Below the pieces are notes generated by a model. That model worked only from the letters and a program-made list of their open reading frames with translations. It made no database searches and had not been told where the DNA came from. The translations under genes were made by a program, and so were the position numbers. A stretch of 64,000 bases of DNA from Chiloscyllium plagiosum (taxonomy: Eukaryota): NCBI RefSeq assembly GCF_004010195.1, contig NC_057718.1, positions 77,811,571-77,875,570 of the forward strand. The letters are read 5' to 3'. Below, piece by piece: positions 1-64,000 of the stretch (within the stretch, counting starts at the first letter, position 1; every line of letters begins with the position of its first letter).

Positions 1-563
1 TTTCACCTCTTGGCCATCAATTTAAACCTAGGATGAGCTGCAAGGAGAAGGGTGGAGATCGGAAAATTTGAGAATAGGAAATCTAACCACAGCCACCTCC
101 AGTTTTAGCAGAGACAGATTGACTAAATACTGTCTGTGTCTGGGTGCCTCATTTCAATAGTACCATGAGATTGCTGACTAAGACATTGTCTGTCTTTTGG
201 GTTGAACATTGGCCAGGTGAGTTTCCTATACTCAGAAACCCAACAAATGAAGGGAGCTGAAAATGGCTGGTTTGAACTGCATTGTTTGCAGGACAGGAAT
301 ATCAGGATTGTTTCAAACCATTAAATCTGAAAATATTGAAGAAGGTTATGTTTAATCCCCCATGCTGGATGAGCAGAAGAGTGATTGTTGGGAGTTGGAG
401 AAGGGGGAGCAGTTAAAAGCTTTAAAATGAGATGTAATTCACTTCTATTTCTTTCCCACTGAAGATTCTTTAGCCTGGTGACAGATTTTGATCTAAATGT
501 CCAAAACAAAAAATCCTTAAAACAAATCTTCCAACAAACATGATAAGATTGCATTAAAGTCAG

Positions 564-784
564 GGAGGAGAAAGTGGGGACTGCAGATGCTGGAGATCAG
601 AGCTGAAAAATGTGTTGCTGGAAAAGCGCAGCAGGTCAGGCAGCATCCAAGGAGCAGGAGAATCGACGTTTCGGGCATAAGCCCTTCTTCAGGAATCATC
701 CTGAAGAAGGGCTTATGCCCAAAACGTCAATTCTTCGGCTCCTTGGATGCTGCCTGACCTGCTGCGCTTTTCCAGCAACACATT
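564..784 (-). mobile_element. Fold-back mini Penelope-like element, family A
   Basis: Inverted arms ~607-693 / ~699-786, unpaired tail 564-606; direct repeat TTAAAGTCAG at 554-563 and 785-794; arm sequence matches the 3' end of the PLE fragments at 21278-21680 and 44293-44825. Confidence 0.85.
661..696 (-). ncRNA. Minimal type I hammerhead ribozyme motif (family A)
   Basis: Minus strand reads ATTC-CTGAAGA-A-GGGC-TTAT-GCCC-GAAA-CGTC-GATT. Confidence 0.75.
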
Positions 785-794
785 TTAAAGTCAG

Positions 795-1400
795 AGACTC
801 TTAGATCCCTCTGTTCCTCTGAACTTTCTAGTGTTCTGCCTTTTATTGAGTACGCCCTTGGCTTGATACTTCTTCTGAAGTGTGTTATCTCACACCTTTC
901 AGGGTTAAATTCTATCTGCCACTGATCTGCCTATATGACCAATTCATTTATATTGCCCTGTAACCAAGAACGCCTTCTTTACTATCGATTCCCAACCAAT
1001 CTCCATGTCATCCACAAACTTACTTATCACCATCCCATCCCCCACTGTTCTCGTCAACAGTGTTTATATATAAAACAAATAATAAGGGACCCAACACCAA
1101 TCACTGTGATACACCACTGGACACAGGACTCCAGTTACACAAACAGCTTTTTATCACCGCCTTCTTAGTCCTCCCACCAAACCAATTTTGGATCCAATTT
1201 GCAAAGTTACACTGGATCCCATGGGCTTTTGCCTTCTTTATCTGTCTGCCATGTGGGACTTTGTCAAAGGCTATGCTGAAATTCATATAAACTGCAACAA
1301 CTGCCCTACCTTCATATACGTATATGGTCACCTCCACAAAAAAATTCAGCTAGATTCGTTGTGCATGACTTGCCTCTGAAAAAGCCATGCTGACTATCTC
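795..1400 (-). mobile_element. CR1 LINE RT fragment
   Basis: ORF 1101..1337: EGRAVVAVYMNFSIAFDKVPHGR...WSPVSSGVSQ, a typical CR1 RT motif. Confidence 0.9.
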
Positions 1401-2799
1401 ATAATAAATTATCCAAAAAAATTATGTTAATTTTAATGTCCCAGACATTTCTTCAGCACTCAGGCTAGCTTCCAAACCCTTATATGGTTCCATATGGACT
1501 GAGAGAAAAGAGAAATGACCATGTGATCTCAACTTCATTTTGTTTCAAAAGCAGAATCCTGTCTATTGTTTAAAGGCAAATTCTCTCATTTAAATAAGTC
1601 CATGAGTCTATATTGTATAAGCATGCTAAGATTAATTGGAAAGCCAAGTTAAACGTCCTTGCTGCCGAGTACATTTTCCAGCGACATAATGTTAGTGCTT
1701 ATTCAGTACTTCTTGAAGGCCAGGAGGAACAAAAGCCCTTCCCCCATCAGTGTTTCCAGCACCCCTACTCCATTCCAGACCTTCAACTGCTGGTCTCTCC
1801 GTCTCCTCAAGATTGTGGCCTTGAGGCCAAGCTTCTAATTGTGTGCTCCATCATCCCCTTCTCAATTGCAACCTCTCTTCTCCAGAGTCTTGATCACAGC
1901 CTCATACCCCCAGCCCCTCAATACAAGGCAGCATCCCCAATAATTCCTAGCTGAAGCTTTCTTCTGTTGGTTTTGTCACCCAGCTGTCATCCAAACTCTC
2001 CATTTGGCCAACTGCTAATTAGAAAACAAAACTAAATGATATTAATGAAAACGTACCATTGAATCTGGCAGGACCTCTATGCCCCTGATCTTAGTAGGAT
2101 CTTCAACTTCCCCCATCTTCTCATAATTTTTCATGCATTTACTGTGTCACGTGAGATTTCATTTACATGCTATTAGAGCAGTAATTAGCTTTCCAAATTT
2201 CTGCACTATGAAAACAAGAGAAAGTTCACAGGAATCACTAAATTATGAAGTCCCACTGAACAAGCATCAATGATTTATCTGTTGCCATATGTAATCTATT
2301 ATCAAAATTTTATTCTCAGACCGAATAGTAAACCAATCCTCAGATGAAGGTGGCAACTCAAAAGCATGGTCATTAGCCAAGAGGGTTCAGACAGCTGGTT
2401 GACAAAGCACATATTGCTCGCCCCCAAAATATGATAGCAACAGGGTTAGTTGGGAAGACTGTGTGAGATAGAAAGAGAGAAGATCCAGCATGAGAGAAGA
2501 ACAAGAATTGTTATCACTGAAGACTTACCAAAAGCTGCAAAACAACAGGAATACATACTCCACCATTCCAAAACCATGTCTTTGCTCATCTATCCTACAG
2601 AATGGCTTGAGGCGTGGTAAAGCATTTTCACCTGTCCCGGGTCATACATTTTCTTTCTTTGACTAATTAACTAATGTATCATATGTAAACTGCTACTTCT
2701 CAAACTCTAAATATACTACCGAAAATTGCTTACAAATAGTTGACTGCCTCCTGTCAACAGGCGTAACTTCTCCAGCATATTTTCTGGTGATTAGAAGCT

Positions 2800-3005
2800 T
2801 GTTCATTGAATCATGAAACTTACAGGATGTTGTGACACAGGTTTTGCCCATCATACCTATGCCACATCTTTGAAAAAGCAATTTAATATGTGTGCTCCCT
2901 TGCTCTTTCCCCACAACTGAATATTTTCTCTTTTCCATGCATACATCCAATTCCTGATTGAAAGTAAACTCGGAATCTACTTCCATCACTCTGAATAGCA
3001 TCACT
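2800..3005 (-). mobile_element. Degraded CR1 3' end
   Basis: ORF 2693..3004 begins RVMEVDSEFTFNQELDVCME, resembling the CR1 ORF2 C-terminus. Confidence 0.6.
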
Positions 3006-4794
3006 GAAAGGAAGGGGGTTCATTTCAGAACATTTGGTAAGTCCAGCTAGCCCTGTGAATAATCACTGCTCCAGTTTGCTGTAATAGAAAATGGAAGCTT
3101 TAGCCTCTGCATGAAATTGCCTCATAAGAACATGGATAAAATTGGAAACATTTCAGGATTAATTGTAAATTCTAGTGATCCATTTTCTGTAAATTCTAAC
3201 CAAAGTCGTCATCATGCTAATGGTATTCATGATAAACCTTAACTAATGAAATATTCCTCCAGAACACCGCATCTGAGAGGTAACTATATTAGCCTAGTAA
3301 ATTGTTGTTAGTATCCAAATGAATACCATGGCAAGTACTTGAAGATTAGAAAGCTGATAAATTGTGTTCGAATTGAATCTATTAATGTGAAGCTGGGCTA
3401 TTCAATAATTGCTGAGAATTAAATTAGAATTCAAAACCTTACTATTCAGCTACGTTAGCAGAATGTATTGTGATTCCCATGGGGAAACTGCAAACCAAAA
3501 TAACCTAATTTACTGAATGACCTCCATAAAAGAAATCACCAGTAGGATTCCAAGTTTTTATCGCTTTTTTTAGCATATATCAGAACCAATGAAAATTACA
3601 CATCAATTAAGAGGCAAATGATGCTCCAAATGAAAAGAGAAATTTCATTTTAAATAGTTGCCGCAACAAAAATATATCTTATAAAATCAAAATACCCACT
3701 TTCACTCCCCACACAAATGTGGCACTGTGTACAATCTCAGTCTTTCCAATGCATCATCTGGTACATAGAAAGTTAACCCAGATAGGGCACATCTGTAGAA
3801 GTCCTTTCCTATCAATTCTGATGGGGCAGCCTTTTATAGAGAGCTCATCTTACTTCCAAAAACATAAGGAGTTTAACAACTGTACCCTGCTACACTCCAT
3901 ATTTGTATCTACATTTTGTGTGCTCATTGCTCTCTGACTTCAACTTTCCTTTGTGTTTGAAGTTCTCCTTTACATCTGCCAGATATATGGCTGGTCTCAA
4001 CTGCCTTTCTTTCAGCATTGATACTAGGTCAAGCATCACCAATTCACAAAGGCCAGTATTTCTTAATGTCTGAGAAAATGACATTTGGTTCCTTTACTAT
4101 TGATGGAGACTGTTAAAAATCCTTTTCAAACATGCTTAAAAAGACTGACAGAGTTCAAAGACATTTCAAAGAAACTATACCTTTTTCTTTGCGCACTGTT
4201 TGTAGGTCAAAGATTGAAAAAGTCGCTGAACTGCTGAAAACCTTTCATACAAACAGAAGTTTGAGAGTTCAAGCACATCGGCTATCACTTTCGCTTGTTT
4301 TTATTTGATACGTTAAGCTCAGTCTACTCTTGGTGAGGCCACTATGAATGAAGAAGGAGGGATGGAGATCTTACCCTAACTGGGCACTTCAGCTTAGCTC
4401 ATGCCTCTGGGAATATTGGGGCCATATAGCCTGTTCCTATGTTAATATTTCCATGTAATCTTGAGAACTGAATCACTTCAGTAATTGGGAGCAAGAAAGA
4501 TAGGATTGGGTAAGGGAGGAAAGGAAGTCAAGCAAAGAGGGGAGGGCGAGGAGAGAGAGTGGGACCCAAATTCCTTAAATGGCCATTGTACACCTGTATA
4601 TTCCCTACAATGGAGTCCACATCGTGTACATTAAAATGAATGTAAAATTTCCAACTGAACACCTTTATATGTCCGCTAAGGATGTGGCCTGATGCTGTTT
4701 AAACTGACATGGTCATGCAGCTGCTTAGTGAGATTTATTTCATTCAGGTGAGTGTGTGTTATTTTCACCCTTATTCTGATGGTTGATGACATTT

Positions 4795-5302
4795 GGGGCG
4801 GTACGGTGGCACAGTGGTTAACACTGCCTCACAGTGCCAGAGACCTGGCTTCAATTCCCGCCTTCTGGAGTTGAGTGGTGCTGGAAAAGCACAGCAGTTC
4901 AGGCAGCATCCGAGGAGCAGGAAAATCGCATTTCGGGCAATTTTCCTGCTCCTCGGATGCTGCCTGAACTGCTGTGCTTTTCCAGCACCACTCTACACCA
5001 GAACCTGGTTTCCAGCATCTGCAGTTATTGTTTTTACCTAGTTCAATTCCCGCCTTGGGCAACTGTCTGTGTGGAGTTTGCACATTCTGCATGTCTGTGT
5101 GGGTTTCCTCTGGGTGCTCCACTTTCCTCCCAAAGTCCAAAGATGTGCAGGTTAGGTGAAATGGCCATGCTAAATTGTCCATAGTGTTAGGTGAAGGGGT
5201 AAATGTAGGGGAATGGACTTGGGTGGGTTGTTCTTCGGAGGATCAGTGTTGGCATATTGGGCCGTAGGGCTTGTTTCCACACTGTAAGTAATCTAATCTA
5301 AT
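4795..5302 (+). mobile_element. HE1/V-SINE-type tRNA-derived SINE, interrupted by a PLE mini-element
   Basis: A box GGTGGCACAGTGG, B-box-like TTCAATTCC, V-SINE core TGTGTGGAGTTTGCAC..GGGTTTCCTC, (TAATC)n tail; matches 16863-17155. Confidence 0.9.
4865..5041 (+). mobile_element. Fold-back mini PLE, family A (apex partly deleted)
   Basis: Inverted arms; perfect 15-bp TSD TTCAATTCCCGCCTT at 4850-4864 and 5042-5056. Confidence 0.88.
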
Positions 5303-5939
5303 TATCCAAATCAGTCTGGTTAAGTAAGGTGAACCCCATTCCTTGCCAGGAAGTGATGTGAAATTTCTGCAGAATTTACCATATTGCATCTTGTATTATT
5401 CCAATTAAAGATGTCAGCTGTGTTAACACCTTTTTTGCAAAATATTATGTGCGTTGTTTGTAGTTCAGATCAAAGCTGAGAAGAAATAAAATGGAGCATG
5501 AATCTGCTATCCTCTCTCAGGGTAACAACATTAGTGATGCCACATCTGCCACTCCACCAATACACTTTCTGCTGCCTATCTGCCTATCAGCTCAGACAGC
5601 TGGGGTCAAACCAAGATAATGGAGTCTGAAACCTGTCCTTTTAGAACCAGACTTGCTCAAGGCCATTTCAGTTTCCTTCACTGAAAGCCTGCAGCCATCC
5701 ACCATTTTGTAACAATGCCAGAACAAGCAAAGTAATGATGAAGACCATGTACAAAGGATGTATGCAAGGGCGATTCAATAACATATTTATGCAACTTGGC
5801 ATGATTTGATTTAGAAATTTGATTTGGAATGAGTATTTTGAGTTGACGTTTAATTTTGCATTGGAGCAGAGGGCACGGTGATGGACAGTGGCAGAAAATA
5901 ACATCAGTAGAAATGGGATTTGAACTGAATCTTTTAGTT

Positions 5940-6270
5940 TCTCAAACCTGTTCTGCTATTCAATAAAATCATGGCTGATCTGATGGTGGCATTATCTTAC
6001 TTTCTTGCCTATTCCCATTAGACGTCTTTACAAATCAAAATCCCATCTAACTCAGCCTTAACACATCTATTGAATCAACTTCCACTGTTCTCTGTTCAAA
6101 GAGAATGGCAAATAATAATAGGCCTCTGACAGAAGCAATTTCTTTACATGTCTGTCTTAAATGAGAGACCCTGTATTTTTAAACTGTGTACCCAGGAGCT
6201 AGGCCTCCAGAAGAGAAACATCCTATCAGCACCCCACTTAATCCCACTCAGAATCTTTTCCATTTCATTA
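5940..6270 (-). mobile_element. Degraded CR1 3' end
   Basis: Resembles the minus-strand CR1 3' ends at 56015-56400 and 60160-60540. Confidence 0.65.
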
Positions 6271-8169
6271 GCATTACTTCTTATTCATAAGGTAAGGAGT
6301 GAAGGATTGTTGGTGAAGAGAAAATTGAAGTTGAGGTTATTTGTATCACACATTAATTAATTTTCTACGTATAGGCTGGACAAAAAGGGACATTCTTCTT
6401 CCTTCTCCATTCTCAAGCATATTAGTCTACTTTTGTTTTTGATCCCTGCTTATGCTCTCAATCTAGAAGGCCTATTACTGCATCCATGAATTCGATCTTG
6501 CAGATATGCTGAAATCACCAGAATGTACTTCATCACTTGCCCCCTTCACTTCTTGTAGATGTTTGAAACAACTGTGGAAGGCATCAAAAAACATACTAAA
6601 TTGTAGCAACAACCTGAAAAAAAAAGACCAATGCTTAAGTTAGTTGATAAGCCCCTTCAAGTAGGGGTCTTGGTGTCCTCCATACTAATTAAGATATTTT
6701 AACTATACAAGATCAAGAGAAGATACCAACTGGACTGTGAAACTCAAAATGGCATTGCTGGCATTAAGTCAGTCATCCACACTGAAAGACCTTATGCTCT
6801 GCGGCAGTGTAGGTATTTCTAATTGACCTGCTCAAGCATTTTACCTTTGAAGTAGGTGGGTCTTGAACCCAGGCCTTCTGGCTCAGAGGCAAGAAACTAC
6901 TTGCATTTCACAAGAACCCCCCGGCCTGCTGAATATACTTGCAGAGGACATTAACTGCTCATGAACTGCTGTCTTTACTCTGATAGCATTCAGCGCTTCA
7001 ATTCAGAAGCGTGCATGCACAGCATATTCACCATCTTTGAACTCCGATTTCACCTACAAGATCTTTAATATATTTTAAATAGATTTAAATTCCCATCACT
7101 TTACTAAAATAGCAAGCTGTTGCAATTTTCAAAAATAACTGTTTAAGTTTTGTGCCATTAAAAATAAAAGAAGGGTTTGCCCTGCCCTTATCTAGCTGAA
7201 TTAACACCAGTCTGAATCAAAAGCCAGTAGTACTACTATTGAGGCTGACACACATTGTACTGTCAGTCTTTTGTAGGCCAAGCAGAGATACTAAGCCATT
7301 GAATAGCAGATGCCCAAGAATCAGATGCACGTGATTCTGATAATACATAAAAATGAAGCACTATCTTGGATGGAAAATACCAGAAGTGTGGCCAGAATTA
7401 CAAAGGGAGATCTGATATAAAAATCATTTATTGAATTCGACTGATTACAAAAGATAGGATTAATTTTGACTCAGTTTTTGGATTTTTTGGAAAGAATTAT
7501 GTCATTGAATACCTCATAACTGGAGGACTGTATTTGAAAGAAATGGACTGAATAAATGAGCTCTTGTCCAAATAATTCTTCAGTCATAACCCATAAATTT
7601 CAGAGATATATAATTGAGATCAAGGGCACACATTTCTGACCGTGAGATCTATTTTAGTGAATTAAATAGTTTGATTATTATTTTGACCTGATTTTTCACT
7701 GTAATTGAAAATAAACAGTATGAAAACTACAGCCTGTAAAATTTTTAAATGGTTGAATTAGTTCAACAAATATGCAAGGCACAAGGCTTGAATATTAAAT
7801 TGCATTCTTGTGCTTCAGTTAATGGCTTCAATAAATCAGACATTAGGAGCTGGTTTCCGCTATGAGATTGAGGACCCCACCATCAGGCCCAAATGGGGAC
7901 AGAAAATTACACTTTGAGGCAACAATCACTCATATATGATTTTGACTGAATTAGCCGATTAATGCCAGAAGGTGGACGTTCAATTAAGAATATTAAATGG
8001 ACTTGTAAAGCTGGAGGGCAAATAGACTGCACTTATATGTAAACAGCCTATGATGGAGGCCCACATTCCTTAACTTCTGAAATTCTTAAATGGAAAAAGG
8101 CCTTAGTAGCTGGAACACAGTGGGAGGCTTGGGACAACAGTGCCCCGACCATCAAAACAAACAACAAAC

Positions 8170-8830
8170 CCCTGTCCAATATGGATAATTTCCTATACCC
8201 CCAGAGTGTCCTTTCGTTGTGTGCAGACATTGACGAGGAAAGCCAACATCAAATCCAATGCACCAGTGCAACCACTGGACACCTGCAGAACAGAGTGTTC
8301 GAAGTCCCAGCACCAAGCTCATGGTTTACAGAGCAACTGAAGTCACACTCTCCTGAATGTATCAGAAACATGGATCATGTACACCTCAAATCCCTGCAGA
8401 GTTAACACTAGCCTTTACAAATCCTGCAAATCCATTGCAGGATCAGTGTTTCAAAGTGAGCATCCTCTCCTAGGCCTGTACCCCCAGCATGACCAGCTGT
8501 TAGGCAAGCCACATTATTTACAAGACTATCTAAACAAGTGTTCTATTCTGAAATCTGCAATGTTAAGCAATAACCAGGAGGGCAGAGGAAACACCACAAG
8601 CACATCCTGAAAACCTGCCTAAAGGAAAGCAATGTCCCATTGACACTAGGGAATCATTTGCACTGGAATGCACAAACTAGAAAAGAACCATGTACAAAGG
8701 CACGAATGACTTCAAGCGTCACCAAGTGAAGCATGTGGAAGCATGAAAAGAATGTGCAAAATGCAGAGTGTCCCAGGAACCACCTCTTCTCCCTCAGAGT
8801 GGAAGCAAATTATCCTTGAATCCGAGGAAC
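8170..8830 (+). mobile_element. RTE-clade LINE, RT C-terminal fragment
   Basis: ORF 8181..8405 NFLYPQSVLSLCADIDEESQHQIQCTSATTGHLQNRVF resembles the RTE motif F.YLGS.LS..A.ID.E...RI..AS.AFG.L..RV. Confidence 0.7.
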
Positions 8831-9009
8831 TATTAAATAAGAAAAAGAAGATTTGGAGTAGGAGAGGAATCCCTCCATAGTCTGACCTGCACCTGCATTT
8901 TACCCAGGCAGGTCAGGAGGGCCTATTGGCTGGAACGTGTTATCCAGATTTTCACTCCCCCTTGTATGCATTCATAGTTTTAGATTGGTCAAAGGAAACT
9001 TCTGGTCTC

Positions 9010-9146
9010 CACACCTGCATGCCTTCAATTATGCCCAGCCTTCTAATTCTTCACAAACTTTCCTATTTCCAAGGTTTTGTGCATGCACATTTTCTGGAGG
9101 TAGACTTAAATCACCAGGTGCCTCCAGTGAAGTAGAATTTCAGCAT
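9010..9146 (+). repeat. 137-bp direct repeat, copy 1
   Basis: Matches 10061-10197 with 2 mismatches. Confidence 0.95.
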
Positions 9147-9318
9147 ATCTGGCACAAAATTCATCCAATTTGCCTTTGGCAATAAACCTCTTCAGTTTCA
9201 TCTTTCTGTTCTCTACTTATGAAATGCTTTCTCTATTCATCACAGTTTTTTTTTACTATCCTTATTGTCCATACTGTCCTTCACAATGACTGCTTGCAAA
9301 TTAGCTGCTGTTATTCAA

Positions 9319-9663
9319 AGTTAAAAATCACACAACACCAGGTTATAGTGCAACAGGTTTTTTTGGAAGTACTAGCTTTTGGAGCGCTGCTCCTTCATCA
9401 GGTAGCTGGGGAGCAGGATCATAAGACACAGAATTTATAGCAAAAGATCATAGAGTCCTGCAATTGAAATGATACATTGAACAAACCTAGATTGCTGTTA
9501 AGTCTTTCATCTTGTCGAATGGATTGCAGGCTTTGATTCATTAATAAGTAAATATTATGCTCCGAATGCTACACTTCCAAATAAACCTATTGGACTATAA
9601 CCTGATGTTGTGTGATTTTTAACTTTGTCCATCCCAGTCCAACACCAGCACCTCCACATCATG
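9319..9663 (+). mobile_element. Fold-back PLE, family B, with long left arm
   Basis: AAAGTTAAAAATCACACAACACCAGG... inverted at 9575-9626; left arm is the reverse complement of the pLTR at 54860-55090; degenerate TSD GCTGTTATTCAA (9307-9318) / GCTATTATACAA (9664-9675). Confidence 0.85.
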
Positions 9664-10060
9664 GCTATTATACAAGACCACATACTACATCTTAGATGAG
9701 TCTTTTGATGGACTTGCTGAAACTTGACATTGATGTCAAATTCGTCCTGTTTACTGAGGTTGCCTCACCAGTTATGCTGTGACAGTTAATGTTGGGGAAG
9801 TAATTTTGCAAAATCACAAGGCCATGTCCCAATTTGTCTCAACTGCACAGAAACCTCCTCCTCTACATCCTCTTCTAAACCTCTTGCAAAGTCCTAAACA
9901 CCTACCAATCACTCAAGCTCCCCAACAATTGCCAAGATCTCCTTTCTCCTCCTTCTTCCCTTCTAAACTGACTGACCTTGTTCTCGTTGATGTTAGCTTT
10001 CACCTAAATTGCTACAGCATCTTCTCACTTGTTCTGTTTCCCTATGCTCAAATTCCCCTG

Positions 10061-10197
10061 CACACCTGGATGCCTTCAATTATGTCCAGCCTTCTAATTC
10101 TTCACAAACTTTCCTATTTCCAAGGTTTTGTGCATGCACATTTTCTGGAGGTAGACTTAAATCACCAGGTGCCTCCAGTGAAGTAGAATTTCAGCAT
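10061..10197 (+). repeat. 137-bp direct repeat, copy 2
   Basis: Matches 9010-9146. Confidence 0.95.
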
Positions 10198-11244
10198 CCC
10201 TGTAGTGTGGAAAGGATAAAGTGCAAGTTAGATTTGCCAACAGTAGGTCTGAACTTTATGGATTGAGAGTAGCCATTTGGATATTGTCTTAGGGCATCTT
10301 TGGATGTCAGGTATGCTTTAGAGAATGCCAGGTGGCTTTTGGGGAATGGTAGCTTTTTGGGAGGAATCAAGTATTTTTTTGGAGGGATTCAGTAGCTATT
10401 GTAAGGAGTCAGATGTCCTTGAGAGGGAATCAGGTAGCATTTGGGGTGATCATGTGGGGTGGAATGGTGTGAAATGGTCAGATATGAGTCAGCTGCTCTT
10501 TTGTAGGATCTAAGAGCAAAGTCGCTTTTTGGAGATGGTTGGAAAAATCTGGTACTCATGAGATGTGGGGATAAGGTACCCTTCAAGGAAAGATAGTTTT
10601 CAAGACTGTTAACAGCACAGAAGATTTTGTCCAAAAGATACATAAACTCTTTGGGAATGTAAAGCTGTCAAGAAATGCCAAAGCTGTTAAATATCTTGAA
10701 GTGTCAAACTTCTCAATTACTGTCAAAAAGTGTCAAAACAGTCAATATCTAATCAATTGACGTTTATGAATGAATGATTTCTCAATATAATGTATTCATC
10801 AACATAGACCTTTAAGTAATAGAACATTACTTTTCCCTCTCTGTGCACTGCTATTTTAGGCACTGGTAAAGGGGTAATGAATGGTGGGTGGAAATAGGCA
10901 CTAAGTTGGCACAAGAGGTACACAGTGCCATTTGGCATGGGTATAGAGCCAGAGGGCTCATGAGGATGTATAGGGGGCTTAAGAGTATGAGAGATCATGG
11001 GAACAGATTGAATGACATAGGCTGCCATTGAAGTAATCAGAGATAATGGTAGAGAGCATTAGATGCATGGGCTGGTATGGAGGGAACACAGTGAGCATGT
11101 GAAGGTGAGGGGGATGAGAGAAGTAAGGACTAGAGGAATGTTTTATTTTTGTTTGAACTTCTGAGTGAAGTGCTGGAGCGTTGAGGCACATTTTCCATCT
11201 AATCTGCCTCAACATCTGACAGCCGGATATTGCCCAGAGAGTTC

Positions 11245-11355
11245 AGGGATGTGTAGGCTAGATGCATTAGTCAGTGGTAAATGTAGAGTAATAAGGTAGG
11301 GGAATGGGTCTGGGACGAAGGGCCTATTTCAACACTGCAGGGATTCTATGATTTC
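11245..11355 (+). mobile_element. 3' fragment of HE1-like SINE
   Basis: GATGTGTAGGCTAG...GTAGGGGAATGGGTCTGG...GAAGGGCCTATTTC resembles 5140-5290. Confidence 0.6.
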
Positions 11356-11531
11356 ATGAGCCATTTCAGCTCTTCCTGGGTCACCTGGCCCAACTTCCAA
11401 ACGAGACTGCTTCCTACCCAATCTCTAAGATGAAAATGGTGAGCACAGATGGTCATTTTTAAAGTTTGGGTTCATAGAGCTTGTAGATCTCCCACTTCCA
11501 CACACCCATTCCATGAAAAATTAGAACCTTT

Positions 11532-12140
11532 GTGTCAGCCTTGGCTTAGTAGTAGTGGTTTATGTCTGAAAGTTGTGGGTTCAAGCCCTACACCAAATTC
11601 TTGAATGTCACTGAGGTACAGAAATGAAGGAATGTTGCAATGAAGGAGCTATCTTTCAGATAAGTTGCTAAGCAGAAGCTCCATCACAATGGCCACTAAA
11701 ATCCTTTGTCACTGCTTAAAGAAGAGCAGGGAAGATCTCTGATAATTTGTCTCCCATCAATATGAAAAAAGTTCAATCGGTCAGAAAGAACTCTTTTACT
11801 CACAGAAGGTTGAGAATCTGTGGAATTATTTATCACAGAAGGCTGTTGAGGTTGGATCATTAGTATATTCAAGCCTGAAATAGACAGATTTTTAATCAGT
11901 AAAGAAATTGAGAATAATTAAGAAGAGCCACAAAAGTGGGGTCGAGGATTATCCAATCAGTCACAATTTCATTGAATGGTGGAGCAGACACAATGGGCTG
12001 GATGGCTTATTTTTGCTCCTATATCTTATGGTCTTCTTGCAATTTTCTCAGGTTGGCTACATGCAATTTTGGCAATATGTTAAAAGAAGTTCATTGACTG
12101 CAAAGCAGATGCTATGTAAATGCAATCTCCTTGTTTCTTT
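11532..12140 (+). mobile_element. DeuSINE-like SINE interrupted by a CR1 3' fragment (~11780-12035)
   Basis: tRNA-like head (GTTGTGGGTTCAAGCCC), GAAGAGCAGGG core, ATGCTATGTAAATGCAA L2-like tail. Confidence 0.55.
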
Positions 12141-13819
12141 CAGATTTATCTAGGTTGACACTGCAAATATCTGAAATGTCAGTCAATTCTGTTGTCCACG
12201 TTAATCAAGGACACAGATGCACTATTAACCTCAGCATCCTTGGACATATCTCTTCTGTCATTCCTTTGCAACTGTATTTCATTTGCAGTGTTGCAAAGAA
12301 ACAGAATCTGATAGTGAACTTGGCTAAACCTTTGACATCATGTATTTCTCTTTCCTGCTTTTGTTGATCCTTGTCAGCTAATTAAAGGGCTGGTAAGCAT
12401 TGATTCCAATCTACATAGGGAGCAAAACATCCAAAGGCTCTGAAAACATTTAGGAGTTTTCTGCCAGGTTTCCACTAGTTTACAAACTTCTCGGTTCATC
12501 AGCCCTTTCTATTCATAAATGGCAAAGCACCTGGCATGAATGTGGTCAACAATGTTCAGACCTTGCCAGAACCCCGTCAGATGATAGAAGGGTACAACTG
12601 TTTGTTTTTTTTCGCTGCTTCCTTTCCATAAGAAACATGGTGAAATATTTGGTGTTAATACACAACATAACAATTGCCAGTTTATTACAATTGTGGATCT
12701 AAGTTTGGAACATGTTACAGAGATTCTTTGCATTTACCTGGCAGAACCAAGGTCGAGGATCAGTAACTTTACTAGTTGTTAATAGAAACTTTACTGGTTT
12801 GCATTCTCAACATCTGATTCATTCAAAAGATCACTGTTTGCTGCCTTTGATATGTTGGAATATATTTCTACCAGTTGTTTGTATTTTACATTCTGGTGTG
12901 CTTACTAAGATTTCTGTTGAGTACATCTTTCTGGATAATTATCGTTTCTCTGTTTTGGTCTATGATTCATACCTTTGACCTTCATTTAATTTTGATAGAT
13001 TGTATAATCTTTTCTTTTATTTTTTTTTTGCTTGTGTTCTGTAAGATTTCTCACTGTCTGGCACCTTTGATAAGCTTGGACATTTAGTCCTGGAAATAAT
13101 TCCTTAAGTAGGAAAGACAGTTGCATTTGGAGTTTCCTCCCAATCAGTAAGTCTGATAGTGTTGCTGGGATGCCGCCACACTCTGCAGCCACCAAAGCTG
13201 CCCCGGGGCCAGGAAACCAAGGAACCAGCCTCTGCCACTGTTGATCAGATCCAGAATGCCACCTCTGCAAAAGTACCTCACCACCACCGATACCCTAGGC
13301 ACTACCATAGCCAGGAGACTGTCCCAAGTTTCAAGGACCGGGACACATCTTGACTTGTGAGGAGCAATTGACCGTCCAATAGAACTCCCAAGGATCAAGA
13401 GATCGCTCACATTGCCATTGTTGGAGATGCCACTGAGACACCAAAAGAGAAGAACGGATCCCAGTTCATCGCTGGAGCCATTACTCACATTGTGACTGCC
13501 ATGACCATGAGGAACGGAACGGATCCACCAGTCAACAACTCCCCCAACCTATCTCCACCATCACAGAAGCAGAAAAAAGAAAAGATGAATTTAATTCAAA
13601 AGTTAAATGATGAAAATAAAATTTTAAAAAAAGGAAGGATGCAATTGGTCATGCAAGAGGGAGCAGATAGGCCTGGGAACCCAAACATTTCCTACCCTAT
13701 CACCTCCACCATCTTGAGTTGCATGACTTGCTGTTGAAGAAGAATAAATCCATTCCTAGACTTTCCCATGGCCTGGATGGAAATTTGTATATTTTTAGTA
13801 ACTATCTCTGTTTTTGTTG

Positions 13820-16010
13820 GTGCATTGCATATATCACACAACTTTAAATCACTTTTTGAAACTCCTAGGCACACATTGATGACTGTGCGTGGGCTCTGCA
13901 TTTTGTTATGACTATGTGATCATAACATAGTTTTTCTAAGATGACTACTTGCAGTGAGAACTGGAATTACTCATCTCTTGTTGTACATTAGTACATCCTC
14001 CACATTATAAAGTGCCTTCTGTGTTTGAAGAATATTTTTATGATGTAGGGTTCTGGTTTGTGATGTGTTATTTTCTAATATTTAAGTGGTGCAAACCACC
14101 CCAAAATCCCTGGTTCTAGACACTGGACTTACTTAGGAAAAGTGACATTAAGAAGGCAATAGACAGGTGTTTCAGGATAAAAGAATCTCTGCATATATTA
14201 AAACACAAAGATAAGTATAACACAAGAAAATATAGATAAATGCAGGAAACAGGGAAATTGACTCAATGGACTATACAGAGGACAGTAATACTATTAACTA
14301 TACTATTAGCTGGACCAAACAGTATTAGAACCTAAAAACAACATTTGAATCGCAGAATCTTTAATTAGGCTTCCTACCCTTGGTATCCCAATGCACAGTC
14401 ACCATCCGTCATCCCCTCCCTGCCAGATAAGTTGGAAACTTTGGGGTCTCAGGAGTTTCAGCTCACCACTGAGGAAAATGTGGTTTTGAAAAATACCTGG
14501 CTATTCCCACTTGCTGTGCCTGGAGCCTGGATGAAGACTTCAGACTGCGTAGGCTTTTCAGTTTGGGTTGAGTCTGCTGATGCTGTAAGACATGTATGGG
14601 GTAAGTACTTGGTTTTCTTTACTTTCTGCTGGTTTTGTGGGCCCAGTTTTCACCTCAGGTTGTGTCTGAGACCTTATGGTGCTGGTTGGCTTGGTTGGTT
14701 TTCAGAGTTTGTTGGTTCTTGGATCTGCTGGTAGTGGTTGGTTTCTATTGGCTCTCCTGGTTCAGAACAGCCCTGTGTCTGGTAGCTCATGCTCGGAAGC
14801 TCTCAGATTTCTCTCGGAAATAGCTCTTGGGACCACCCCTGAAAAAAGACGTTTTCTTCTGGAAATAGCTCCCTCAGGTGAGTTCAGAGCCTGCAATTAT
14901 AATTATTCTGAGCCCCTTATGTTCATGCTAAATCTATGTTTTCCATTGTGTTTCTAGTATTTCTTCTGAAGTAATTGGTTTTCTGATCGTTAAGAGTATG
15001 TGTGAATGGATTTTGAATGAAGTTGAATGTCTAGTGTCTCTATGAATGGATTTTTATTGAAGTTTAATGTCAGATGTCTCTGTAGACCCCTTATTGTCTT
15101 TGCTGGGCAGCCCTAGGTGTAAAAACTGTCTTAGAAGTTTCAGTTGATTGTCCTTTTGGACAGAAGTTGTAATTTGGAATTCCAGGCTGAACAACAGTCC
15201 CAGACAGAAATCATTCTGGCTCTGTTGTATATTTGCTGCAGCCTTGGCCCAGGATTTAATTCAGTATTTTAGATATTGGAAAAGTTCATGGTCTTATCCA
15301 GTATTTTAGATGATGGGTATATCTGCTCAATCCTACAATGACTACACCATTAGCACATTTTCTGACCAACCTTGCATGCAGTATTTGCAAATTTGGATGC
15401 AAGCTTCACTTTAGCACATGAGAAATTGCTCAAAGTTTGTTAATGTTTACCAGCTATAGTGCTGCAGTGCTCTGACAGTAAGCCTTAATTTCATCAATAC
15501 AGTTCATGTTTTACTTGATGAGAATATCCACAGATGTTCTAGACAATGCATGTGCTATTACTTGTTGTTTACCCAGTGTGTACACTATTTTGTAAGATAA
15601 TCTCTTGAAATGAAAACAGATTTTCAGTGGTTTTTGTGATTTCCTTTTCATCAAATAATGAAACTTATGGTTTGTGATTCTTCTGTATGACCATTTTAAT
15701 ATCGATGATATAGTATGAGAACTTTTCACACCTCCATGTGATTGAGGCAACTTCTTTTCCTACATACCTTACCTTCGAATCTGATGATACTCATGGCCCA
15801 ACAAACATTTGCCTGTATTTGAAGAATGACCACCTCCCAACCTGTGGCTGAGGCATCCGCTGCAATTATGGCTGGTAATGAAAATTTTGATATTGTGTCA
15901 CAATATTTGGAAACATTAGAATATTCTCGATCCTTTGCAAAGATTGTCCTTAATGTGCATTCCAACATCATGCATGTGCTTCCTTCAAGGAATGCTTTTT
16001 AGGTCTTGAC
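13820..16010 (-). mobile_element. Decayed Gypsy pol (RNase H to integrase zinc finger), split by a solo LTR
   Basis: IIAADASATGWEVVILQ (RNase H DAS motif, ORF 15726..15971); VIAHALSR (ORF 15511..15750); ILEKLCYDHIVITKCRAHAQ at ~13890-13950 (integrase H2C2 region). Confidence 0.75.
14044..15337. mobile_element. Solo LTR (1294 bp)
   Basis: Starts TGTAGGGTT, ends AATCCTACA (8/9 inverted match); 4-bp TSD ATGA at 14040-14043 and 15338-15341. Confidence 0.8.
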
Positions 16011-16862
16011 AGCATAATGAAAGGAACGACATCTTTTAAGCAACAGGAGAATCTGACATTATGTTGTCAGGTTAATTATATCATCTGCATTTGTCCTGTC
16101 ACACAATGTATTCTTTGCAAGCACCAATGCATACATATTCTCATGGGGCATAAGTAACAAGATACAATACATATGGTACATGTGAACACAAAAGATTTCA
16201 GAGACAGTTCAGGACAATGCTCACTAGACAATATTGGACTCTTCCAGCTCTGCTGAACTGGAGACACAGTGTCCTTTGGATTGGTAACTCTGAGAAAGTT
16301 GCAAGAAACGCAGGTGATAAAGTATTGTCGAATCCTAGTGATTAATAATGTGGGAGGTTAGTCTGAATAATGGAGGACAAAGGGAAGAGACTGTGAGCAG
16401 CTATAGACAAGAAAGGAAGAGGCATATTGATCTTTGCTGAACATTCTCTAGCACTGGCACTAGGTCCTCATGATGTTGCTCTTGATGCAACACCCTCTGA
16501 GATTTCCGAGTTGGTTTTCCTAATGACATGGTTTGGTTATCATTTGCCACTGGTAAGAAGATTATTTCCTTTAGGATTCTCACTGCTATCAGCATCATGT
16601 CCAGGGAGTTATCTGGAAACTTTGAGCAACCTTGCCATTCTTTGCAGCCATCTTCGAGAAATTGAATTGCCAGAAGTTGCATTTATGTAGAATGCTTGCA
16701 ACCTCCCTGTAAAAACTCCATTTACTCTGTAAATATGATCTCTGATTGCTAATGAAAATTCTGCATAGCTCTCTGAGTGATTGTTGTTAATGAATTGGCT
16801 GAAGTACAATCGATCAACTGTGATTAGTGTCCAGCATTTAAAAATCCTCATACTCTAGATAT

Positions 16863-17155
16863 GGGCGGCATGGTGGCACAGTGGTTAGCACTGCTGCCTT
16901 GCAGCGTCAGAGACCTGGGTTCAATTCCCGCCTCAGGCGACTGACTGTGTGGAGTTTGCACGTTCTCCCCGTGTCTGCGTGGGTTTCCTCCGGGTGCTCC
17001 GGTTTCCTCCCGCAGTCCAAAGGTGAGGTGAATTGGCCATGCTAAAATTGCCCCTAGTGTTAGGTAAGGGGTAAATGTAGGGGTATGGGTGGGTTGCGCT
17101 TTGGCGTGGACTTGTTGGGCCGAAGGGCCTGTTTCCACACTGTAAGTAATCTAAT
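16863..17155 (+). mobile_element. HE1/V-SINE-type SINE, near full length
   Basis: A box TGGCACAGTGG, B box GGTTCAATTCC, V-SINE core, CR1-like 3' end, TAATC tail. Confidence 0.92.
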
Positions 17156-17156
17156 T

Positions 17157-17420
17157 GGCCATGCAAGATGGTGCAATTATAGTGTCCCTACCTCTAAGTG
17201 AGGAAACCTAGGTACATGACCTACCTGCACCTGGGATGCATAACAACGTCTCTGAATAGGTTGATGACAAATATCTTCACATATTCACACAGCACTATCT
17301 TGAGGGCTTTTGTGGAACAGTGCTAGTGTCCCTACGTCTGGGTCAGAAGGGTCAGGTTCAAGACTTACCAGTTGCAGAGGTGTGGCATAACACGTCTGAA
17401 CAGGTTGATTAAAAATATGC
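17157..17420 (+). repeat. Two diverged copies of a ~115-bp tRNA-like short repeat
   Basis: TAGTGTCCCTAC.TCT...CATAAC...GTCTGAA.AGGTTGAT at ~17180-17277 and ~17322-17418; second copy has a GGTTCAAGAC B-box-like motif. Confidence 0.6.
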
Positions 17421-18369
17421 ACAATTGAATAAACAAAATCAGATAGGATTTTGCATTATCAGTGTAATAATTACTTTTGTCCCTCAAAATCCTAAACACC
17501 CAACAAACCTTCCAGATGCCACATCAATGAAAATTACAAGGCTTTGGTCTATCCCTCACCTCAGGCTTGGTAAAAAAATGTTATACAACTAATTTGAGTT
17601 TTCATTTGTTTGAAGTAATTAAAGATGTTATTGCAGCATTATAGGATCCAAAAAAATCTTGATTAATGAAACTGCAAGAAGCAGACTTAATGTTGCTGCA
17701 AGGCCATAAGTTGAAATGGAAGGTATAACAGCCCATCAGGAGTGAGCAAGTAGCATGAGTTGACATGGAGATGTCATGAGGAGTGGGTGGAGGTGAACAT
17801 TGGGAGCCTAGAATGTAACCAAACACACCCAGAGAACTTTTTCACCGACCTACCTTGGGACTTAGTCAGCCCATGGCCACCACTGTTCTGCATATGGAAG
17901 AACAGACCTGACTCCATCCTGCAATGAGCTCCTCAAACTGAAAATAGAGTGGAAGAGACACTATATGAAAATGGTCTGCTGAGTGAGGAAATTTCCCAAC
18001 TGGAGTTACCTCCCTTGGTTGCAAAAATCCAATCTCAAAACTCCTTTTCCACTTTTAATACATTCACAGATAGAACATCTACAATCTTTTGAGATAGACA
18101 ATTCCAAACCTTCAAACTCTTTGAGTTAAGTTATCTCTCATAATAGGATTAACTGTTCATGCTCAGACTATATCCTCATACTCTAGATTCCCCAACTGGA
18201 GAAACAACCTCTCATTCTATACACCAGTGCCTCCTAAACTATGTTCCATGTTCCAATGTGACCTTATTTAACACTTGAAAATTAACATGACACTGGATGA
18301 AACCAAAAACAGTAATAAATTAGCATATTATAGATCAATGTATAATGTGTCATATATGAAAATCTGAGT

Positions 18370-18750
18370 TCACAGAACTGCTACTGCTATTTGACCTGTC
18401 ATATCAGCCTGGTCCAATCCATGAGTTGTCTCCCTGTATATGTTGGAGTCTTTCAATGCTAATTGCTGGTATGTCTTGCAAATGTATTGGAGAGGTGTCT
18501 TGACAGTTTTGAAGGGTATGGCAAATGCCAGATACCAATGTCCATGATGAGGAGTGTACATGGTGGTGCCTGTGGATCATGCTCTGAGACATTGTTTGAT
18601 CGGAAGCAACATGAAGGTTCTTTGGAGTAACGGAATTCACCAGGTACCTGCTCTGATTTCCATGGCAAAATTTCTCAACGTCAAACTTGTTTGGTAAGAT
18701 AGGAAGCTGAACATCAATGAGGTGAGTTGGGCTGTTGACAAGGATTTAAC
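18370..18750 (-). mobile_element. Possible decayed Ginger/KRBA2-like DDE integrase fragment
   Basis: Frameshifted pieces resemble LID...KF.LLPIK...G.PH.LQ.D...IHG; weak, by eye only. Confidence 0.3.
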
Positions 18751-19873
18751 AACCCTTCTTCCTAACAGTTTACCTCACTCACTCATATTCTTCCCAAAGC
18801 CCTTCTCCCTACCCCACAATCAGTCACAAGTACGTCTCTCCTCCCCAACCCCTGTAAAACAAACTACACATGCCCACAAAATATAGTCCTTCTCCCGGGA
18901 GGAGGGAGCCTGTACAACAGCCAGACAAAAGCAGAAAAGCAGTAAATTTTGAAGCTGCCACTCACTTCTCTGGCTCAGCCACATGAGGACAGCTTTTTTC
19001 ACATTCTGAATGCAGTCAGTCTCTGTCTTCGCTATCTGCACCAAGACAGAATCTCTCTGTAATACGATGATTTTCTTAGAGCCTTGTTAAGAATTAATTC
19101 CAGCATATTTTCAATGCCTAGTATCAGTTGACTGGCCTGTGCTTCTCTTTTTTCTCTCCTTCTTTTTTCTTGAATAGGGGGTTTGCTAATTTACAATCCA
19201 CTGGGACGATCATAGAATCTTAAAATGTAGAAATATTTTAACCAGTGTTTCCACTATCTTGATAGCTACCACTTTTATGAACCAGATGATGTAGGCAATT
19301 GGCTTCTTGGGATTTTTTTGATTTTGGTCCTCCAAGTTTCTCTAATGCTTTTATCAGCTAACATCTTAGTTCCTTTCCTCTTATTAGGCACTGATAGTTT
19401 TGTTTCCTAATTTCCGATTTTTAACTTCTGTTGTAAAATATACACAAACGGATAACCTTTTATAAAGATTCCAGAATATCTAAAAGTAAAAAAAAAAAGT
19501 ATGTGGGACAGATATTTGCATTTTCTATTGGAAAAGGAGCCCAACAAGCTTTGAGGTAATTCAGGTTTGGTTCAGGTTGTGACAGCAGTCCCCACTCCAT
19601 GCCATCACTGATGACAGGGTCACACTTGGCAGCTTAAGGAGAATTTTGTTTTTCCTGATCTTTAATATTATAATTTTGAACAGACTTCGAAACATTCCTA
19701 AAACCTGCCTTGCTGTCAACATGAAGATTGCTGAGGACTTAGGAACATCTGGATCATTAATTGTTAAATGAGTCTGACACTTTCAATTGCATTATTAGAT
19801 ATTGAATTATAAGTTTAATATGCAGTGATTGATTATAGAGCTCTGACTTGAAATTGTCCTGACCATTACAGAG

Positions 19874-20038
19874 ATCGCACAACACCAAGTTATAGTCCAA
19901 CAGGCTTATTTGGAAGCACTAGCTTTCGAAATGCTGCTCCTTCATCAGGTGATTGTGTGAAACCTGTTGGACTATAACCTGGTGTTGTGTGATTTCTAAC
20001 TTTGACACCCCAGTCCAACATCGGCGTCTCCAAATCAT
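19874..20038 (+). mobile_element. Fold-back mini PLE, family B (apex deleted)
   Basis: CACAACACCAAGTTATAGTCCAACAGG inverted against CCTGTTGGACTATAACCTGGTGTTGTG, followed by the family-B tail. Confidence 0.85.
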
Positions 20039-21079
20039 GATTATGGAGTTCAGCATTGTGCTAGTACTGACATGCATTTGAGTACTTTTCCCATTGGGAC
20101 AAGTGCCGTTATCTATTCAATGCGAAAGAAAACAGTGCTTCAGAACTGTATTGTCATGATTTCAGGGAATTTAAATCTCCACAGTCCCATGAATTTGAAA
20201 ACAATATAGGACTTCAGCTTTCATTTACTCAAGGAACAGGGAATTTCCTGTTTGATAGGATATTGTGCAGCTTAGTAAAGGACCATCCAATTTTTGCAGT
20301 TTCAACAGACTCACTACTTACATTTCCAAGTATTTGTTTGGACAACTATGGTCATTATGGTTGAGTTTCAAATCTAATAACCACTAATCTCAGTGGGGGA
20401 GCCATGTTCACAATTTAATTGACAGTTTTAAGCATTACTTTTTGATATGGTTTCTGAATAGATACGTATTTGTTTTGACAAATGAATCACCACATGAGGA
20501 AAATACATTTTTCTATTGGTTCAGGATTTTAAATACATGAATCACTAACAGTGACAACTATTTTGGTGACAACTATTAAGTTGCTTTCAGTGATAGCTAT
20601 TAAAAGTGAATTTTTAAAGTATTTATTTCAAAGGTTTGCCATTGCTAACTTATGGGTCCTGGATGATGTAGAGAGTGCTTACTGGGTGTGTAGTGATGAA
20701 GTAAATGGCCATAGAAAGCAGAGGTGGTCTGAAATTATGAAGGGCATGTGGTGTGAGGGTCATGGTTAGGGAGGCATTAGAACTATAGTGAAGAGCTGAA
20801 CCAAAATCCCTGAGAATGAAGGCAGACTTTTTAATTAGCCCTCTTCAGCAGCCTCCATTCTCCAATACTGCCTTGGGATTCGTGAAACTTGAACCATGTT
20901 TATCCATATGCCCAGGAGACAAACATCCAGCTGGTAGGAGCAAAGATGATGAACTTGATGTTTGCGAAGTCAAAGGATGATCTTGGATTTCCAAGTCCAA
21001 AGTAAAAACCCAGCCCAAAATGTTCAATGTCTCTGCCATTTCTACAATCCTTTTGCTAATTTCTCTAATCTGTAAAGGA

Positions 21080-21277
21080 GTGTGGTTGGAGTATCCCAAG
21101 GTGGAGGATGAGGACATTGATTCTAAGTTGTTGGAGGGTCCCAAAGTGGAAGATGAGGACATTGATTATGTGTTTTTGGAGGGTCCCAAAGCAGAAGATG
21201 AGGACATTGATTCTGTGTGGTTGGAGGGTCCCAAGCTGGACACTGATTCCGTGTGGTTGGAGTGGCCCAAGGCAGAA
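21080..21277 (-). repeat. Tandem array of a 45-bp PLE endonuclease-derived unit
   Basis: Units start at 21080, 21125, 21170, 21215 (36 bp) and 21251 (partial); minus-strand translation repeats LIFHLGTLQPHGINV-like 15-mers (ORF 21065..21289). Confidence 0.92.
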
Positions 21278-21680
21278 CCCTCCAACCACACAGTATCAAA
21301 GTCGATTTCACCAGTTTCCTCATCTCCCCTCCTCCCACCTTATCCCAGATCCAACCCTCCAACTCCGCACTGCCCTCTTGAACTGTCCTACCTGTCCATC
21401 TTCCTTCCTACCTATCTGCTTCACCCTCTACTCCAACCTATCACTGTCACCCCCCACCTTAATCCACCTAACGCATTCCTAGTTTCCCTTCCCCCCAGAC
21501 CATGCCCCCTCCCATTTATCCCTCAATCCCCTTGCCCCCACCCCTCACAACATTCCTGATGAAGAGCTTATGCTTGAAGTGTCGACGCTCTTGCTCCTCA
21601 GATGCTGCTTGACTGGCTGTGCTTTTCTAGCGCCATGCTTTTTGACTCTGATCTTCAGCATCTGCAGTCCTCACTTTCTC
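21278..21680 (+). mobile_element. PLE family A 3' end (GIY-YIG C-terminus, 3' UTR, decayed hammerhead, tail)
   Basis: Aligns with 44470-44825; degenerate TSD CTAATCTGTAAAGGA (21065-21079) / CTAACCTCTAAAGAA (21681-21695). Confidence 0.88.
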
Positions 21681-21695
21681 CTAACCTCTAAAGAA

Positions 21696-22090
21696 CCAAT
21701 GTTTACTTAACTAGTGTTCTCAGTTTGTATGTCTGTAAAAGGTCTTACTTTATTATTCCTGGCTAGTTTACTTCCATATTTTATTTTCTTTCTCTTTTTA
21801 TTAACTTTTTGTTTGGCCTATGCTGGTTCCTAAAAATATCCCAATCGTCAGGCCCATTGCTATTCTCTGCAACATTGTAAGTCTCTCCTTTTAATCCAGT
21901 ATGCTCCTTAACTTCCCTTGTAAACCACGAATGAATCTTTGGTTTGAGTTTTTTTATTGTTTTTGATGGAATGTGTTTGTGTTCAACATTTTGCATAGTT
22001 TCTTGGAGGAACATAAGCATTTTGGTTTTGGCGTTCCTTTTATAACTTATGGGAATTGCTTTCAAAGCATCTCAGCCAAAGTACTGCACA
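21696..22090 (-). mobile_element. Degraded CR1 ORF2 fragment
   Basis: ORF 21781..22065 SWFTREVKEHTGLKGETYNVAENSNGPDDWDIFRNQ...KKLIKRERK. Confidence 0.75.
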
Positions 22091-23922
22091 TTTGAAGTGT
22101 TATGCAATGAGAAGACATCATGGAGTTGTCTGGAGCATCAGTGCCATACCAGACATTATACACTTTCATCTCATCTGAAGTTCTCTCTGCCAACTTTTTG
22201 TTAATATCATTTATTTTGTCCTCAATGTTCTTTGCTTGCCAGATTTTACCATTTCCCTCTAAGTTTGACATTTGCTACATGCCCTATATACCCACTCCCG
22301 TACCTTTATAAATGACAGCTGCACCATAGATCCCTTCAGCATTTAGATTCAGTAGGTAGATTTAACTCTAGAGGTTTGCCATAATTGAATAATTAGACCA
22401 AACTTAGTTTTATTTGTAAATATTGAGTAAGGAACACCAACAGCAATATAAACATTTTGTACATCATTCTTATTACCAATATTTCACCAATAAAATAATT
22501 CCAAACCTACACTATCAAAGTCCGCTCCCAACAAAGTTTGAGTTGGGCTCTTGCCTTATAATCCTCCTATGAAGCAATTAACATTCAAAGCTAATGGACA
22601 TGCATAAAGATGACTGTTCAGTAAATTAGGGCCTTCATGATTGTGACAAGTTGCTTCAAATTGAAATTTCTGAAATTGCTGCCAGAAAAATCCTCAACAA
22701 TCTAACAAATTATGCTTCTATTACTTTGAGAAATCAGGCTGTTCTTTTTGGCAGGAGAAAATAGGCCTGAAGGAATGACCTAGGCCTGAAACAGGAATGA
22801 GCAAGTTTCCTTCTGCAGGTTAGGATTCCCAGGGCATCTTGTGGTGGTTGAAAGCCAATGCATGCAGAAGGAGTTCAACTCAAATCCATCAAGGCTCAGA
22901 AGTGTTTCAGCCCAGATCTAATGAAATAAAATTGTCCCAACTTACACTTGAACTGAAGCAGGACGACTTGTAAGAGCACTCTTAAACTAAGAGGCAGAGA
23001 ATAAAATAGTGTCAAGACTGGAATAAAGAAAAATAAATCAATTTCAGCAGAATCTTGGGTATTACATTGCCTTACTGTCAATCTAATGGGATAGGCATAT
23101 AAGATTGAAGCATCAATGTTTCTAATGCACATATGATTTATATTTTAATCAGGTTTCAAGGTTTGAAAACTACTTAATATGTGAAATTTGCAAATTATTT
23201 ACTTATTGAAAATTATTTTAAAATTTATATTAGTCCCAAGCTGTTTCATTGACTCTTGGTGCTGTAATGTAGTAATCAACACTATTTAACGGTTTTGTTT
23301 TTCACCTGTAGTGTGCTACGCAGTTACACAGTTTTGTATGAAGTATAAAAGAAAACAACCAAGTGCTGGATCTGATATAAATGCAGATTGCTATCCAAAA
23401 ACAACACCTTTCAAGTCCAGTTTGCTGACTAACTCACTTTGTTTTATTTTTCAAACAGATAGACTTTTAAAATATTCAGCCAATAATCTAAACAAGTGGA
23501 ATGGTCCTGACTAAGCAACAAACGCAAGCAAAAAAAAATTATAATTCACCCTTCCCAGTTGGAATTTCCAATTGCTACTCACTGTTTCCTTAATTATGAG
23601 GGAAATTGTCGTTTATGTGCTGTTACTTCTGCTGATGGCTTGGAAGCAATTCCGAAGGTAACATGGTAGTCTGTAAAAAAAAATATGGATTAGAAAGATC
23701 ATGCCACATATCTAAATTTATTCATCCTACAATTTGTTCTTAAACAATTTCAGGGCATTTGTCTTTGGTTACATCGAAATGCAATCACGTACAATTGTCT
23801 ACCATAAGTTTCTGTAGTCACGTGACCTGCACTATGACCACATACCCTGTCGGCACATATTGCATCTTCACTGCAATAAACTCCTTGTATTGAACACACT
23901 TTCATGTTGTGTATTTGAAATA

Positions 23923-23940
23923 TTGCGTCAGAAGTGAGAT
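23923..23940 (+). promoter_or_regulatory. Degenerate tRNA-Leu primer-binding site
   Basis: TTGCGTCAGAAGTGAGAT is 15/18 identical to TGGTGTCAGAAGTGGGAT; lies after an AATAAA-containing LTR-like stretch and before gag. Confidence 0.6.
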
Positions 23941-24514
23941 TGGGGTAAATTTCCAGCCCAAAAGAAGAAAAATAGCTCCAGACCTGTGAGCTGCTACTGA
24001 AAAAGAAAAACAATCACAGTTAAAACACTGTTTAAGAGAAACCAGCTGCAGATTTTTTTCTCTCTGACCAGCTCCTGTTCAAATGAATAGGGTATGAGTC
24101 AGAACTAGGAATTCTTCCACGAACAATGGCAGAATTGCACAATAGCAAAGGATTTGTTGAGCAAACCAGAAACAGTAAAAGTCACTATGCTTTATCATTG
24201 TTAGGAAGAGACTGTTACAAGATATATATCAGCATAAATCTCTTTGAAAAGCAGAAGAAAAAACATGCGGCAGAATTTTTAAAGCTTTGAAAGCATATTT
24301 TCAGCCCCAAGTGAATATCACACATGAACAGTATGTATTCAATATTGAGAACAAAGTGAAAAAATGTTCATTGATCATTACATAACATCATTATCTCAGC
24401 TTACAGAAATCTGTAAATTTGTGCAATTAAAGGATGAGCGAATTAGAGACAGAATTGTATTAGAAATAAGGGATCCAAAGTGAAATCACACCAACTGAAA
24501 GAAACAAAACAGTT

Positions 24515-24625
24515 CTAATGAAATGTTATTTCTGCTTTTTTTTCCACACATGCTGCTGGATCTGCTGAGTTGTACCAGCAATTTCTGTTTTGTTTTAGAT
24601 CTCCAGCATCTGCAGTTCTTTGTGT
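24515..24625 (+). mobile_element. Old PLE terminus, family C
   Basis: ATGCTGCTGGATCTGCTGAGTT...CCAGCATCTGCAGTTCTTTG, related to family A termini. Confidence 0.6.
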
Positions 24626-25301
24626 CATCCTACTGGGAGAAGATAAGCTTATACTAAGGACAGTAACTGATCTGTGCAGAAGTGCCAAAGTTGTCAATCA
24701 ACAACTACAGCACATTCATGGCAGAACACACCAGGTCTCACATTGTGCTAACAGATACTTCAGGTATGGTACACCAATCATGAAAAACAAGACATATCCA
24801 GTGTGGGTAAACTGGCATTTACACTGAAAAATGCTGAATCATTTTCCACACAATTGTATGGCTAAAAGAAGCAGGTATAGGTGGCCACTGAAGAGACAGT
24901 GGCTGAACATTCTGATGAATCACTGTACACCATACACCAGGTTAGCTCAGTCGAGTTTATAGATGATACAGGGTTTGTGACTGTTGGAATGAGAACTGCA
25001 GAAGAACAGCAGGATAATATAAAATGTCAGATAGACACTGGTGCATCGTGTAACATCATAACCTTCACAAACCTGTCCAATGTGGCTCAACATGATGATG
25101 CCAAAATAAAGCCCTCAGAAGTAAGTTTAAGATTATATGATAGCATCACATTCATACTGAGAGGACAAATTACTCTGTGAGCTCATTATAATAAAATATA
25201 TTATAGCACCAGATTCATGCTGAGAGGACAGCTTACTCCGTGAGTCAAAGTTAAAAATCACACAACACCAGGTTATAGTCCAACAGGTTTAATTGGAAGC
25301 A

Positions 25302-25337
25302 CACTAGCTTTCGGAGCGTTGCTCCTTCATCAGGTGG
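25302..25337 (-). ncRNA. Minimal hammerhead ribozyme motif (family B)
   Basis: CCAC-CTGATGA-A-GGAGC-AAC-GCTCC-GAAA-GCTA-GTG; helix I CAC/GTG. Confidence 0.78.
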
Positions 25338-25341
25338 TAGT

Positions 25342-25377
25342 CCACCTGATGAAGGAGCGACGCTCTGAAAGCTAGTG
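25342..25377 (+). ncRNA. Minimal hammerhead ribozyme motif (family B)
   Basis: CCAC-CTGATGA-A-GGAGC-GAC-GCTCT-GAAA-GCTA-GTG. Confidence 0.72.
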
Positions 25378-25470
25378 TGCTTCCAATTAAACCTGTTGGA
25401 CTATAATCTGGTGTTGTGTGATTTTTAACTTTGTACACCCCAGTCCAACACCGGCATCTCCAAATCCGTG

Positions 25471-25659
25471 AGTCAAGAGTGTGATGCTAGAAAAGCACAG
25501 TAGGTCAGGCAGTACCAGGATGAAGGCTTCCTGATGAAGGGCTTTTGCCCAAAACATCAACTCTCCTGCTCCTCGAATACTGCCTGACCTGCTGTGCTTT
25601 TCCAGCACCACACTTGCGACTCTAATCTCCAGCATCTGCAGTCCTCACTTTCGCCTAGA
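25471..25659 (+). mobile_element. Fold-back mini PLE, family A
   Basis: Inverted arms plus tail; TSD TTACTCCGTGAG (25233-25244) / TTACTCAGTGAG (25660-25671). Confidence 0.85.
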
Positions 25660-25758
25660 TTACTCAGTGAGCCCATTGCAATAGCATGAACAAGATTCTG
25701 AAGTTCCATCCCATAGCTGACAAGCAAATGCTAGTCTTCTCAACTGGAGCAAGTCTAA

Positions 25759-25980
25759 GTTGAAACTTTATTGCTGGAACAGCACAGCAGGTCAGGCAGC
25801 ATCCAGGGAACAGGAGATTCGACGTTTCGGGCACAGGCCCTTCTTCAGGAAACCTGAAGAAGGGCCTGTGCCCGAAACGTCGAATCTCCTGTTCCCTGGA
25901 TGCTGCCTGACCTGCTGTGCTGTTCCAGCAATAAAGTTTCAACTTTGATCTCCAGCATCTGCAGACCTCACTTTCTCCTC
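25759..25980 (+). mobile_element. Fold-back mini PLE, family A, very young
   Basis: Perfect 93-bp arms 25757-25849 / 25853-25945, AAA loop, 35-nt tail; perfect TSD GGAGCAAGTCTAA at 25746-25758 and 25981-25993. Confidence 0.95.
25816..25852 (-). ncRNA. Minimal hammerhead ribozyme motif (family A)
   Basis: TTC-CTGAAGA-A-GGGC-CTGT-GCCC-GAAA-CGTC-GAA; mirror copy on + at 25853-25886. Confidence 0.78.
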
Positions 25981-26487
25981 GGAGCAAGTCTAAAGCCTGT
26001 TCCGAAAGAGAAGTGCAAAGTGTCACACTATACCAAACCTCCGACAGTGAAAAACATCCCACATGAGTACAAAGATGGGTTCACAGGGTTAGGATATCTT
26101 CTCAGAGAATGTCATCTTAAAATAGATGAGAATGCAAGGCCAATTCACTATCTGTCAATTCAGATTCAAAAAGTTCCTGTTGCCCCAAAGGTAAGACTGA
26201 AAAATAAGATAAAAGAGCTGAAGAAGAGAGTAATCAAGAAAGTGACAACTCCTGTACAGAATGGATTAGCATCAAGGTAGCAGTGAAACGAGCTGGAAAG
26301 CTGAAGGAGTACATTGACTCAAAGAATCTAAGTAAGGCCCTGAATAAATCTTAGTATCCCATGCCATCAATTGAAGGGAGTTTCTCACAACTCACCAAAG
26401 CAAAATTCTTCACCGCCGTAGATGTGAAGAAGTGTTATTAACAAGTGAAACTAGAAGTAAGCAGCAGCTTTCTAATAAGCCAAGTAA

Positions 26488-26690
26488 ATTCAAAATACTG
26501 TGGATGTTGGAAATCTAAAGCAAACACAGAATACTGGAGAAATTTAGCAGATCTGGCAGAATCTGCAGACATAGAAACTGAGTTAACATTCAAATCTGGT
26601 ATGATTCTTCTTCAGATAATTCTGTTTCTCTCTTCACAAATGCAGCCAGACCTGTTGAGTTTCTCCAGCATTCTTTTTGTTTCAGTTTCC
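26488..26690. mobile_element. Old fold-back PLE, family C
   Basis: ACAGAATACTGGAGAAATTTAGCAGATCTGGC inverted against GCCAGACCTGTTGAGTTTCTCCAGCATTCT; decayed minus-strand core CTGAAGAA-GAATC..GATTT-GAATGTT. Confidence 0.7.
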
Positions 26691-28479
26691 CAACTATTCT
26701 TTACATCCTTCAAGAGATACAGATGGTTAGGTATTTTCTTTGGCATTTCCAATGCTTCAGAAGATTATCAACACACAATATGCAAGATAGTTCATGATCT
26801 TCCTGGATGATCTACTAGTCTCTGGATTGGAGACACAATGGAAGAAGTCACTGCTGACCATGATCAAAATCTAGGGTGACTGCTAGACAACATTCACCAG
26901 GTTGAACTTGAAGTTGAACAAAAAACTATATTACTATTAAAGGTAACTGAAGTCAAGTGATAGGCCATGTACTGACAGCAAAAGGTCTTTGCCCAGATTG
27001 CAAAAAGGTGAAACTGTAGTCAAACATGCAGCCAAACACAAACAATGAAATAAAGGATGACATCAGACTATGCAGTGTTCATAAAGACGTCCCAGACAGA
27101 CCATGAATGAAACTGGGAATAGATCTCTTCACACTTGCTTGAACTGTTTGTCGTGATTACTACTGGCTACTGAACCAGCGAGCTTCACTATCTATCACTG
27201 AGATTGTCAATTGCCTAAAAGTATACTTCAGCTGTTAAGGTATTCTTGACATTGTAATGAATGACAATGGTCTTCAGTTCATGAGTGAAGAACTGAATTG
27301 CTTCATGAAAGATTGGGAAATTTAATACCACGTAGTCAGTGTTCCTGTCAATTATATTTTTCTTTTGTGAAGATCTCTGAGCTCCATGCATGACAGTGAC
27401 CTTCAGGATCAGATTTCTCTCCAACACTGCAACAGTGATTGCCATGCCAGGCATGGACAGTTGGAGCAGCTGCATGTGTGTGAAGCTAAGAGGGAATGTG
27501 GTGCACAGCATCTCCACATTATTCCGAAATAAATAAAAAGACTAATGCAGCAGTTAAATTCACTGAAGAAATCATAAAGAAATTGTGCAAATTTCATAGA
27601 CAGGATACTGGGCAATCTTCAAGCGGAAAAACATACCTATTGAAGGTATGGAAAATAGTCAATTCCAAAGGCCAATGTCACACTCTGCACAAATTACTCT
27701 CTCAATAATGAAAAAGCTACTGAAGCTAGAAGTAGTAACAGATGTGGGTGGAAAAACCAAGGTGAAATGTCAAAAAGCTATATTTCATTTCCACAGGATT
27801 GTTAAATGCCAGAGTTAAGCATTGGCAAACCAGTCAGGACACAAACATTTACAACAATTCTCAACAAAATCCAGCTCAAGTGGCAACTTTGGACCTGTTT
27901 AGAGGAGTTGTCACATCAATTGTATGCAGTGGAAGAGAGCTATCAGATATACTGTCGCAACTGCAAGCACATACACAAAATCCAGAAGCTGTTCCTCAGC
28001 TGATCAGGAAAAGGTGAATGCACCACCTACACAGAGCACATAGAAACCATCAGAACCTGAGGTCCACAGCCACACAATAACAGAAATAAAAGTGCAATGG
28101 TTAATATAGCAGACAAAAATGAGACTGGAATAATATTTTCTGCCAAATATATATCACCCAGATGAACAGCCATTACGATTCTTAATCCCGCATTGAAACA
28201 AGGTCGTCCCAATACCAGTCTGTGTACTAGCTTGAATCTGTGTTCCCCCATTCTACTCCTACAGTACATGCAGTAATTGTAGAGGCACGCATTGCACAAA
28301 GTATATTTAACACAGGAATGAGGCCAGTAGGTTGATTTAATATATCTGGTCTCATTTTGTTTGCCAAACATGATCTGTTCTCCCTGCACAAATGAATGAC
28401 ATTGCTTGCATTAGCCAGAATGCTCCAATAACTGCATTAAACAACAACTAAAGTTTTGTTAACTTCTTATTCATGCTGT

Positions 28480-28960
28480 TTTTCCATCAAACCACTGAAA
28501 GCTCAATGGAACAAGTTGATGAAATCTAAAAGATTTCGGATAAATACGTGGCATTGCATATTGGAAGGGAAACATCAGAAAATTTGTACTCAATGGATGG
28601 CATTAAATTGGCTAAGAATGAATATGAAAGATACCTAGGAATCCTAGCACACCCAATGCTCACCATCCCCAACAAATCCAGGCTGCATTCGACAATGCTA
28701 AGACAAGGTTCAACTTTATACACAGAATGGTACGGTATAGTAGAAGTAGTGATCAGGTTCTACAATGCTCTGGTCAAACCACACATCAAACTGGGTCAGT
28801 TCTGCTCACTGTCAAACAATGCAGGTATTCAAGTACTGGAGACAGTTAGAGAAAGCCCAGTAGGCCTCGTGCCAGAGGTTTATGAAGAAGGACTGAAGAA
28901 ACTCAAGCTTTACAGCCTGGATAGATGACAACTGAGAGGTAATCTAATAGTGACACTAAG
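28480..28960 (+). mobile_element. Degraded CR1 ORF2 C-terminal fragment
   Basis: ORF 28548..28928 ERYLGIL...FYNALVKPHI...YEEGLKKLKLYSL. Confidence 0.8.
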
Positions 28961-29869
28961 AGTTTCACATTTACCCCTGGCTTATCCTGTCCTCACAGAA
29001 CTGTGCCTGTGATTGCCTATGATGTATGCCTGTAGGCCAGCAGTGCAAGTTTTTAAGCTGCAAGTAACAACTGACACCCTGAGACACACACACACACTTT
29101 GAAAAGGCTTTTCACATTAATTTGACACATGAGGTTAGATCATAAAAAGAGGCCAAACACACACCCATGATGATTGTAGTTGGAGGTCATAAATGTTCTC
29201 ACAGATGTTGAAGCATCAAGTTTCACAGTCCAACATGAAGTAAAATTTCACTTTGACATTACAGAAGGTACAGAAATTAGACAGGAATTGAAAAAAAAAG
29301 TGTTCTTGACAAATAAGTGGCTGATACAAAGGACTATCATCCAATAGGAGTTTGTATGTAGAAGCAGGGCACATATTAGATATGTTCCAGGTTACTAACA
29401 CTCACCTGTACTCAACCATTTCTGGACATAGCAAAAAGAAATGCCCCTTCCCAAAGACTCCACAAAACACAAAGATGACTTAGAATCTGAATGAGTATCG
29501 TAAATATATATAAAATTAGTGACCAGCAAGATCACAAGCAGTTCCTCAGGCAGCCTTTCAGGAATTCTCTGTGCCTCCACCTTGCAATTACACATCACTT
29601 AGGACTAGTACACTAAAAAGATAACAGCACAAATATTAAGATGGCCACAGAGTTGTTGGAGCAATACAGTTGCGCATAGTGACTATACATAGTCCTAACA
29701 AGGCAGACTCAGTGGGATTCACCATGAAAATTGAAACATCTGGTAGACAATTCTCCTGCTTCTAGAACTCAAAAAATCCCCTTTGGAAATTTTGGAGAGT
29801 TCCACCTCAATTAATACTTATCCAGAAAATGTACTCTAGGTCCTAGATAGCTGTTAAACTGACCCAACT

Positions 29870-30450
29870 CATCATGGATCCCTTTTCCCTATACTTTCAA
29901 CTGTACTCCACTCCCCAGCTTAATCCCACACTCCTTGTCTCCTCCTTACCAGACCACCATCACCAACCCCACCAGACCCTTTTCAAATTACCAGTTTTGA
30001 TATCCCTCACTCCTGCCAATCTGACCTGGCATTTCAACCCAACCTGACCCAACCCGAACATTCAAATTACCAGCAGCATGATTATGACTCACCTCACCCC
30101 CTTCCCCCAACGCAACACACCATCTCCCCCCACCACTCCACCTCAACTTGACCTGACCTTCCTCCTTTGATCTGACTCAACAAACGCCTTCCTCTCCTCT
30201 GCCATTGCACTGGAGAATACCCAACCCGACTCAACACTCTTTGGCTTGCTGCACCAGATACTTTCCTGACCAGAAACCCAGTCCTACTAGATTATTGACC
30301 CAACTTCCCCCTCAACTTCTGACCTACTGAAGCACTCATTCACTTACCTCGTACTCTGGCATCCCATTCACCTGCACACGGCAGCCTCACCACTTAGCAT
30401 TTTACCTACAGCTACCTCCCCTCCACTAACTGCCTCACTAAACCCCTAAC
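29870..30450 (+). repeat. C-rich low-complexity tract with degenerate ACCCGAC/ACCTGAC units
   Basis: Strong G depletion on +; recurring CCCAACC and CCTGACC. Confidence 0.5.
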
Positions 30451-31149
30451 TTATCTGCATATTTACCCTTTCACAACAGCTATTAAAGTGGCTAGTGTGC
30501 TCCTGGGCATAGGATTCACAGAACACTGCAGATTGACTGCTGCAAGAGGTAGGCATCATTTCTATAATGATTTTCTGTCCTGCTGGATTCCTGGAGAAAC
30601 TTATAACAGGAGCCCCTGTCCAAATCTCCAGAGCAGAATACAATGAGAAGTAAATGGGTAATTTTTAATCTTATCAAGAGATCCTGGACCAATGATCTTT
30701 TATGTTGGTCTGCAGCACACAAACTGAAAGGGTGGCAGAAGCAAATTCAGGAGGGAAATTTCCTATCAAAAGGAAATTGGTTATGTATTTGAAAGTAAAA
30801 TATTCTCTGTGTTATAAAAAAAATGACCATGGGATCAGAGCTACTTGATAGTTCTTTCGAACAGCCAGAAAAGAAGCAGAGGGTTAAACGATCTCCTTCT
30901 GTCCTCTGTGATTTTTAAGATCATAATGCATTACCACATGTTCCGTGAGTAAAAAGCAGGAACACTACAACATCTTGCTAAAGATATAATATGTTAACCA
31001 GTAGTGAGATAAAGAACTAGGGAATCAACATTAAAACTTGCAGCTGTTGCTTTGTTTCAACATTGATATTTCAAGTGAAACAGTTGGAATAAATATGATT
31101 CATGTCAAAAAAAAAGAACATAATATCCAATTAAATGCAAGGTAAGATT

Positions 31150-32330
31150 TGAAATACTTAAGGATATTATTAAATTGGAGAGGGTGTAGAAAAGATTTAT
31201 AAGCATGTTACCAGCACTGGAGAGTTTGATTTATAAGGAGAGGTGTTATGAAGATGTGCGTGTCCTGTACCTTTAAGAAAGTTAAAAGCTAGCAGAACAA
31301 TCTGACAGCACCAAGTGTTCTGAACAAGATACAATGTAACGTTTTGGTCCAGCAGCTGGTGTAGCTGGTTGCCTGGAGACAGAAACAAATTTGAATTAGG
31401 CCAATCAGTTTAAATTATACTCCAGAAAATACCAAATTCTAATCAAGTTTGAAATTAGTACCTTGACAATATTGAAAGTCAATGACACAATCTGATGCTT
31501 TGAGGGTGTAAGACCTGGGAAAATTGAAAGCCACTAACTTCTGCAGACTGCCCGGAAAATTAGCTCTCTTAACGGTACATTTATCTATCAATCACCTGTG
31601 AAAGAGAAATTCTAAGAAAAAGAAAGTCCACAGAGGAAGGTACAAAGGGAAGATTCGACAGCTGCTTGGTTTTGAAATTTGTATTTTGGTAAATCTTGGT
31701 CGGGGATTTATCAGCCTAGTATTATGGAAGAGAAAGTAAAAGAGAGGTTAGAGGAAGGAGTGGTAAATAGGTGTTAGTTAATTATTCTCTGTTATACTTT
31801 AAGAAATAAAGTTGTCAATTTTTACTTTAAATAGCTCTTGGCCTCTTGAATTTTCACAGATTACCACAAGGGACAAATCCTTTCTGTGTTGCTGGTTTAA
31901 AATTAACAGAGGGGGTTTACCCCGTATCTTAACAGAGGGTAGTTGGGAGCACTGGAGGTTGAGGTATGACCTGACAGAAGTTTATAAAATCATGGGGGAC
32001 ATGGATAGAGTGAATATCAAAGGTCTTTTCTGTAGGGGAGGGGAGTTCAAAATTAAAGGGCATAATTTTAAGAGGTGAAGAGAAGGATTTAAAGGGAACC
32101 CGAGGGACAACATTTTCACACAAAGGAATGAAATGCCAGAGAAAGTAGTAGGTGCAGCTACAGCTACAACATTTAAAAGACATTTGGACACGTATGTAAA
32201 TAGAGCAAGTTTTGAAGGAGATCAACCAAACACAGGCAAATGGGACTAGTTTAGTTTAGGAAACTTGATTGGCATGGACCAGTTGGACCAAAGGGTCTGT
32301 TTCTGTGCTGTAGGACTCCATAACTCTGTG
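31150..32330 (+). mobile_element. CR1 3' fragment split by the solo LTR
   Basis: RLRYDLTEVYKIMGDMDRVN (ORF 31812..32078), followed by a CR1 3' UTR. Confidence 0.85.
31244..31934 (+). mobile_element. Solo LTR (691 bp) inserted in CR1
   Basis: TGTTATGA...TCTTAACA (7/8 inverted match); TSD GAGG at 31240-31243 and 31935-31938; CCAAT at ~31401 and AATAAA at ~31805. Confidence 0.82.
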
Positions 32331-32367
32331 ATGCTACGATGATACTTTCCCAGATGTGATTATCTGT

Positions 32368-32510
32368 AATAAAAACATAAATTGCTGAAAAAGGGTCACT
32401 GGACCCAAAATGTTACGTCTGTTTTTTCAGATGCTGCTAGACCTGCTGAGTTTTTTCAGCAAATTCTGTTTTTGTTGTAGATTTCTAACATCCTTGGTGC
32501 TTTGTTATAT
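32368..32510 (+). mobile_element. Old PLE terminus (family C-like) with decayed hammerhead
   Basis: CTGAAAA-A-GGGTC-ACTG-GACCC-AAAATGTT, then CAGATGCTGCTAGACCTGCTGAG. Confidence 0.65.
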
Positions 32511-33246
32511 TTTGATTATTTGTATGGATACTAAACAATGACATACATAAAACGATAGTAAGTATCACTTTCTCTGAATGTAGCTAATTCTTCAGAGTTT
32601 TCTCCAATGTCTGTATTTGAGAGAATTTCTGAACTAAATGCAGTATCCACTGCATTGCAAAAGAATAAGAACTGAAAGTTAGTCATCTAGGACAGTAGCT
32701 TCAAAGCTCATCCTAGTGTTTAATAGAGCCAAAGGAAATTTCTGAGAACCATACATCTTTCATTCTTGAGTCACTCAGAGAACTTCTTAGTGGGAGCAGA
32801 TGACAAGCTGTTACACCCAGCTATCCAGCATGAAAGATTGACCCAACATGCAAAGTTGTTGCTGTTAAAAGTGCAGGAATTCATTCTAAATTCTGTTCTG
32901 GAATGCAAAAATTGTTTGGTCACTTGGACCTCAGGAATTATTTTTATAGATGGTTTTAATTTAGTTGACTTGGACGGTAAAATTAAAATGTGGCTTTTTT
33001 GTTATGTCGGGAATACAGGTATTCATGAGTTGACTGCAATTTGGGAAAGAATAGATCAGGGGTTTTTTTGTTTAGTTTCTCATTATGTATTTAAAGCACT
33101 TAGCTATAATTTACTGTCTTTTACCTCTGGCTGAAGATTGTCTTACTCCACCCCCTCTCCTTTCTGTGTACTCTTCCTTCAGTACACTTTTTGTAATCTT
33201 TCACAGATGTCTAACAAACATTGACCAGCATTCACAACAGATCTTA

Positions 33247-33368
33247 GGGCAATGGGTCTGGGTGAGTTGCGCTTCGGCAGGTCGGTGTGGACTTGTTGGG
33301 CTGAAGGGCCTGTTTCCACACTGTAAGTAATCTAACCTAATCTAATCTAATCTAATCCAATCTAATCT
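33247..33368 (+). mobile_element. 3' end of HE1-like SINE with (TAATC)n tail
   Basis: GTGGACTTGTTGGGCTGAAGGGCCTGTTTCCACACTGTAAG followed by ~8 TAATC-like units. Confidence 0.85.
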
Positions 33369-34179
33369 GTGGAGGAATCTTAGAGCCATAAGGCATGGAA
33401 ACAAACCCTTCAATTTAACTTGTCTATGCTGACCATGTTTTCCATCTATTTGTCCTACATGAAACATTACCCTCAAAATGTGTGATACTTTTAAAAGAAA
33501 TAGAAAGGCAGTCACTTGGAATCTGCAAAGAAATTGGCCAGGATCAGAAATTAACAAAGACAAACATTGCCTTACTGATCTCAATTTTTAAAAAATATAA
33601 TGAGCTTTAAAAGCATGGGCAAATGTAACCAAATGTTGGGAATATATGAAATTTGTGCACATTAACAAATTAGCAATTTTACTCCTGCTTGTAACTAATA
33701 ATAAAACATTTAAACTTTCTAATTTCAATTATTAGCTTTGTGTTATAAATAGATCTTCTTATTGAGAAGTTAAACAGATGGTTTCTTAAGCACCTAACCA
33801 CTATTTTTGTGACTTGGAACGCAGTACTGGTATTACATTAAATGTGATAACTGCTGCATGTGAACAGAACAAATTGTCAGTGGAAATCAAAGAGCTCCTT
33901 AAGTTCAGCAGTTATGTGGAGATGTAATTTCTGTACTCCTTCACCTGAAGGTATTGTAAATGTCAAAGTTTGCACCTTGACAACTCTAATTTGCATTAGC
34001 ACAAGATTCCAATCCTCTCCAGCCAACATTACTGCAAATGAAGATCCTTAAATTATTCATAAATATTTTTAGATGTGACATATATAGAATCATTAATTGA
34101 AACTGGAAATCAATGCAAAGGAACTATTACTTTTAAAAAGACAGTTTTAAAATAGTCTAACTTAATCTTGTCTAGTACT

Positions 34180-34950
34180 TAGAACATAGAACAGTACAGC
34201 AGAGTATAGGCACTTCAACCCATGATGTTGTGTCGAACATTTATCTTAACCTAAGGTTAACCTGACCTACATACCCCTCAATTTACTGCCATCCATGTGC
34301 ATGTCCAGTAGTTACTTAAATGTCCCTAATGTATCTGATTCTACTCCATCACTGACAATGCATTCCACACACCCACCACTCTCTGCATAAAGAACCTACC
34401 TCTGACATTTCCCCTAAACCTTCCTCCAATCACCTTAAAATTATGATCCCTCGTGATAACCATTTCTGCCCTGGGGAAAAGTCTCTGGCTATCTACTCTA
34501 CCTATGCCTCTCTTTACCTTGTACACTTTTATCAAGCCATCTCTCATCCTTCTCTCCAGTGTGAAAAGCACTAGCTCACTCAACCTCTCTTCATAAGACA
34601 GGCCCTCCAATCCAGGCAGCACCCTGGCAAATCTCCTCTGCACCCTCTCTAAAGCATCTACGTCCTTCCAGAACTGGACACAATATTCCAAGTATGGTCT
34701 AAGCAGGGTTTTATAGAACTGCAGCAAAACCTCACGGCTCTTAAATTCATCCCCTTGTTAATGAAAGCCAAAACACCATATGCCTTCTTAACAACCCTAT
34801 CAACATGGGTGGCAACTTTGAGGGATTGATTTACGTGGACCCCAAGATCCTGCTGTTCCTCCACACTGCCAAGAGTCCTGTCTTTAACCTTGTATTCGGC
34901 ATTCAAATTCGACCTTCCAAAATGAATCACTTCACATTTATCCAGGTTGA
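34180..34950 (-). mobile_element. CR1 3' fragment
   Basis: ORFs 34341..34727 and 34658..34990 (KCEVIHFG, RPYLEYCVQFW). Confidence 0.92.
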
Positions 34951-36039
34951 ACACTACTATTTCAGCAAAGTAAAATAAATTGTGGTCCACAAGTTTCTTG
35001 TGATACTATGACAATAGGTGAATACAACACAAGCAACACTGTCACGAATCAATTATGTATCTCTGGTCTACAATTTTACAGAAGTGTAACATTTAAAAAT
35101 CCTTATCTTCTGCCTTTTCAAGTAATAACTCATGCTGGTTCCACAAACACTGACATTATTAAATAAATAGTTTTATTGGAGGTATTGCCTGTGGTTTAAT
35201 GAAACTCACAGAAACATAACATTCAGCTAGCACCTGAGACTCTCATCACTATCATTAGATATGCCCCTTAACACTGCAGGACAAACCCACCAGAGCTGGA
35301 GGCAAAGTTGAGAGGTAGTAAACAGTAAGGAGGGATTGGCCTTGGAGCCCTCAACAGTGCCTCCAAATACCAATGTTATGGCTTCAGGACAAACACGGAC
35401 AAAGAAACCCATTGAATGCCATCTTTCATCACTTTATAATCAATATTTCTTCATGTTAAATATCATTTAGAAGGACCACTGAGGATAAGGGCACTGCATG
35501 AACTTGGATTGCATTCAATTTGTGTCACCAAGAATAACCTAGTAGCAACATTGCTGACTAACTCCTGAGCAACATAGCTGTTCGATTGGATCTGCAGCAG
35601 GAGGTGAAAGAACCAACACAATGGAAAACCCTATTTGAACCTTGCCTTCATCAATGTATCTCTAATAGCTCCATCTGTATATGGTGGTATTTATAGGAGT
35701 GACTACCTTGTGGAGACAAAGTCCACCTTCATGCCAAGGCCATGTCCAACAGTTTGTGAGGCATGATCACTACTTTAAGGGTGACAGATGCACAATAGAT
35801 TTGACAGCTCAAGACTGGGTATCCGTAATGTACTGTGTCCAACAGCAACAGCAAAATTGTACATTAGCATAATTTTTAAGCACATGTCATGTTATGTGAT
35901 CCACTCTATTACTACCACTAAGTCATGAGACTAACCTTAATTCAATAAGAAATGTTACAAAGCATGTCAGGAGCAGCTCTAAATGTATCTAAAAATGAGA
36001 TGCTTATCAAACTGTGGAAGCAGCATTCAATATTTTGAA

Positions 36040-38272
36040 ATTGTCCGATCTCTCAGTGGGAGAGCATTTCAGTGATAGTGATCAAACCCCCTGACCTTTA
36101 CTGTACTCATGGAGAGGGGTAGGAGCAGACAGCGTGGGAAAGTATTTATTTGGGGGAGGGGAAATGACAATGCTATTAGGTAGGAACTGGGGTGCCTAAA
36201 TTGGGAACAGATGCTCTCAGGGAAATGCACAACAAATGTGGAAGTTGTTTAGGAAGAACTTGCTGATTGTGCTGGACAGGTTTGTCCCACTGAAGCAAGA
36301 AAGGAATGGTAGGTTGAAAGAACCTTGCGTGACAAGGGATGTGGAACATCTCTCTAGTCAAGAGGAAGAAGGAAGCTTATTTATGGTTGAGGAGGCAAGG
36401 ATCAGACAGGGCTTTAGATGGTTACAAGATAGCCAAGAATGGACTTAGGAGAGCTAGAAGGGGGCATGAAAATGCTATAGCAGTAGAATTAAGGAAAACC
36501 CTAAGGCACTTATGTGAGGAACAAGAGGATGGCCAGAGAGAGGGTAGAGCCAATTAGGGATAGTGGAGGGAACTTTTATCTGGAGTCAGAGGAAGTAAGG
36601 GAGGTCCTGAATTAATACTTTGCTCTAGTATTCACTACTGAGAGGGACCTTGATGTTTCTGAGGGTAGTGTGAAACAGACTGAGATGCTAGAAAAGTTGG
36701 TTTTAGGAAGCAGGATGTGCTAAAACTTTAGAAAAAAAATTAAGGGTAGATAGATATGACTCTATATATCCCCTGGGCCAGAAGGATATACTCTAGATTA
36801 TTACAGGAAGTGAGGGAAGAGATACCTGCATCTTTGGTGATGATATTTGCTTCCTCACTGTCCACTGGAGTAGTGCCAGATGATTGGAGGGTGGCAAATG
36901 TTATTGCCTTGTTCAAGAAAGGGAATATGAATAATCCTGGGAATTACAGACCAGTCAGTCTTACGTCAGGAGAGGGCAAAGTATTGGAGAGTATTCTGAG
37001 AGACAGGATTTATGATTAGAGATAGTCAGCATGGCTTTGTGAGGGGCAGGTCATTTCTTACAAACCTTATTTAATTTGTTGGGGATGTGACAAAACACAC
37101 TGATGAAGGTAGAGCAGTGGATGTGGTGTACATGGATTTTAGCAAGGCATTAGATAAAGTTCCCCATGGTAGGCTCATTAAGAATGTAAGGAGGCATGGG
37201 ATACAGGGAAACCTGTCTGGCTGGATACTGAATTGGCTAGCCCAGAGAAGACAGAGGGTGATGGTTGAAGGCAAGTATTTAGCCTGGAGCTCCATGACCA
37301 GTGGTGTTCTGCAGAGATCGGTTCTGGGACTTCTGCTCTTGTGATTTTATAAATGACTTGGATGAGGAAGTTGAAGGGTGGGTTAGTAAGTTTGCCGATG
37401 ACACGAAGGTTGGTGGAGTTGTGGATACTGTAGAGGGCTGTTGTGGGTTGCAACAAGACATTGACAGGATGCAGAACTGGGCTGATAAGTGGCAGATGGA
37501 GTTCAACCTGGAAAAGTGTGAAGTGATTCACTTTGGAAAGTCAAATTTGAATGTGGAATACAGGGTTAAAAGAAGGATTCTTGGCAGCGTGGAGGAACAG
37601 AGGGGTCTTGGGGTCCATGTCCATAGATTCCCTCAAAGTTGTCACCTAGGTTGATAGGGTTGTTAGGAAGGCGTTTGGTATATTGGCTTTCATTAGCAGG
37701 GAGATTGAGTTTAAGACCCACACGGATATGCTGCAACTCTATCGAGCCTGGTTAGACCACACTGGGAATACTGTGTTCAGTTCTGGTCGCCTCATTATAA
37801 GAAAGATGTGGAAGCTTTAGAGAGGGTGCAGAGGAGATTTACCAGGCTCCTGCCTAGACTGGAGGGCATGACATTTATTAGAGAGCTAGAACTTTTATCA
37901 TTGGAGCAAAGAAGCATGAGAGGTGGCTTGATAGAGGTTTATAAGATGTTGAGAGGCAAAGAAAGAGTGGATAGCTAGATACTTTTTTCCCAGGACAGAA
38001 ATTTCTATCATGAGGAATCATAATTTTAAGGTGATTGGAGGAAGGTTTAGGGGAGATGTCAGAGGTAGGTTCTTTACACAGAGAGTGGTGAGTGCGTGGA
38101 ATGCATTGCCAGCAGTGGTTGTAAAGTCAGATACATTAGGGACTTTTAAGTGACTCTTGGCTAGGCACATGGAAGTTAGTACAATGAAGGGTATGTAGGT
38201 TGGTCTGATCTTAGAGTAGGATAAAAGGCCTGCACAACATTGAGGGCCAAAGGGCTTCTACTGTGCTGTGCT
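36040..38272 (+). mobile_element. CR1 LINE, 5'-truncated ORF2 and 3' UTR
   Basis: PGNYRPVSLTS, YMDFSKALDKVPHGRL, SKFADDTKVGG (ORFs 36756-37654). Confidence 0.95.
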
Positions 38273-39469
38273 TAACAATGAAACAACTAATGGGAAGAGC
38301 AAGCCCATCCTCAATGATGGCAGAGTCCAGCTTGTGAGAAAATATTCATAATTCTAAATATTCAAATCCTAGTGGGCAAACTAATATTTCCTTGACCTTC
38401 AAAATCAAATCTGAGGAAAATAAAAAAAAGTCAATGCTACATTGTAACAATTTTAATTTAATTCACAATTTACACTTAATTCAAAATTTGCAACAAATAG
38501 TCTTTCCCTTAAATAATTAACATTGACATGGGAAAACAGAGCAGCCACATCCACCAAGACAAGTATTGGATTAAAGTAAAAGACTTAAAATGCTTTCAGT
38601 AAAGATCCTGAAGATTAGGAGGCTGTTAGAATTCAGCAAAAGAAGACAAAGAAACGTATAAAGGAAAAGGTAGAAAATAAGAGTAGAACTCCAGAATTTT
38701 CTAGATTGTAGAATAGCCCTCATGGGCTGAAGGTAGCAAGCATAACCAGAATATTTTTTAAAAAGAGATAAAACAGGGAGCTATTGGCCATTAATAGTAA
38801 GGAAAATGCTAGCATCTACTATTTTGGGATGTGGTTAACAGCAGGGAAGAAATTGGACCATGAATAGAGAATTCCACCTCTCAAACCTGTTCAGTAACGA
38901 TTGATAAAATCAGAGAAATCTGATATTGGCCTGAACTTCATTTTGTCACCTGTTTCGCGTAATCCTTGAGTTAGAACATTCAAAAATGGACCCCCTTACT
39001 CCTGCTCTGCCATTCAGCGAGGTCATGGCTGAACTGGTTTTAATCTCAAATCCGCATTTCTGCCTAACCTTTGATTATCTTTAACTTTCTTGCTAAATGA
39101 GAATCTACCTACCTCTGATCTAAAAATTTTCAAGACTCTGCTTCCACCGCCTTTACATGAAGAGAGATCTAACGACTCACAATCCTCTGAAAGAAAGAAC
39201 ATTGCCTCAGCTCCATTTTAAATGGGCAAGTTGCCTATTGGTTCAAAAATATATCTCATTCCTGATCATATTGAACGACTCAGCTTCCACAGTTCTCAAT
39301 ATTCAAACAGAACTACAAAGATGCTCAACACTCTGGGAAACTAAATCCTTCTTGAGCTTCAACTTACACATACATATCATTCTGAAACTATGCCCAGGTG
39401 TAGTCACACCAAAAGTGCTGTAGCAATGTAGCAAGACTTTCTCACTATTAAACTCCACATGCTTTCAAT

Positions 39470-40373
39470 TGTTGTGAAAGTTACCTATTGGGGCTCTGGT
39501 GAAGTTTTCCCAGGTGAAGGTTGAGCATCTTAGTCCATGCTCATTTCCAGCAGCATTAGGTCTATTCCAGGCATGTTTGCATTCCCTTTCAACACTTCAG
39601 GATGGCTTGGCCATTTAGAGTGTACTGATTTGGTGGGAAAGTCAATGCTCAGGACACTCTATGGGGGGTGAAAGAAGAAACCAGGAGTTCTGAGAGACCA
39701 GAGGAAATTAAATGAGCATAAATCCCAAAGAGAAGGAGGAATCTCCTGAGAAACTAGGAGGAGAATAAGAAGCAACAACCAACAGTGGAATTGACATAGA
39801 ACCTCTGAGGCATGACTTAGTGCTGCATGCTGGGAGAGACCCTAAAAGTACTGAGAAAAACTGAGTTTAGCCAGGGAGTTGTGTCTTGTCTGGAAGATGA
39901 GGTTAAACCATTTAGAGGTGAGCATGTTGTCAAACACTCCATGTTGACCAATATTGGAGGGAGTAATGATGTGTAGCCTTTTGAGAGTGAAAAGTGAAAT
40001 CCTGCTGCAGGAAGATTGAATGTTAACAAGACTTTTGTGATTCACAGTAATCTGGTGGAGCTTCTATCAAAATTATGGGACTTGTCCTGGTTATATCTGC
40101 CACTTAATGTGCAGGTTTAGCATTTGACCACATATTGCTTGTTATTTCATATTTATTTCATGCTAATTCTGGATCTTAGAGTATAAGATAGGTATTATAA
40201 GCTGATTTATTTTTTGACTTGGATTAGTAAAGTATATGCTTGGTTGCTCAAATATGTGGAATTCAGTGGCTTTATACTATTAGTAAGGACTTGAGATCTG
40301 CAAACTTCACCTCCATTAAACAAAAAGTTACCAGTCCCTAACTGGATCATAATCTGGTCCTGGTGTCATAGCA
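39470..40373 (+). mobile_element. Solo LTR (904 bp) inserted in a minus-strand CR1
   Basis: TGTTGTGA...TCATAGCA; TSD CAAT at 39466-39469 and 40374-40377; CR1 sequence resumes across it. Confidence 0.75.
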
Positions 40374-40769
40374 CAATAAGGACCAACATTCCATATGCCT
40401 TCCTAATAATTGCTACACCTACGTATGAACATTCTGTGATTCATGTGGAGCTTGGGTGTTGAGAAGAGGAGGTGTGGGGGCTTGGTCTCCTTGATAAGTC
40501 AAGGACTCAGTTTTATAGCTAGCCAGGAGCTAGAGCAGATTATAATCCCACTAGACTTTCTTGGTGAACTAGTCACATAACTAAATCAAAAACATCCCAA
40601 GCCTACAATACTAATTCAGAGTTGGAACTTTTTTGATGTGTTCTAAATGCTGCAGAATTGCCCATTGGAAGTTTTATCTTCCTGCAGAGTTGATTGCATT
40701 GAGACTTCTGTGTGGTCCCAATACATTACTCCAGTTTACCCCTCAGCAAAGACTATCTGAGCCAATATT

Positions 40770-41120
40770 CTTGAGGAACTGGACAGAGTAGGGATTGGGA
40801 AGATGTTTCTCTTAGCTGGGAAATCTAGAACTAGAAGGGCAACATCTCAGACTAAGACATCATCCTTTAGAAGTGAAATGTGCAGACATGCATTCATGCA
40901 AATAGAGGAGGATCTTTGCAATTCTCTACTCCAAAGAACCATGAAAGATCAGTTATTGACCACATTCAACAGACATTGGTGCAGTTCTGAACACTGAGGA
41001 AATTAGGAGATTATGGAAATAGTGCAGAAATATATAATTGATGCAGGAGATTAGCCATGATTATATTGAATTACAGAGTGAACATGAAAAACAGACTGGC
41101 TTGGTCTAGTTCTTACTTTG
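40770..41120 (+). mobile_element. Degraded CR1 3' end
   Basis: ORF 40803..40997 MFLLAGKSRTR...FRSEMCRHAFMQ. Confidence 0.7.
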
Positions 41121-41934
41121 GACATGTATGCTCGAGTGCAAAAGACAAAGCAGAGTTATTTGCAATAATCTGCAGCCAGAAGTGCTCTGAGGGTAATTTA
41201 CCTCAATCTTATCCTGAGGTTCCCAACATCAGAAGTGTTAGGTAAAAGCTAAGTCCTGTGAACAAAAGCAGGACAAATCAAATTCAGTTAATTATCACCC
41301 ACCAATCATCACTGAGGTGACTGAAGGGATTGTTAACAATTCTATCAACTGGCATTTACTCACAAATAACCTTCACATTAATGCTCAGTTTGGGTTTTGC
41401 CAGAATCATTCAGCTCCAGACCTTAGTACAACATTGATGCAAACATGGACAAAAGAGCTGAATTCTAGAGATAAGATGAGAATGGAACAAAGACCTAGTA
41501 GAACTGACCACAATGGGAATCGTGGGGAAACCTTTCACTAGCAGAAGTTATACGTAACATAAAAGATGATGGTTATGTTTGTTGAAAGCTACATTCCCTC
41601 ATTTTTTCCGCATGGGCATCTGAGGTCTATGCATTGCAGCAACTTCTGCAAACATAAGTCACTGTATTGGCATGCTAATCAGCATGCAAGGATACTTGCA
41701 GCTTAGCGAGAACATAGGTTGGAAGCCAATCATCTCAACCCTCAGATATCACTAAATGAGTTCCTCAGGACAGGATCCTATCGTCCTCAACAGCTTTGCC
41801 AATGACATTTCCTCCATCATAAGATCATAAGTGAAGATGTTCATTTATGACTGCATAGTATTCAGGTCCATTTGCAACTCCTCAGATAATGTAGCCTACC
41901 ATACCTGCATGTAGCAAGACTTGGACAACATTCA

Positions 41935-42031
41935 GAGCTGAAAATGTGTTGCTGGAAAAGCGCAGCAGGTCAGGCAGCATCCAGGGAACAGGAGAATTGA
42001 CGTTTCGGGCATAAACCCTTCTTCAGGAATG
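41935..42031 (-). mobile_element. Single-arm PLE family A insertion with hammerhead core
   Basis: Perfect 14-bp TSD TTGGACAACATTCA at 41921-41934 and 42032-42045. Confidence 0.82.
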
Positions 42032-42051
42032 TTGGACAACATTCACCCTTG

Positions 42052-42259
42052 GCAAAAGTGAGGACCGCAGATGCTGGAGATTACAGTCAAGAGTGTGGTG
42101 CTGGAAAAGCACAGCAGGTCAGGCAGCATCCGAGGAGCAGGAAAATCAATGTTTTGGGCAAAAGCGCTATTCCTGATTAAAGGCTTTTGCCCGAAACTTT
42201 GCTTTTCCTGCTCCTCAGATGCTGCCTGACCTGCTATGCTTTTCCAGCACCACACTCTT
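42052..42259 (-). mobile_element. Fold-back mini PLE, family A
   Basis: Tail on left; TSD GACAACATTCACCCTTG (42035-42051) / GACAACATTCATGCTTG (42260-42276). Confidence 0.88.
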
Positions 42260-43189
42260 GACAACATTCATGCTTGAACCAATAAACACAAAGTAATATT
42301 TTTAGTACAGAACTGCCAGGCGATGCTAACTCCAAGAAGACAGTGTCTAGCCAGTTCTCTAGATATTAAATGGGATCATCATTGTCAAATCCCACAATTA
42401 TCATTGTAAACTTAACTGGACTCTAGTCATTCAAATACTGGACCAAGGCTATGGTGAATAACTCGCATTCCAACTCCCAGAGTCTATGTATCATCTTTAA
42501 GACACATGTCAGGAGGTGGAATCAAATTGCCTGCATGAAAACAGAAATTGAACACAATTCAAGAAAAAAATAGGCTTGACTGAAACCAATTCCTGCACCT
42601 TAAACATTTATTCCCTCCTCCACCGATGCATTTTATCTGCAGTGAGTACCAGCTTCAAGATGCATTCTAGAAATTAGCAAAGACTGATCTGACAAAGAAC
42701 ACTGAGTGATGCATGGAAACACCACTCTCTCCAAGTTCCACTAAAGGCCACACACAATTCTGACTTGGAAGTATATCACTGTTCCTTAACTATTGCTGTG
42801 CTACTATCCTAGAACCCCCAATTGAACTGCACTGAGGGAAATTTTAACAACATGGCCGACAGCAATTGGTTCACCTCTGGCTTTGAAATCAATTGAGAAT
42901 AATCAATAAATGTTGACTTTGCCAGAGTGAAATCTCAAAAATTAATTAAATAACTGTTGGATTTAGGGTAAGCTTGCCAATTGGATGCAGATAGTTCTTC
43001 TATAATGCAACCACTGAGTTCTTGTGCAGCCCTGCATTATAGAAAAATAGCAGTTTAGAAACAGCGAGTAAAATGTCGATGTAATCATATTACAGCCAAC
43101 ACATATTGTTAGAAACAGTGTCCCAAAGTCATTAATCGTGTTACAGCAAATTTGCATAAACAAAACGCACATAACAGAATGGCCTGTAC

Positions 43190-44292
43190 ATAATTAGCTT
43201 AACAGAGAGTGGTGGTGGAGGGTTGCTATTTGGACTGGGTGCCTGTTACTAGCAATGTTTCACAGGGATTGGTTCTGAGTCCTCTTTTGTTTGTCATTTA
43301 TATAAATTATTTGGATGAGAACACAGAAGGTATGATTAGGAAGCTTGTGGATGACATCAACATTGGTGGCATAGTAGATAGTGAAGAATGTTTTCTAAGG
43401 TTACAAAGGGAGTACATCGGCTGAAAAATGGCAGATGCAGTTCAATCTGGATAAATACAAGGTATTGCAATTTGGTACAACAAGAAGGGTGGAGATTATA
43501 CAAGTAATGGTAGGGCCTTGGGTAATGTTAAGATTAGAGTGGTGCTGGAAAAGCACATCAGGTGAGGCAGCAGCCGAGGAGCAGGAAAATCAATGTTTTG
43601 GGCAAAGTGCCTTCATCAGCTTTTGCCCGAAACGTCGATTTTCCTGCTCGTCGAATGCTGCCTGAGCTGCTGTGCTTTTCCAGCATCACTCTAATCTTGA
43701 CTCTAATCCCCAGCATGTGCAGTACCCACCTCCGCCTTGGGTAGTGTTGTAGAAGAGAGGGACTTAGGGGTGCAGATACATAAATCTTTGAAGTTTGCAT
43801 CACATATGGACAAGAAGGTTAAAAAGACATTTGGTGTGCTTGTCTTCATTGCTGAGTCCTTTGAGTCTAGGAGATGGGAAGTCATGTTGAAGTTCAACAG
43901 AACATTGGTGAGGCCTCTTCTGGAATACTGTGTCCAGTTCTGGTTGCCAAATTATAGGAAGGATATTATTAAGGTTGAGAGGGTTCAGGAGAGATTCACT
44001 AGGATGTTGCCGGGTATGGAAGGTTTGAGTTATAAAGAAAGGCTGGATAGTTTGGGGCTTTCTTCAGTGAAGCATAGGACATTGAGAGGTGACCTTTTCA
44101 AAGTTTGTAAAATAACGAGGGGTATAGATAGAGTTAATGGTGGTTGTCTTTTCCCTGGGATGGGGGTTACAAGACTAGAGGGCACATTTTTAAGATGAGA
44201 GGGAAATGTTTCTAAAATACATTTTGAGTTGGTGTGTGGAATGAACTTCCTGAGGAAGTGGTGGATGTGAGCACAATTGCAATGTTTAAAAT
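43190..44292 (+). mobile_element. CR1 RT/3' fragment
   Basis: ORFs 43209..43424 and 43737..44198 (LVRPLLEYCVQFW). Confidence 0.92.
43530..43733 (+). mobile_element. Fold-back mini PLE, family A
   Basis: TSD GCCTTGGGTAATGTT (43515-43529) / GCCTTGGGTAGTGTT (43734-43748). Confidence 0.88.
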
Positions 44293-44825
44293 ACATTTCA
44301 GGGAACATCTCTAGGACACAAGAACTAAACAACCCCACTGCTCTGTGGCTGACCACTTCAGCTCTCCCTCCCATTCTACCAAGGACATGTAAGTTCTAGG
44401 CTTCCTCCACCACCAAATCCAAGCCAACTGACGAATGGAAGAAGAATGTCTCATCTTCCACCTTGGGATGCTTCAACCATATGGTATCAACATTGTCTTC
44501 ACTAGTTTCCAAATCTCCCTTCCCCCTACCTCATCCCAGATTCTCCAATGCAGCACCATTCTCTTCGCTTGTCCTACCTGTCCATTTTCCTTCTTACCTA
44601 TCTGCTCCACCTTCCCCACCGACCTATCACAATCACCCCTGACCTGTACCGACCTATTGTTTTCCCCCAGCCCCACCCCACACTTCTATTTATCTCTCAG
44701 CCCCCTTCCCCTCCCCACCTCCCACATTCCTGATGAAGGGTTTATGCCCGAAATGTCGATTCTCCCGCTCCTCAGATGCTGCCTGACCGGCTGTGCTTTT
44801 CTAGCGCCACATTTTTTGACTCTGG
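44293..44825 (+). mobile_element. PLE family A 3' end (GIY-YIG C-terminal half, 3' UTR, hammerhead at ~44726-44761)
   Basis: FREHL*DTRTKQPHCSVADHFSSPSHS...EEECLIFHLGMLQPYGIN; ATTC-CTGATGA-A-GGGT-TTAT-GCCC-GAAATGTC. Confidence 0.9.
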
Positions 44826-44999
44826 TTTACTAACTCTGGCAATGCATTTAATTTGTGCACTTAAAATATTTATCTCAAATTTTCTTAAATCCGATATTTT
44901 GGTTTGGTATGGTCCTTCATTTTAAGCCCTTCAATCATTGAAAACAGGCTATAATAAATCTACTCTTCCATCTTTTTATTAATTTTAAACCTCCAGTTC

Positions 45000-46230
45000 A
45001 CTGCCCTCAGTGAGACTCAGCTACCTGAGGAGGGTCAGCTAATGGAAACTGGTGTAGGTTACACATTCTTTTGGAGTGGTTGGGAAAAGAAGAATAATGT
45101 AAAGGAGAGTGGTTTTTGCTGTCATGAAACATCCCTTGAACAAGTTGACTTGCCTTCAAGTGAGCGTCATCATTTAAATGGTTCTTAAACTCTTCCTGGA
45201 CAGCAACAGACAAGAAACCTTCTGAATGTATAGATCCACCATGATCAACCCTAGTGAAGTCATGGACAAGTGCTATGATGGGTTCCACTCCTTGACTGCT
45301 ATGGTACCAAAGTCAGACAAGCTAACCATTCCTGGTGAGTTCAAACCAAGATTAGGCTTGGGATGGTGTCATTCTGAAAAAGGGAGTTGGCAGTTCTAAC
45401 AGCAGTTGTCTTCTTTTACTGAAGATGTAACCTGAGCCTGAGCTCTTCATCAACAACAGCTTTCTGCCTCTCTAGTTGAAACAAGATATCTTATTTGCAC
45501 CCTGTTCTATAGTTTGGCACCTAATTGATCATGTCACTGCCAGACAGAGGGACAGACAGGATCTGCATGCAACAAAACCCATGAACTGACTGCTGGATTC
45601 ACCATTGTCTTATCATTTCAAAATTCAACATTCAAGATTTATCTCTTGAAACATCCCCAAGGCCCAAAGTCCAAATATGTCTCAATATCAGGTCCAAACA
45701 AGCAGTCATGAAGGAATCTCTTTAAAGAATTTTGAGTGTTACCTGTGTCACGAAAAATCAGCACTGATATGAAATGCTGACTTACCTGTCTCTTCAGAAC
45801 AGATTTCTGGACAGAGACTGAGGCCTACAACTTCTGCCATGCTATGGGGGTTTGTGCACACAGAGCAAGGCTGATTATGCACGTTCAGCGCAGCATCTGA
45901 GCCTTTTATGTAATAACTGTAGATACAGATTTGTATCTGCATTGTGGAGTATGCAAAGGGTGAACATTGCATCGGGACTGCAAGAAACCCTGTCTACAAG
46001 ACTTGGTATAGCACAAATGGGAAGTCCGTGAAACATAGTCAAGTGCACAGCAGCAGGGAAACAGGTTCCATATCCAAAAGGTGCTCTGCAGCAAGTTGCA
46101 GGAAATTTAGGATCCAGTAGATGCAGCTATAAGCTAGGGTTCGCACTCAGGAAAAGCCTGCTGGAGCAATAAAGTCTTGGATAACACTCTGCAATCCACT
46201 GATGGTTTTCAGTGCAGATGAATTTCAGGC
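45000..46230 (+). mobile_element. Decayed RTE-clade LINE, AP-endonuclease region
   Basis: LSETQLPEEGQLMETGVGYTFFWSG, PTMINPSEVMDK, VPKSDKLTIPGEF, WHLIDHV..RQRDRQD; right boundary uncertain. Confidence 0.8.
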
Positions 46231-46608
46231 TAAAGAGGCTCATATTTGCTTGGTACAGCTGAAAAATATCAATGTTTGGAGGAATCCAAGGATACTTGCA
46301 GCTTAGTGATACTAGTAATCAAGCAGGAAATCGGAGATACATGCGGTAAAGGACCATCTGTAATAATGGGTACTTTAATCTGCATATAGATTGGGCAAAA
46401 CATATTAGTCAGAATACTGTACAGGAGAAATTCCTACAGTGTATATAGATAGTTTTCTGTACCAATATATTAAGTAGCCAACCACATAACAGGCCATCTT
46501 AGAAGGATATTGTACAATGAGAAAGGAATAATTGGGAATGCAACTGTGAGAGTTGGGGATGAACAACCATAATATGACAGCATTTTTCATAAAGATAAAG
46601 AGTAAGGA

Positions 46609-47160
46609 AAATAAACAAAGAACTGCGGATGCTGTAAATCAGAAACAAAACAGAAATTTGAAAAACAGAAACAATAGGTGGAGATGGAGCCCAGAGAGAG
46701 AGAGAAGGCAGCTAGGCAGACGAAGGAATGGCTAAAGATCAGCCTTGAAGAATCAATAGCTGCTAATGGGGACCACTTGTGGCTGACAATGGGTTGTTTG
46801 CTATTGCAGCCCATGTGATGACAAGGTCTTGCGTGTGGGGTTGAGGTAAGGACATGGGAGAAGATGCTCAGGTCCTAAAATTATTGAACTCGATATTGAG
46901 TCTTGAAGGCTGCAAGGTCCCTAAGTGAATAATGAGGTGCTGCTTTTCAAGCTTGTGCTGAGCTTTGCTGGAGCACTGCAGCAAGCTTGAGACAGAGATG
47001 TTGGTGCTTTCAGTGTCAGGTAACAGTGTCATTGTCAGGGTCATTTTGCATTAAAAAGGTAAGTGTTCAGCAAAGTGGTCTCCACAATATTGAGCAGACC
47101 ACATTGTGAGCAGCGAATACAGTTGACCAGATTGAACAAAGTGTGGGTAAGTTGCTGTTT
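46609..47160 (-). mobile_element. PLE family C 3' end with GIY-YIG remnant
   Basis: Minus strand NLVNCIRCSQCGLLNIVET and KLEKQHLIIHLGTLQPSRLNIEFNNF. Confidence 0.85.
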
Positions 47161-47679
47161 TAGAATTAGAATGAGCCTTATTGTGACATGTACTCACATG
47201 AAGAAAAACATCTTTCCTGCAACAGTTCTGTAACTGTGACTTTTAACTAATAAGTCAGAGACATTTTAAGAGGAATCTGACCACCTTGTGTCACTTCACA
47301 ACTAATGGAAGCATTTGGAGAAAAATGACTGAAACAGCCATAAGGATCATGAGAAGTGTCATGACGATCACTTCAACATCAGTACCTGGGAATAAAGACT
47401 GCTGAACATGTGTTTCTTGTTTTTCCCTCTCTGTCAGTCTGTAAGGGGGAGTTTATTATATGCTGATGGTTAACCTGCAACTAGAGTTTAATTATTTGTA
47501 ATAAATACTAATTGTTGTTCAGTTCAGAAACCCACTCCACATCTTCTATCAACCTGGATCTGTAAAGGTCAGAAATATTGTGAAACTTTGCATATTTTTA
47601 AAAAAATTAACTTTTGCATTGATTCTGAAAATAGCAGAGTTTGATTTTCAGTGTGCTCTCAATGAGTTGTAACAGTGGC

Positions 47680-48930
47680 TAAAGAGTTAATTAATGCATT
47701 TGTGTTAACTTTGCAAAATTCTCTACATTTAGGAAAGTTCCATCATGCCGGTCATGAAAGAGAGTAAAGCTGGACATATATTAAACCTCAAGGGAATTGT
47801 GAGGAGTTAGTATTATTTTGTGAAAGAGATATCATGTTTAACTAACTTATTTAAGTTTTTTGAAGGAGTAATGTGTGTTGTGGATAAAAGGAAGCCTGTA
47901 CACACAGTACTTGGATTTCCAGAAGGCATTATAAGAAGGTGTCACCTTAAAGATTATGTTAGAAAATAAATGGTCATGGTGCAAGGACAAAATATTACCA
48001 TGGATAGGTAACTGGTTGGCTGGCAGAAAACAGACAGTATGCATAAATGAGCGTTTCTCTGATTGACCAGACCTGACAAGTGGGGTGTCGAAGGTGTCTG
48101 TGCTGTGTTCTCAACTTTTTACAATTTACATCAACAACTTAGGCAACAGGAGCAAAGTCATGGTAGCTAAATTCACAGATGACACAAAGATAGGTAGGAA
48201 AGTATTTTGTGAAGAAAACATAGATAATTTGGGATGGATATAGAAAGGTTTAGTGAGTGGGCAAAAATCTGGCAGTGGGAGAAAAATGAGGGAAAATGTG
48301 AAGTTGTATGTTTTGGTGGGAAGAATAAAAAAGCAAAGCACACTTAAATAAGGAGCGCAGAATTCTGAGGTACAAACAGTCCTAGCTGTTCTAGTGCATT
48401 TATCACAAAATGGTAGTATGCAGGTACAACACATAGCTGGAAATGTGTTGCTGGAAAAGCGCAGCAGGTCAGGCAGCATCCAGGGAACAGGAGANNNNNN
48501 NNNNNNNNNNNNNNNNNNNNNNNNNNNNNNNNNNNNNNNNNNNNNNNNNNNNNNNNNNNNNNNNNNNNNNNNNNNNNNNNNNNNNNNNNNNNNNNNNNNN
48601 NNNNNNNNNNNNNNNNNNNNNNNNNNNNNNNNNNNNNNNNNNNNNNNNNNNNNNNTGCTGCCTGACCTGCTGCGCTTTTCCAGCAACACATTTCCAGCTC
48701 TGATCTCCAGCATCTGCAGACCTCACTTTCTCCTCAAAGGTACAACACATAACCAAGAAGGCTAATTGGATGCTATACTTTTATTATGAAAGGAACTGAA
48801 CATGAAAGCAAGAATGCTATGCTTTAGTTTTGCAGGGTTAGTGAGAATACGTTTTAAATACTGTCAGTTTTGGTTTCCTTGTCTACAAAAGGATGGATAC
48901 ACGTGGATATGGTTCAGAAGAGGTCTACTG
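47680..48930 (+). mobile_element. CR1 RT fragment
   Basis: YLDFQKA and KFTDDTKIG motifs readable on +. Confidence 0.85.
48436..48737 (+). mobile_element. Fold-back PLE family A with assembly gap (N 48495-48655) at the apex
   Basis: Inverted arms flank the Ns; perfect TSD AGGTACAACACATA at 48422-48435 and 48738-48751. Confidence 0.9.
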
Positions 48931-48939
48931 AATGTCTTC

Positions 48940-49460
48940 TGAGCAATTGCTGTGCCACTCTGCTCTACACATGCTAGACTTAGATTGTGTGCCAGCATGA
49001 TGCCAAGAAGCTCAATCACTTTCATTTGAACAGTTGCAGAAGCTTCTGAAAATCAAATGGCAGGATAAAATACCTAATGCTGAAGAGCTCACCAAAGCAA
49101 ATCAATTATGGCAAGCTTGAAACTGGGAATGTGCTCTCAAGATGGTCAAAGGAAACACTACTAGGGCACTCTGAAAGCTTCAGTTAAGAGTTTTGATATC
49201 GACTTTGGAGTCCTAGATGAAGCTCATCCAGGATCACTACATTTGTTACAACCAAATAAAAAAATTGCATGTCTTCTTCAAAAGCATATGCATATGAGGC
49301 TGAAAATAAATGCAAGAAGAGGAAATCCCAAGTTGGCACTCATCCAAAACCCTGCAAGATCTTCCGATATAAATTGGTCAAGCAGTTACTCACGTAAATC
49401 CTACTGAGCACCTCAAATGGACAGCCTGGTCATCTTTGCCTCAAAGGACAAACAGACTTA
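48940..49460 (+). mobile_element. RTE-clade LINE 3' fragment
   Basis: TLLYTC*T...AKKLNHFHL...KLLKIKWQDKIPNAEELTKA. Confidence 0.75.
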
Positions 49461-50229
49461 CATAAAAATTATTAAATTGATCTATGTAATATGGAATGAA
49501 TTCACGTGTGGCGTATAGCTTTAAGATATCACAACCAGAATTAATTTCCTTGCCACAAGCTCAGAATTATATTGCCACAAGCTCAATAACAAACAGAAAT
49601 CAAATTAAAAACATATTTGGCTTTTTAATAAAATGCAGCCAGTAACTGGGAATAAACTAATGTTTGCACAGTAAGGACTTTGTTGCAAAAACAAAACTCT
49701 ACCAACAAATATAACAAACACAGCATTGGGAAAAAGCTACTTGTAATTCAATTCTGGAGTTCACTCGATGTTCCTATTCAAATATGTGATGGTATCTTAT
49801 CTCCATGATTAAATTACAGCTGCACAATTATTTCCTGCCATTCCTAGTTACACATTATTATATTACTCTTTGTTCCCTACTGTACTTATAGATATAGATT
49901 CATTATTTGAATAACCTATTTTGTTTTATTTGCAATTTTTGAAACAAAATTAGCACAAAAGTACAATATAGAAAAAAAATTACTTTTAGTTAATATACCA
50001 AAAACATATCAGACAAGAAAAATACATATTTGCTAAGTTTTTATGATATCGACATCAATTTTAAAAAGTTTATTTCAGCCCATGGGGATTTACAAATGAA
50101 TGATTATTCAGTCTGGCTACTGGGATGGCAGAGCATGAGTGTGGCACTGCACACCTTTACTTTAAAAACTTGCAGTTACTGACTATCTCTGGTCGAAGGT
50201 CAGCTGACAGAAAATTGTACATAGGAATA

Positions 50230-51210
50230 AAGGCATAGGAATGGAAATAAACCATTTAGCCCCATTAGCCTGGACAACTGTACAATGAAATTATGGTTGA
50301 TCTGCAGCCTACTGCTTTAGAACATACCCAATATTTTTTAATGCCTTTTGTTAATAAAGACCTACCAATTGACCCCAAATCAGTTGTTGTCTGCAAAAGA
50401 TTCACATTTCAACAGGCATTTGTGTGCCAAAATGTTTCCAAATTACACTACACCTTTTGGACTACTCCCCCTGTCCTAGACTCTTCAACTAACAATGATT
50501 TGTAGTTAAAATTTAAACTATCTACATTTCAGTGAATACAATCATAGTTTATATAGGCTCTTCTTGTAATTTGACACTTGGAGTCCATGCATCATTCTGA
50601 TAAATACATACTGCAATCCAAATCAATTATACCTTTCCTCAGGTGTGGTATCCAGAACTTAATAGAATATTCGAGAATTGGCATAACCCTGACTCTGTAT
50701 AATTGCAGCAGGCCTTCTACCTCTATGTATTCTAGATCTCTACGCATAAATATTAATATTTCATTAGTCTTTTGATCATTTTCTACACAGGACATTTTAT
50801 TGATCATTGTACTTAGACTCTTGAGCTTCTATGGTTTTATTGTTTTAGAGTACATTGTTTTAACTTTCCAATATTTAGAAAGCATAGTCATTTTTATTTC
50901 CAATGTTGATGACTTCACATTCGTTTAAATTGAAATCCATTTGCTACAGCTTTGCCCATTCACTTAATCTATCAATATCTCTGTAATATTATGCATCCAA
51001 CTGCACTGCTTATGTTGTTGCCCATCTCATTGTCATGAGCAAATTTTGATTTGTGGCTTTCTATCACACCATCTAAGTCATTAATAGATAAGAAAAATAG
51101 TTGTGGCTCCAACACAGATTGTTGTGGGACACAACTAATGGCACCCTGCCAATTTGAGTACCAATCCATAAACACTATTCTCTTTTTTTTTGCTGTTCAG
51201 TCAATTACTT
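50230..51210 (-). mobile_element. Degraded CR1 fragment
   Basis: ORFs 50592..50807 and 50972..51175 (VPQQSVLEPQLF..INDLD..SKFAHD). Confidence 0.85.
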
Positions 51211-51471
51211 CAACATACACATTGGTGCCAGAATTGGGGTAAGTGGGATCTGTATTGATGGGTTGGTCTCCACCTGAAGTGTGCTGGAGCCAGTGGTCTT
51301 GCAAGTCCCATAACTAGGGACACGGAGAGCATTTTAAACTGAGGGAGACAAGGGGTGATAAATCAATAGAGTCAAGAGGTATATCCAAAATATCCAAAAA
51401 AGAGATACATTAACATGAGAAACCACAAAACTGACCCTGATAAAAAGGGATAGAGAGTATGGATCCAAGAG

Positions 51472-51698
51472 GCAAAAGTGAGAACTGCAGATGCTGGAAA
51501 CCAGAGTTTAGGTCAGAGTGGTGCTGGAAAAGCACAGCAGGTCAGGCAGCATCCAAGGAGCAGGAAAATCGACGTTTCGGGCAAAAGCCCTTCATCAGGA
51601 AACTGATGAAGGGCGTTTGCCTGAAACGTTGAGTTTCCTGCTCCTCGGATGCTGCCTGACCTGCTGTGCTTTTCCAGCACCACTCTGATCTACACCCC
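51472..51698 (-). mobile_element. Fold-back mini PLE, family A; hammerhead cores on both strands
   Basis: Perfect 16-bp TSD AGTATGGATCCAAGAG at 51456-51471 and 51699-51714; minus-strand TTC-CTGATGA-A-GGGC-TTTT-GCCC-GAAACGTC at 51567-51602. Confidence 0.92.
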
Positions 51699-51779
51699 AG
51701 TATGGATCCAAGAGTCAACTAATAAATAACACTAGAATTTATAAAGAGAGTGAAGGATGAAGACGAAAGGCTCTGTACA

Positions 51780-51967
51780 TGAGTGGTGGAGGTTGGTACA
51801 ATTGTAACATTTAAAAGCCATCTGGATGGGTATATGAATAGGAAGGGCTTAGAGGGATGTGGGCCAAGTGCTGCCAAATGGGACTAGATTGGGTTGGGAT
51901 ATCTGGTCAGCGTGGACGAGTTGGACCGAAGGGTCTGTTTCTGTGCTGTGTATCTTTATGACTCTAT
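51780..51967 (+). mobile_element. CR1 3' end
   Basis: Reverse complement of 58793-58985. Confidence 0.85.
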
Positions 51968-53499
51968 ATCAATAAGTTGCCTTCAATCCCATGAACTTCA
52001 ACTTCAGTTAACAATCTCTAATAAAGTTATTTATAATGTCTTCTGGAAGTCAACATAAATAATGACCATAGACATTCTTCTGATCACTACTTTCAAAAGA
52101 TGTATTCAGCTTTAGGCATGATTTACCCTTTACGAACACAAGCTGGTTCACTCTAAGCAGCTGAAAGTTTTCAAGACGTAGGTCACTGTCTCCTGAATTG
52201 TAGACCTTAGTAACTATCGACAACAGATTTTAGGCTATCTGACCTCAAACTGGTTGAATTTCTTTTCTCACATTTTGAAAATAGCTGAGTACATGTTCAA
52301 CTTTTCAATCACAATGTAAGGATTCTAAATTGAGGGAACTATGGAAGTTTCTAGTTAAAACCTCTACAATGTTCTTATTTACTTCCTTCAAAACCGTGAA
52401 ATGAAGAAACCATCTGATAACTTGTCCCTTGCACTTGCACCTGACTACATTGTTTTTCCAAATATGATCGTAAAACTTTTATGTTAATTTGATACATATT
52501 CACATTTTGCTTTACAGTTCGTATAGAAAACAGAGTTAACATTTCAAAGCCAGTGACTCTTTAAGAATTTCTCTATCAATTTCTCTTTTTGTCACAGTTT
52601 TCATTATCTGTTTTGTCATCCTTTGCAGCTATTATTCTTTCCAAATTGTTAAAATCTGCGATTCCTTGCATTCTCACATACTTTGAAATTTTTTTAATCT
52701 ATTATCTATTTCTTCTTCAGTTAAACATGACTGTTTTCTTTAACAAATAGAGCACTTGACCCTTAGGGACATAAACCAGTTCTGTAACATACTATCTTCA
52801 TTTTGAACACTCATCATCTGTCATCATAAAAACCTAATAAAAAATGTACTCACTTACTGTGGATAGCCTCACTTAGTTCTTTAGCAGCTGCTTTGAGTTT
52901 ATCCTTTTCAGACACCATGGCCCATAATTTCTGCTGTGACAAAAACAGTGAAAATTCCTGAAAATCAGAAGTGCCGGCCTCAAAATTATCAGCTGTTTCC
53001 ATTTAAATGCCATTTTGGTATCCTAGCTGTTTGGAACACATTCTGTAGAGTATACAGGTCAGTTTCAGTACATTTCTTTTGGACAGCCAGAAATTGATTC
53101 TTGCTGTGTTATAGGAGAAAACGCTGGTTAATGTTCGAGTATCTGATAGATATTTAAGTTTTATTCTATTTTTAATGGTCAAAGTCATAAATTTTGAGCA
53201 AGAGAAGAGCATTAAAGCCACAGATTGCAGGTTTACTTGTTGTTAGATGATTGGTGGGATGATATCATAAGCCACAACATAATGAAAGTCCAGTGAAAAC
53301 TAGATGGTAGAATTTGAATATTTCTAGCCTTAAAGTAAAAGTAAGGTCTTTATTTTGTGCTTAGGTCTCTAGTCTATTTTTTTCTACCTTTTCCTTAAAA
53401 ACAACTTCAAATTACAGTAAATTGTAAAGAGTGGAGAATTCTTAAAGTGTAATGAGCAAGGCTACTACAGGAATTAATTAATAAATTAAATAAAGTAGA

Positions 53500-53930
53500 A
53501 AAATGATGGCAGGATAGGTAATACATTTCTGCTGTAGCATGTAGGAGTTGCTGGACACAAGGGTGATCTAGGGCAAAAAACGTTCAAAAGAAGTGTTTGC
53601 AGATTAAGGAACTCTGGATTCAAGTTGAGGAGCTGGAGTCTGAGCTGCAGGCATTGCAAATATAATGGAGGGAGGACTTAATGGAAACTCAGGGACACTT
53701 CACTCTAGAAGGTGATCATACACTTCAAATTTGGCTATTCAAATTTGGTCTGCAATCAGGGGCAAGAGGATGTGACCTTAGATGAGGCAGATATGGAGAA
53801 CAGGCGGACACATTTCAGGAGCTTTGGCCTTGGTAACTATCTAACATTTAAGGTTCTTGTAAACTTTGTGGACGAGAACAAGGACTGCAGGGAGGAGGAA
53901 TGAACTGACCATGACATCTTGGTACTGAAA
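53500..53930 (+). mobile_element. Degraded CR1 ORF1 N-terminal region
   Basis: CCSM*ELLD...KKCLQIKELWIQVEELESEL (zinc finger and coiled-coil pattern). Confidence 0.6.
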
Positions 53931-54017
53931 ATAATTAAGCTGGGATGGGGATGGAGATAATAGGAATGCAGTAATGGTAGTGGAAAGTATAATTTGGGGA
54001 GAACCTATTGTCTGGAG

Positions 54018-54760
54018 CTGTCGTCAAGATATCTGGTGTATAGAGTTGGTTGGAGGTCCTGTGCAGCAAGGAAGTCTTGTTAGAACTTGTGCATGAAAAT
54101 GTTGGCATATTGGAATGCAAATTTGGTCCCCATGGATGTTCCGTGTATCTGGATGAAGAACTCGTTCTAGATTAGAGTGGTACTGGAAAAGCACAGCAGG
54201 TCAGGCAGCATCCAAGGAGCAGGAAAATCCCTCGGATGCTGCCTGACCTGCTGTGCTTTTTCAGCACCACTCTAATCTAGACTCTGGTTTCCAGTATCTG
54301 CAGTCCTTGTTTTTACCACCTTGAAGAACTCGTTGTCAAAGGTGAAAATGTTGTGGTCGAGCATGAAGCGGATGAGTTGTAGGATGGTGCTCGGAGATTG
54401 GCAGTTGTTGGTTGTGAATACTGAGGCTGTTGCAGCGATGCCGTCATCGTGGGAGCTGCTGGTGTAGAGTGCTGAAATGTCCATTGTGACGAGGAATGTT
54501 CCCACTTCGACTAGACTGTGGGTGCTGCGTTTTTGTAAGAAATTTGTTGTGTTGCAACAGAAGCTGGGGGTCCCCTGTAAAATGGGTTTCAAGATGCCTT
54601 GGACATAACCAGAGAGGATCACACACAGGGCCCCATTGCCTGATATGATGGGACGTCCAGGTGTGTTGACTTTGTGTATCTTCGGAAAGCAGTAGAAGTC
54701 ACCTATGCAAGAAGTACATGGGATGAGAGCATGTAAGGAACTCTTTGGGACTGGATCAAA
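54018..54760 (-). mobile_element. Penelope-like reverse transcriptase fragment
   Basis: ORF 54272..54799 FYCFPKIHK..PGRPIIS...LVTMDISALYTS; continues past the insertion as IQIHGTSMGTKFA..YANIFM...RYLDD. Confidence 0.92.
54167..54321 (+). mobile_element. Fold-back mini PLE, family A (apex deleted), inside the PLE RT
   Basis: Perfect TSD TGAAGAACTCGTT at 54154-54166 and 54322-54334. Confidence 0.9.
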
Positions 54761-55124
54761 CCTCATACCTTTAATGCATTGTCTGAGCTGAGATGTCACT
54801 TTTTTAAATAAAATCTTAAATTATCGCAGAATGTGACTTAAAAGAAGTTCTGGGTTTTACATATTAATGAACCAAAACCTGCAACCCATTTGAAAAGATG
54901 AAAGACTTAACAACAATCTAGGTTTATTCAATATATCATTTCAGTTGCATGACACTATAATCTTTTATTTAAATTCTGTGTCTTATGGTCCTGCTCCTTA
55001 ACTACCTGATGAAGGAGCGGCACAACGAAAGCTAGTGCTTCCAAATAAACCTGTTGGACTATAACCTGATGTTGTGTGATTTTTAACTTTGTCCACCCCA
55101 GTCCAACATCGGCTCCTCCACATC
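54761..55124 (+). mobile_element. PLE family B pseudo-LTR/3' end with decayed hammerhead (~55003-55037)
   Basis: TAC-CTGATGA-A-GGAGC...GAAAGCTAGTG followed by the same terminus as 25342-25464. Confidence 0.88.
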
Positions 55125-55127
55125 ATG

Positions 55128-56010
55128 GCGGCCATTATGGACACAGGGTTACATGGAGATCAAAGCTGGGAAATATTTGCGACTTTTCAAAAGGAAGAAA
55201 AGGGTAGTGGTGATGGAATAGGTATGATAGTTCGAACTCTTGGATCAGAAGATGCAGAATCCAAAACAATGGAAGTAAAAAATAAGAGGAAGAGATACTA
55301 GTGGAAGTAGTTTGTAGGTTCATTTACACTAGTTATACCATGGAATAGAGAACAAATCAGAAGATAATGAGGGCAAGTAAAAAGGCAGTACATTAATCAT
55401 GGGTGATTTTAATCTTAATGTAGACTTGGAAATTAAATTGGCAGAGGTAACTATGAGGAAGTATTCATAAAACGTATTTAGGTTGTTGCAGAGAACAATG
55501 TGTTTTGAATCTAGCAGGGATCAGGCTATTTTGTATCTGGTAAGTGTAATGAGGTAAGTTTTTCATAGATTATATGAGAGCAAAAGATCTCCCTAGGAAC
55601 CAGCAACCGAAATACAAAATAATAGTAAACAGGCGAAAGGGTGTTGGAGTTGGGGGGAGCAGGGGGAGAGAGAAATGGAGGGGAAGCAATATGTACAATA
55701 ATTATCACTAAAGAAAAAAGTAACAGGCGGAACTAATGAGGCTAAGGGCTGTTAACTCACCTGAAGCTGATGGGCTGCGCCCTAAAATATTAAATGACGT
55801 AGCTATAGAGATAGCAGATGAACTGGTAATAATATTCCAAGAATCCTTAGATTTGGCAAAATATGGTAGAATTTAGATTTCTGTTTTAGAAGGAGGAACT
55901 TGGGGTCAAGTGCAGCTATGCTAAAATTAAGTAATGGTAACTATAAAGAAATGAAGGCAGTGTTGGCTGGAGTGGACTGGTAAAGCAGTTTAATAGAAAA
56001 GATGACAGAT
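55128..56010 (+). mobile_element. Degraded CR1 endonuclease-region fragments
   Basis: AIMDTGLHGDQSWE and IMGDFN motifs. Confidence 0.75.
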
Positions 56011-56014
56011 TAAG

Positions 56015-59000
56015 AAGACCATAAGACCATAAGATATCAGAGCAGAAATTAGGCCATTCAGCCCATCAAGTCTGGTCTGCCATTCAATCAGGGCTAATAA
56101 GTTTCTCAACCCCATTCTCCCGCTTTCTCCGCATAACCCTCGATCCCCTTGACAATCAACAACCTATCTATCTCTGTCTTAAGTATATTCAATGACTTGG
56201 CCAAACAGCCATCATTGCCACAGGGCAATGAATTCTATAGATTCACCACACCCTGGCTAAAGATGTTTCTCCTTATCTCTGTACTAAAAGGTCTTCTTTT
56301 TACTCTAAGGCTGTACCCTCAGGTCCTAGTGTCTCTGACCAATGGAAATATCTTCCCAACATCCATTTTGTCCAGGCCATTCAATATTCTATAAGTATCG
56401 ATTATACATCCCCTTTATCCTTCTAAACTCCGTCAAGTATAAACCTAGAGTCCTCAAACTTTCCTCGTGCTAAGCTTTTCATTCCTGGGATCATTCTCGT
56501 GAACCTGTTCTGAACATGCTCCAGGGCCAATATATCCTTCCTGAGATATGGGGCCCAAAACTGCACACAATACTCCAAAAGCAGTCTGACCAGAGCCTTA
56601 TAGAGCCTCAGAAGTACACGCTACTTTTATATTCAAGTCCTTTTAAAATAAAAGCCATCGTTGCATTTGCCTTCCTAACTGCTGACTCAACCTGCAAGTT
56701 TGCCTTGAGGGAATCCTGAACTAGAACACCCAAGTCTCTTTGCACTTCAGACTTCTGAATTTTCTCCCCATTTAGAAAATAGTCCATGCCTCTATTCTTC
56801 CTACCAAAATGCATGACATCACACTTTCCTACATTGTACTCCATCTGCCACTCTTTGCCCATTCCCCTAACCTGTCCAAATCCTTCTGTAGCCTCTGCAC
56901 CTCCTCAATGCCACTTGTTCCTCTACATATCTTTTCATCGTTTGCAAACTTAGCCAGAGTGCCCTCAGTTCCTTCATCTAGATTGTTAATGTATAAAGTG
57001 AAAAGGTTGGTCCCAACACTGAGCCTTGCGGAGCACCACTTGTCACTGGCTGCCATCCTGAGAAGGACCCTTTTATCCCCACTTGCTCCTTCCTACCAGA
57101 TAGCCAAGCTTCTATCCATGCTAACACCTTGCTATAATACCATGGGTCCTTATCTTACAGAGCAGCCTCCTGTGCAACACCTTGTCAAAGGCCTTCTTGA
57201 AGTCCAGACAGATAACATCCATTGGCTCTCCTTGGTTTTACATGCCATTATTTTCTCAAAGAATTCTAGCAGATTTGTCAAATCCTACCAAAGTTAGGCT
57301 AATCAGTCTGTAATTTTCCATTTTTGCCTTACTCCCTTTTTAAATAGTGGTGTCACATTAGTAATTTTCCAGTCCTCTGGGACCCTCCCTGATTCTAGCG
57401 ATTCCTGAAGGATCACCACTAACACCTCCAATATCTCTTCAACTATCTCCCTTAGAACACTGGGGCATAGTTCATCTGATCCAGGCGATTTATCTACCTT
57501 CAGGCCATTCAGTTTTTCTAGCACCTTCTCCTTGGTGATGGCCACCATACTCAACTTGAAACACTTCACAATATTTTGGGATATTACTCATGTCTTTCAA
57601 GGTGAAGACTAATGCAAAGCAATTTTTTAGTTCCTCAGCCATTTCCTTGTTCCCTATTACTATCTCTCCAGCATCATTTTGCAGAGGTCCAATGTCCACT
57701 TTTGCCATTTATATATCTAAAGAAACTCTTTCAGTCTTCCTTTATATTACTGGCTAGCCTACCCTCACATTTAATCTTCTCCCTCCTTATTTCTTCTTTC
57801 ATTCCCCTCTATTGGTCTTTGTAAGCTTCCCAATCCTTTGGTTTCCCACTACACTTCACCGCACTATCTGCTTTCTCTTTTGCTTTTATGCTATCCCTGA
57901 CTTCCCTAGTCAGCCATGGCTGCCTCATCCTCCCTATACCAGGCTTCTTTTTCCTCAGGATGAACCTTTGCTGTGTCTCCTGTATTACTCCCAGAAACTC
58001 CTACCTTTACTGTTCCATTGTTTTTCCTGTAAGGCTCCTCTCCCAGTCAATTCTACGCAGCTCCTCCCTCATGTCTCTGTAGTTGCTTGTATTCAGCTGT
58101 AAAACCAATACCTTTAGTTCTATCTTTTCTCTCTCAAATTGCAGAGTAAATTCAATCATATTATGATCACCGCCTCCTGAAGCTCCCTTATCTCCTTAAG
58201 CTCCTGTATCAAGTCTGCCTCATTGCATAACACTAAATCCAGTATCGCCTATTCCCTAGTGGACTCTACAATAAGCTGCTCCAAAAAGCATTCCACAACT
58301 TCCTTTTCTTGCAATCCACTACCAAACTGATTTTCCCTGTCCACCTGCATATTGAAATCCCCCAAGATCACTGTGACTTTGCCTTTCCTACACATCTTTT
58401 CTAACTCCTGGTGTATTTTGCACCCTAGCTCCTGACTAGTATCTGATTCTACTTCATTTCTTACTATTAATTTAATTTCATTTCTTACTAATAAGGCAAA
58501 TCTACCCCTCTACCCACTTCCTTATCTTCTCAATAGGATGTAGATTCCCTTGCAGCCACGTCTCCATGATTCCCGCCTCGTCATACCTGCTAATTTGATC
58601 TGTGCCACAAGCTCATTTACCTTATTACTTATCCTGCATGCATTCCAATATAACCGTCAGTCTTGTATTAACTGTCGCTCTTCTCATTGTCATTTGTTTG
58701 CCCAGTGTGCTTGAATTTTGATTGTTAACCCTTTACAAATATTCTGTCCTACTTCTGTCTGTGCTGAAAACTTTAATAACTTCTCTTGAGCTATAGACTC
58801 ATAGAGATGTACAGCATGGAAACAGACCCTTTGGTCCAACTCGTCCATGCCTACCAGATATCCTAAATTTATCTAATCCCATTTGCCAACACTTTCCCAT
58901 ATCTCTCTAAAACTCTTCCTATTCACACACCCATCCAGGTGCCTTTTAAATGTTATAACTGTACCAGCCTCTACCACTTCCTCTGGCAGCTCATTCCATA

Positions 59001-59295
59001 CACACACCACCCTTTGCATGAAAACGTTGCCCCTTAGGGACATCCTGTACTTCTGCACTCCCCCAACCCAGGGAGGCACTCCCCCAATCTTATCTATTTA
59101 ATGTATCCATGGCCCTTGTGATTTTATAAACCTCCATAAGGTCACCCTTCAGCTTCCTCCTCCTTTAATTTGGGTTTTTTAATTTTCCCTAAAACTTAAT
59201 CCTCCCCCCACCTATTTATTTTAACGCCCTGTCTATAGCCCTAGTTATGCGATTCGCTAGGACTCTGGTCCCAGCACGGTTCAGATGAAGACAAT
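56015..59295 (-). mobile_element. Long CR1 copy (ORF1 end, ORF2, 3' UTR), interrupted by another CR1 3' piece at ~58793-59155
   Basis: ORFs 56608-57708 (KSPGSDELCPSVLRE, VPEDWKITNVTPLFKKG, AKFANDEK); (AAGACCAT)n tail at ~56015-56035. Confidence 0.93.
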
Positions 59296-59860
59296 GGCTG
59301 ATGTTCAAGAAAATAGTTCATGACCTTTAATAAAGGCATGTCCCTATGAAGAAGAAAAATTCTAGAAAGGGGATAAAATAAACATCTTAACTGAATAAAG
59401 TAAGGATGGCATCAACTTCAAAGAAAAAAACATACAATTGGCAAAGATAAGTGGTAAGTCAAAGGATTGGGAAAGCTTTAAAAACAAACAAAGATGACCA
59501 AAGAAAGGGAGAAAATAAACTTCATGTGTAAATGAGTAAGTAACATAAAAACAGACAGTAAGAGCTTTCATAATTATATAAAGAGGAAGAGACAATATAA
59601 GAATGTGAACATAGGCCACACTGACAATGAGGGTGGGTAAATAATAATGGCAGAGGAGTTGAGTAATTTATTTGCATTAGACTTTCAAGTAAAAGACACT
59701 AATAATATCATAGTAAATACTAAATAATATTCCAAAAATCCATAGATTCAGGAAAAGTCCCAAAAGATGGGAAATTGACAATGTAACACACTTATTCAAA
59801 AAGAGGAGACGAAAACACAAGTAATTATCAGCCAGTAAGCTCAACATCAGTCATCAAAAC
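59296..59860 (+). mobile_element. Degraded CR1 ORF2 fragment
   Basis: Reverse-complement similarity to 57300-57900. Confidence 0.75.
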
Positions 59861-60159
59861 ACAATCTTGACAACAAAGGACACTATCCACCACCGCTCTC
59901 CCCCAAATTATTGAATTGCTTAAAATCAAATTTGTTGTCTTCTGAAATTCAGTTTTTAAAAAAATTCTATTACTGGCTTGCTTAAGGCTTCTTAACTTTA
60001 AATGCATGCCCTCTGCTTCCCTGATGGGATTGAAACTCAGTGAGGACAGTAAAGCAAAACTAGTGAATGTTTGAATACTTTATTAATCTGCAGATACTTC
60101 CAAAATTCTGATACTAATAGATCTTAGTGCTTTATGTTAATAACAATGAGGTAAAAGCA

Positions 60160-61680
60160 TAAGAACAGAAGACCAAAGAGCAGTAGTTGGCAATTCAGAC
60201 CCTTGAGCCTATACCACCATTTGAAAAGAATGACTTTGATCTCATTTTGGCCTCAAATCCACTTTCCTGCCCACTCTCCAAGAGCCTTCAACCTAATACT
60301 AATCATAAATGTCTATCTTCTCCTTAAAGTTTGCTCAAAGTCCAAATATCTGCTGCACTCTAGGGAACTAAATTCCACAGATTCACAAACCTTTAAGAGA
60401 AGTAATTTCTCCTCATCTCTCTTTTAAATCTGCTACCTCTTATCTTAAAACTATGACCTCTATTTCTAGATCAGCCCATATGAGGAAATATCCTTTCTAT
60501 GTCTACTTTGTTAATCCCTTTTAGTGTCTTATATATCTCAACTAGATCTCCTCTCATTGTTCTTAACTCCAAAGATTATAGGCCTAAACCGCTCAATCTG
60601 TCTTCTTAAGACAAACCCCTCATCCCTGGGATCAATCTAGTGAACTGCTTCCAGTACAATTTCATACCTCAAGTAAGGAGACCAAAATTGTTTGCAATAC
60701 TCCAGGGGCGGTCTCACTAATATCGTGTACAGTTGCAGCAACACTTACTTACTTTTATACTTTATTCCTTTCACAATAATTGCTGAAATTCTATTTGCCT
60801 TCCTAAATGTATCTGCATATTGGTTTTCTGCAATTCATGCACAAGGAAACCCAGATCCCTCTGCATCAAAGCAATCTGAAGTTTGTCTACATTTAAATAG
60901 TTAAGTTGCCTTACAGTTCCTCTGACCAAAATGGATAACCTCACACATATTCATTGCTAAATGTCATCTCCAACTTTTGGCCCATTTATCTAACCTATCC
61001 ATATCTGTTTATAAATTTCTTATTTTGTCATTGCAACTTACTCTCCCATGTATTTTAGTGTAATCAGCAAATCTAGATTCAATACTTTCTAACCCCAGTC
61101 ATTAATATAGATTATAAATAGTTGGTGTCATCTTGCCAACCAGAAAAAAATGCAATTATGCCAACTCTTGCTTTCTGTTGATTAGCCAATCTGCTATGTA
61201 AGCTAATAAATTACCCCTAACCCCATGGGATCTTATCTTGTATTTTAACTTTTTGTGCCGCACATTATAAATTACCTTCTGGAAGCTAAGATATACTATA
61301 TCTACAGGATTTCAATTATCCAATTGCTTGTTACACCCTTAAAGAACCCTCACAAATCAGACAAACAGGATTTATCCTTCATAAAGCTGCATTGACTCTG
61401 ATATTCCAAGTGTCCTGTTATTACTTCCTGAGTAAAGGACTCTAACAATTTAATAATATGCATGTCAGACTGACTAATATGTATTACCTTACTTTCTGCC
61501 TCCTTCCTTTTTTAATAAGGGTGTTATATTAGCATTTTTCCAATTCACTGGAACCTTTCCTGCGTCCAGGGATCTTTGGAATATTGTGGCCAATGAATCC
61601 ACTATCTCTACTGCCACTTCCTCTAAGATGCTCCGGACTTGTCTGTCTTCAATCCCAACGGTTTGTTCAGTACCTTTTCC
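60160..61680 (-). mobile_element. Degraded CR1 ORF2 and 3' UTR
   Basis: Colinear with 56015-57540. Confidence 0.85.
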
Positions 61681-61684
61681 CTAG

Positions 61685-62490
61685 TCATACAGTCATACAG
61701 CACAGGAACAGACCCTTTGGTCCAGCATTCCATGCCGAACATAATCCCAAACTGAACCAGTCCCACTGCTTACTCCTGGCCCATATCTCTTCAAATTTTC
61801 CTATTCATGTACTTATCCAAATGTCTATTAAACATAATTGTTCCCAGATCCACCACTTTCTCAGGAAGTTCATTCCACATGTGAACCACCTTCTGTGTAA
61901 AAATATTTGCCCTTCGTATCTTTTTCAAAACTCTCTCCTCTCACCTTAAAAATGTGTCCCCTAGTCTTAAAATCCTCAATCCTAGGGAAAAGACAAGCAT
62001 TATTAACTCTATCTATATCATTCATTATTTTATAAATTTCTATCTGATCACCTCTCAGCTTCCTACGAATCAGTGAAAAATGTCACAGCCTTTCTTAATA
62101 ACGCAAACCTTCCATACCCAGCAAGATCCTGATAAATCTCTTCTGAACCCTCCAGCCTAATAATATATAATTGAGCAAGCAGAACTGAACACTGTACTCC
62201 AGAAGAGGCTTCATTAATGTCCTGCACAATCTCAATGTGACTTCCGACCTCCCATACTCAAAGGACTGAACAATGAAGGCAAGTATGCTAAATGCCTTTT
62301 TAATCACCTTGTCTGTATATGATGCAAATTTCAAAGAATTATATACTTGCACCCTTTGGTCTCTGTGTTCTACAACACTACCCAAGGCACTGCCATCAAT
62401 TGTATAAGCCCTATCCTTGTTTGTTGTACCAAAATGCAATACTTGCATTTATCCAGATTGAACTCCATCAGCCTTTCTTCAGCTTATTGA
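61685..62490 (-). mobile_element. CR1 3' fragment
   Basis: ORF 62095..62448 (VLHFGTTN, KPLLEYSVQF); same family as 43190-44292. Confidence 0.9.
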
Positions 62491-62659
62491 AGTGGTGATG
62501 ATTGTTCTAGGTTACTCCTTTTCTATAATTTCTGCATTACCTGCAACTATTGGATGGTACTAGTGTCCTCTACCATGAAAGGTAAAGTAAGGTATCCTAG
62601 GTACTAACTTCCCAGTCTCATTCTCCAAGGGACGAATATTCACTTCAGCTACTGGAAAG

Positions 62660-63375
62660 TAGAACGGTATAGTACAGGAACAGGCCCTTTGGATTACCAT
62701 GTCTCTGCTGGCTATGATGCCATTCAAAACTAATTCCATCTCCCTGCACAAGTCCATATCCCTCTGTTCTCTGCCTGTTCATGTTCCTGTTTAAATGCCT
62801 CTTAAACTTTGCTAATGTACCTGCTTCCCTGATACCACCTCCCAGATAGTGCATTCCAGGCAACGCTCACCCATTGTATTAAAATAACTTTCCTCACACA
62901 CCACCTCCGTTAAACCTAGTCCCTCTCACCTTAAACCTATGCTCACTAGTACTTGATATTTCCACACTGGGAAAGAAACTCTGAACAACCACTGTATCTA
63001 TGCTTCTCATAATTTTTTATATTGTGATCAGGTCACCCCGCTGCCTCCAACGTCTAGCAAAAACATTCCAAGCTTGTCCAACCTCTCCCTATATATAATA
63101 CACTCCAATCCAGTCAACATCCTGCAAACCTCTTTTGAGCCATCTTGGAAGCCTTCACACCCTTCCTGTAGAGTGGGGAGCAGAACTGCACACAATCCTC
63201 CAAACATGGCTTGACCAAAGTCTTATGCAAAATGATTTGCCAATTTTTATTCTCAATGTTCTGACCAATGAAGGCAAGCATGCCATATGCCTTCTTTACC
63301 ACCTTATCCATTTGTGCAGCCACTTTCAGTGAGCTGTGGACTTGCACCCCAAGATCCCTTTGTATATAAATGCTT
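62660..63375 (-). mobile_element. CR1 3' fragment
   Basis: ORF 63114..63347 (VVKKAYGMLAFI, LVKPCLEDCVQF). Confidence 0.9.
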
Positions 63376-63379
63376 CTGA

Positions 63380-64000
63380 TTACATGGATCGCTTGGAGCA
63401 GCAGTGAGGGGCAATAAGGAATTTACAAGAGCTGGGGTGGGATGGATGGTAGTTATAGGAAGGGACAAGAGCCGCAGTTACATTCAGGTAGATGGATTAA
63501 CTCTAGGAAAGGTAGGAGGAGTAGGCAGATAGTGCAGGAGTCTCCTGTGGCTATCCCCATTTCAAACAAGTAAGCTGTCTTGGAAAACATAGGGGAATGT
63601 AGCACAAACAGTCAAGTGTCTGGTATTGAGACTGACTCTAATGTAATGAGGGGTACGTTGGATTCCAAGTGATCGATTGTGATAGGGGACTCTCTAGTCA
63701 GAGGCACAGACGGATGTTCCTGCGGGCAGCAGCGAAAAGTCAGATTGGTGTGTTGCCTCCCTGATGCCAGGATCAAGGATATCTCAGAAAGAGTGCAGAG
63801 TATTCTCAAAGGGGAGAGGAACCAGCGGGAGGTCATTGTACACATTGGAACTAACAACATAGGAAGGGAAAAGGATGACACTCTGAAGGGAGAAGACAGA
63901 AAGTTAGGCAGGAATTTAAAAAGGAGGTCCTCGAGGGTAGCAATATCTAGATTACTTCCGGTGCTATGAGCTAGTGAGGGTAGGAATAGGAAGATAGGGC
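63380..64000 (+). mobile_element. CR1 ORF1 SGNH-esterase region (runs off the window)
   Basis: ORF 63679..63969 IGDSLVRG...CLPDARIKD...VIVHIGTNNIG. Confidence 0.88.

Follow-up and report, generated by a model that had tools for sequence, protein, structure and literature searches.

An insertion of a Penelope-like element (PLE) in the genome of Chiloscyllium plagiosum, located within the 64,000-nucleotide stretch that was analysed as a whole (the ‘window’; positions 77,811,571 to 77,875,570 of contig NC_057718.1), is a real and unusual insertion: between its probable left target-site duplication (TSD) and a truncated forward copy of its 3' end lies a tandem array of inverted units, all drawn from one 45-nt segment of the element's own endonuclease gene. 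The reading of this locus that we prefer, and to which we would give roughly even chances, is that an aberrant, internally primed inverted arm and a template jump together seeded a minisatellite, which then grew or was homogenised in DNA. Positions given below are those of the window.

The array and its parent element

The array comprises 198 nt (21080-21277) antisense to the C-terminus of the PLE endonuclease, with a main period of 45 nt and one unit of 36 nt. TRF calls a period of 45 repeated 3.4 times over 21080-21234 (85% matches, score 226) and, in a second call, a period of 36 repeated 1.9 times over 21202-21271. A first-pass annotation, made from the sequence alone, had described this segment as five inverted copies of a 45-bp piece. 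TRF and a comparison within the window confirmed the array, its orientation and its coordinates, and five units are indeed present, but not all of them are whole (their total is approximately 4.4 unit lengths). Whereas that annotation divided the 198 nt into 45, 45, 45, 36 and 27, the units are counted here in phases 1-45 from the junction, all on the minus strand: a partial unit U0 (phases 13-45; 21080-21112), which is the first DNA 3' of the left TSD; two whole units, U1 (21113-21157) and U2 (21158-21202); the 36-nt unit U3 (phases 1-36; 21203-21238); and U4 (phases 1-39; 21239-21277), which abuts the forward copy head-to-head. The PLE sense of the units is the minus strand, on which they encode LIFHFGTLQQLRINV-type peptides in a single open frame. 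A coding role for the array was rejected: the open frame lacks a methionine and is explained by the in-frame unit lengths. An assembly artefact is an unlikely source of the array, since the units are only ~80-88% identical and independent contigs of a second organism (‘organism B’) cross three units without gaps (U0, also seen up to 21105 in a third organism, ‘C’; U1; and U2 as far as 21201), U3 and U4 lying outside the confirmation provided by any sequencing run.

The forward copy (21277-21682, plus strand) is a 5'-truncated PLE 3' end that consists of the endonuclease C-terminus, the 3' region, a decayed hammerhead-like motif and the tail. It carries unit phases 27 down to 1 from 21277, and thus begins in the same segment as the array, as had been noted at first pass; its start was found at 21277/21278. 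Over 372 nt it shares 74% identity with another, longer copy in the window (44471-44824), and the region that it occupies displays very high paralog depth in the sequencing runs of organisms B and C. In natural sense sequence (the 44420-44540 copy), a small hairpin at 44436-44460 has the unit exit point in its loop region; the overall fold is not significant.

The copy at the array locus, being 5'-truncated at 21277, contains no reverse transcriptase (RT) sequence, and the query used to identify the family was the frame of the longer copy (44300-44530, with three stops read as X). The resulting peptide gave 116 protein matches, the named ones coming from whale shark, skates, a ray and sea urchin. 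In eight of 20 proteins scanned the match is immediately preceded by a GIY-YIG domain, which in most of them scores below the Pfam cut-off, and in two of those eight RVT_1 precedes it in turn. By way of this longer copy, the element at the array locus is assigned as a predicted EN+ Penelope-like element with a C-terminal GIY-YIG endonuclease. Since the matches of the longer copy are to the C-termini of PLE GIY-YIG proteins, the 45-nt unit corresponds to 15 codons of the endonuclease C-terminus, in agreement with the original proposal that the units derive from the element's own endonuclease gene.

Additional searches returned little further material. A word-indexed protein search produced no match; pattern scans for further shark DNA produced none in viral contigs and none in GTDB; and a metagenome pattern scan returned 10 loci, with a 37-nt match in only three and a longer PLE stretch in none. 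Protein P0017, with six matched stretches, proved to be an unrelated repeat protein rather than an array of the endonuclease segment. Two predicted host proteins, P0007 and P0069 (a skate neuromedin-U receptor and a NYAP-domain protein), contain the PLE endonuclease C-terminus, through either gene-model error or exonisation.

Two features of the 3' region of the element deserve description. Core words at 21556-21579 on the plus strand (CTGATGA ... GAAG, identified by eye, with a family majority of A at 21579) are what we take to be a hammerhead-like motif with one base decayed. An Rfam search returned no hammerhead match, and only sub-threshold microRNA matches on palindromes; those on the PLE palindromes at 4881-4988, 54170-54277 and 42142-42208 are hairpin artefacts. 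In a young PLE copy (25519-25540), 8 nt from the start of the hammerhead recur at the inversion junction with a spacing of 14 nt, which does not stand out from shuffles (5 of 40). The non-LTR retrozymes are described, in the accounts available, as tandem PLE derivatives with a hammerhead in each monomer; the units of the present array are instead endonuclease coding sequence without the hammerhead words. The second feature is the 3' tail of approximately 35 nt (21648-21682, plus strand), which is delimited both by the inverted arms of neighbouring insertions, which start 29-51 nt from the 3' end, and by a joint in paralogs that runs from 21682 to 21648.

Target site, neighbouring insertions and organisms B and C

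A direct repeat (21065-21079 and 21681-21695, plus strand) brackets the array and the forward copy, with 12 of 15 positions matching (11 of 13 in the core), and is plausible as a TSD. An equal score was reached at 3 of 3000 random left positions, and one of those three was a perfect match of 17 that probably represents the right-hand site matched to itself; the earlier placement of the array inside one TSD therefore stands, as a probable one. The exact edge is uncertain, because the first two letters of the right copy overlap the 3' end of the element and because organism C has A at 21066. The size of the duplication fits: of the 14 other PLE-type insertions in the window, eight are flanked by matches of 11-19 nt that are close to perfect, and one more by a match of 12/14.

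An inverted-plus-forward layout is the rule among the PLE insertions of the window, and is known for these elements (PMC3846280, PMC8557442). In 10 of 11 neighbours the inverted arm starts at the tail boundary, 29-51 nt from the 3' end (the eleventh aligned poorly); such a start is typical of EN+ PLEs, although not obligatory. At the array locus this start lies 391 nt from the 3' end, and not at the tail boundary of 30-40 nt. The screen of other PLE insertions for comparable arrays that had been suggested at first pass was run within the window only: an element-derived array was present at none of the 14 (best lag score ≤10, versus 66 here).

Several other arrangements in the window were recorded in passing. 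At 41924-42270, two successive PLE insertions share the same 11-nt target word three times, which suggests re-insertion at one site. At 25237-25660, a second PLE family has inserted as a palindrome, with a TSD of 12 nt, immediately next to an insertion of the first family. The only N gap of the window (48495-48655) interrupts a young PLE palindrome at its centre. Two direct repeats are unrelated to the array: a 40-nt tandem repeat of two copies (15003-15081), and a two-copy repeat of 48 nt at 63-nt spacing (25134-25244) that adjoins a PLE TSD.

Four of 23 listed sequencing runs were aligned to the window: two of organism B, from one sample, and two of organism C (X6, X8, X9 and X12 collectively). 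Both organisms carry both the left and the right insertion junctions (contigs of B and C span 21660-21937 or beyond at the latter), so that neither provides an empty site. Contigs of organism B, from both runs of its one sample, align gap-free over 20700-21201 and then continue for 90 further letters outside that aligned piece. Among five unit-length shifts that were tested, 21201 is the leftmost breakpoint for two, and a 36-nt skip is the only one with letters (5 of them) that fit on both sides. From this change of register, organism B probably lacks U3 through a 36-nt loss, the joint itself not being among the 15 of 260 listed. The orthologous comparison proposed at first pass thus yields a probable difference in array length in B and no empty site in B or C; the contigs of organism C stop near 21108, and are consequently uninformative on unit number. 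A gain of U3 in the lineage of the window's own genome, once it had separated from that of B, is disfavoured (P 0.02, from 4/32 non-CpG differences).

Age of the array and its probable later reshaping

Most of the array appears to be approximately as old as the insertion, because the divergence of its units (14/179 non-CpG sites differing from the inferred ancestor) is comparable to that of the forward copy (10/101 from the majority of eight window copies) and of the TSD copies (2/13 pairwise). The statement that the units have diverged to a degree comparable with the TSD is therefore borne out, and the suggestion that the array may date from the insertion holds for most units, whereas the pair U1/U2 indicates a later event. 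Over the nine unit pairs other than U1-U2, 44/271 non-CpG sites differ, as opposed to 3/41 for U1-U2. A pairwise divergence of ~16%, set against an age of ~8-10%, is the expectation for simultaneous origin; nine of the ten pairs are star-like, and a late expansion is accordingly indicated for one pair only.

That pair, U1 and U2, has derived bases at phases 17 and 33 in common, both of them non-CpG. Under a star model, the probability of two such shared changes is 0.004-0.05 for an adjacent pair, depending upon rate variation, and 0.013-0.13 for any pair, the top value being reached under strong rate variation. The likelihood ratio in favour of a later duplication is ~90-100 with uniform rates, and ~10-25 when the choice of pair is allowed for; the likelihood-best date of the duplication is 0.5-0.6 of the age. 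By itself, the similarity of U1 and U2 is not significant (P 0.08). The best 45-nt self-match begins at 21101-21102 (40/45), and a duplication in that phase also reconciles the opposite CpG decay of U1 and U2. The unit tree is thus not the star that an origin of all units at once had led the first-pass annotation to look for, although the evidence is of moderate strength and conversion between neighbours would produce the shared changes of U1 and U2 at a constant unit number. Parallel change does occur in the array, since U0 and U4 have a T in common for which organisms B and C both show G (position 21092); that T was dropped as a clade marker for the same reason.

Two additional observations bear on DNA-level copying. 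The three 45-nt unit junctions of the array are base-for-base identical, as copying of one junction in DNA predicts. Furthermore, a single slip explains the 36-nt length of U3, because two GGA words, one of which is itself the product of a unit junction, lie 36 nt apart. Taken together, the evidence favours some remodelling of the array after the insertion, through DNA slippage of the ordinary kind.

Origin of the array

When whole periods are collapsed, what remains is a single arm of phases 13-39, in which phases 40-45 and 1-12 are missing; phases 28-45 are missing from the forward copy as well. Slippage of a single arm cannot supply these 18 of 45 positions, and at least one repeat junction therefore needs an outside template. 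This in turn calls for at least one jump on element RNA or cDNA, either at integration or earlier, in the source element; for the first repeat, the former is the more probable. The inverted arm overlaps the end of the forward arm by 15 nt, and the TSD is kept. Microhomology was not found at the 5' junction, where the target ends in GGA and template phases 10-12 differ (as judged by eye).

The preferred reading would proceed as follows. A staggered cut, of which the TSD is the signature, and a forward arm copied from the usual 3' end as far as 21277 would have opened the event, and both have left direct traces at the locus. The second target strand may then have been primed on element RNA beside the stalled first cDNA, in a manner resembling twin priming, and copying might have continued for 33 nt, followed by at least one jump back of 45 nt and then by joining to the forward arm. 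Such a jump would leave 27 nt perfectly repeated in direct orientation, with a spacing of 45 nt; this is a good slippage substrate, and every slip on it would recreate an identical junction. The units could subsequently have been multiplied or homogenised by DNA slippage or unequal exchange, mostly early, while they were still identical; one 36-nt unit would have arisen via GGA microhomology, and one later 45-nt duplication or conversion (U1/U2) at about half the age of the insertion, with the probable 36-nt loss in organism B as a further step. This explanation implies no function for the array.

Much of this scheme has precedents. EN+ PLEs, as described in the available parts of three accounts, share with this locus head-to-head inverted and forward copies inside a TSD, a C-terminal GIY-YIG endonuclease and internal, homology-free initiation (Arkhipova 2013, PMC3846280; Craig 2021, PMC8557442; Frangieh 2024, PMC11167929). 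For the PLE protein of an anole, priming of both strands and internal initiation that needs no homology are described (PMC11167929), and a 15-bp arm overlap is reported for Pen2a_Av (among PMC3846280, PMC8557442 and PMC11167929). The present insertion differs in that its inverted arm starts 391 nt inside the element and consists of a multi-unit array of a 45-nt coding segment. L1 twin priming and R2 ‘snap-back’ likewise keep the TSD, prime the second strand beside the first cDNA end, and display a short overlap and an extra switch in the inverted arm (PMC11702581, PMC11371274); however, L1 overlaps are 1-10 bp and usually accompanied by 5' microhomology (PMC11702581), as opposed to 15 nt here, and a repeated return to one segment is not described in the portions of those two sources that are available. 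The literature searched, which included few subscription papers and no supplements, yielded no description of a PLE whose TSD encloses an inverted array of several units.

Three other explanations were weighed. All four junctions might stem from the integration itself, by repeated copying of one 45-nt segment (through repeat addition, or through serial end-to-end jumps on a short RNA fragment), with the likeness of U1 and U2 due to later conversion or parallel change. The array does lie wholly within the TSD and starts at its edge, its units are approximately the age of the forward copy with nine of ten pairs star-compatible, R2 proteins are described in part of one account as lengthening their products by template jumping and, in cells, as generating head-to-tail tandems (PMC11371274), and paralogs in B and C carry tandem 35-nt tails, one with an extra tail-like piece between them. 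We nevertheless consider this explanation rather unlikely: it must accommodate the changes shared by U1 and U2, it requires three base-exact jumps between fixed points with ≤1 nt of homology at exit and re-entry and no significant structure around the segment in decayed copies, reiterated products are absent from the available part of the PLE in vitro account (PMC11167929), and none of the 14 neighbours has an array.

It is also conceivable, although in our estimation a shade less probable still, that the array pre-existed in a master copy, as an in-frame tandem expansion within the endonuclease C-terminus, and was copied inverted by twin priming. The start of the inverted arm 15 nt inside the 5' end of the forward arm is twin-priming geometry; every unit length is divisible by 3 and no stop interrupts the frame, although in-frame lengths would arise by chance 1 time in 9; and the non-CpG changes shared by U1 and U2, whose CpG sites decayed in opposite ways, fit a history in the parent. 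A T at phase 10 of U1-U4, in place of the A found in both the 44450 copy and the forward copy, would fit such a history too, but the forward base (21294) may be the odd one, since four paralog pieces begin at 21295. Against inheritance, the longest listed pieces in four runs include no paralogous piece over the array (~100 nt up, 88%), a comparison that is insensitive for old copies, and the 15-residue segment is unrepeated in all ten matched proteins examined. Inheritance from the source element would account for the same data as the preferred reading, and we hold that it probably did not occur. Far less probable than either is a purely post-insertional origin, in which a single inverted arm was rearranged by replication template switching within the quasi-palindrome and then expanded. 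The arms fold into a strong hairpin (-31.9 kcal/mol, z -6.3) and slippage is indicated for other units; yet two switches and a deletion would be needed to produce both the end at phase 39 and the start at phase 13 flush with the TSD, and the age of the units matches that of the insertion.

PLE RTs are the closest retroelement relatives of telomerase RT (TERT), and the first-pass annotation had accordingly attributed all units to a single episode of telomerase-like addition. The comparison did not support that attribution, given the changes shared by U1 and U2, the lack of an alignment region, the 0/14 among neighbours and the length difference that is probable in B; part of what the annotation itself had named as refuting evidence was observed. 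Telomerase requires an alignment region and a template boundary, according to the parts of two accounts available (PMC4993307, PMC12039810). At this locus, the natural contexts at exit and re-entry share ≤1 nt, and folding of three decayed stretches (z 0.11, -0.37 and 0.66) revealed nothing beyond shuffles. In those same partial accounts, both telomerase and the concatemeric cDNA of DRT2 correspond to a head-to-tail array of one short template segment; they differ from the present case in having a dedicated RNA and a function, whereas here there is one locus, with units that are not star-like and with no alignment region or demonstrated boundary element. Although the product resembles repeat addition, the features that can be tested at the locus do not support it; the array is weak evidence for telomerase-like copying, because at least part of it appears to have been reshaped later by slippage, and one old locus cannot carry the inference. 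That a PLE RT re-copied a fixed 45-nt segment three or four times in one integration, without an alignment region, thus appears doubtful. Were it true, the locus would be a fossil of processive repeat synthesis by the closest retroelement relative of telomerase, and young shark insertions would carry perfect arrays in excess; the number of PLE insertions in these genomes is very large. If all units were made at once, they would be evidence, from in vivo, for an ability of PLE RTs to use a bounded template more than once, with a bearing on how telomerase repeat addition originated.

Should the seed alone date from integration, the locus represents a well-resolved birth of a minisatellite from a retroelement junction error, without pre-existing microhomology, which is a useful but modest result. 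The array consists of head-to-tail units of 10-100 nt from a transposable element (TE), as do the TE-derived minisatellites of the human genome, which include partial-Alu repeats beside a full Alu; for such repeats Ahmed and Liang (2012, PMC3389668) propose, in the part of their report available, a trigger at retrotransposition and later expansion by local duplication, and minisatellites without pre-existing microhomology form a class that is mechanistically unexplained according to them. In the present case, by contrast with that report, the units run in the opposite orientation to the parent copy and lie inside its TSD, flanking microhomology is absent, and the parent is a PLE rather than Alu or L1.

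Short reiteration at PLE ends does occur. Paralogous contigs in all four runs (3-5 per run) display a 35-nt step back at the end of the element, which creates a tandem tail, and one contig from X6 contains a further tail-like piece between the tandem tails. These tandem tails, in paralogs of 21648-21682, are a better lead for reiterative priming than the array locus itself.

What the first reader, a model, noticed from the sequence alone, without database searches (positions are those of the whole stretch)
25302..25377. Hammerhead core conserved across three PLE families with different, base-paired stem II
Seen: family A CTGA(A/T)GA-A-GGGC-NNNN-GCCC-GAAA-CGTC (loops TTAT, CTGT, TTTT); family B CTGATGA-A-GGAGC-NAC-GCTCC-GAAA-GCTA; family C-like GGGTC-ACTG-GACCC in a decayed core (32385-32414). 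All have an extra A after A9. In the intact A and B copies helix III is reduced to a palindromic tetramer (ACGT or AGCT). Known: minimal PLE hammerheads with palindromic helix III are thought to cleave as dimers. Inference: cleavage after GTC (A) or CTA (B). Helix I is only 2-4 bp, so activity is not guaranteed.
Basis: partly seen in the sequence, partly recalled or inferred. Interest (0 to 1): 0.72.

Follow-up and report, generated by a model that had tools for sequence, protein, structure and literature searches.

The report
Minimal hammerheads in shark Penelope elements
These motifs are the already described minimal hammerhead RNA at the ends of Penelope-like jumping genes in a shark-type genome; their stems covary across the families, they likely cut only slowly and in pairs, and RNA reads show one family's transcripts running uncut through the motif to a poly(A) site about 30 bases beyond it.

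Summary
25302-25377 holds two family-B minimal type I hammerhead motifs on opposite strands, in a fold-back stub of a Neptune-type Penelope-like element (PLE) with a 12-bp target duplication. A descriptor finds 84 motifs in 979 kb of sampled genome, against 0-3 in shuffles. Across 12 subfamily majorities from five families, helices I, II and III all covary (97 of 108 pairs formed; 60 expected), and five families compared share all 11 core bases. Every diagnostic trait is in Cervera & de la Peña 2014. The two focal cores cannot pair in cis: a read-through RNA folds into one long hairpin. Cleavage is untested, and a genomic footprint at the cut site was inconclusive. Two side results: (1) copy 5' ends pile up at the front edge of helix I, which this scan has noted before on other DNA of this genome and another; (2) in one RNA run, family-B reads cross the predicted cut site at flat depth and carry non-templated poly(A) about 30 nt downstream, behind an ATTAAA/AATAAA signal. 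The motif may therefore sit in a retrovirus-like terminal-redundancy segment.

The parts
25302..25336 (-). Family B minimal type I hammerhead motif, left arm: 3-bp helix I, 5-bp stem II, AGCT helix III; predicted cut between 25305 and 25304
25343..25377 (+). Family B minimal hammerhead motif, right arm, with G-U at 10.1-11.1; predicted cut between 25374 and 25375
25246..25465 (.). Fold-back stub of a Neptune-type PLE: 92-bp arms 25246-25337 and 25342-25433 (97% complementary); about 30-bp tail on the right arm only; junction at the front edge of helix I
   Evidence: (I12)
25237..25248 (+). Left copy of a 12-bp target-site duplication
25465..25476 (+). Right copy of the 12-bp target-site duplication
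25386..25391 (+). ATTAAA polyadenylation signal of the right arm; in homologous family-B RNA, poly(A) is added at the position matching about 25403-25406
25288..25293 (-). ATTAAA polyadenylation signal of the left arm
   Evidence: homology
25825..25877 (.). Family A1 fold-back pair of hammerhead cores, 25825-25848 (-) and 25854-25877 (+); helix I 5' strand clipped by the junction
   Evidence: (I10)
669..724 (.). Family A2 fold-back pair, 669-692 (-) intact and 701-724 (+) with G12 changed to A
51575..51626 (.). Family A3 fold-back pair of cores
42003..42026 (-). Family A core
44730..44753 (+). Family A core, preceded by repeat sequence shared with 21357-21650
   Evidence: (D12, D15)
21556..21579 (+). 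Decayed A4-type core (GAGC stem variant)
25531..25554 (+). Decayed family A core in the stub next to the focal insertion
19924..19948 (-). Family B core, stem II partly decayed
55006..55030 (+). Family B core, stem II broken
9377..9401 (-). Family B core with G12 changed to A
32385..32410 (+). Decayed family C core (G8 to A, G12 to A, C15.2 to T)
   Evidence: intact family
54272..54820 (-). Fragment of PLE reverse transcriptase, about 70-77% identical to RT copies elsewhere in the genome, several of which lie upstream of family-B cores

Best explanation
The motif is the minimal type I hammerhead that sits, sense strand, in the 3' UTR/pseudo-LTR of Neptune-type Penelope-like retrotransposons, kept in fold across families while the flanks diverged, and it likely cuts only slowly, as a dimer or with the element's protein. 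Shown: location, core conservation, covariation of all three helices, and uncut polyadenylated family-B RNA in one run. Inferred: two copies in one tandem transcript would pair their palindromic tetramers (ACGU or AGCU) to complete helix III, then cut after GUC (A), CUA (B) or GUU (C). Most RNA stays uncut and is the template for new insertions. The focal stub itself is a likely inert by-product: its two cores lie on opposite strands and would be locked in a long hairpin.
For: Core 11/11 identical in all 10 pairs among A1, B1b, C1, D1, E. The 45-nt flanks match only 7-15 of 45 ungapped in the 7 pairs involving B or D; A, C and E share 31-33 gapped matches. Pairs formed: 97 of 108, shuffle mean 60.3, 0 of 100,000 shuffles reach it; 33 of 36 for four deep lineages against 19.5. 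Slid controls give 25-40 of 96 against 87 of 96. Pair types: helix I 1.1 C-G/U-A/A-U; stem II 10.2 G-C/A-U/U-A; helix III C-G/G-C. One inserted base after position 9 in 94 of 94 hits when 0 or 1 was allowed and 286 of 293 when 0-2 was allowed. Endonuclease C-terminus with a C-x4-C-x2-C linker lies sense-upstream of A cores (about 230-330 nt) and, in most linked loci, B cores (about 460-700 nt); C cores lie 283-385 nt after the matched stretches in 2 of 25 loci. RVT_1 hits on A- and B-type RT pieces, which are 36% identical. PMC4209133 lists the same traits and found no monomer and low dimer cleavage. PMC11167929 found a PLE hammerhead that cleaves only with the protein, and uncut RNA as the insertion substrate. 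RNA depth is flat across the predicted B cut (1076/1053/1067).
Against: No cleavage was observed. Family majorities are related, so the shuffle value is not a true probability. Three helix III majorities (D1, D3, C2) and D2's G12 are CpG-decayed; A2-A4 have a mismatch at helix I pair 3. Among inserted A copies the core decays like the flank (31/1026 against 104/2849, Fisher p=0.37), as expected for dead copies. B's lower core decay (8/270 against 70/819) is confounded by alignment selection and subfamily variation. Pfam gave no hit on the B endonuclease piece or on the window RT fragment. Rfam gave no hammerhead hit. The isolated focal motifs fold no better than shuffles (z -0.37 and -0.69).
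Confidence: 0.8

Rival explanations
1. The fold is kept mainly as an end-joining or recognition element, not a cutter. The motif would lie in a segment present at both ends of the transcript, from a start site at the front of helix I to the poly(A) site 30 nt behind the cut site. Pairing of the two palindromic tetramers would hold the RNA ends together for a template jump.
For: 5' ends pile up at -10..-1 relative to C3: A 67 of 115 at risk, B 12 of 29, C 15 of 19, against 0-7% per 10 nt further upstream in A and B. The upstream flank is inverted or unique DNA, not subfamily sequence. The site reads TCATTC, TCAGTT or TCCACT, initiator-like by recalled consensus. Poly(A) is added at +57/+60 (750 reads), upstream of the genomic 3' ends at about +88 and +120. 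Those stubs therefore cannot be primed at that poly(A) end, which fits the internal priming in PMC11167929.
Against: The catalytic bases G5, G8, G12 and the NUH triplet are conserved, more than a 4-bp kiss needs. No cap-derived extra G was evident in the 100 listed rows each (read by eye). No pile of read starts. A 4-bp self-duplex is worth only -3 to -4.5 kcal/mol. Family D is mostly not truncated there (8 copies).
Confidence: 0.25
2. The ribozyme cuts efficiently in vivo and defines element RNA ends, for example for unit-length or circular RNA.
For: Perfect core conservation. About 16 of 100 listed truncated A copies start exactly at the cut site +28, against 3-8 at most neighbouring positions (tallied by eye).
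Against: An equal pile lies at +33, explained by TCCTG microhomology. About 12 of the 16 are fold-back or deletion junctions with GAAT/GA microhomology, leaving about 4 with apparently unique flank. B junctions pile at the AGCT palindrome instead. Most copies retain the whole core, so their template was uncut. No depth step in RNA.
Confidence: 0.15
3. The motif is a chance or purely promoter-type DNA conservation with no RNA fold.
For: It coincides with the 5'-end hot spot, so some bases could be promoter elements. Single motifs have no folding z-score.
Against: Compensatory changes in all three helices and failure of the slid controls; match to the published motif (PMC4209133).
Confidence: 0.03

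Closest known systems
Minimal hammerheads (min-HHR) of metazoan PLEs, Cervera & de la Peña 2014 (PMC4209133; parts 1-2 of 4 read; one supplement searched, the other not searchable)
   Same: Type I, sits in the pLTR, extra base between 9 and 10.1, G10.1-C11.1, palindromic 15.2-16.2, short helix I, many dispersed single or inverted copies; reported from fish Xena, Poseidon and Neptune elements.
   Different: No shark named in the passages read or in the searchable supplement. Stem II is 4-5 bp in A, B, C, E against 7-8 bp in the Schistosoma example. Density extrapolates to roughly 300,000 intact motifs, against 4,000-9,000 reported for coelacanth and Xenopus.
Anolis Poseidon element PAc, Frangieh et al. 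2024 (PMC11167929; parts 1-2 of 4 read)
   Same: Hammerhead in the pLTR, two alternative 3' ends (tail), uncut RNA used for insertion, no RNA-seq ends at the cut site.
   Different: Poseidon clade with the ORF starting in stem II. In family A here, sequence continues past about +130 into a likely ORF start (L228). A poly(A) site behind the motif is not described in the parts read.
Insertion units of EN+ PLEs: inverted 5'-truncated pLTR, one-sided 30-40 bp tail (PMC8557442, PMC3846280; passages read)
   Same: Head-to-head arms, tail on one arm, a target duplication of 8-10 bp in the rotifer cases (12 here), and an Inr-like TCACT noted in a rotifer pLTR.
   Different: A truncation hot spot at the helix I edge is not stated in the passages read.
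Animal non-LTR retrozymes (bioRxiv 10.64898/2026.07.22.740005; part 1 of 5 and passages read)
   Same: Type I hammerhead derived from PLE pLTRs; one chondrichthyan was sampled.
   Different: Retrozymes are head-to-tail arrays; these copies are dispersed or head-to-head stubs of coding PLEs.

Membership tests
PLE minimal type I hammerhead | CUGANGA and GAAA core with an NUH cut triplet | tested here: met
   11/11 core bases in five families; triplets GUC, CUA, GUU. The NUH rule is recalled.
PLE minimal type I hammerhead | One extra base between positions 9 and 10.1 | tested here: met
   94 of 94; 286 of 293
PLE minimal type I hammerhead | G10.1-C11.1 pair and a paired helix II | tested here: met
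   12 of 12 majorities; the focal plus copy has G-U
PLE minimal type I hammerhead | Helix III reduced to palindromic 15.2-16.2 | tested here: met
   ACGT or AGCT; 10 of 12 majorities paired, one of them G-U by CpG decay; the other two CpG-decayed
PLE minimal type I hammerhead | Short helix I with covariation | tested here: met
   Pairs 1 and 2 formed in 12 of 12, pair 3 in 9 of 12, pair 4 in 7 of 12
PLE minimal type I hammerhead | Located in the pLTR of a PLE, sense strand | tested here: met
PLE minimal type I hammerhead | Self-cleavage as a dimer or with protein help | not testable with these tools
   Genomic footprint and RNA reads inconclusive
Neptune-clade EN+ PLE (families A, B, C) | RT followed by a C-terminal GIY-YIG endonuclease with a Cys-rich linker | tested here: met
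   RVT_1 hits. C-x4-C-x2-C and YIGET motifs read from translations; Pfam did not hit the endonuclease piece. For C only the endonuclease end was seen.
Neptune-clade EN+ PLE (families A, B, C) | RT phylogeny places it in Neptune | not tested
   No reference PLE proteins were fetched and no tree was built
Non-LTR retrozyme | Head-to-tail array of non-coding hammerhead units | tested here: not met
   1 of 79 classified A copies tandem, 51 inverted, 25 unique flank; linked to a coding PLE
Canonical Rfam hammerhead families | Covariance-model match | tested here: not met
   No hammerhead among 15 matches at E<=5; expected for a motif lacking helix III

The most novel reading that the evidence does not exclude
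In shark Neptune elements the hammerhead fills a retrovirus-like R segment, bounded by a transcription start at the front of helix I and a used poly(A) site 30 nt past the cut site. Its palindromic helix III joins the 5' and 3' ends of one transcript to steer the reverse-transcriptase jump. The countless 130-bp stubs are then the equivalent of strong-stop DNA, and cutting is secondary.
Probability: 0.17. Interest if true: 0.75.

Novelty: new member of a known kind. Interest (0 to 1): 0.33.

Why it matters
The motif is known, but its job in PLEs is an open question (PMC8557442 says so). This genome offers natural compensatory variants of every helix, three different cut triplets and very high copy numbers, which makes a ready test set. 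The poly(A) site behind the family-B motif, if it holds in more samples, maps the transcript's 3' end. It would also imply that the short insertions come from the 5' copy of the repeat, and that tens of thousands of stubs can donate poly(A) signals to host RNAs.

Tried and rejected
Rfam scan: no hammerhead; only miRNA-type hairpin hits, all below their gathering scores, several on fold-back stubs. Single-motif folding: no z-score. Two-strand folding gave stem II-swapped or other non-hammerhead dimers, so it neither supports nor excludes the dimer. Core-versus-flank decay among inserted copies is uninformative, because dead copies decay neutrally. Cap-derived extra G at the 5'-end hot spot: not evident in 100 of 11,517 and 100 of 6,844 listed rows, read by eye. 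Cleavage footprint: 100 of 1,499 A rows and 100 of 1,104 B rows were listed and read by eye, with 30 loci each seen in context; inconclusive because of microhomology. Two same-strand C cores 3.3 kb apart proved to be a segmental duplication, not a full element. No complete ORF was recovered; candidate loci have assembly gaps. Run search: no RNA holder listed. Family-A lay: no start or end piles, and no poly(A) among the shown loose ends, 304 rows not shown. Run X20 gave 8 and 0 reads, so it is no test. Lünse et al. (RNA Biology) is not held and is known here only through the review PMC6765202 (passages). Searches for prior print on the poly(A) site or template jump (listings only) and for shark found nothing specific; the library lacks most subscription papers, and one supplement of PMC4209133 and bioRxiv supplements were not visible.

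Full report
Observation. The interval 25302-25377 spans two family-B hammerhead motifs placed head to head: a minus-strand copy (25336-25302) and a plus-strand copy (25343-25377). They are the centre of a fold-back insertion with 92-bp arms at 97% complementarity. The right arm alone has a tail of about 30 bp, and the insertion carries a 12-bp target duplication at 25237-25248 and 25465-25476. The window holds 10 recognisable A cores, 5 B cores and one decayed C core. A structural descriptor (CTGANGA, 0-1 inserted base, stem of at least 4 bp, GAAA) gives 10 hits in the window against a shuffle mean of 0.14. It gives 84 hits in 100 position-chosen 10-kb stretches (979,172 non-N bases) against 0-3 in ten shuffles, and all 94 hits have one inserted base. 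Scaled to the 3.56-Gb assembly this is roughly 300,000 intact motifs, a rough extrapolation. Exact patterns give 18,938 B and 11,517 A1 matches, with reversed-pattern controls of 0.

What the families are. Translating upstream of A cores gives a GIY-YIG-type endonuclease end with a C-x4-C-x2-C linker, about 465 nt from the YIG codon to the core, same strand. That crude motif scan gave 8 sense hits, one of them unrelated, and 2 antisense hits. The B endonuclease is followed on the same strand by a B core about 460-700 nt later in 7 of 8 loci where a B core was the first core found, and 77 nt later in the eighth; many hits ran off the locus with no core. C cores follow a similar endonuclease in 2 of 25 loci chosen for long upstream sequence, and several other loci show the endonuclease without a core matching my pattern. 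RT pieces of the A and B type hit Pfam RVT_1 and are 36% identical; Pfam missed the endonuclease piece and the window's RT fragment. The Cys linker marks Neptune or Nematis in PMC8557442; no tree was built. The sample revealed further families: E (related to A and C) and D, whose endonuclease reads like Poseidon (label recalled). Copies show two 3' ends, about +88/+120 for B and +98/+132 for A, counted from C3. This is the known one-sided tail.

Covariation. I took majority motifs for 12 subfamilies (A1-A4, E, B1, B1b, C1, C2, D1-D3). The 11 core bases are identical in all ten pairs among A1, B1b, C1, D1 and E, while 45 flanking bases are at chance level for pairs involving B or D. Of nine predefined pairs per row, 97 of 108 form. 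Dealing out the 3' partners gives a mean of 60.3, and none of 100,000 shuffles reaches 97. Four deep lineages alone give 33 of 36 against 19.5, and sliding partners by 1-2 bases gives 25-40 of 96 against 87. Related rows inflate such tests, but compensatory pairs occur within families too: G-C to A-U at 10.2 in A4 and C2, and CCA/UGG, UCA/UGA, GCA/UGC in helix I of D1-D3. Exceptions: pair 3 of helix I is a mismatch in A2-A4; pair 4 is absent in B and D; and CpG decay has eroded the majorities of the small groups D1-D3 and C2. Among inserted copies the A core decays like its flank (3.0% against 3.7%, p=0.37); B's apparent excess is confounded. Selection therefore acted on the replicating lineages, not on these stubs.

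How it likely works. By standard numbering the cut falls after GUC (A, D, E), CUA (B) or GUU (C). Helix III has no loop, so it can form only between two copies through the palindromic tetramer. PMC4209133 (parts 1-2 read) found no monomer and low dimer activity for such a motif. PMC11167929 (parts 1-2 read) found cleavage only with the element's protein, and uncut RNA as the insertion substrate. The focal pair cannot be such a dimer: the cores are on opposite strands, and a read-through RNA folds into one long hairpin (-176 kcal/mol, z -24). I looked for a genomic trace of cutting by listing copies that lack the GAAA. About 16 of 100 A rows start at +28, but as many start at +33. About 12 of the 16 are explained by fold-back or deletion on short homologies, including the helix I strands themselves, and B junctions favour the AGCT palindrome (tallied by eye). 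This is inconclusive.

Where copies begin. I anchored on sequence downstream of the motif, keeping 201 of 208 A, 49 of 50 B and 47 of 47 C hits. 5' ends pile up in the ten bases before C3: A 67 of 115 at risk, B 12 of 29, C 15 of 19, against 0-7% per 10 nt further upstream in A and B. C lacked a long upstream reference, and both arms of a fold-back are counted. The flank there is an inverted arm or unique DNA (A 51 and 25 of 79; B 6 and 6 of 13; C 5 and 10 of 17), so subfamily divergence does not explain it. The site resembles a Pol II initiator (consensus recalled), but I saw no cap-derived G and no pile of read starts. I noted this before consulting earlier scan notes; several of them report the same hot spot and reading.

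RNA. One poly(A) single-cell run (X19; same species label as the best holders of the sequence, identity with this organism not established; about 2 in 100 of the run read) laid 2,496 reads on a family-B stretch. Depth over the motif is about 1,050 for one orientation against 100-180 for the other. It is flat across the predicted cut (1076, 1053, 1067). 337 plus 413 reads leave the element at +57 and +60 into poly(A), and 181 more near the tail end with weaker agreement. None of 148 genomic B copies has an A-run there, and the hexamer 12-15 nt upstream is ATTAAA in 113 and AATAAA in 27 of them. A GU-rich tract follows. Variant bases show several source loci. So uncut, polyadenylated family-B RNA exists, and the poly(A) site lies upstream of both genomic 3' ends. 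A cleaved 30-nt product would probably be invisible, many reads come from stubs inside host transcripts, and family A showed no such site among the rows displayed. Searches (listings) found no earlier mention; the library is incomplete.

Verdict. Catalysis stays untested. The added value is the covariation set, the start-edge hot spot (already noted in this scan) and the poly(A) site. Together these leave open a retrovirus-like terminal-redundancy role for the motif (probability about 0.17). Interest 0.33.

Noticed in passing
L230:5146-5166 (homologous to window 25386-25406): Family-B stubs carry an ATTAAA/AATAAA signal that is used for polyadenylation in one RNA run (750 reads), so such stubs may terminate host transcripts.
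   Followed up: partly
window 25246-25465 and other fold-back stubs: 5' ends and inversion junctions cluster at the front edge of helix I in families A, B and C, but not clearly in D.
   Followed up: yes
rows, e.g. L278/L279; rows: Fold-back junctions also cluster on the helix III palindrome (CTAGCTAG in B, GACGTC in A) and on the complementary helix I strands, suggesting snap-back priming of cDNA on the ribozyme's own symmetry.
   Followed up: partly
window about 24700-27000: The B, A3 and A1 stubs are nested in decayed coding sequence that reads like an old LTR-retrotransposon pol region (DTGASCN-type protease and RT-start motifs; label recalled). The B stub sits at the edge of the adjacent A stub, which has its own approximate 12-bp duplication (25234-25245 / 25660-25671).
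   Followed up: no
L110:6736, L129:5718, L098:7832 and others: Family D, Poseidon-like by recall: hammerhead with T as the extra base, 6-bp stem II and three covarying helix I variants, about 180-210 nt after the FLEAWH motif.
   Followed up: partly
window 4881-4988, 54172-54263: Fold-back A stubs lacking the core score as weak miRNA hairpins in Rfam (below gathering scores); artefacts of the inverted arms.
   Followed up: partly
window 21080-21240: 45-bp tandem repeat with open frame (PKVEDEDID-like) just upstream of a family-A 3' fragment; not examined.
   Followed up: no
window 9007-9151 and 10058-10202: 145-bp direct repeat at 97% identity, 1,051 bp apart, around a family-B insertion; not examined.
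   Followed up: no
L254/L255 (G000:C1 about 31,161,800): Fold-back A1 stub in which both arms lack 8 bases starting exactly at the predicted cut site; single case with 1-nt microhomology.
   Followed up: no

Follow-up and report, generated by a model that had tools for sequence, protein, structure and literature searches.

Does a short non-coding fold-back with a hammerhead motif in its arms propagate as an element of its own, or is it what a larger retroelement leaves behind on integration? The question is raised by positions 25746 to 25993 of a 64,000-nucleotide stretch of the Chiloscyllium plagiosum genome (contig NC_057718.1; hereafter the window), where a preliminary description had placed the type copy of a family of hairpins of about 200 bp. 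The analysis presented here favours the second answer. We put at roughly 0.7 the probability that such a hairpin is a short insertion of two head-to-head termini of a Penelope-like element (PLE), likely formed anew each time as a dead-end product, from two reverse transcriptase (RT) primings that run off the 5' end of the RNA.

Results

The type copy and related copies in the window

The layout described for the type copy was exact, and all of its parts were confirmed. Two perfectly complementary arms of 93 nt are separated by the loop AAA and followed by a 35-nt tail, and an exact 13-bp TSD encloses the whole, its left copy overlapping the outer 2 nt of the left arm (Table 1). Folded as RNA, the copy formed a single duplex (z = -25.9), and 0/200 shuffled sequences were equally stable. 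The inverted arm likely spans the interval from 2 nt inside the transcription start to the second of two priming sites, as set out below. A contig from another sample covers 25959-26664; it begins within the tail, crosses the TSD and continues into the flank. An 800-nt contig from a further organism (organism B) fits from exactly position 25981, with 113 further letters ahead of the fit; it is a candidate empty site.

The same layout had been reported at 12 further places, and all 12 proved to be inverted repeats. The 13 listed copies do not, however, form one family but three: A (nine copies), B (three) and C (one, at 26488). TSDs were exact in 9/13, the type copy included (10, 15, 12, 13, 11, 10, 14, 16 and 13 bp); at 9319, 19874, 25471 and 26488 none was exact. 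A hammerhead in each arm was claimed too widely: it was intact in both arms at 25249, 25746 and 51472 (3/13) and not in the other listed copies. The arms did match the 3' ends of PLE fragments in the window (44294-44830, 21431-21680 and 54893-55129).

Table 1. Coordinates of the type copy and of related features in the window. Priming sites are those of the proposed mechanism.
Feature	Position	Strand	Basis
Left TSD of type copy (13 bp)	25746..25758	.	exact repeat at 25981-25993
Inverted arm, tail-less: family A PLE terminus	25757..25849	-	perfect complement of direct arm
Minimal hammerhead core in inverted arm, 3-bp helix I	25848-25821	-	motif descriptor
Apex junction AAA, 1 of 25 spacer types among 50 loci	25850..25852	.	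sequence inspection
Direct arm	25853..25945	+	perfect complement of inverted arm
Hammerhead core in direct arm, predicted cut after 25881, helix I only 1 bp	25854-25881	+	motif descriptor
35-nt tail between putative priming sites 2 and 1	25946..25980	+	bimodal 3' ends
Right TSD of type copy	25981..25993	.	organism B contig begins to fit exactly here
Family A fold-back, tail on left, 10-bp TSD	554..794	-	inverted repeat and TSD
Family A fold-back, both arms begin within hammerhead, 15-bp TSD	4850..5056	+	
Family B two-armed insertion, one arm long (312-bp span), no exact TSD found	9316..9665	+	
Family B asymmetric fold-back, no exact TSD found	19870..20036	+	
Family A PLE body 3' end with tail	21431..21682	+	
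Family B fold-back, 12-bp TSD, in left junction of 25471 copy	25237..25476	+	
Family A asymmetric fold-back, short inverted arm, imperfect TSD	25470..25657	+	
Old family C fold-back, arm match 74%	26502..26690	.	
Old family C fold-back, missing from the preliminary list	32362..32515	+	
One-armed tail-less family A copy, own TSD, same 5' position as hairpin arms	41933..42031	-	
Family A fold-back, 11-bp TSD, inserted in TSD of 41933 copy	42035..42270	-	
Family A asymmetric fold-back, 10-bp TSD	43515..43743	+	
Family A PLE body 3' end: broken GIY-YIG C-terminus, 3' UTR, hammerhead, arm	44294..44830	+	
Family A fold-back, 161-N gap at apex, 14-bp TSD	48422..48751	+	
Family A fold-back, 16-bp TSD	51456..51714	-	
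Short family A fold-back, 13-bp TSD, beside family B RT fragment	54154..54334	+	
Family B PLE RT fragment	54344..54817	-	
Family B terminus with upstream body and tail	54893..55129	+	

PLE products were often located inside or beside other PLE termini or TSDs (25237-25476, 41921-42270, 54154-54334 and L022:200-430). The cases comprise a family B copy in the junction of a family A copy, an 11-bp target present three times and a family A hairpin within a family B terminus, a nesting which suggests target reuse or a preference for PLE sequence. At 54344-55129 the minus-strand family B RT fragment is followed directly by the plus-strand family B terminus; the two may together form the right-hand half of a long two-armed insertion.

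Several repeats lie close to these copies. Three to four 45-nt tandem copies occupy 21080-21240, in a 192-codon open frame adjoining a PLE 3' end; two 48-nt direct repeats, 63 nt apart, stand just left of the nested hairpin cluster (25134-25244); and a 145-nt direct repeat (9007-9151 and 10058-10202; 97% identical, 1051 nt apart) flanks the 9319 insertion. Decayed frames at 26050-26480 contain motifs reminiscent of the protease/RT region of an LTR retrotransposon. The fragments at 28530-28928, 34341-35005, 37298-37654, 43707-44198 and 62095-62448 resemble 3' ends of LINEs of the CR1/L2 type, at the start of one of which sits the 43530 hairpin.

The arms belong to Penelope-like elements

The C-terminus of a GIY-YIG domain precedes the arms of family A, within the window as well as at most of 30 fetched loci; in one locus (L121) RT and endonuclease motifs share a frame. 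Family B arms follow the RT at 54344-54817, and endonuclease motifs were read in family B translations. The parents of the arms thus show the order of EN+ PLEs, an RT followed by a C-terminal GIY-YIG endonuclease. Pfam RVT_1 was matched in L052 (E 2.5e-7) and Pfam GIY-YIG in L127 (E 4.7e-4, below the Pfam cut-off); no PLE family was matched by seven ORF fragments from the window. We saw no intact full-length PLE ORF, the long open frames chosen being N runs. Translations of both families contain a CX2-5CxxC linker between RT and endonuclease together with two cysteines in the GIY-YIG core. These features are given as marks of Neptune/Nematis PLEs in PMC8557442.

A pseudo-LTR was found in two family B copies (L032 and L036) and in one family A copy (L210). 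Both family B copies have the order TATA box, hammerhead, arm, tail, ATG and ORF, with the tail ending at the ATG; arm and tail are therefore likely to be the 5' UTR. Among 20 family A candidates the tail ran on into a body in one (L210) and did not in the other 19.

The arms end at a probable transcription start

Base-level ends were read with exact patterns in place of profile-HMM boundaries, the 5' ends of the latter being too fuzzy for such work. The first 100 listed copies of each family on contig C1 that keep the start motif were scored by eye, with a pattern that drops rows starting in G. In family A, 58 ended no more than 2 nt above the motif, 6 in the next ~8 nt, and 36 continued into the body; the corresponding family B figures were 32, 7 and 61. 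The stop precedes the hammerhead by 3 nt in family A and by 7 nt in family B. Since this distance differs, the stop is not set by the ribozyme.

A transcription start is characterised by the initiator consensus BBCA+1BW and by a usual spacing from the TATA box. Among body-linked copies, 10/12 of family B have a TATA-like box 30-31 nt above the stop, and 10/18 of family A have one at 30-32 nt (the family A match is loose and by motif list absent in 7/18). The stop itself fits the initiator consensus in 7/12 and 10/18 respectively.

At the position immediately before the stop the templated base is C, and C was as frequent there as G; among non-C cases G accounted for 23/35 in family A and 14/17 in family B (p < 1e-5 against 0.25), and for 16/28 (p = 3e-4) once rows explained by the other arm or by a duplicate had been removed. 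A matching C follows the arm in 9/13 asymmetric loci. Eleven G-class copies were fetched: the G stood strictly between TSD and element in one, within the TSD in four (microhomology) and at the end of a templated insert in three, with no TSD found in the remaining three. No apex among 50 carried an extra base on both arms. An extra G is described for L1 and SVA as marking the copying of a capped RNA end (PMC4859970). Judged from the DNA, the arm stop is probably the point of run-off at the 5' end of an RNA, itself probably capped.

The hairpins mostly lack a TATA box, and they are likely dead ends unable to propagate. According to PMC2377424 the promoter of Penelope in D. virilis is internal and TATA-less, in which case hairpins might keep promoter activity. 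One locus, L004:130-421, is a candidate promoter-bearing hairpin, its arms reaching 35-43 nt above the hammerhead and keeping the TATA-like region.

Copy number and range of sizes

Density was sampled outside the window in 51 stretches of 10 kb, of which 49 were placed at round coordinates and two adjoined the window. The sampled 510 kb contained 23 short fold-backs, from which we estimate ~1.6 x 10^5 in the 3.56-Gb genome (Poisson range 1.0-2.4 x 10^5). Exact patterns returned 4792 apexes for one family A subfamily group and about 810 for family B (controls 0 and 0), and a 13-nt family A motif had 100,849 genome copies (control 11).

Two-armed insertions with TSDs range from 150 bp to 1.8 kb, examples measuring 628, 713, 1503 and 1841 bp. 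One-armed copies with TSDs end at either of the two putative priming sites and begin at the position at which hairpin arms start. The hairpins are the short end of one insertion process.

Some loci lie between or beside these classes. L116:2386-2540, L005:2514-2660 and L060:1072-1215 have an inverted arm of 5-25 nt at the 5' joint, intermediate between hairpin and one-armed copy. L111:169-716 holds two direct one-armed copies with 64 identical nt downstream, resembling a retrozyme-like tandem or a local duplication. The inverted repeats at L003:9471-9813, L013:359-604, L071:2072-2583 and L072:4005-4864 are unrelated to families A-C.

Apexes, tails and the origin of the second arm

A check proposed with the preliminary description was whether apex junctions are shared or unique. 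They vary: the first 50 listed loci of one family A subfamily group, inspected by eye, had 25 different apex spacers, and four different apexes were found when the type copy was compared with three further members of its subfamily. Near-identical arms with differing apexes were found, and no master hairpin. The mean difference between the two arms of a copy is 1.1 nt, and that between copies 5.6 nt (14 copies); both arms belonged to the same subfamily in 24/24 assignable cases among 40 asymmetric hairpins. Arms so alike, of one subfamily and joined at varied apexes, point to one donor for both arms and to a joint made at insertion.

The 3' ends are bimodal, at about +88-95 and +123-125, and 31/34 short fold-backs have exactly one tail. 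TSDs measured 7-17 bp with a mode of 15 in 26 calls among 40 loci, the range reaching 18 bp over all copies examined; these statistics leave out 20 older family B loci, in which the automatic script made three TSD calls. Microhomologies of 2-3 nt occur at 45/100 asymmetric apex joints.

The same dead-end products could arise if one strand snapped back and primed its own second arm, as PMC3846280 proposes for rotifer PLEs. The close agreement of the two arms, including private variants common to both (L113), would be expected of this route, and short inserts copied from the nearby stem do occur at apexes. We nevertheless consider self-priming unlikely. It fixes which arm is longer, yet of the 40 asymmetric hairpins 29 carry the tail on the shorter arm and 11 on the longer, a comparison weakened in that asymmetric apexes could be later palindrome deletions. 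Loops of 0-1 nt, present in 12/50 apexes, would be hard to prime intramolecularly. Furthermore, long insertions have the tail either on a short inverted arm (L075, L098 and L126) or on the direct copy (L099 and L120), and one-armed copies use either end.

Hammerheads and the case for a self-propagating hairpin

Of the two readings offered in the preliminary description, abundant minimal PLE integration products and a non-autonomous ribozyme-hairpin element, the first is supported, whereas the varied apexes, the gradation of sizes and the one-armed copies tell against the second. The latter would be a self-propagating, retrozyme-like retroelement copied whole through hammerhead-processed RNA. 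Its copy number would be in keeping with this, as would the intact minimal hammerheads (36 motifs in 574 kb by descriptor, against 0 in each of five shuffles) and the derivation of retrozymes from PLE termini reported in bioRxiv 10.64898/2026.07.22.740005. Helix II of the hammerheads changes on both sides between families. With Rfam, no hammerhead model matched the window at E<=1; the only models to fit the hairpin shape were those of miRNA precursors, below the gathering score.

A master hairpin should have a constant apex, and the 25 types at 50 loci, with four in four copies of the type subfamily, argue against one. Each strand moreover carries one sense hammerhead, preceded by its own complement; a transcript across the hairpin is predicted to fold into a 93-bp duplex hiding the motif, and the hammerheads are likely passengers, masked in this duplex. 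The ends are found elsewhere than at the cleavage site. Junctions beginning exactly there numbered 15/100 by eye (plus eight ambiguous), against seven over the five preceding positions; 7/15 have 2-nt microhomology, and the larger peaks at +21 and +23 are also attributable to microhomology. Such junctions totalled 508 over a 12-nt range, against the 4792 with both arms at the start. Cleavage by the hammerhead would be at most a minor route to arm ends. Finally, retrozymes are recognised by head-to-tail tandem units each bearing a hammerhead, and no tandem hairpin array was present in the 574 kb. Propagation of the hairpin in its own right is thus highly improbable.

It is very unlikely that the short hairpins are assembly collapses of longer PLE insertions. 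The assembly does contain N gaps, one of them within the 48436 copy, and the type copy has no spanning long read; however, thousands of apexes are gap-free with varied, position-specific junctions, longer two-armed insertions were assembled as such, and the tail-TSD-flank junction recurs in the contig of the other sample (25959-26664). A MITE, whose arms would be the terminal inverted repeats of a DNA transposon, can be dismissed despite the abundant, non-coding palindrome of about 200 bp: as anticipated in the preliminary description, TSDs without a fixed length speak against DDE transposition and, with the one-sided tail, refute this reading, and the arms are termini of RT-bearing elements that also occur singly.

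Discussion

A proposed double priming on the RNA terminus

We propose that a TATA/initiator promoter in the pseudo-LTR would give rise to a capped RNA with a 5' UTR of ~130 nt, comprising hammerhead, arm and tail. The RT-GIY-YIG protein would nick both target strands, ~15 bp apart. One nick would prime at site 1, the end of the tail; the second would use site 2, which lies 35 nt to the 5' side. Primings on the 5' copy of the terminus would produce cDNAs of only 90-130 nt, each ending at the RNA 5' end, often with one extra C. The 3' ends of the cDNAs could then be joined via microhomology or short templated inserts, fill-in producing the TSD. Priming on the 3' copy of the terminus would yield a long arm, and a single successful priming a one-armed copy. 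The template may be one RNA or two sibling RNAs, and donors may be full elements or promoter-bearing stubs.

One priming per nick would explain the one-sided tail, the head-to-head polarity and the TSD, and primings on the 5' terminus would explain body-less arms that end at the start site. For an anole PLE in vitro, nicking of both strands, two internal RT starts bounding the tail and a dispensable hammerhead are reported in PMC11167929. The hairpin joints likely record the PLE start site and the mode of insertion.

We stop a little short of endorsing a wider proposal, namely that PLE integration is intrinsically two-ended, with one RT-endonuclease complex priming both nicks at the tail-bounding sites of a capped RNA. 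The ~10^5 body-less hairpins would then be a fossil record mapping start site and cap to the base, and truncated copies that keep the TATA box could serve as non-coding donors in trans, a pol II, SINE-like class with hairpin products.

The layout of inverted copy, tail and TSD is already known for PLEs; what is added here is the promoter-like arm stop, the excess of G and the end of the family B tail at the ATG. PMC8557442 regards the origin of PLE inverted repeats and of the tail as an open question, and the available text of PMC11167929 leaves the steps that follow priming untested. The hairpins offer thousands of natural junctions that discriminate between two primings and self-priming; they also point to a likely start site and indicate the minimal RNA with which the reaction could be tested in vitro. 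By estimate fold-backs make up ~1% of the genome (1.6 x 10^5 x ~230 bp) and could be misfiled as MITEs or miRNA precursors; any transcript reading through one would give long double-stranded RNA. Among the open-access articles searched, we found no published account of body-less PLE hairpins ending at a start site, or of twin priming by PLEs.

Comparison with known systems

Non-LTR retrozymes (bioRxiv 10.64898/2026.07.22.740005) are, like the hairpins, non-coding, hammerhead-bearing and derived from PLE termini. They are described as head-to-tail tandems, whereas the present copies are head-to-head with unique apexes. The hammerheads themselves resemble the minimal metazoan PLE motifs of PMC4209133 in a palindromic 2-bp helix III, a bulged base before helix II and a short helix I. 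The same source reports hammerheads paired on opposite strands in Schistosoma at distances of 100-700 bp; here the distance is 5-30 nt, the pairs are accounted for as products of insertion, and helix I is often clipped at the apex.

In L1 twin priming (PMC4859970), two primings from two target nicks lead to a 5' inversion, much as proposed here, and an extra G reflects a capped end. L1 primings, however, copy non-overlapping parts of the RNA, while the two cDNAs proposed here would cover the same sequence.

Poseidon of Anolis (PAc; PMC11167929) shares with the mechanism proposed for families A and B the two internal RT starts that bound the tail, the nicking of both strands, the dispensable hammerhead and the use of the element's own terminus as a target. 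Two-armed products are not described in the available text of that study, the PAc start sites are situated ~111-118 nt into the ORF, unlike the family B tail, which ends at the ATG, and Poseidon is without the CX2-5CxxC linker found here.

The hairpins also resemble the complex insertions of EN+ PLEs, in which an inverted 5'-truncated copy, a one-sided 30-40-bp tail and a TSD are reported (PMC8557442, PMC3846280 and PMC2377424; likewise PMC8969392). The fold-backs show this same layout, being head-to-head with one tail of 31-43 nt, a TSD and a terminal hammerhead and forming a continuum of sizes. Compared with the rotifer elements the TSD is longer, with a mode of 15 against 8-10. The further difference is that here a very common product has no coding body and both of its arms stop at one position, defined by what appears to be a promoter.
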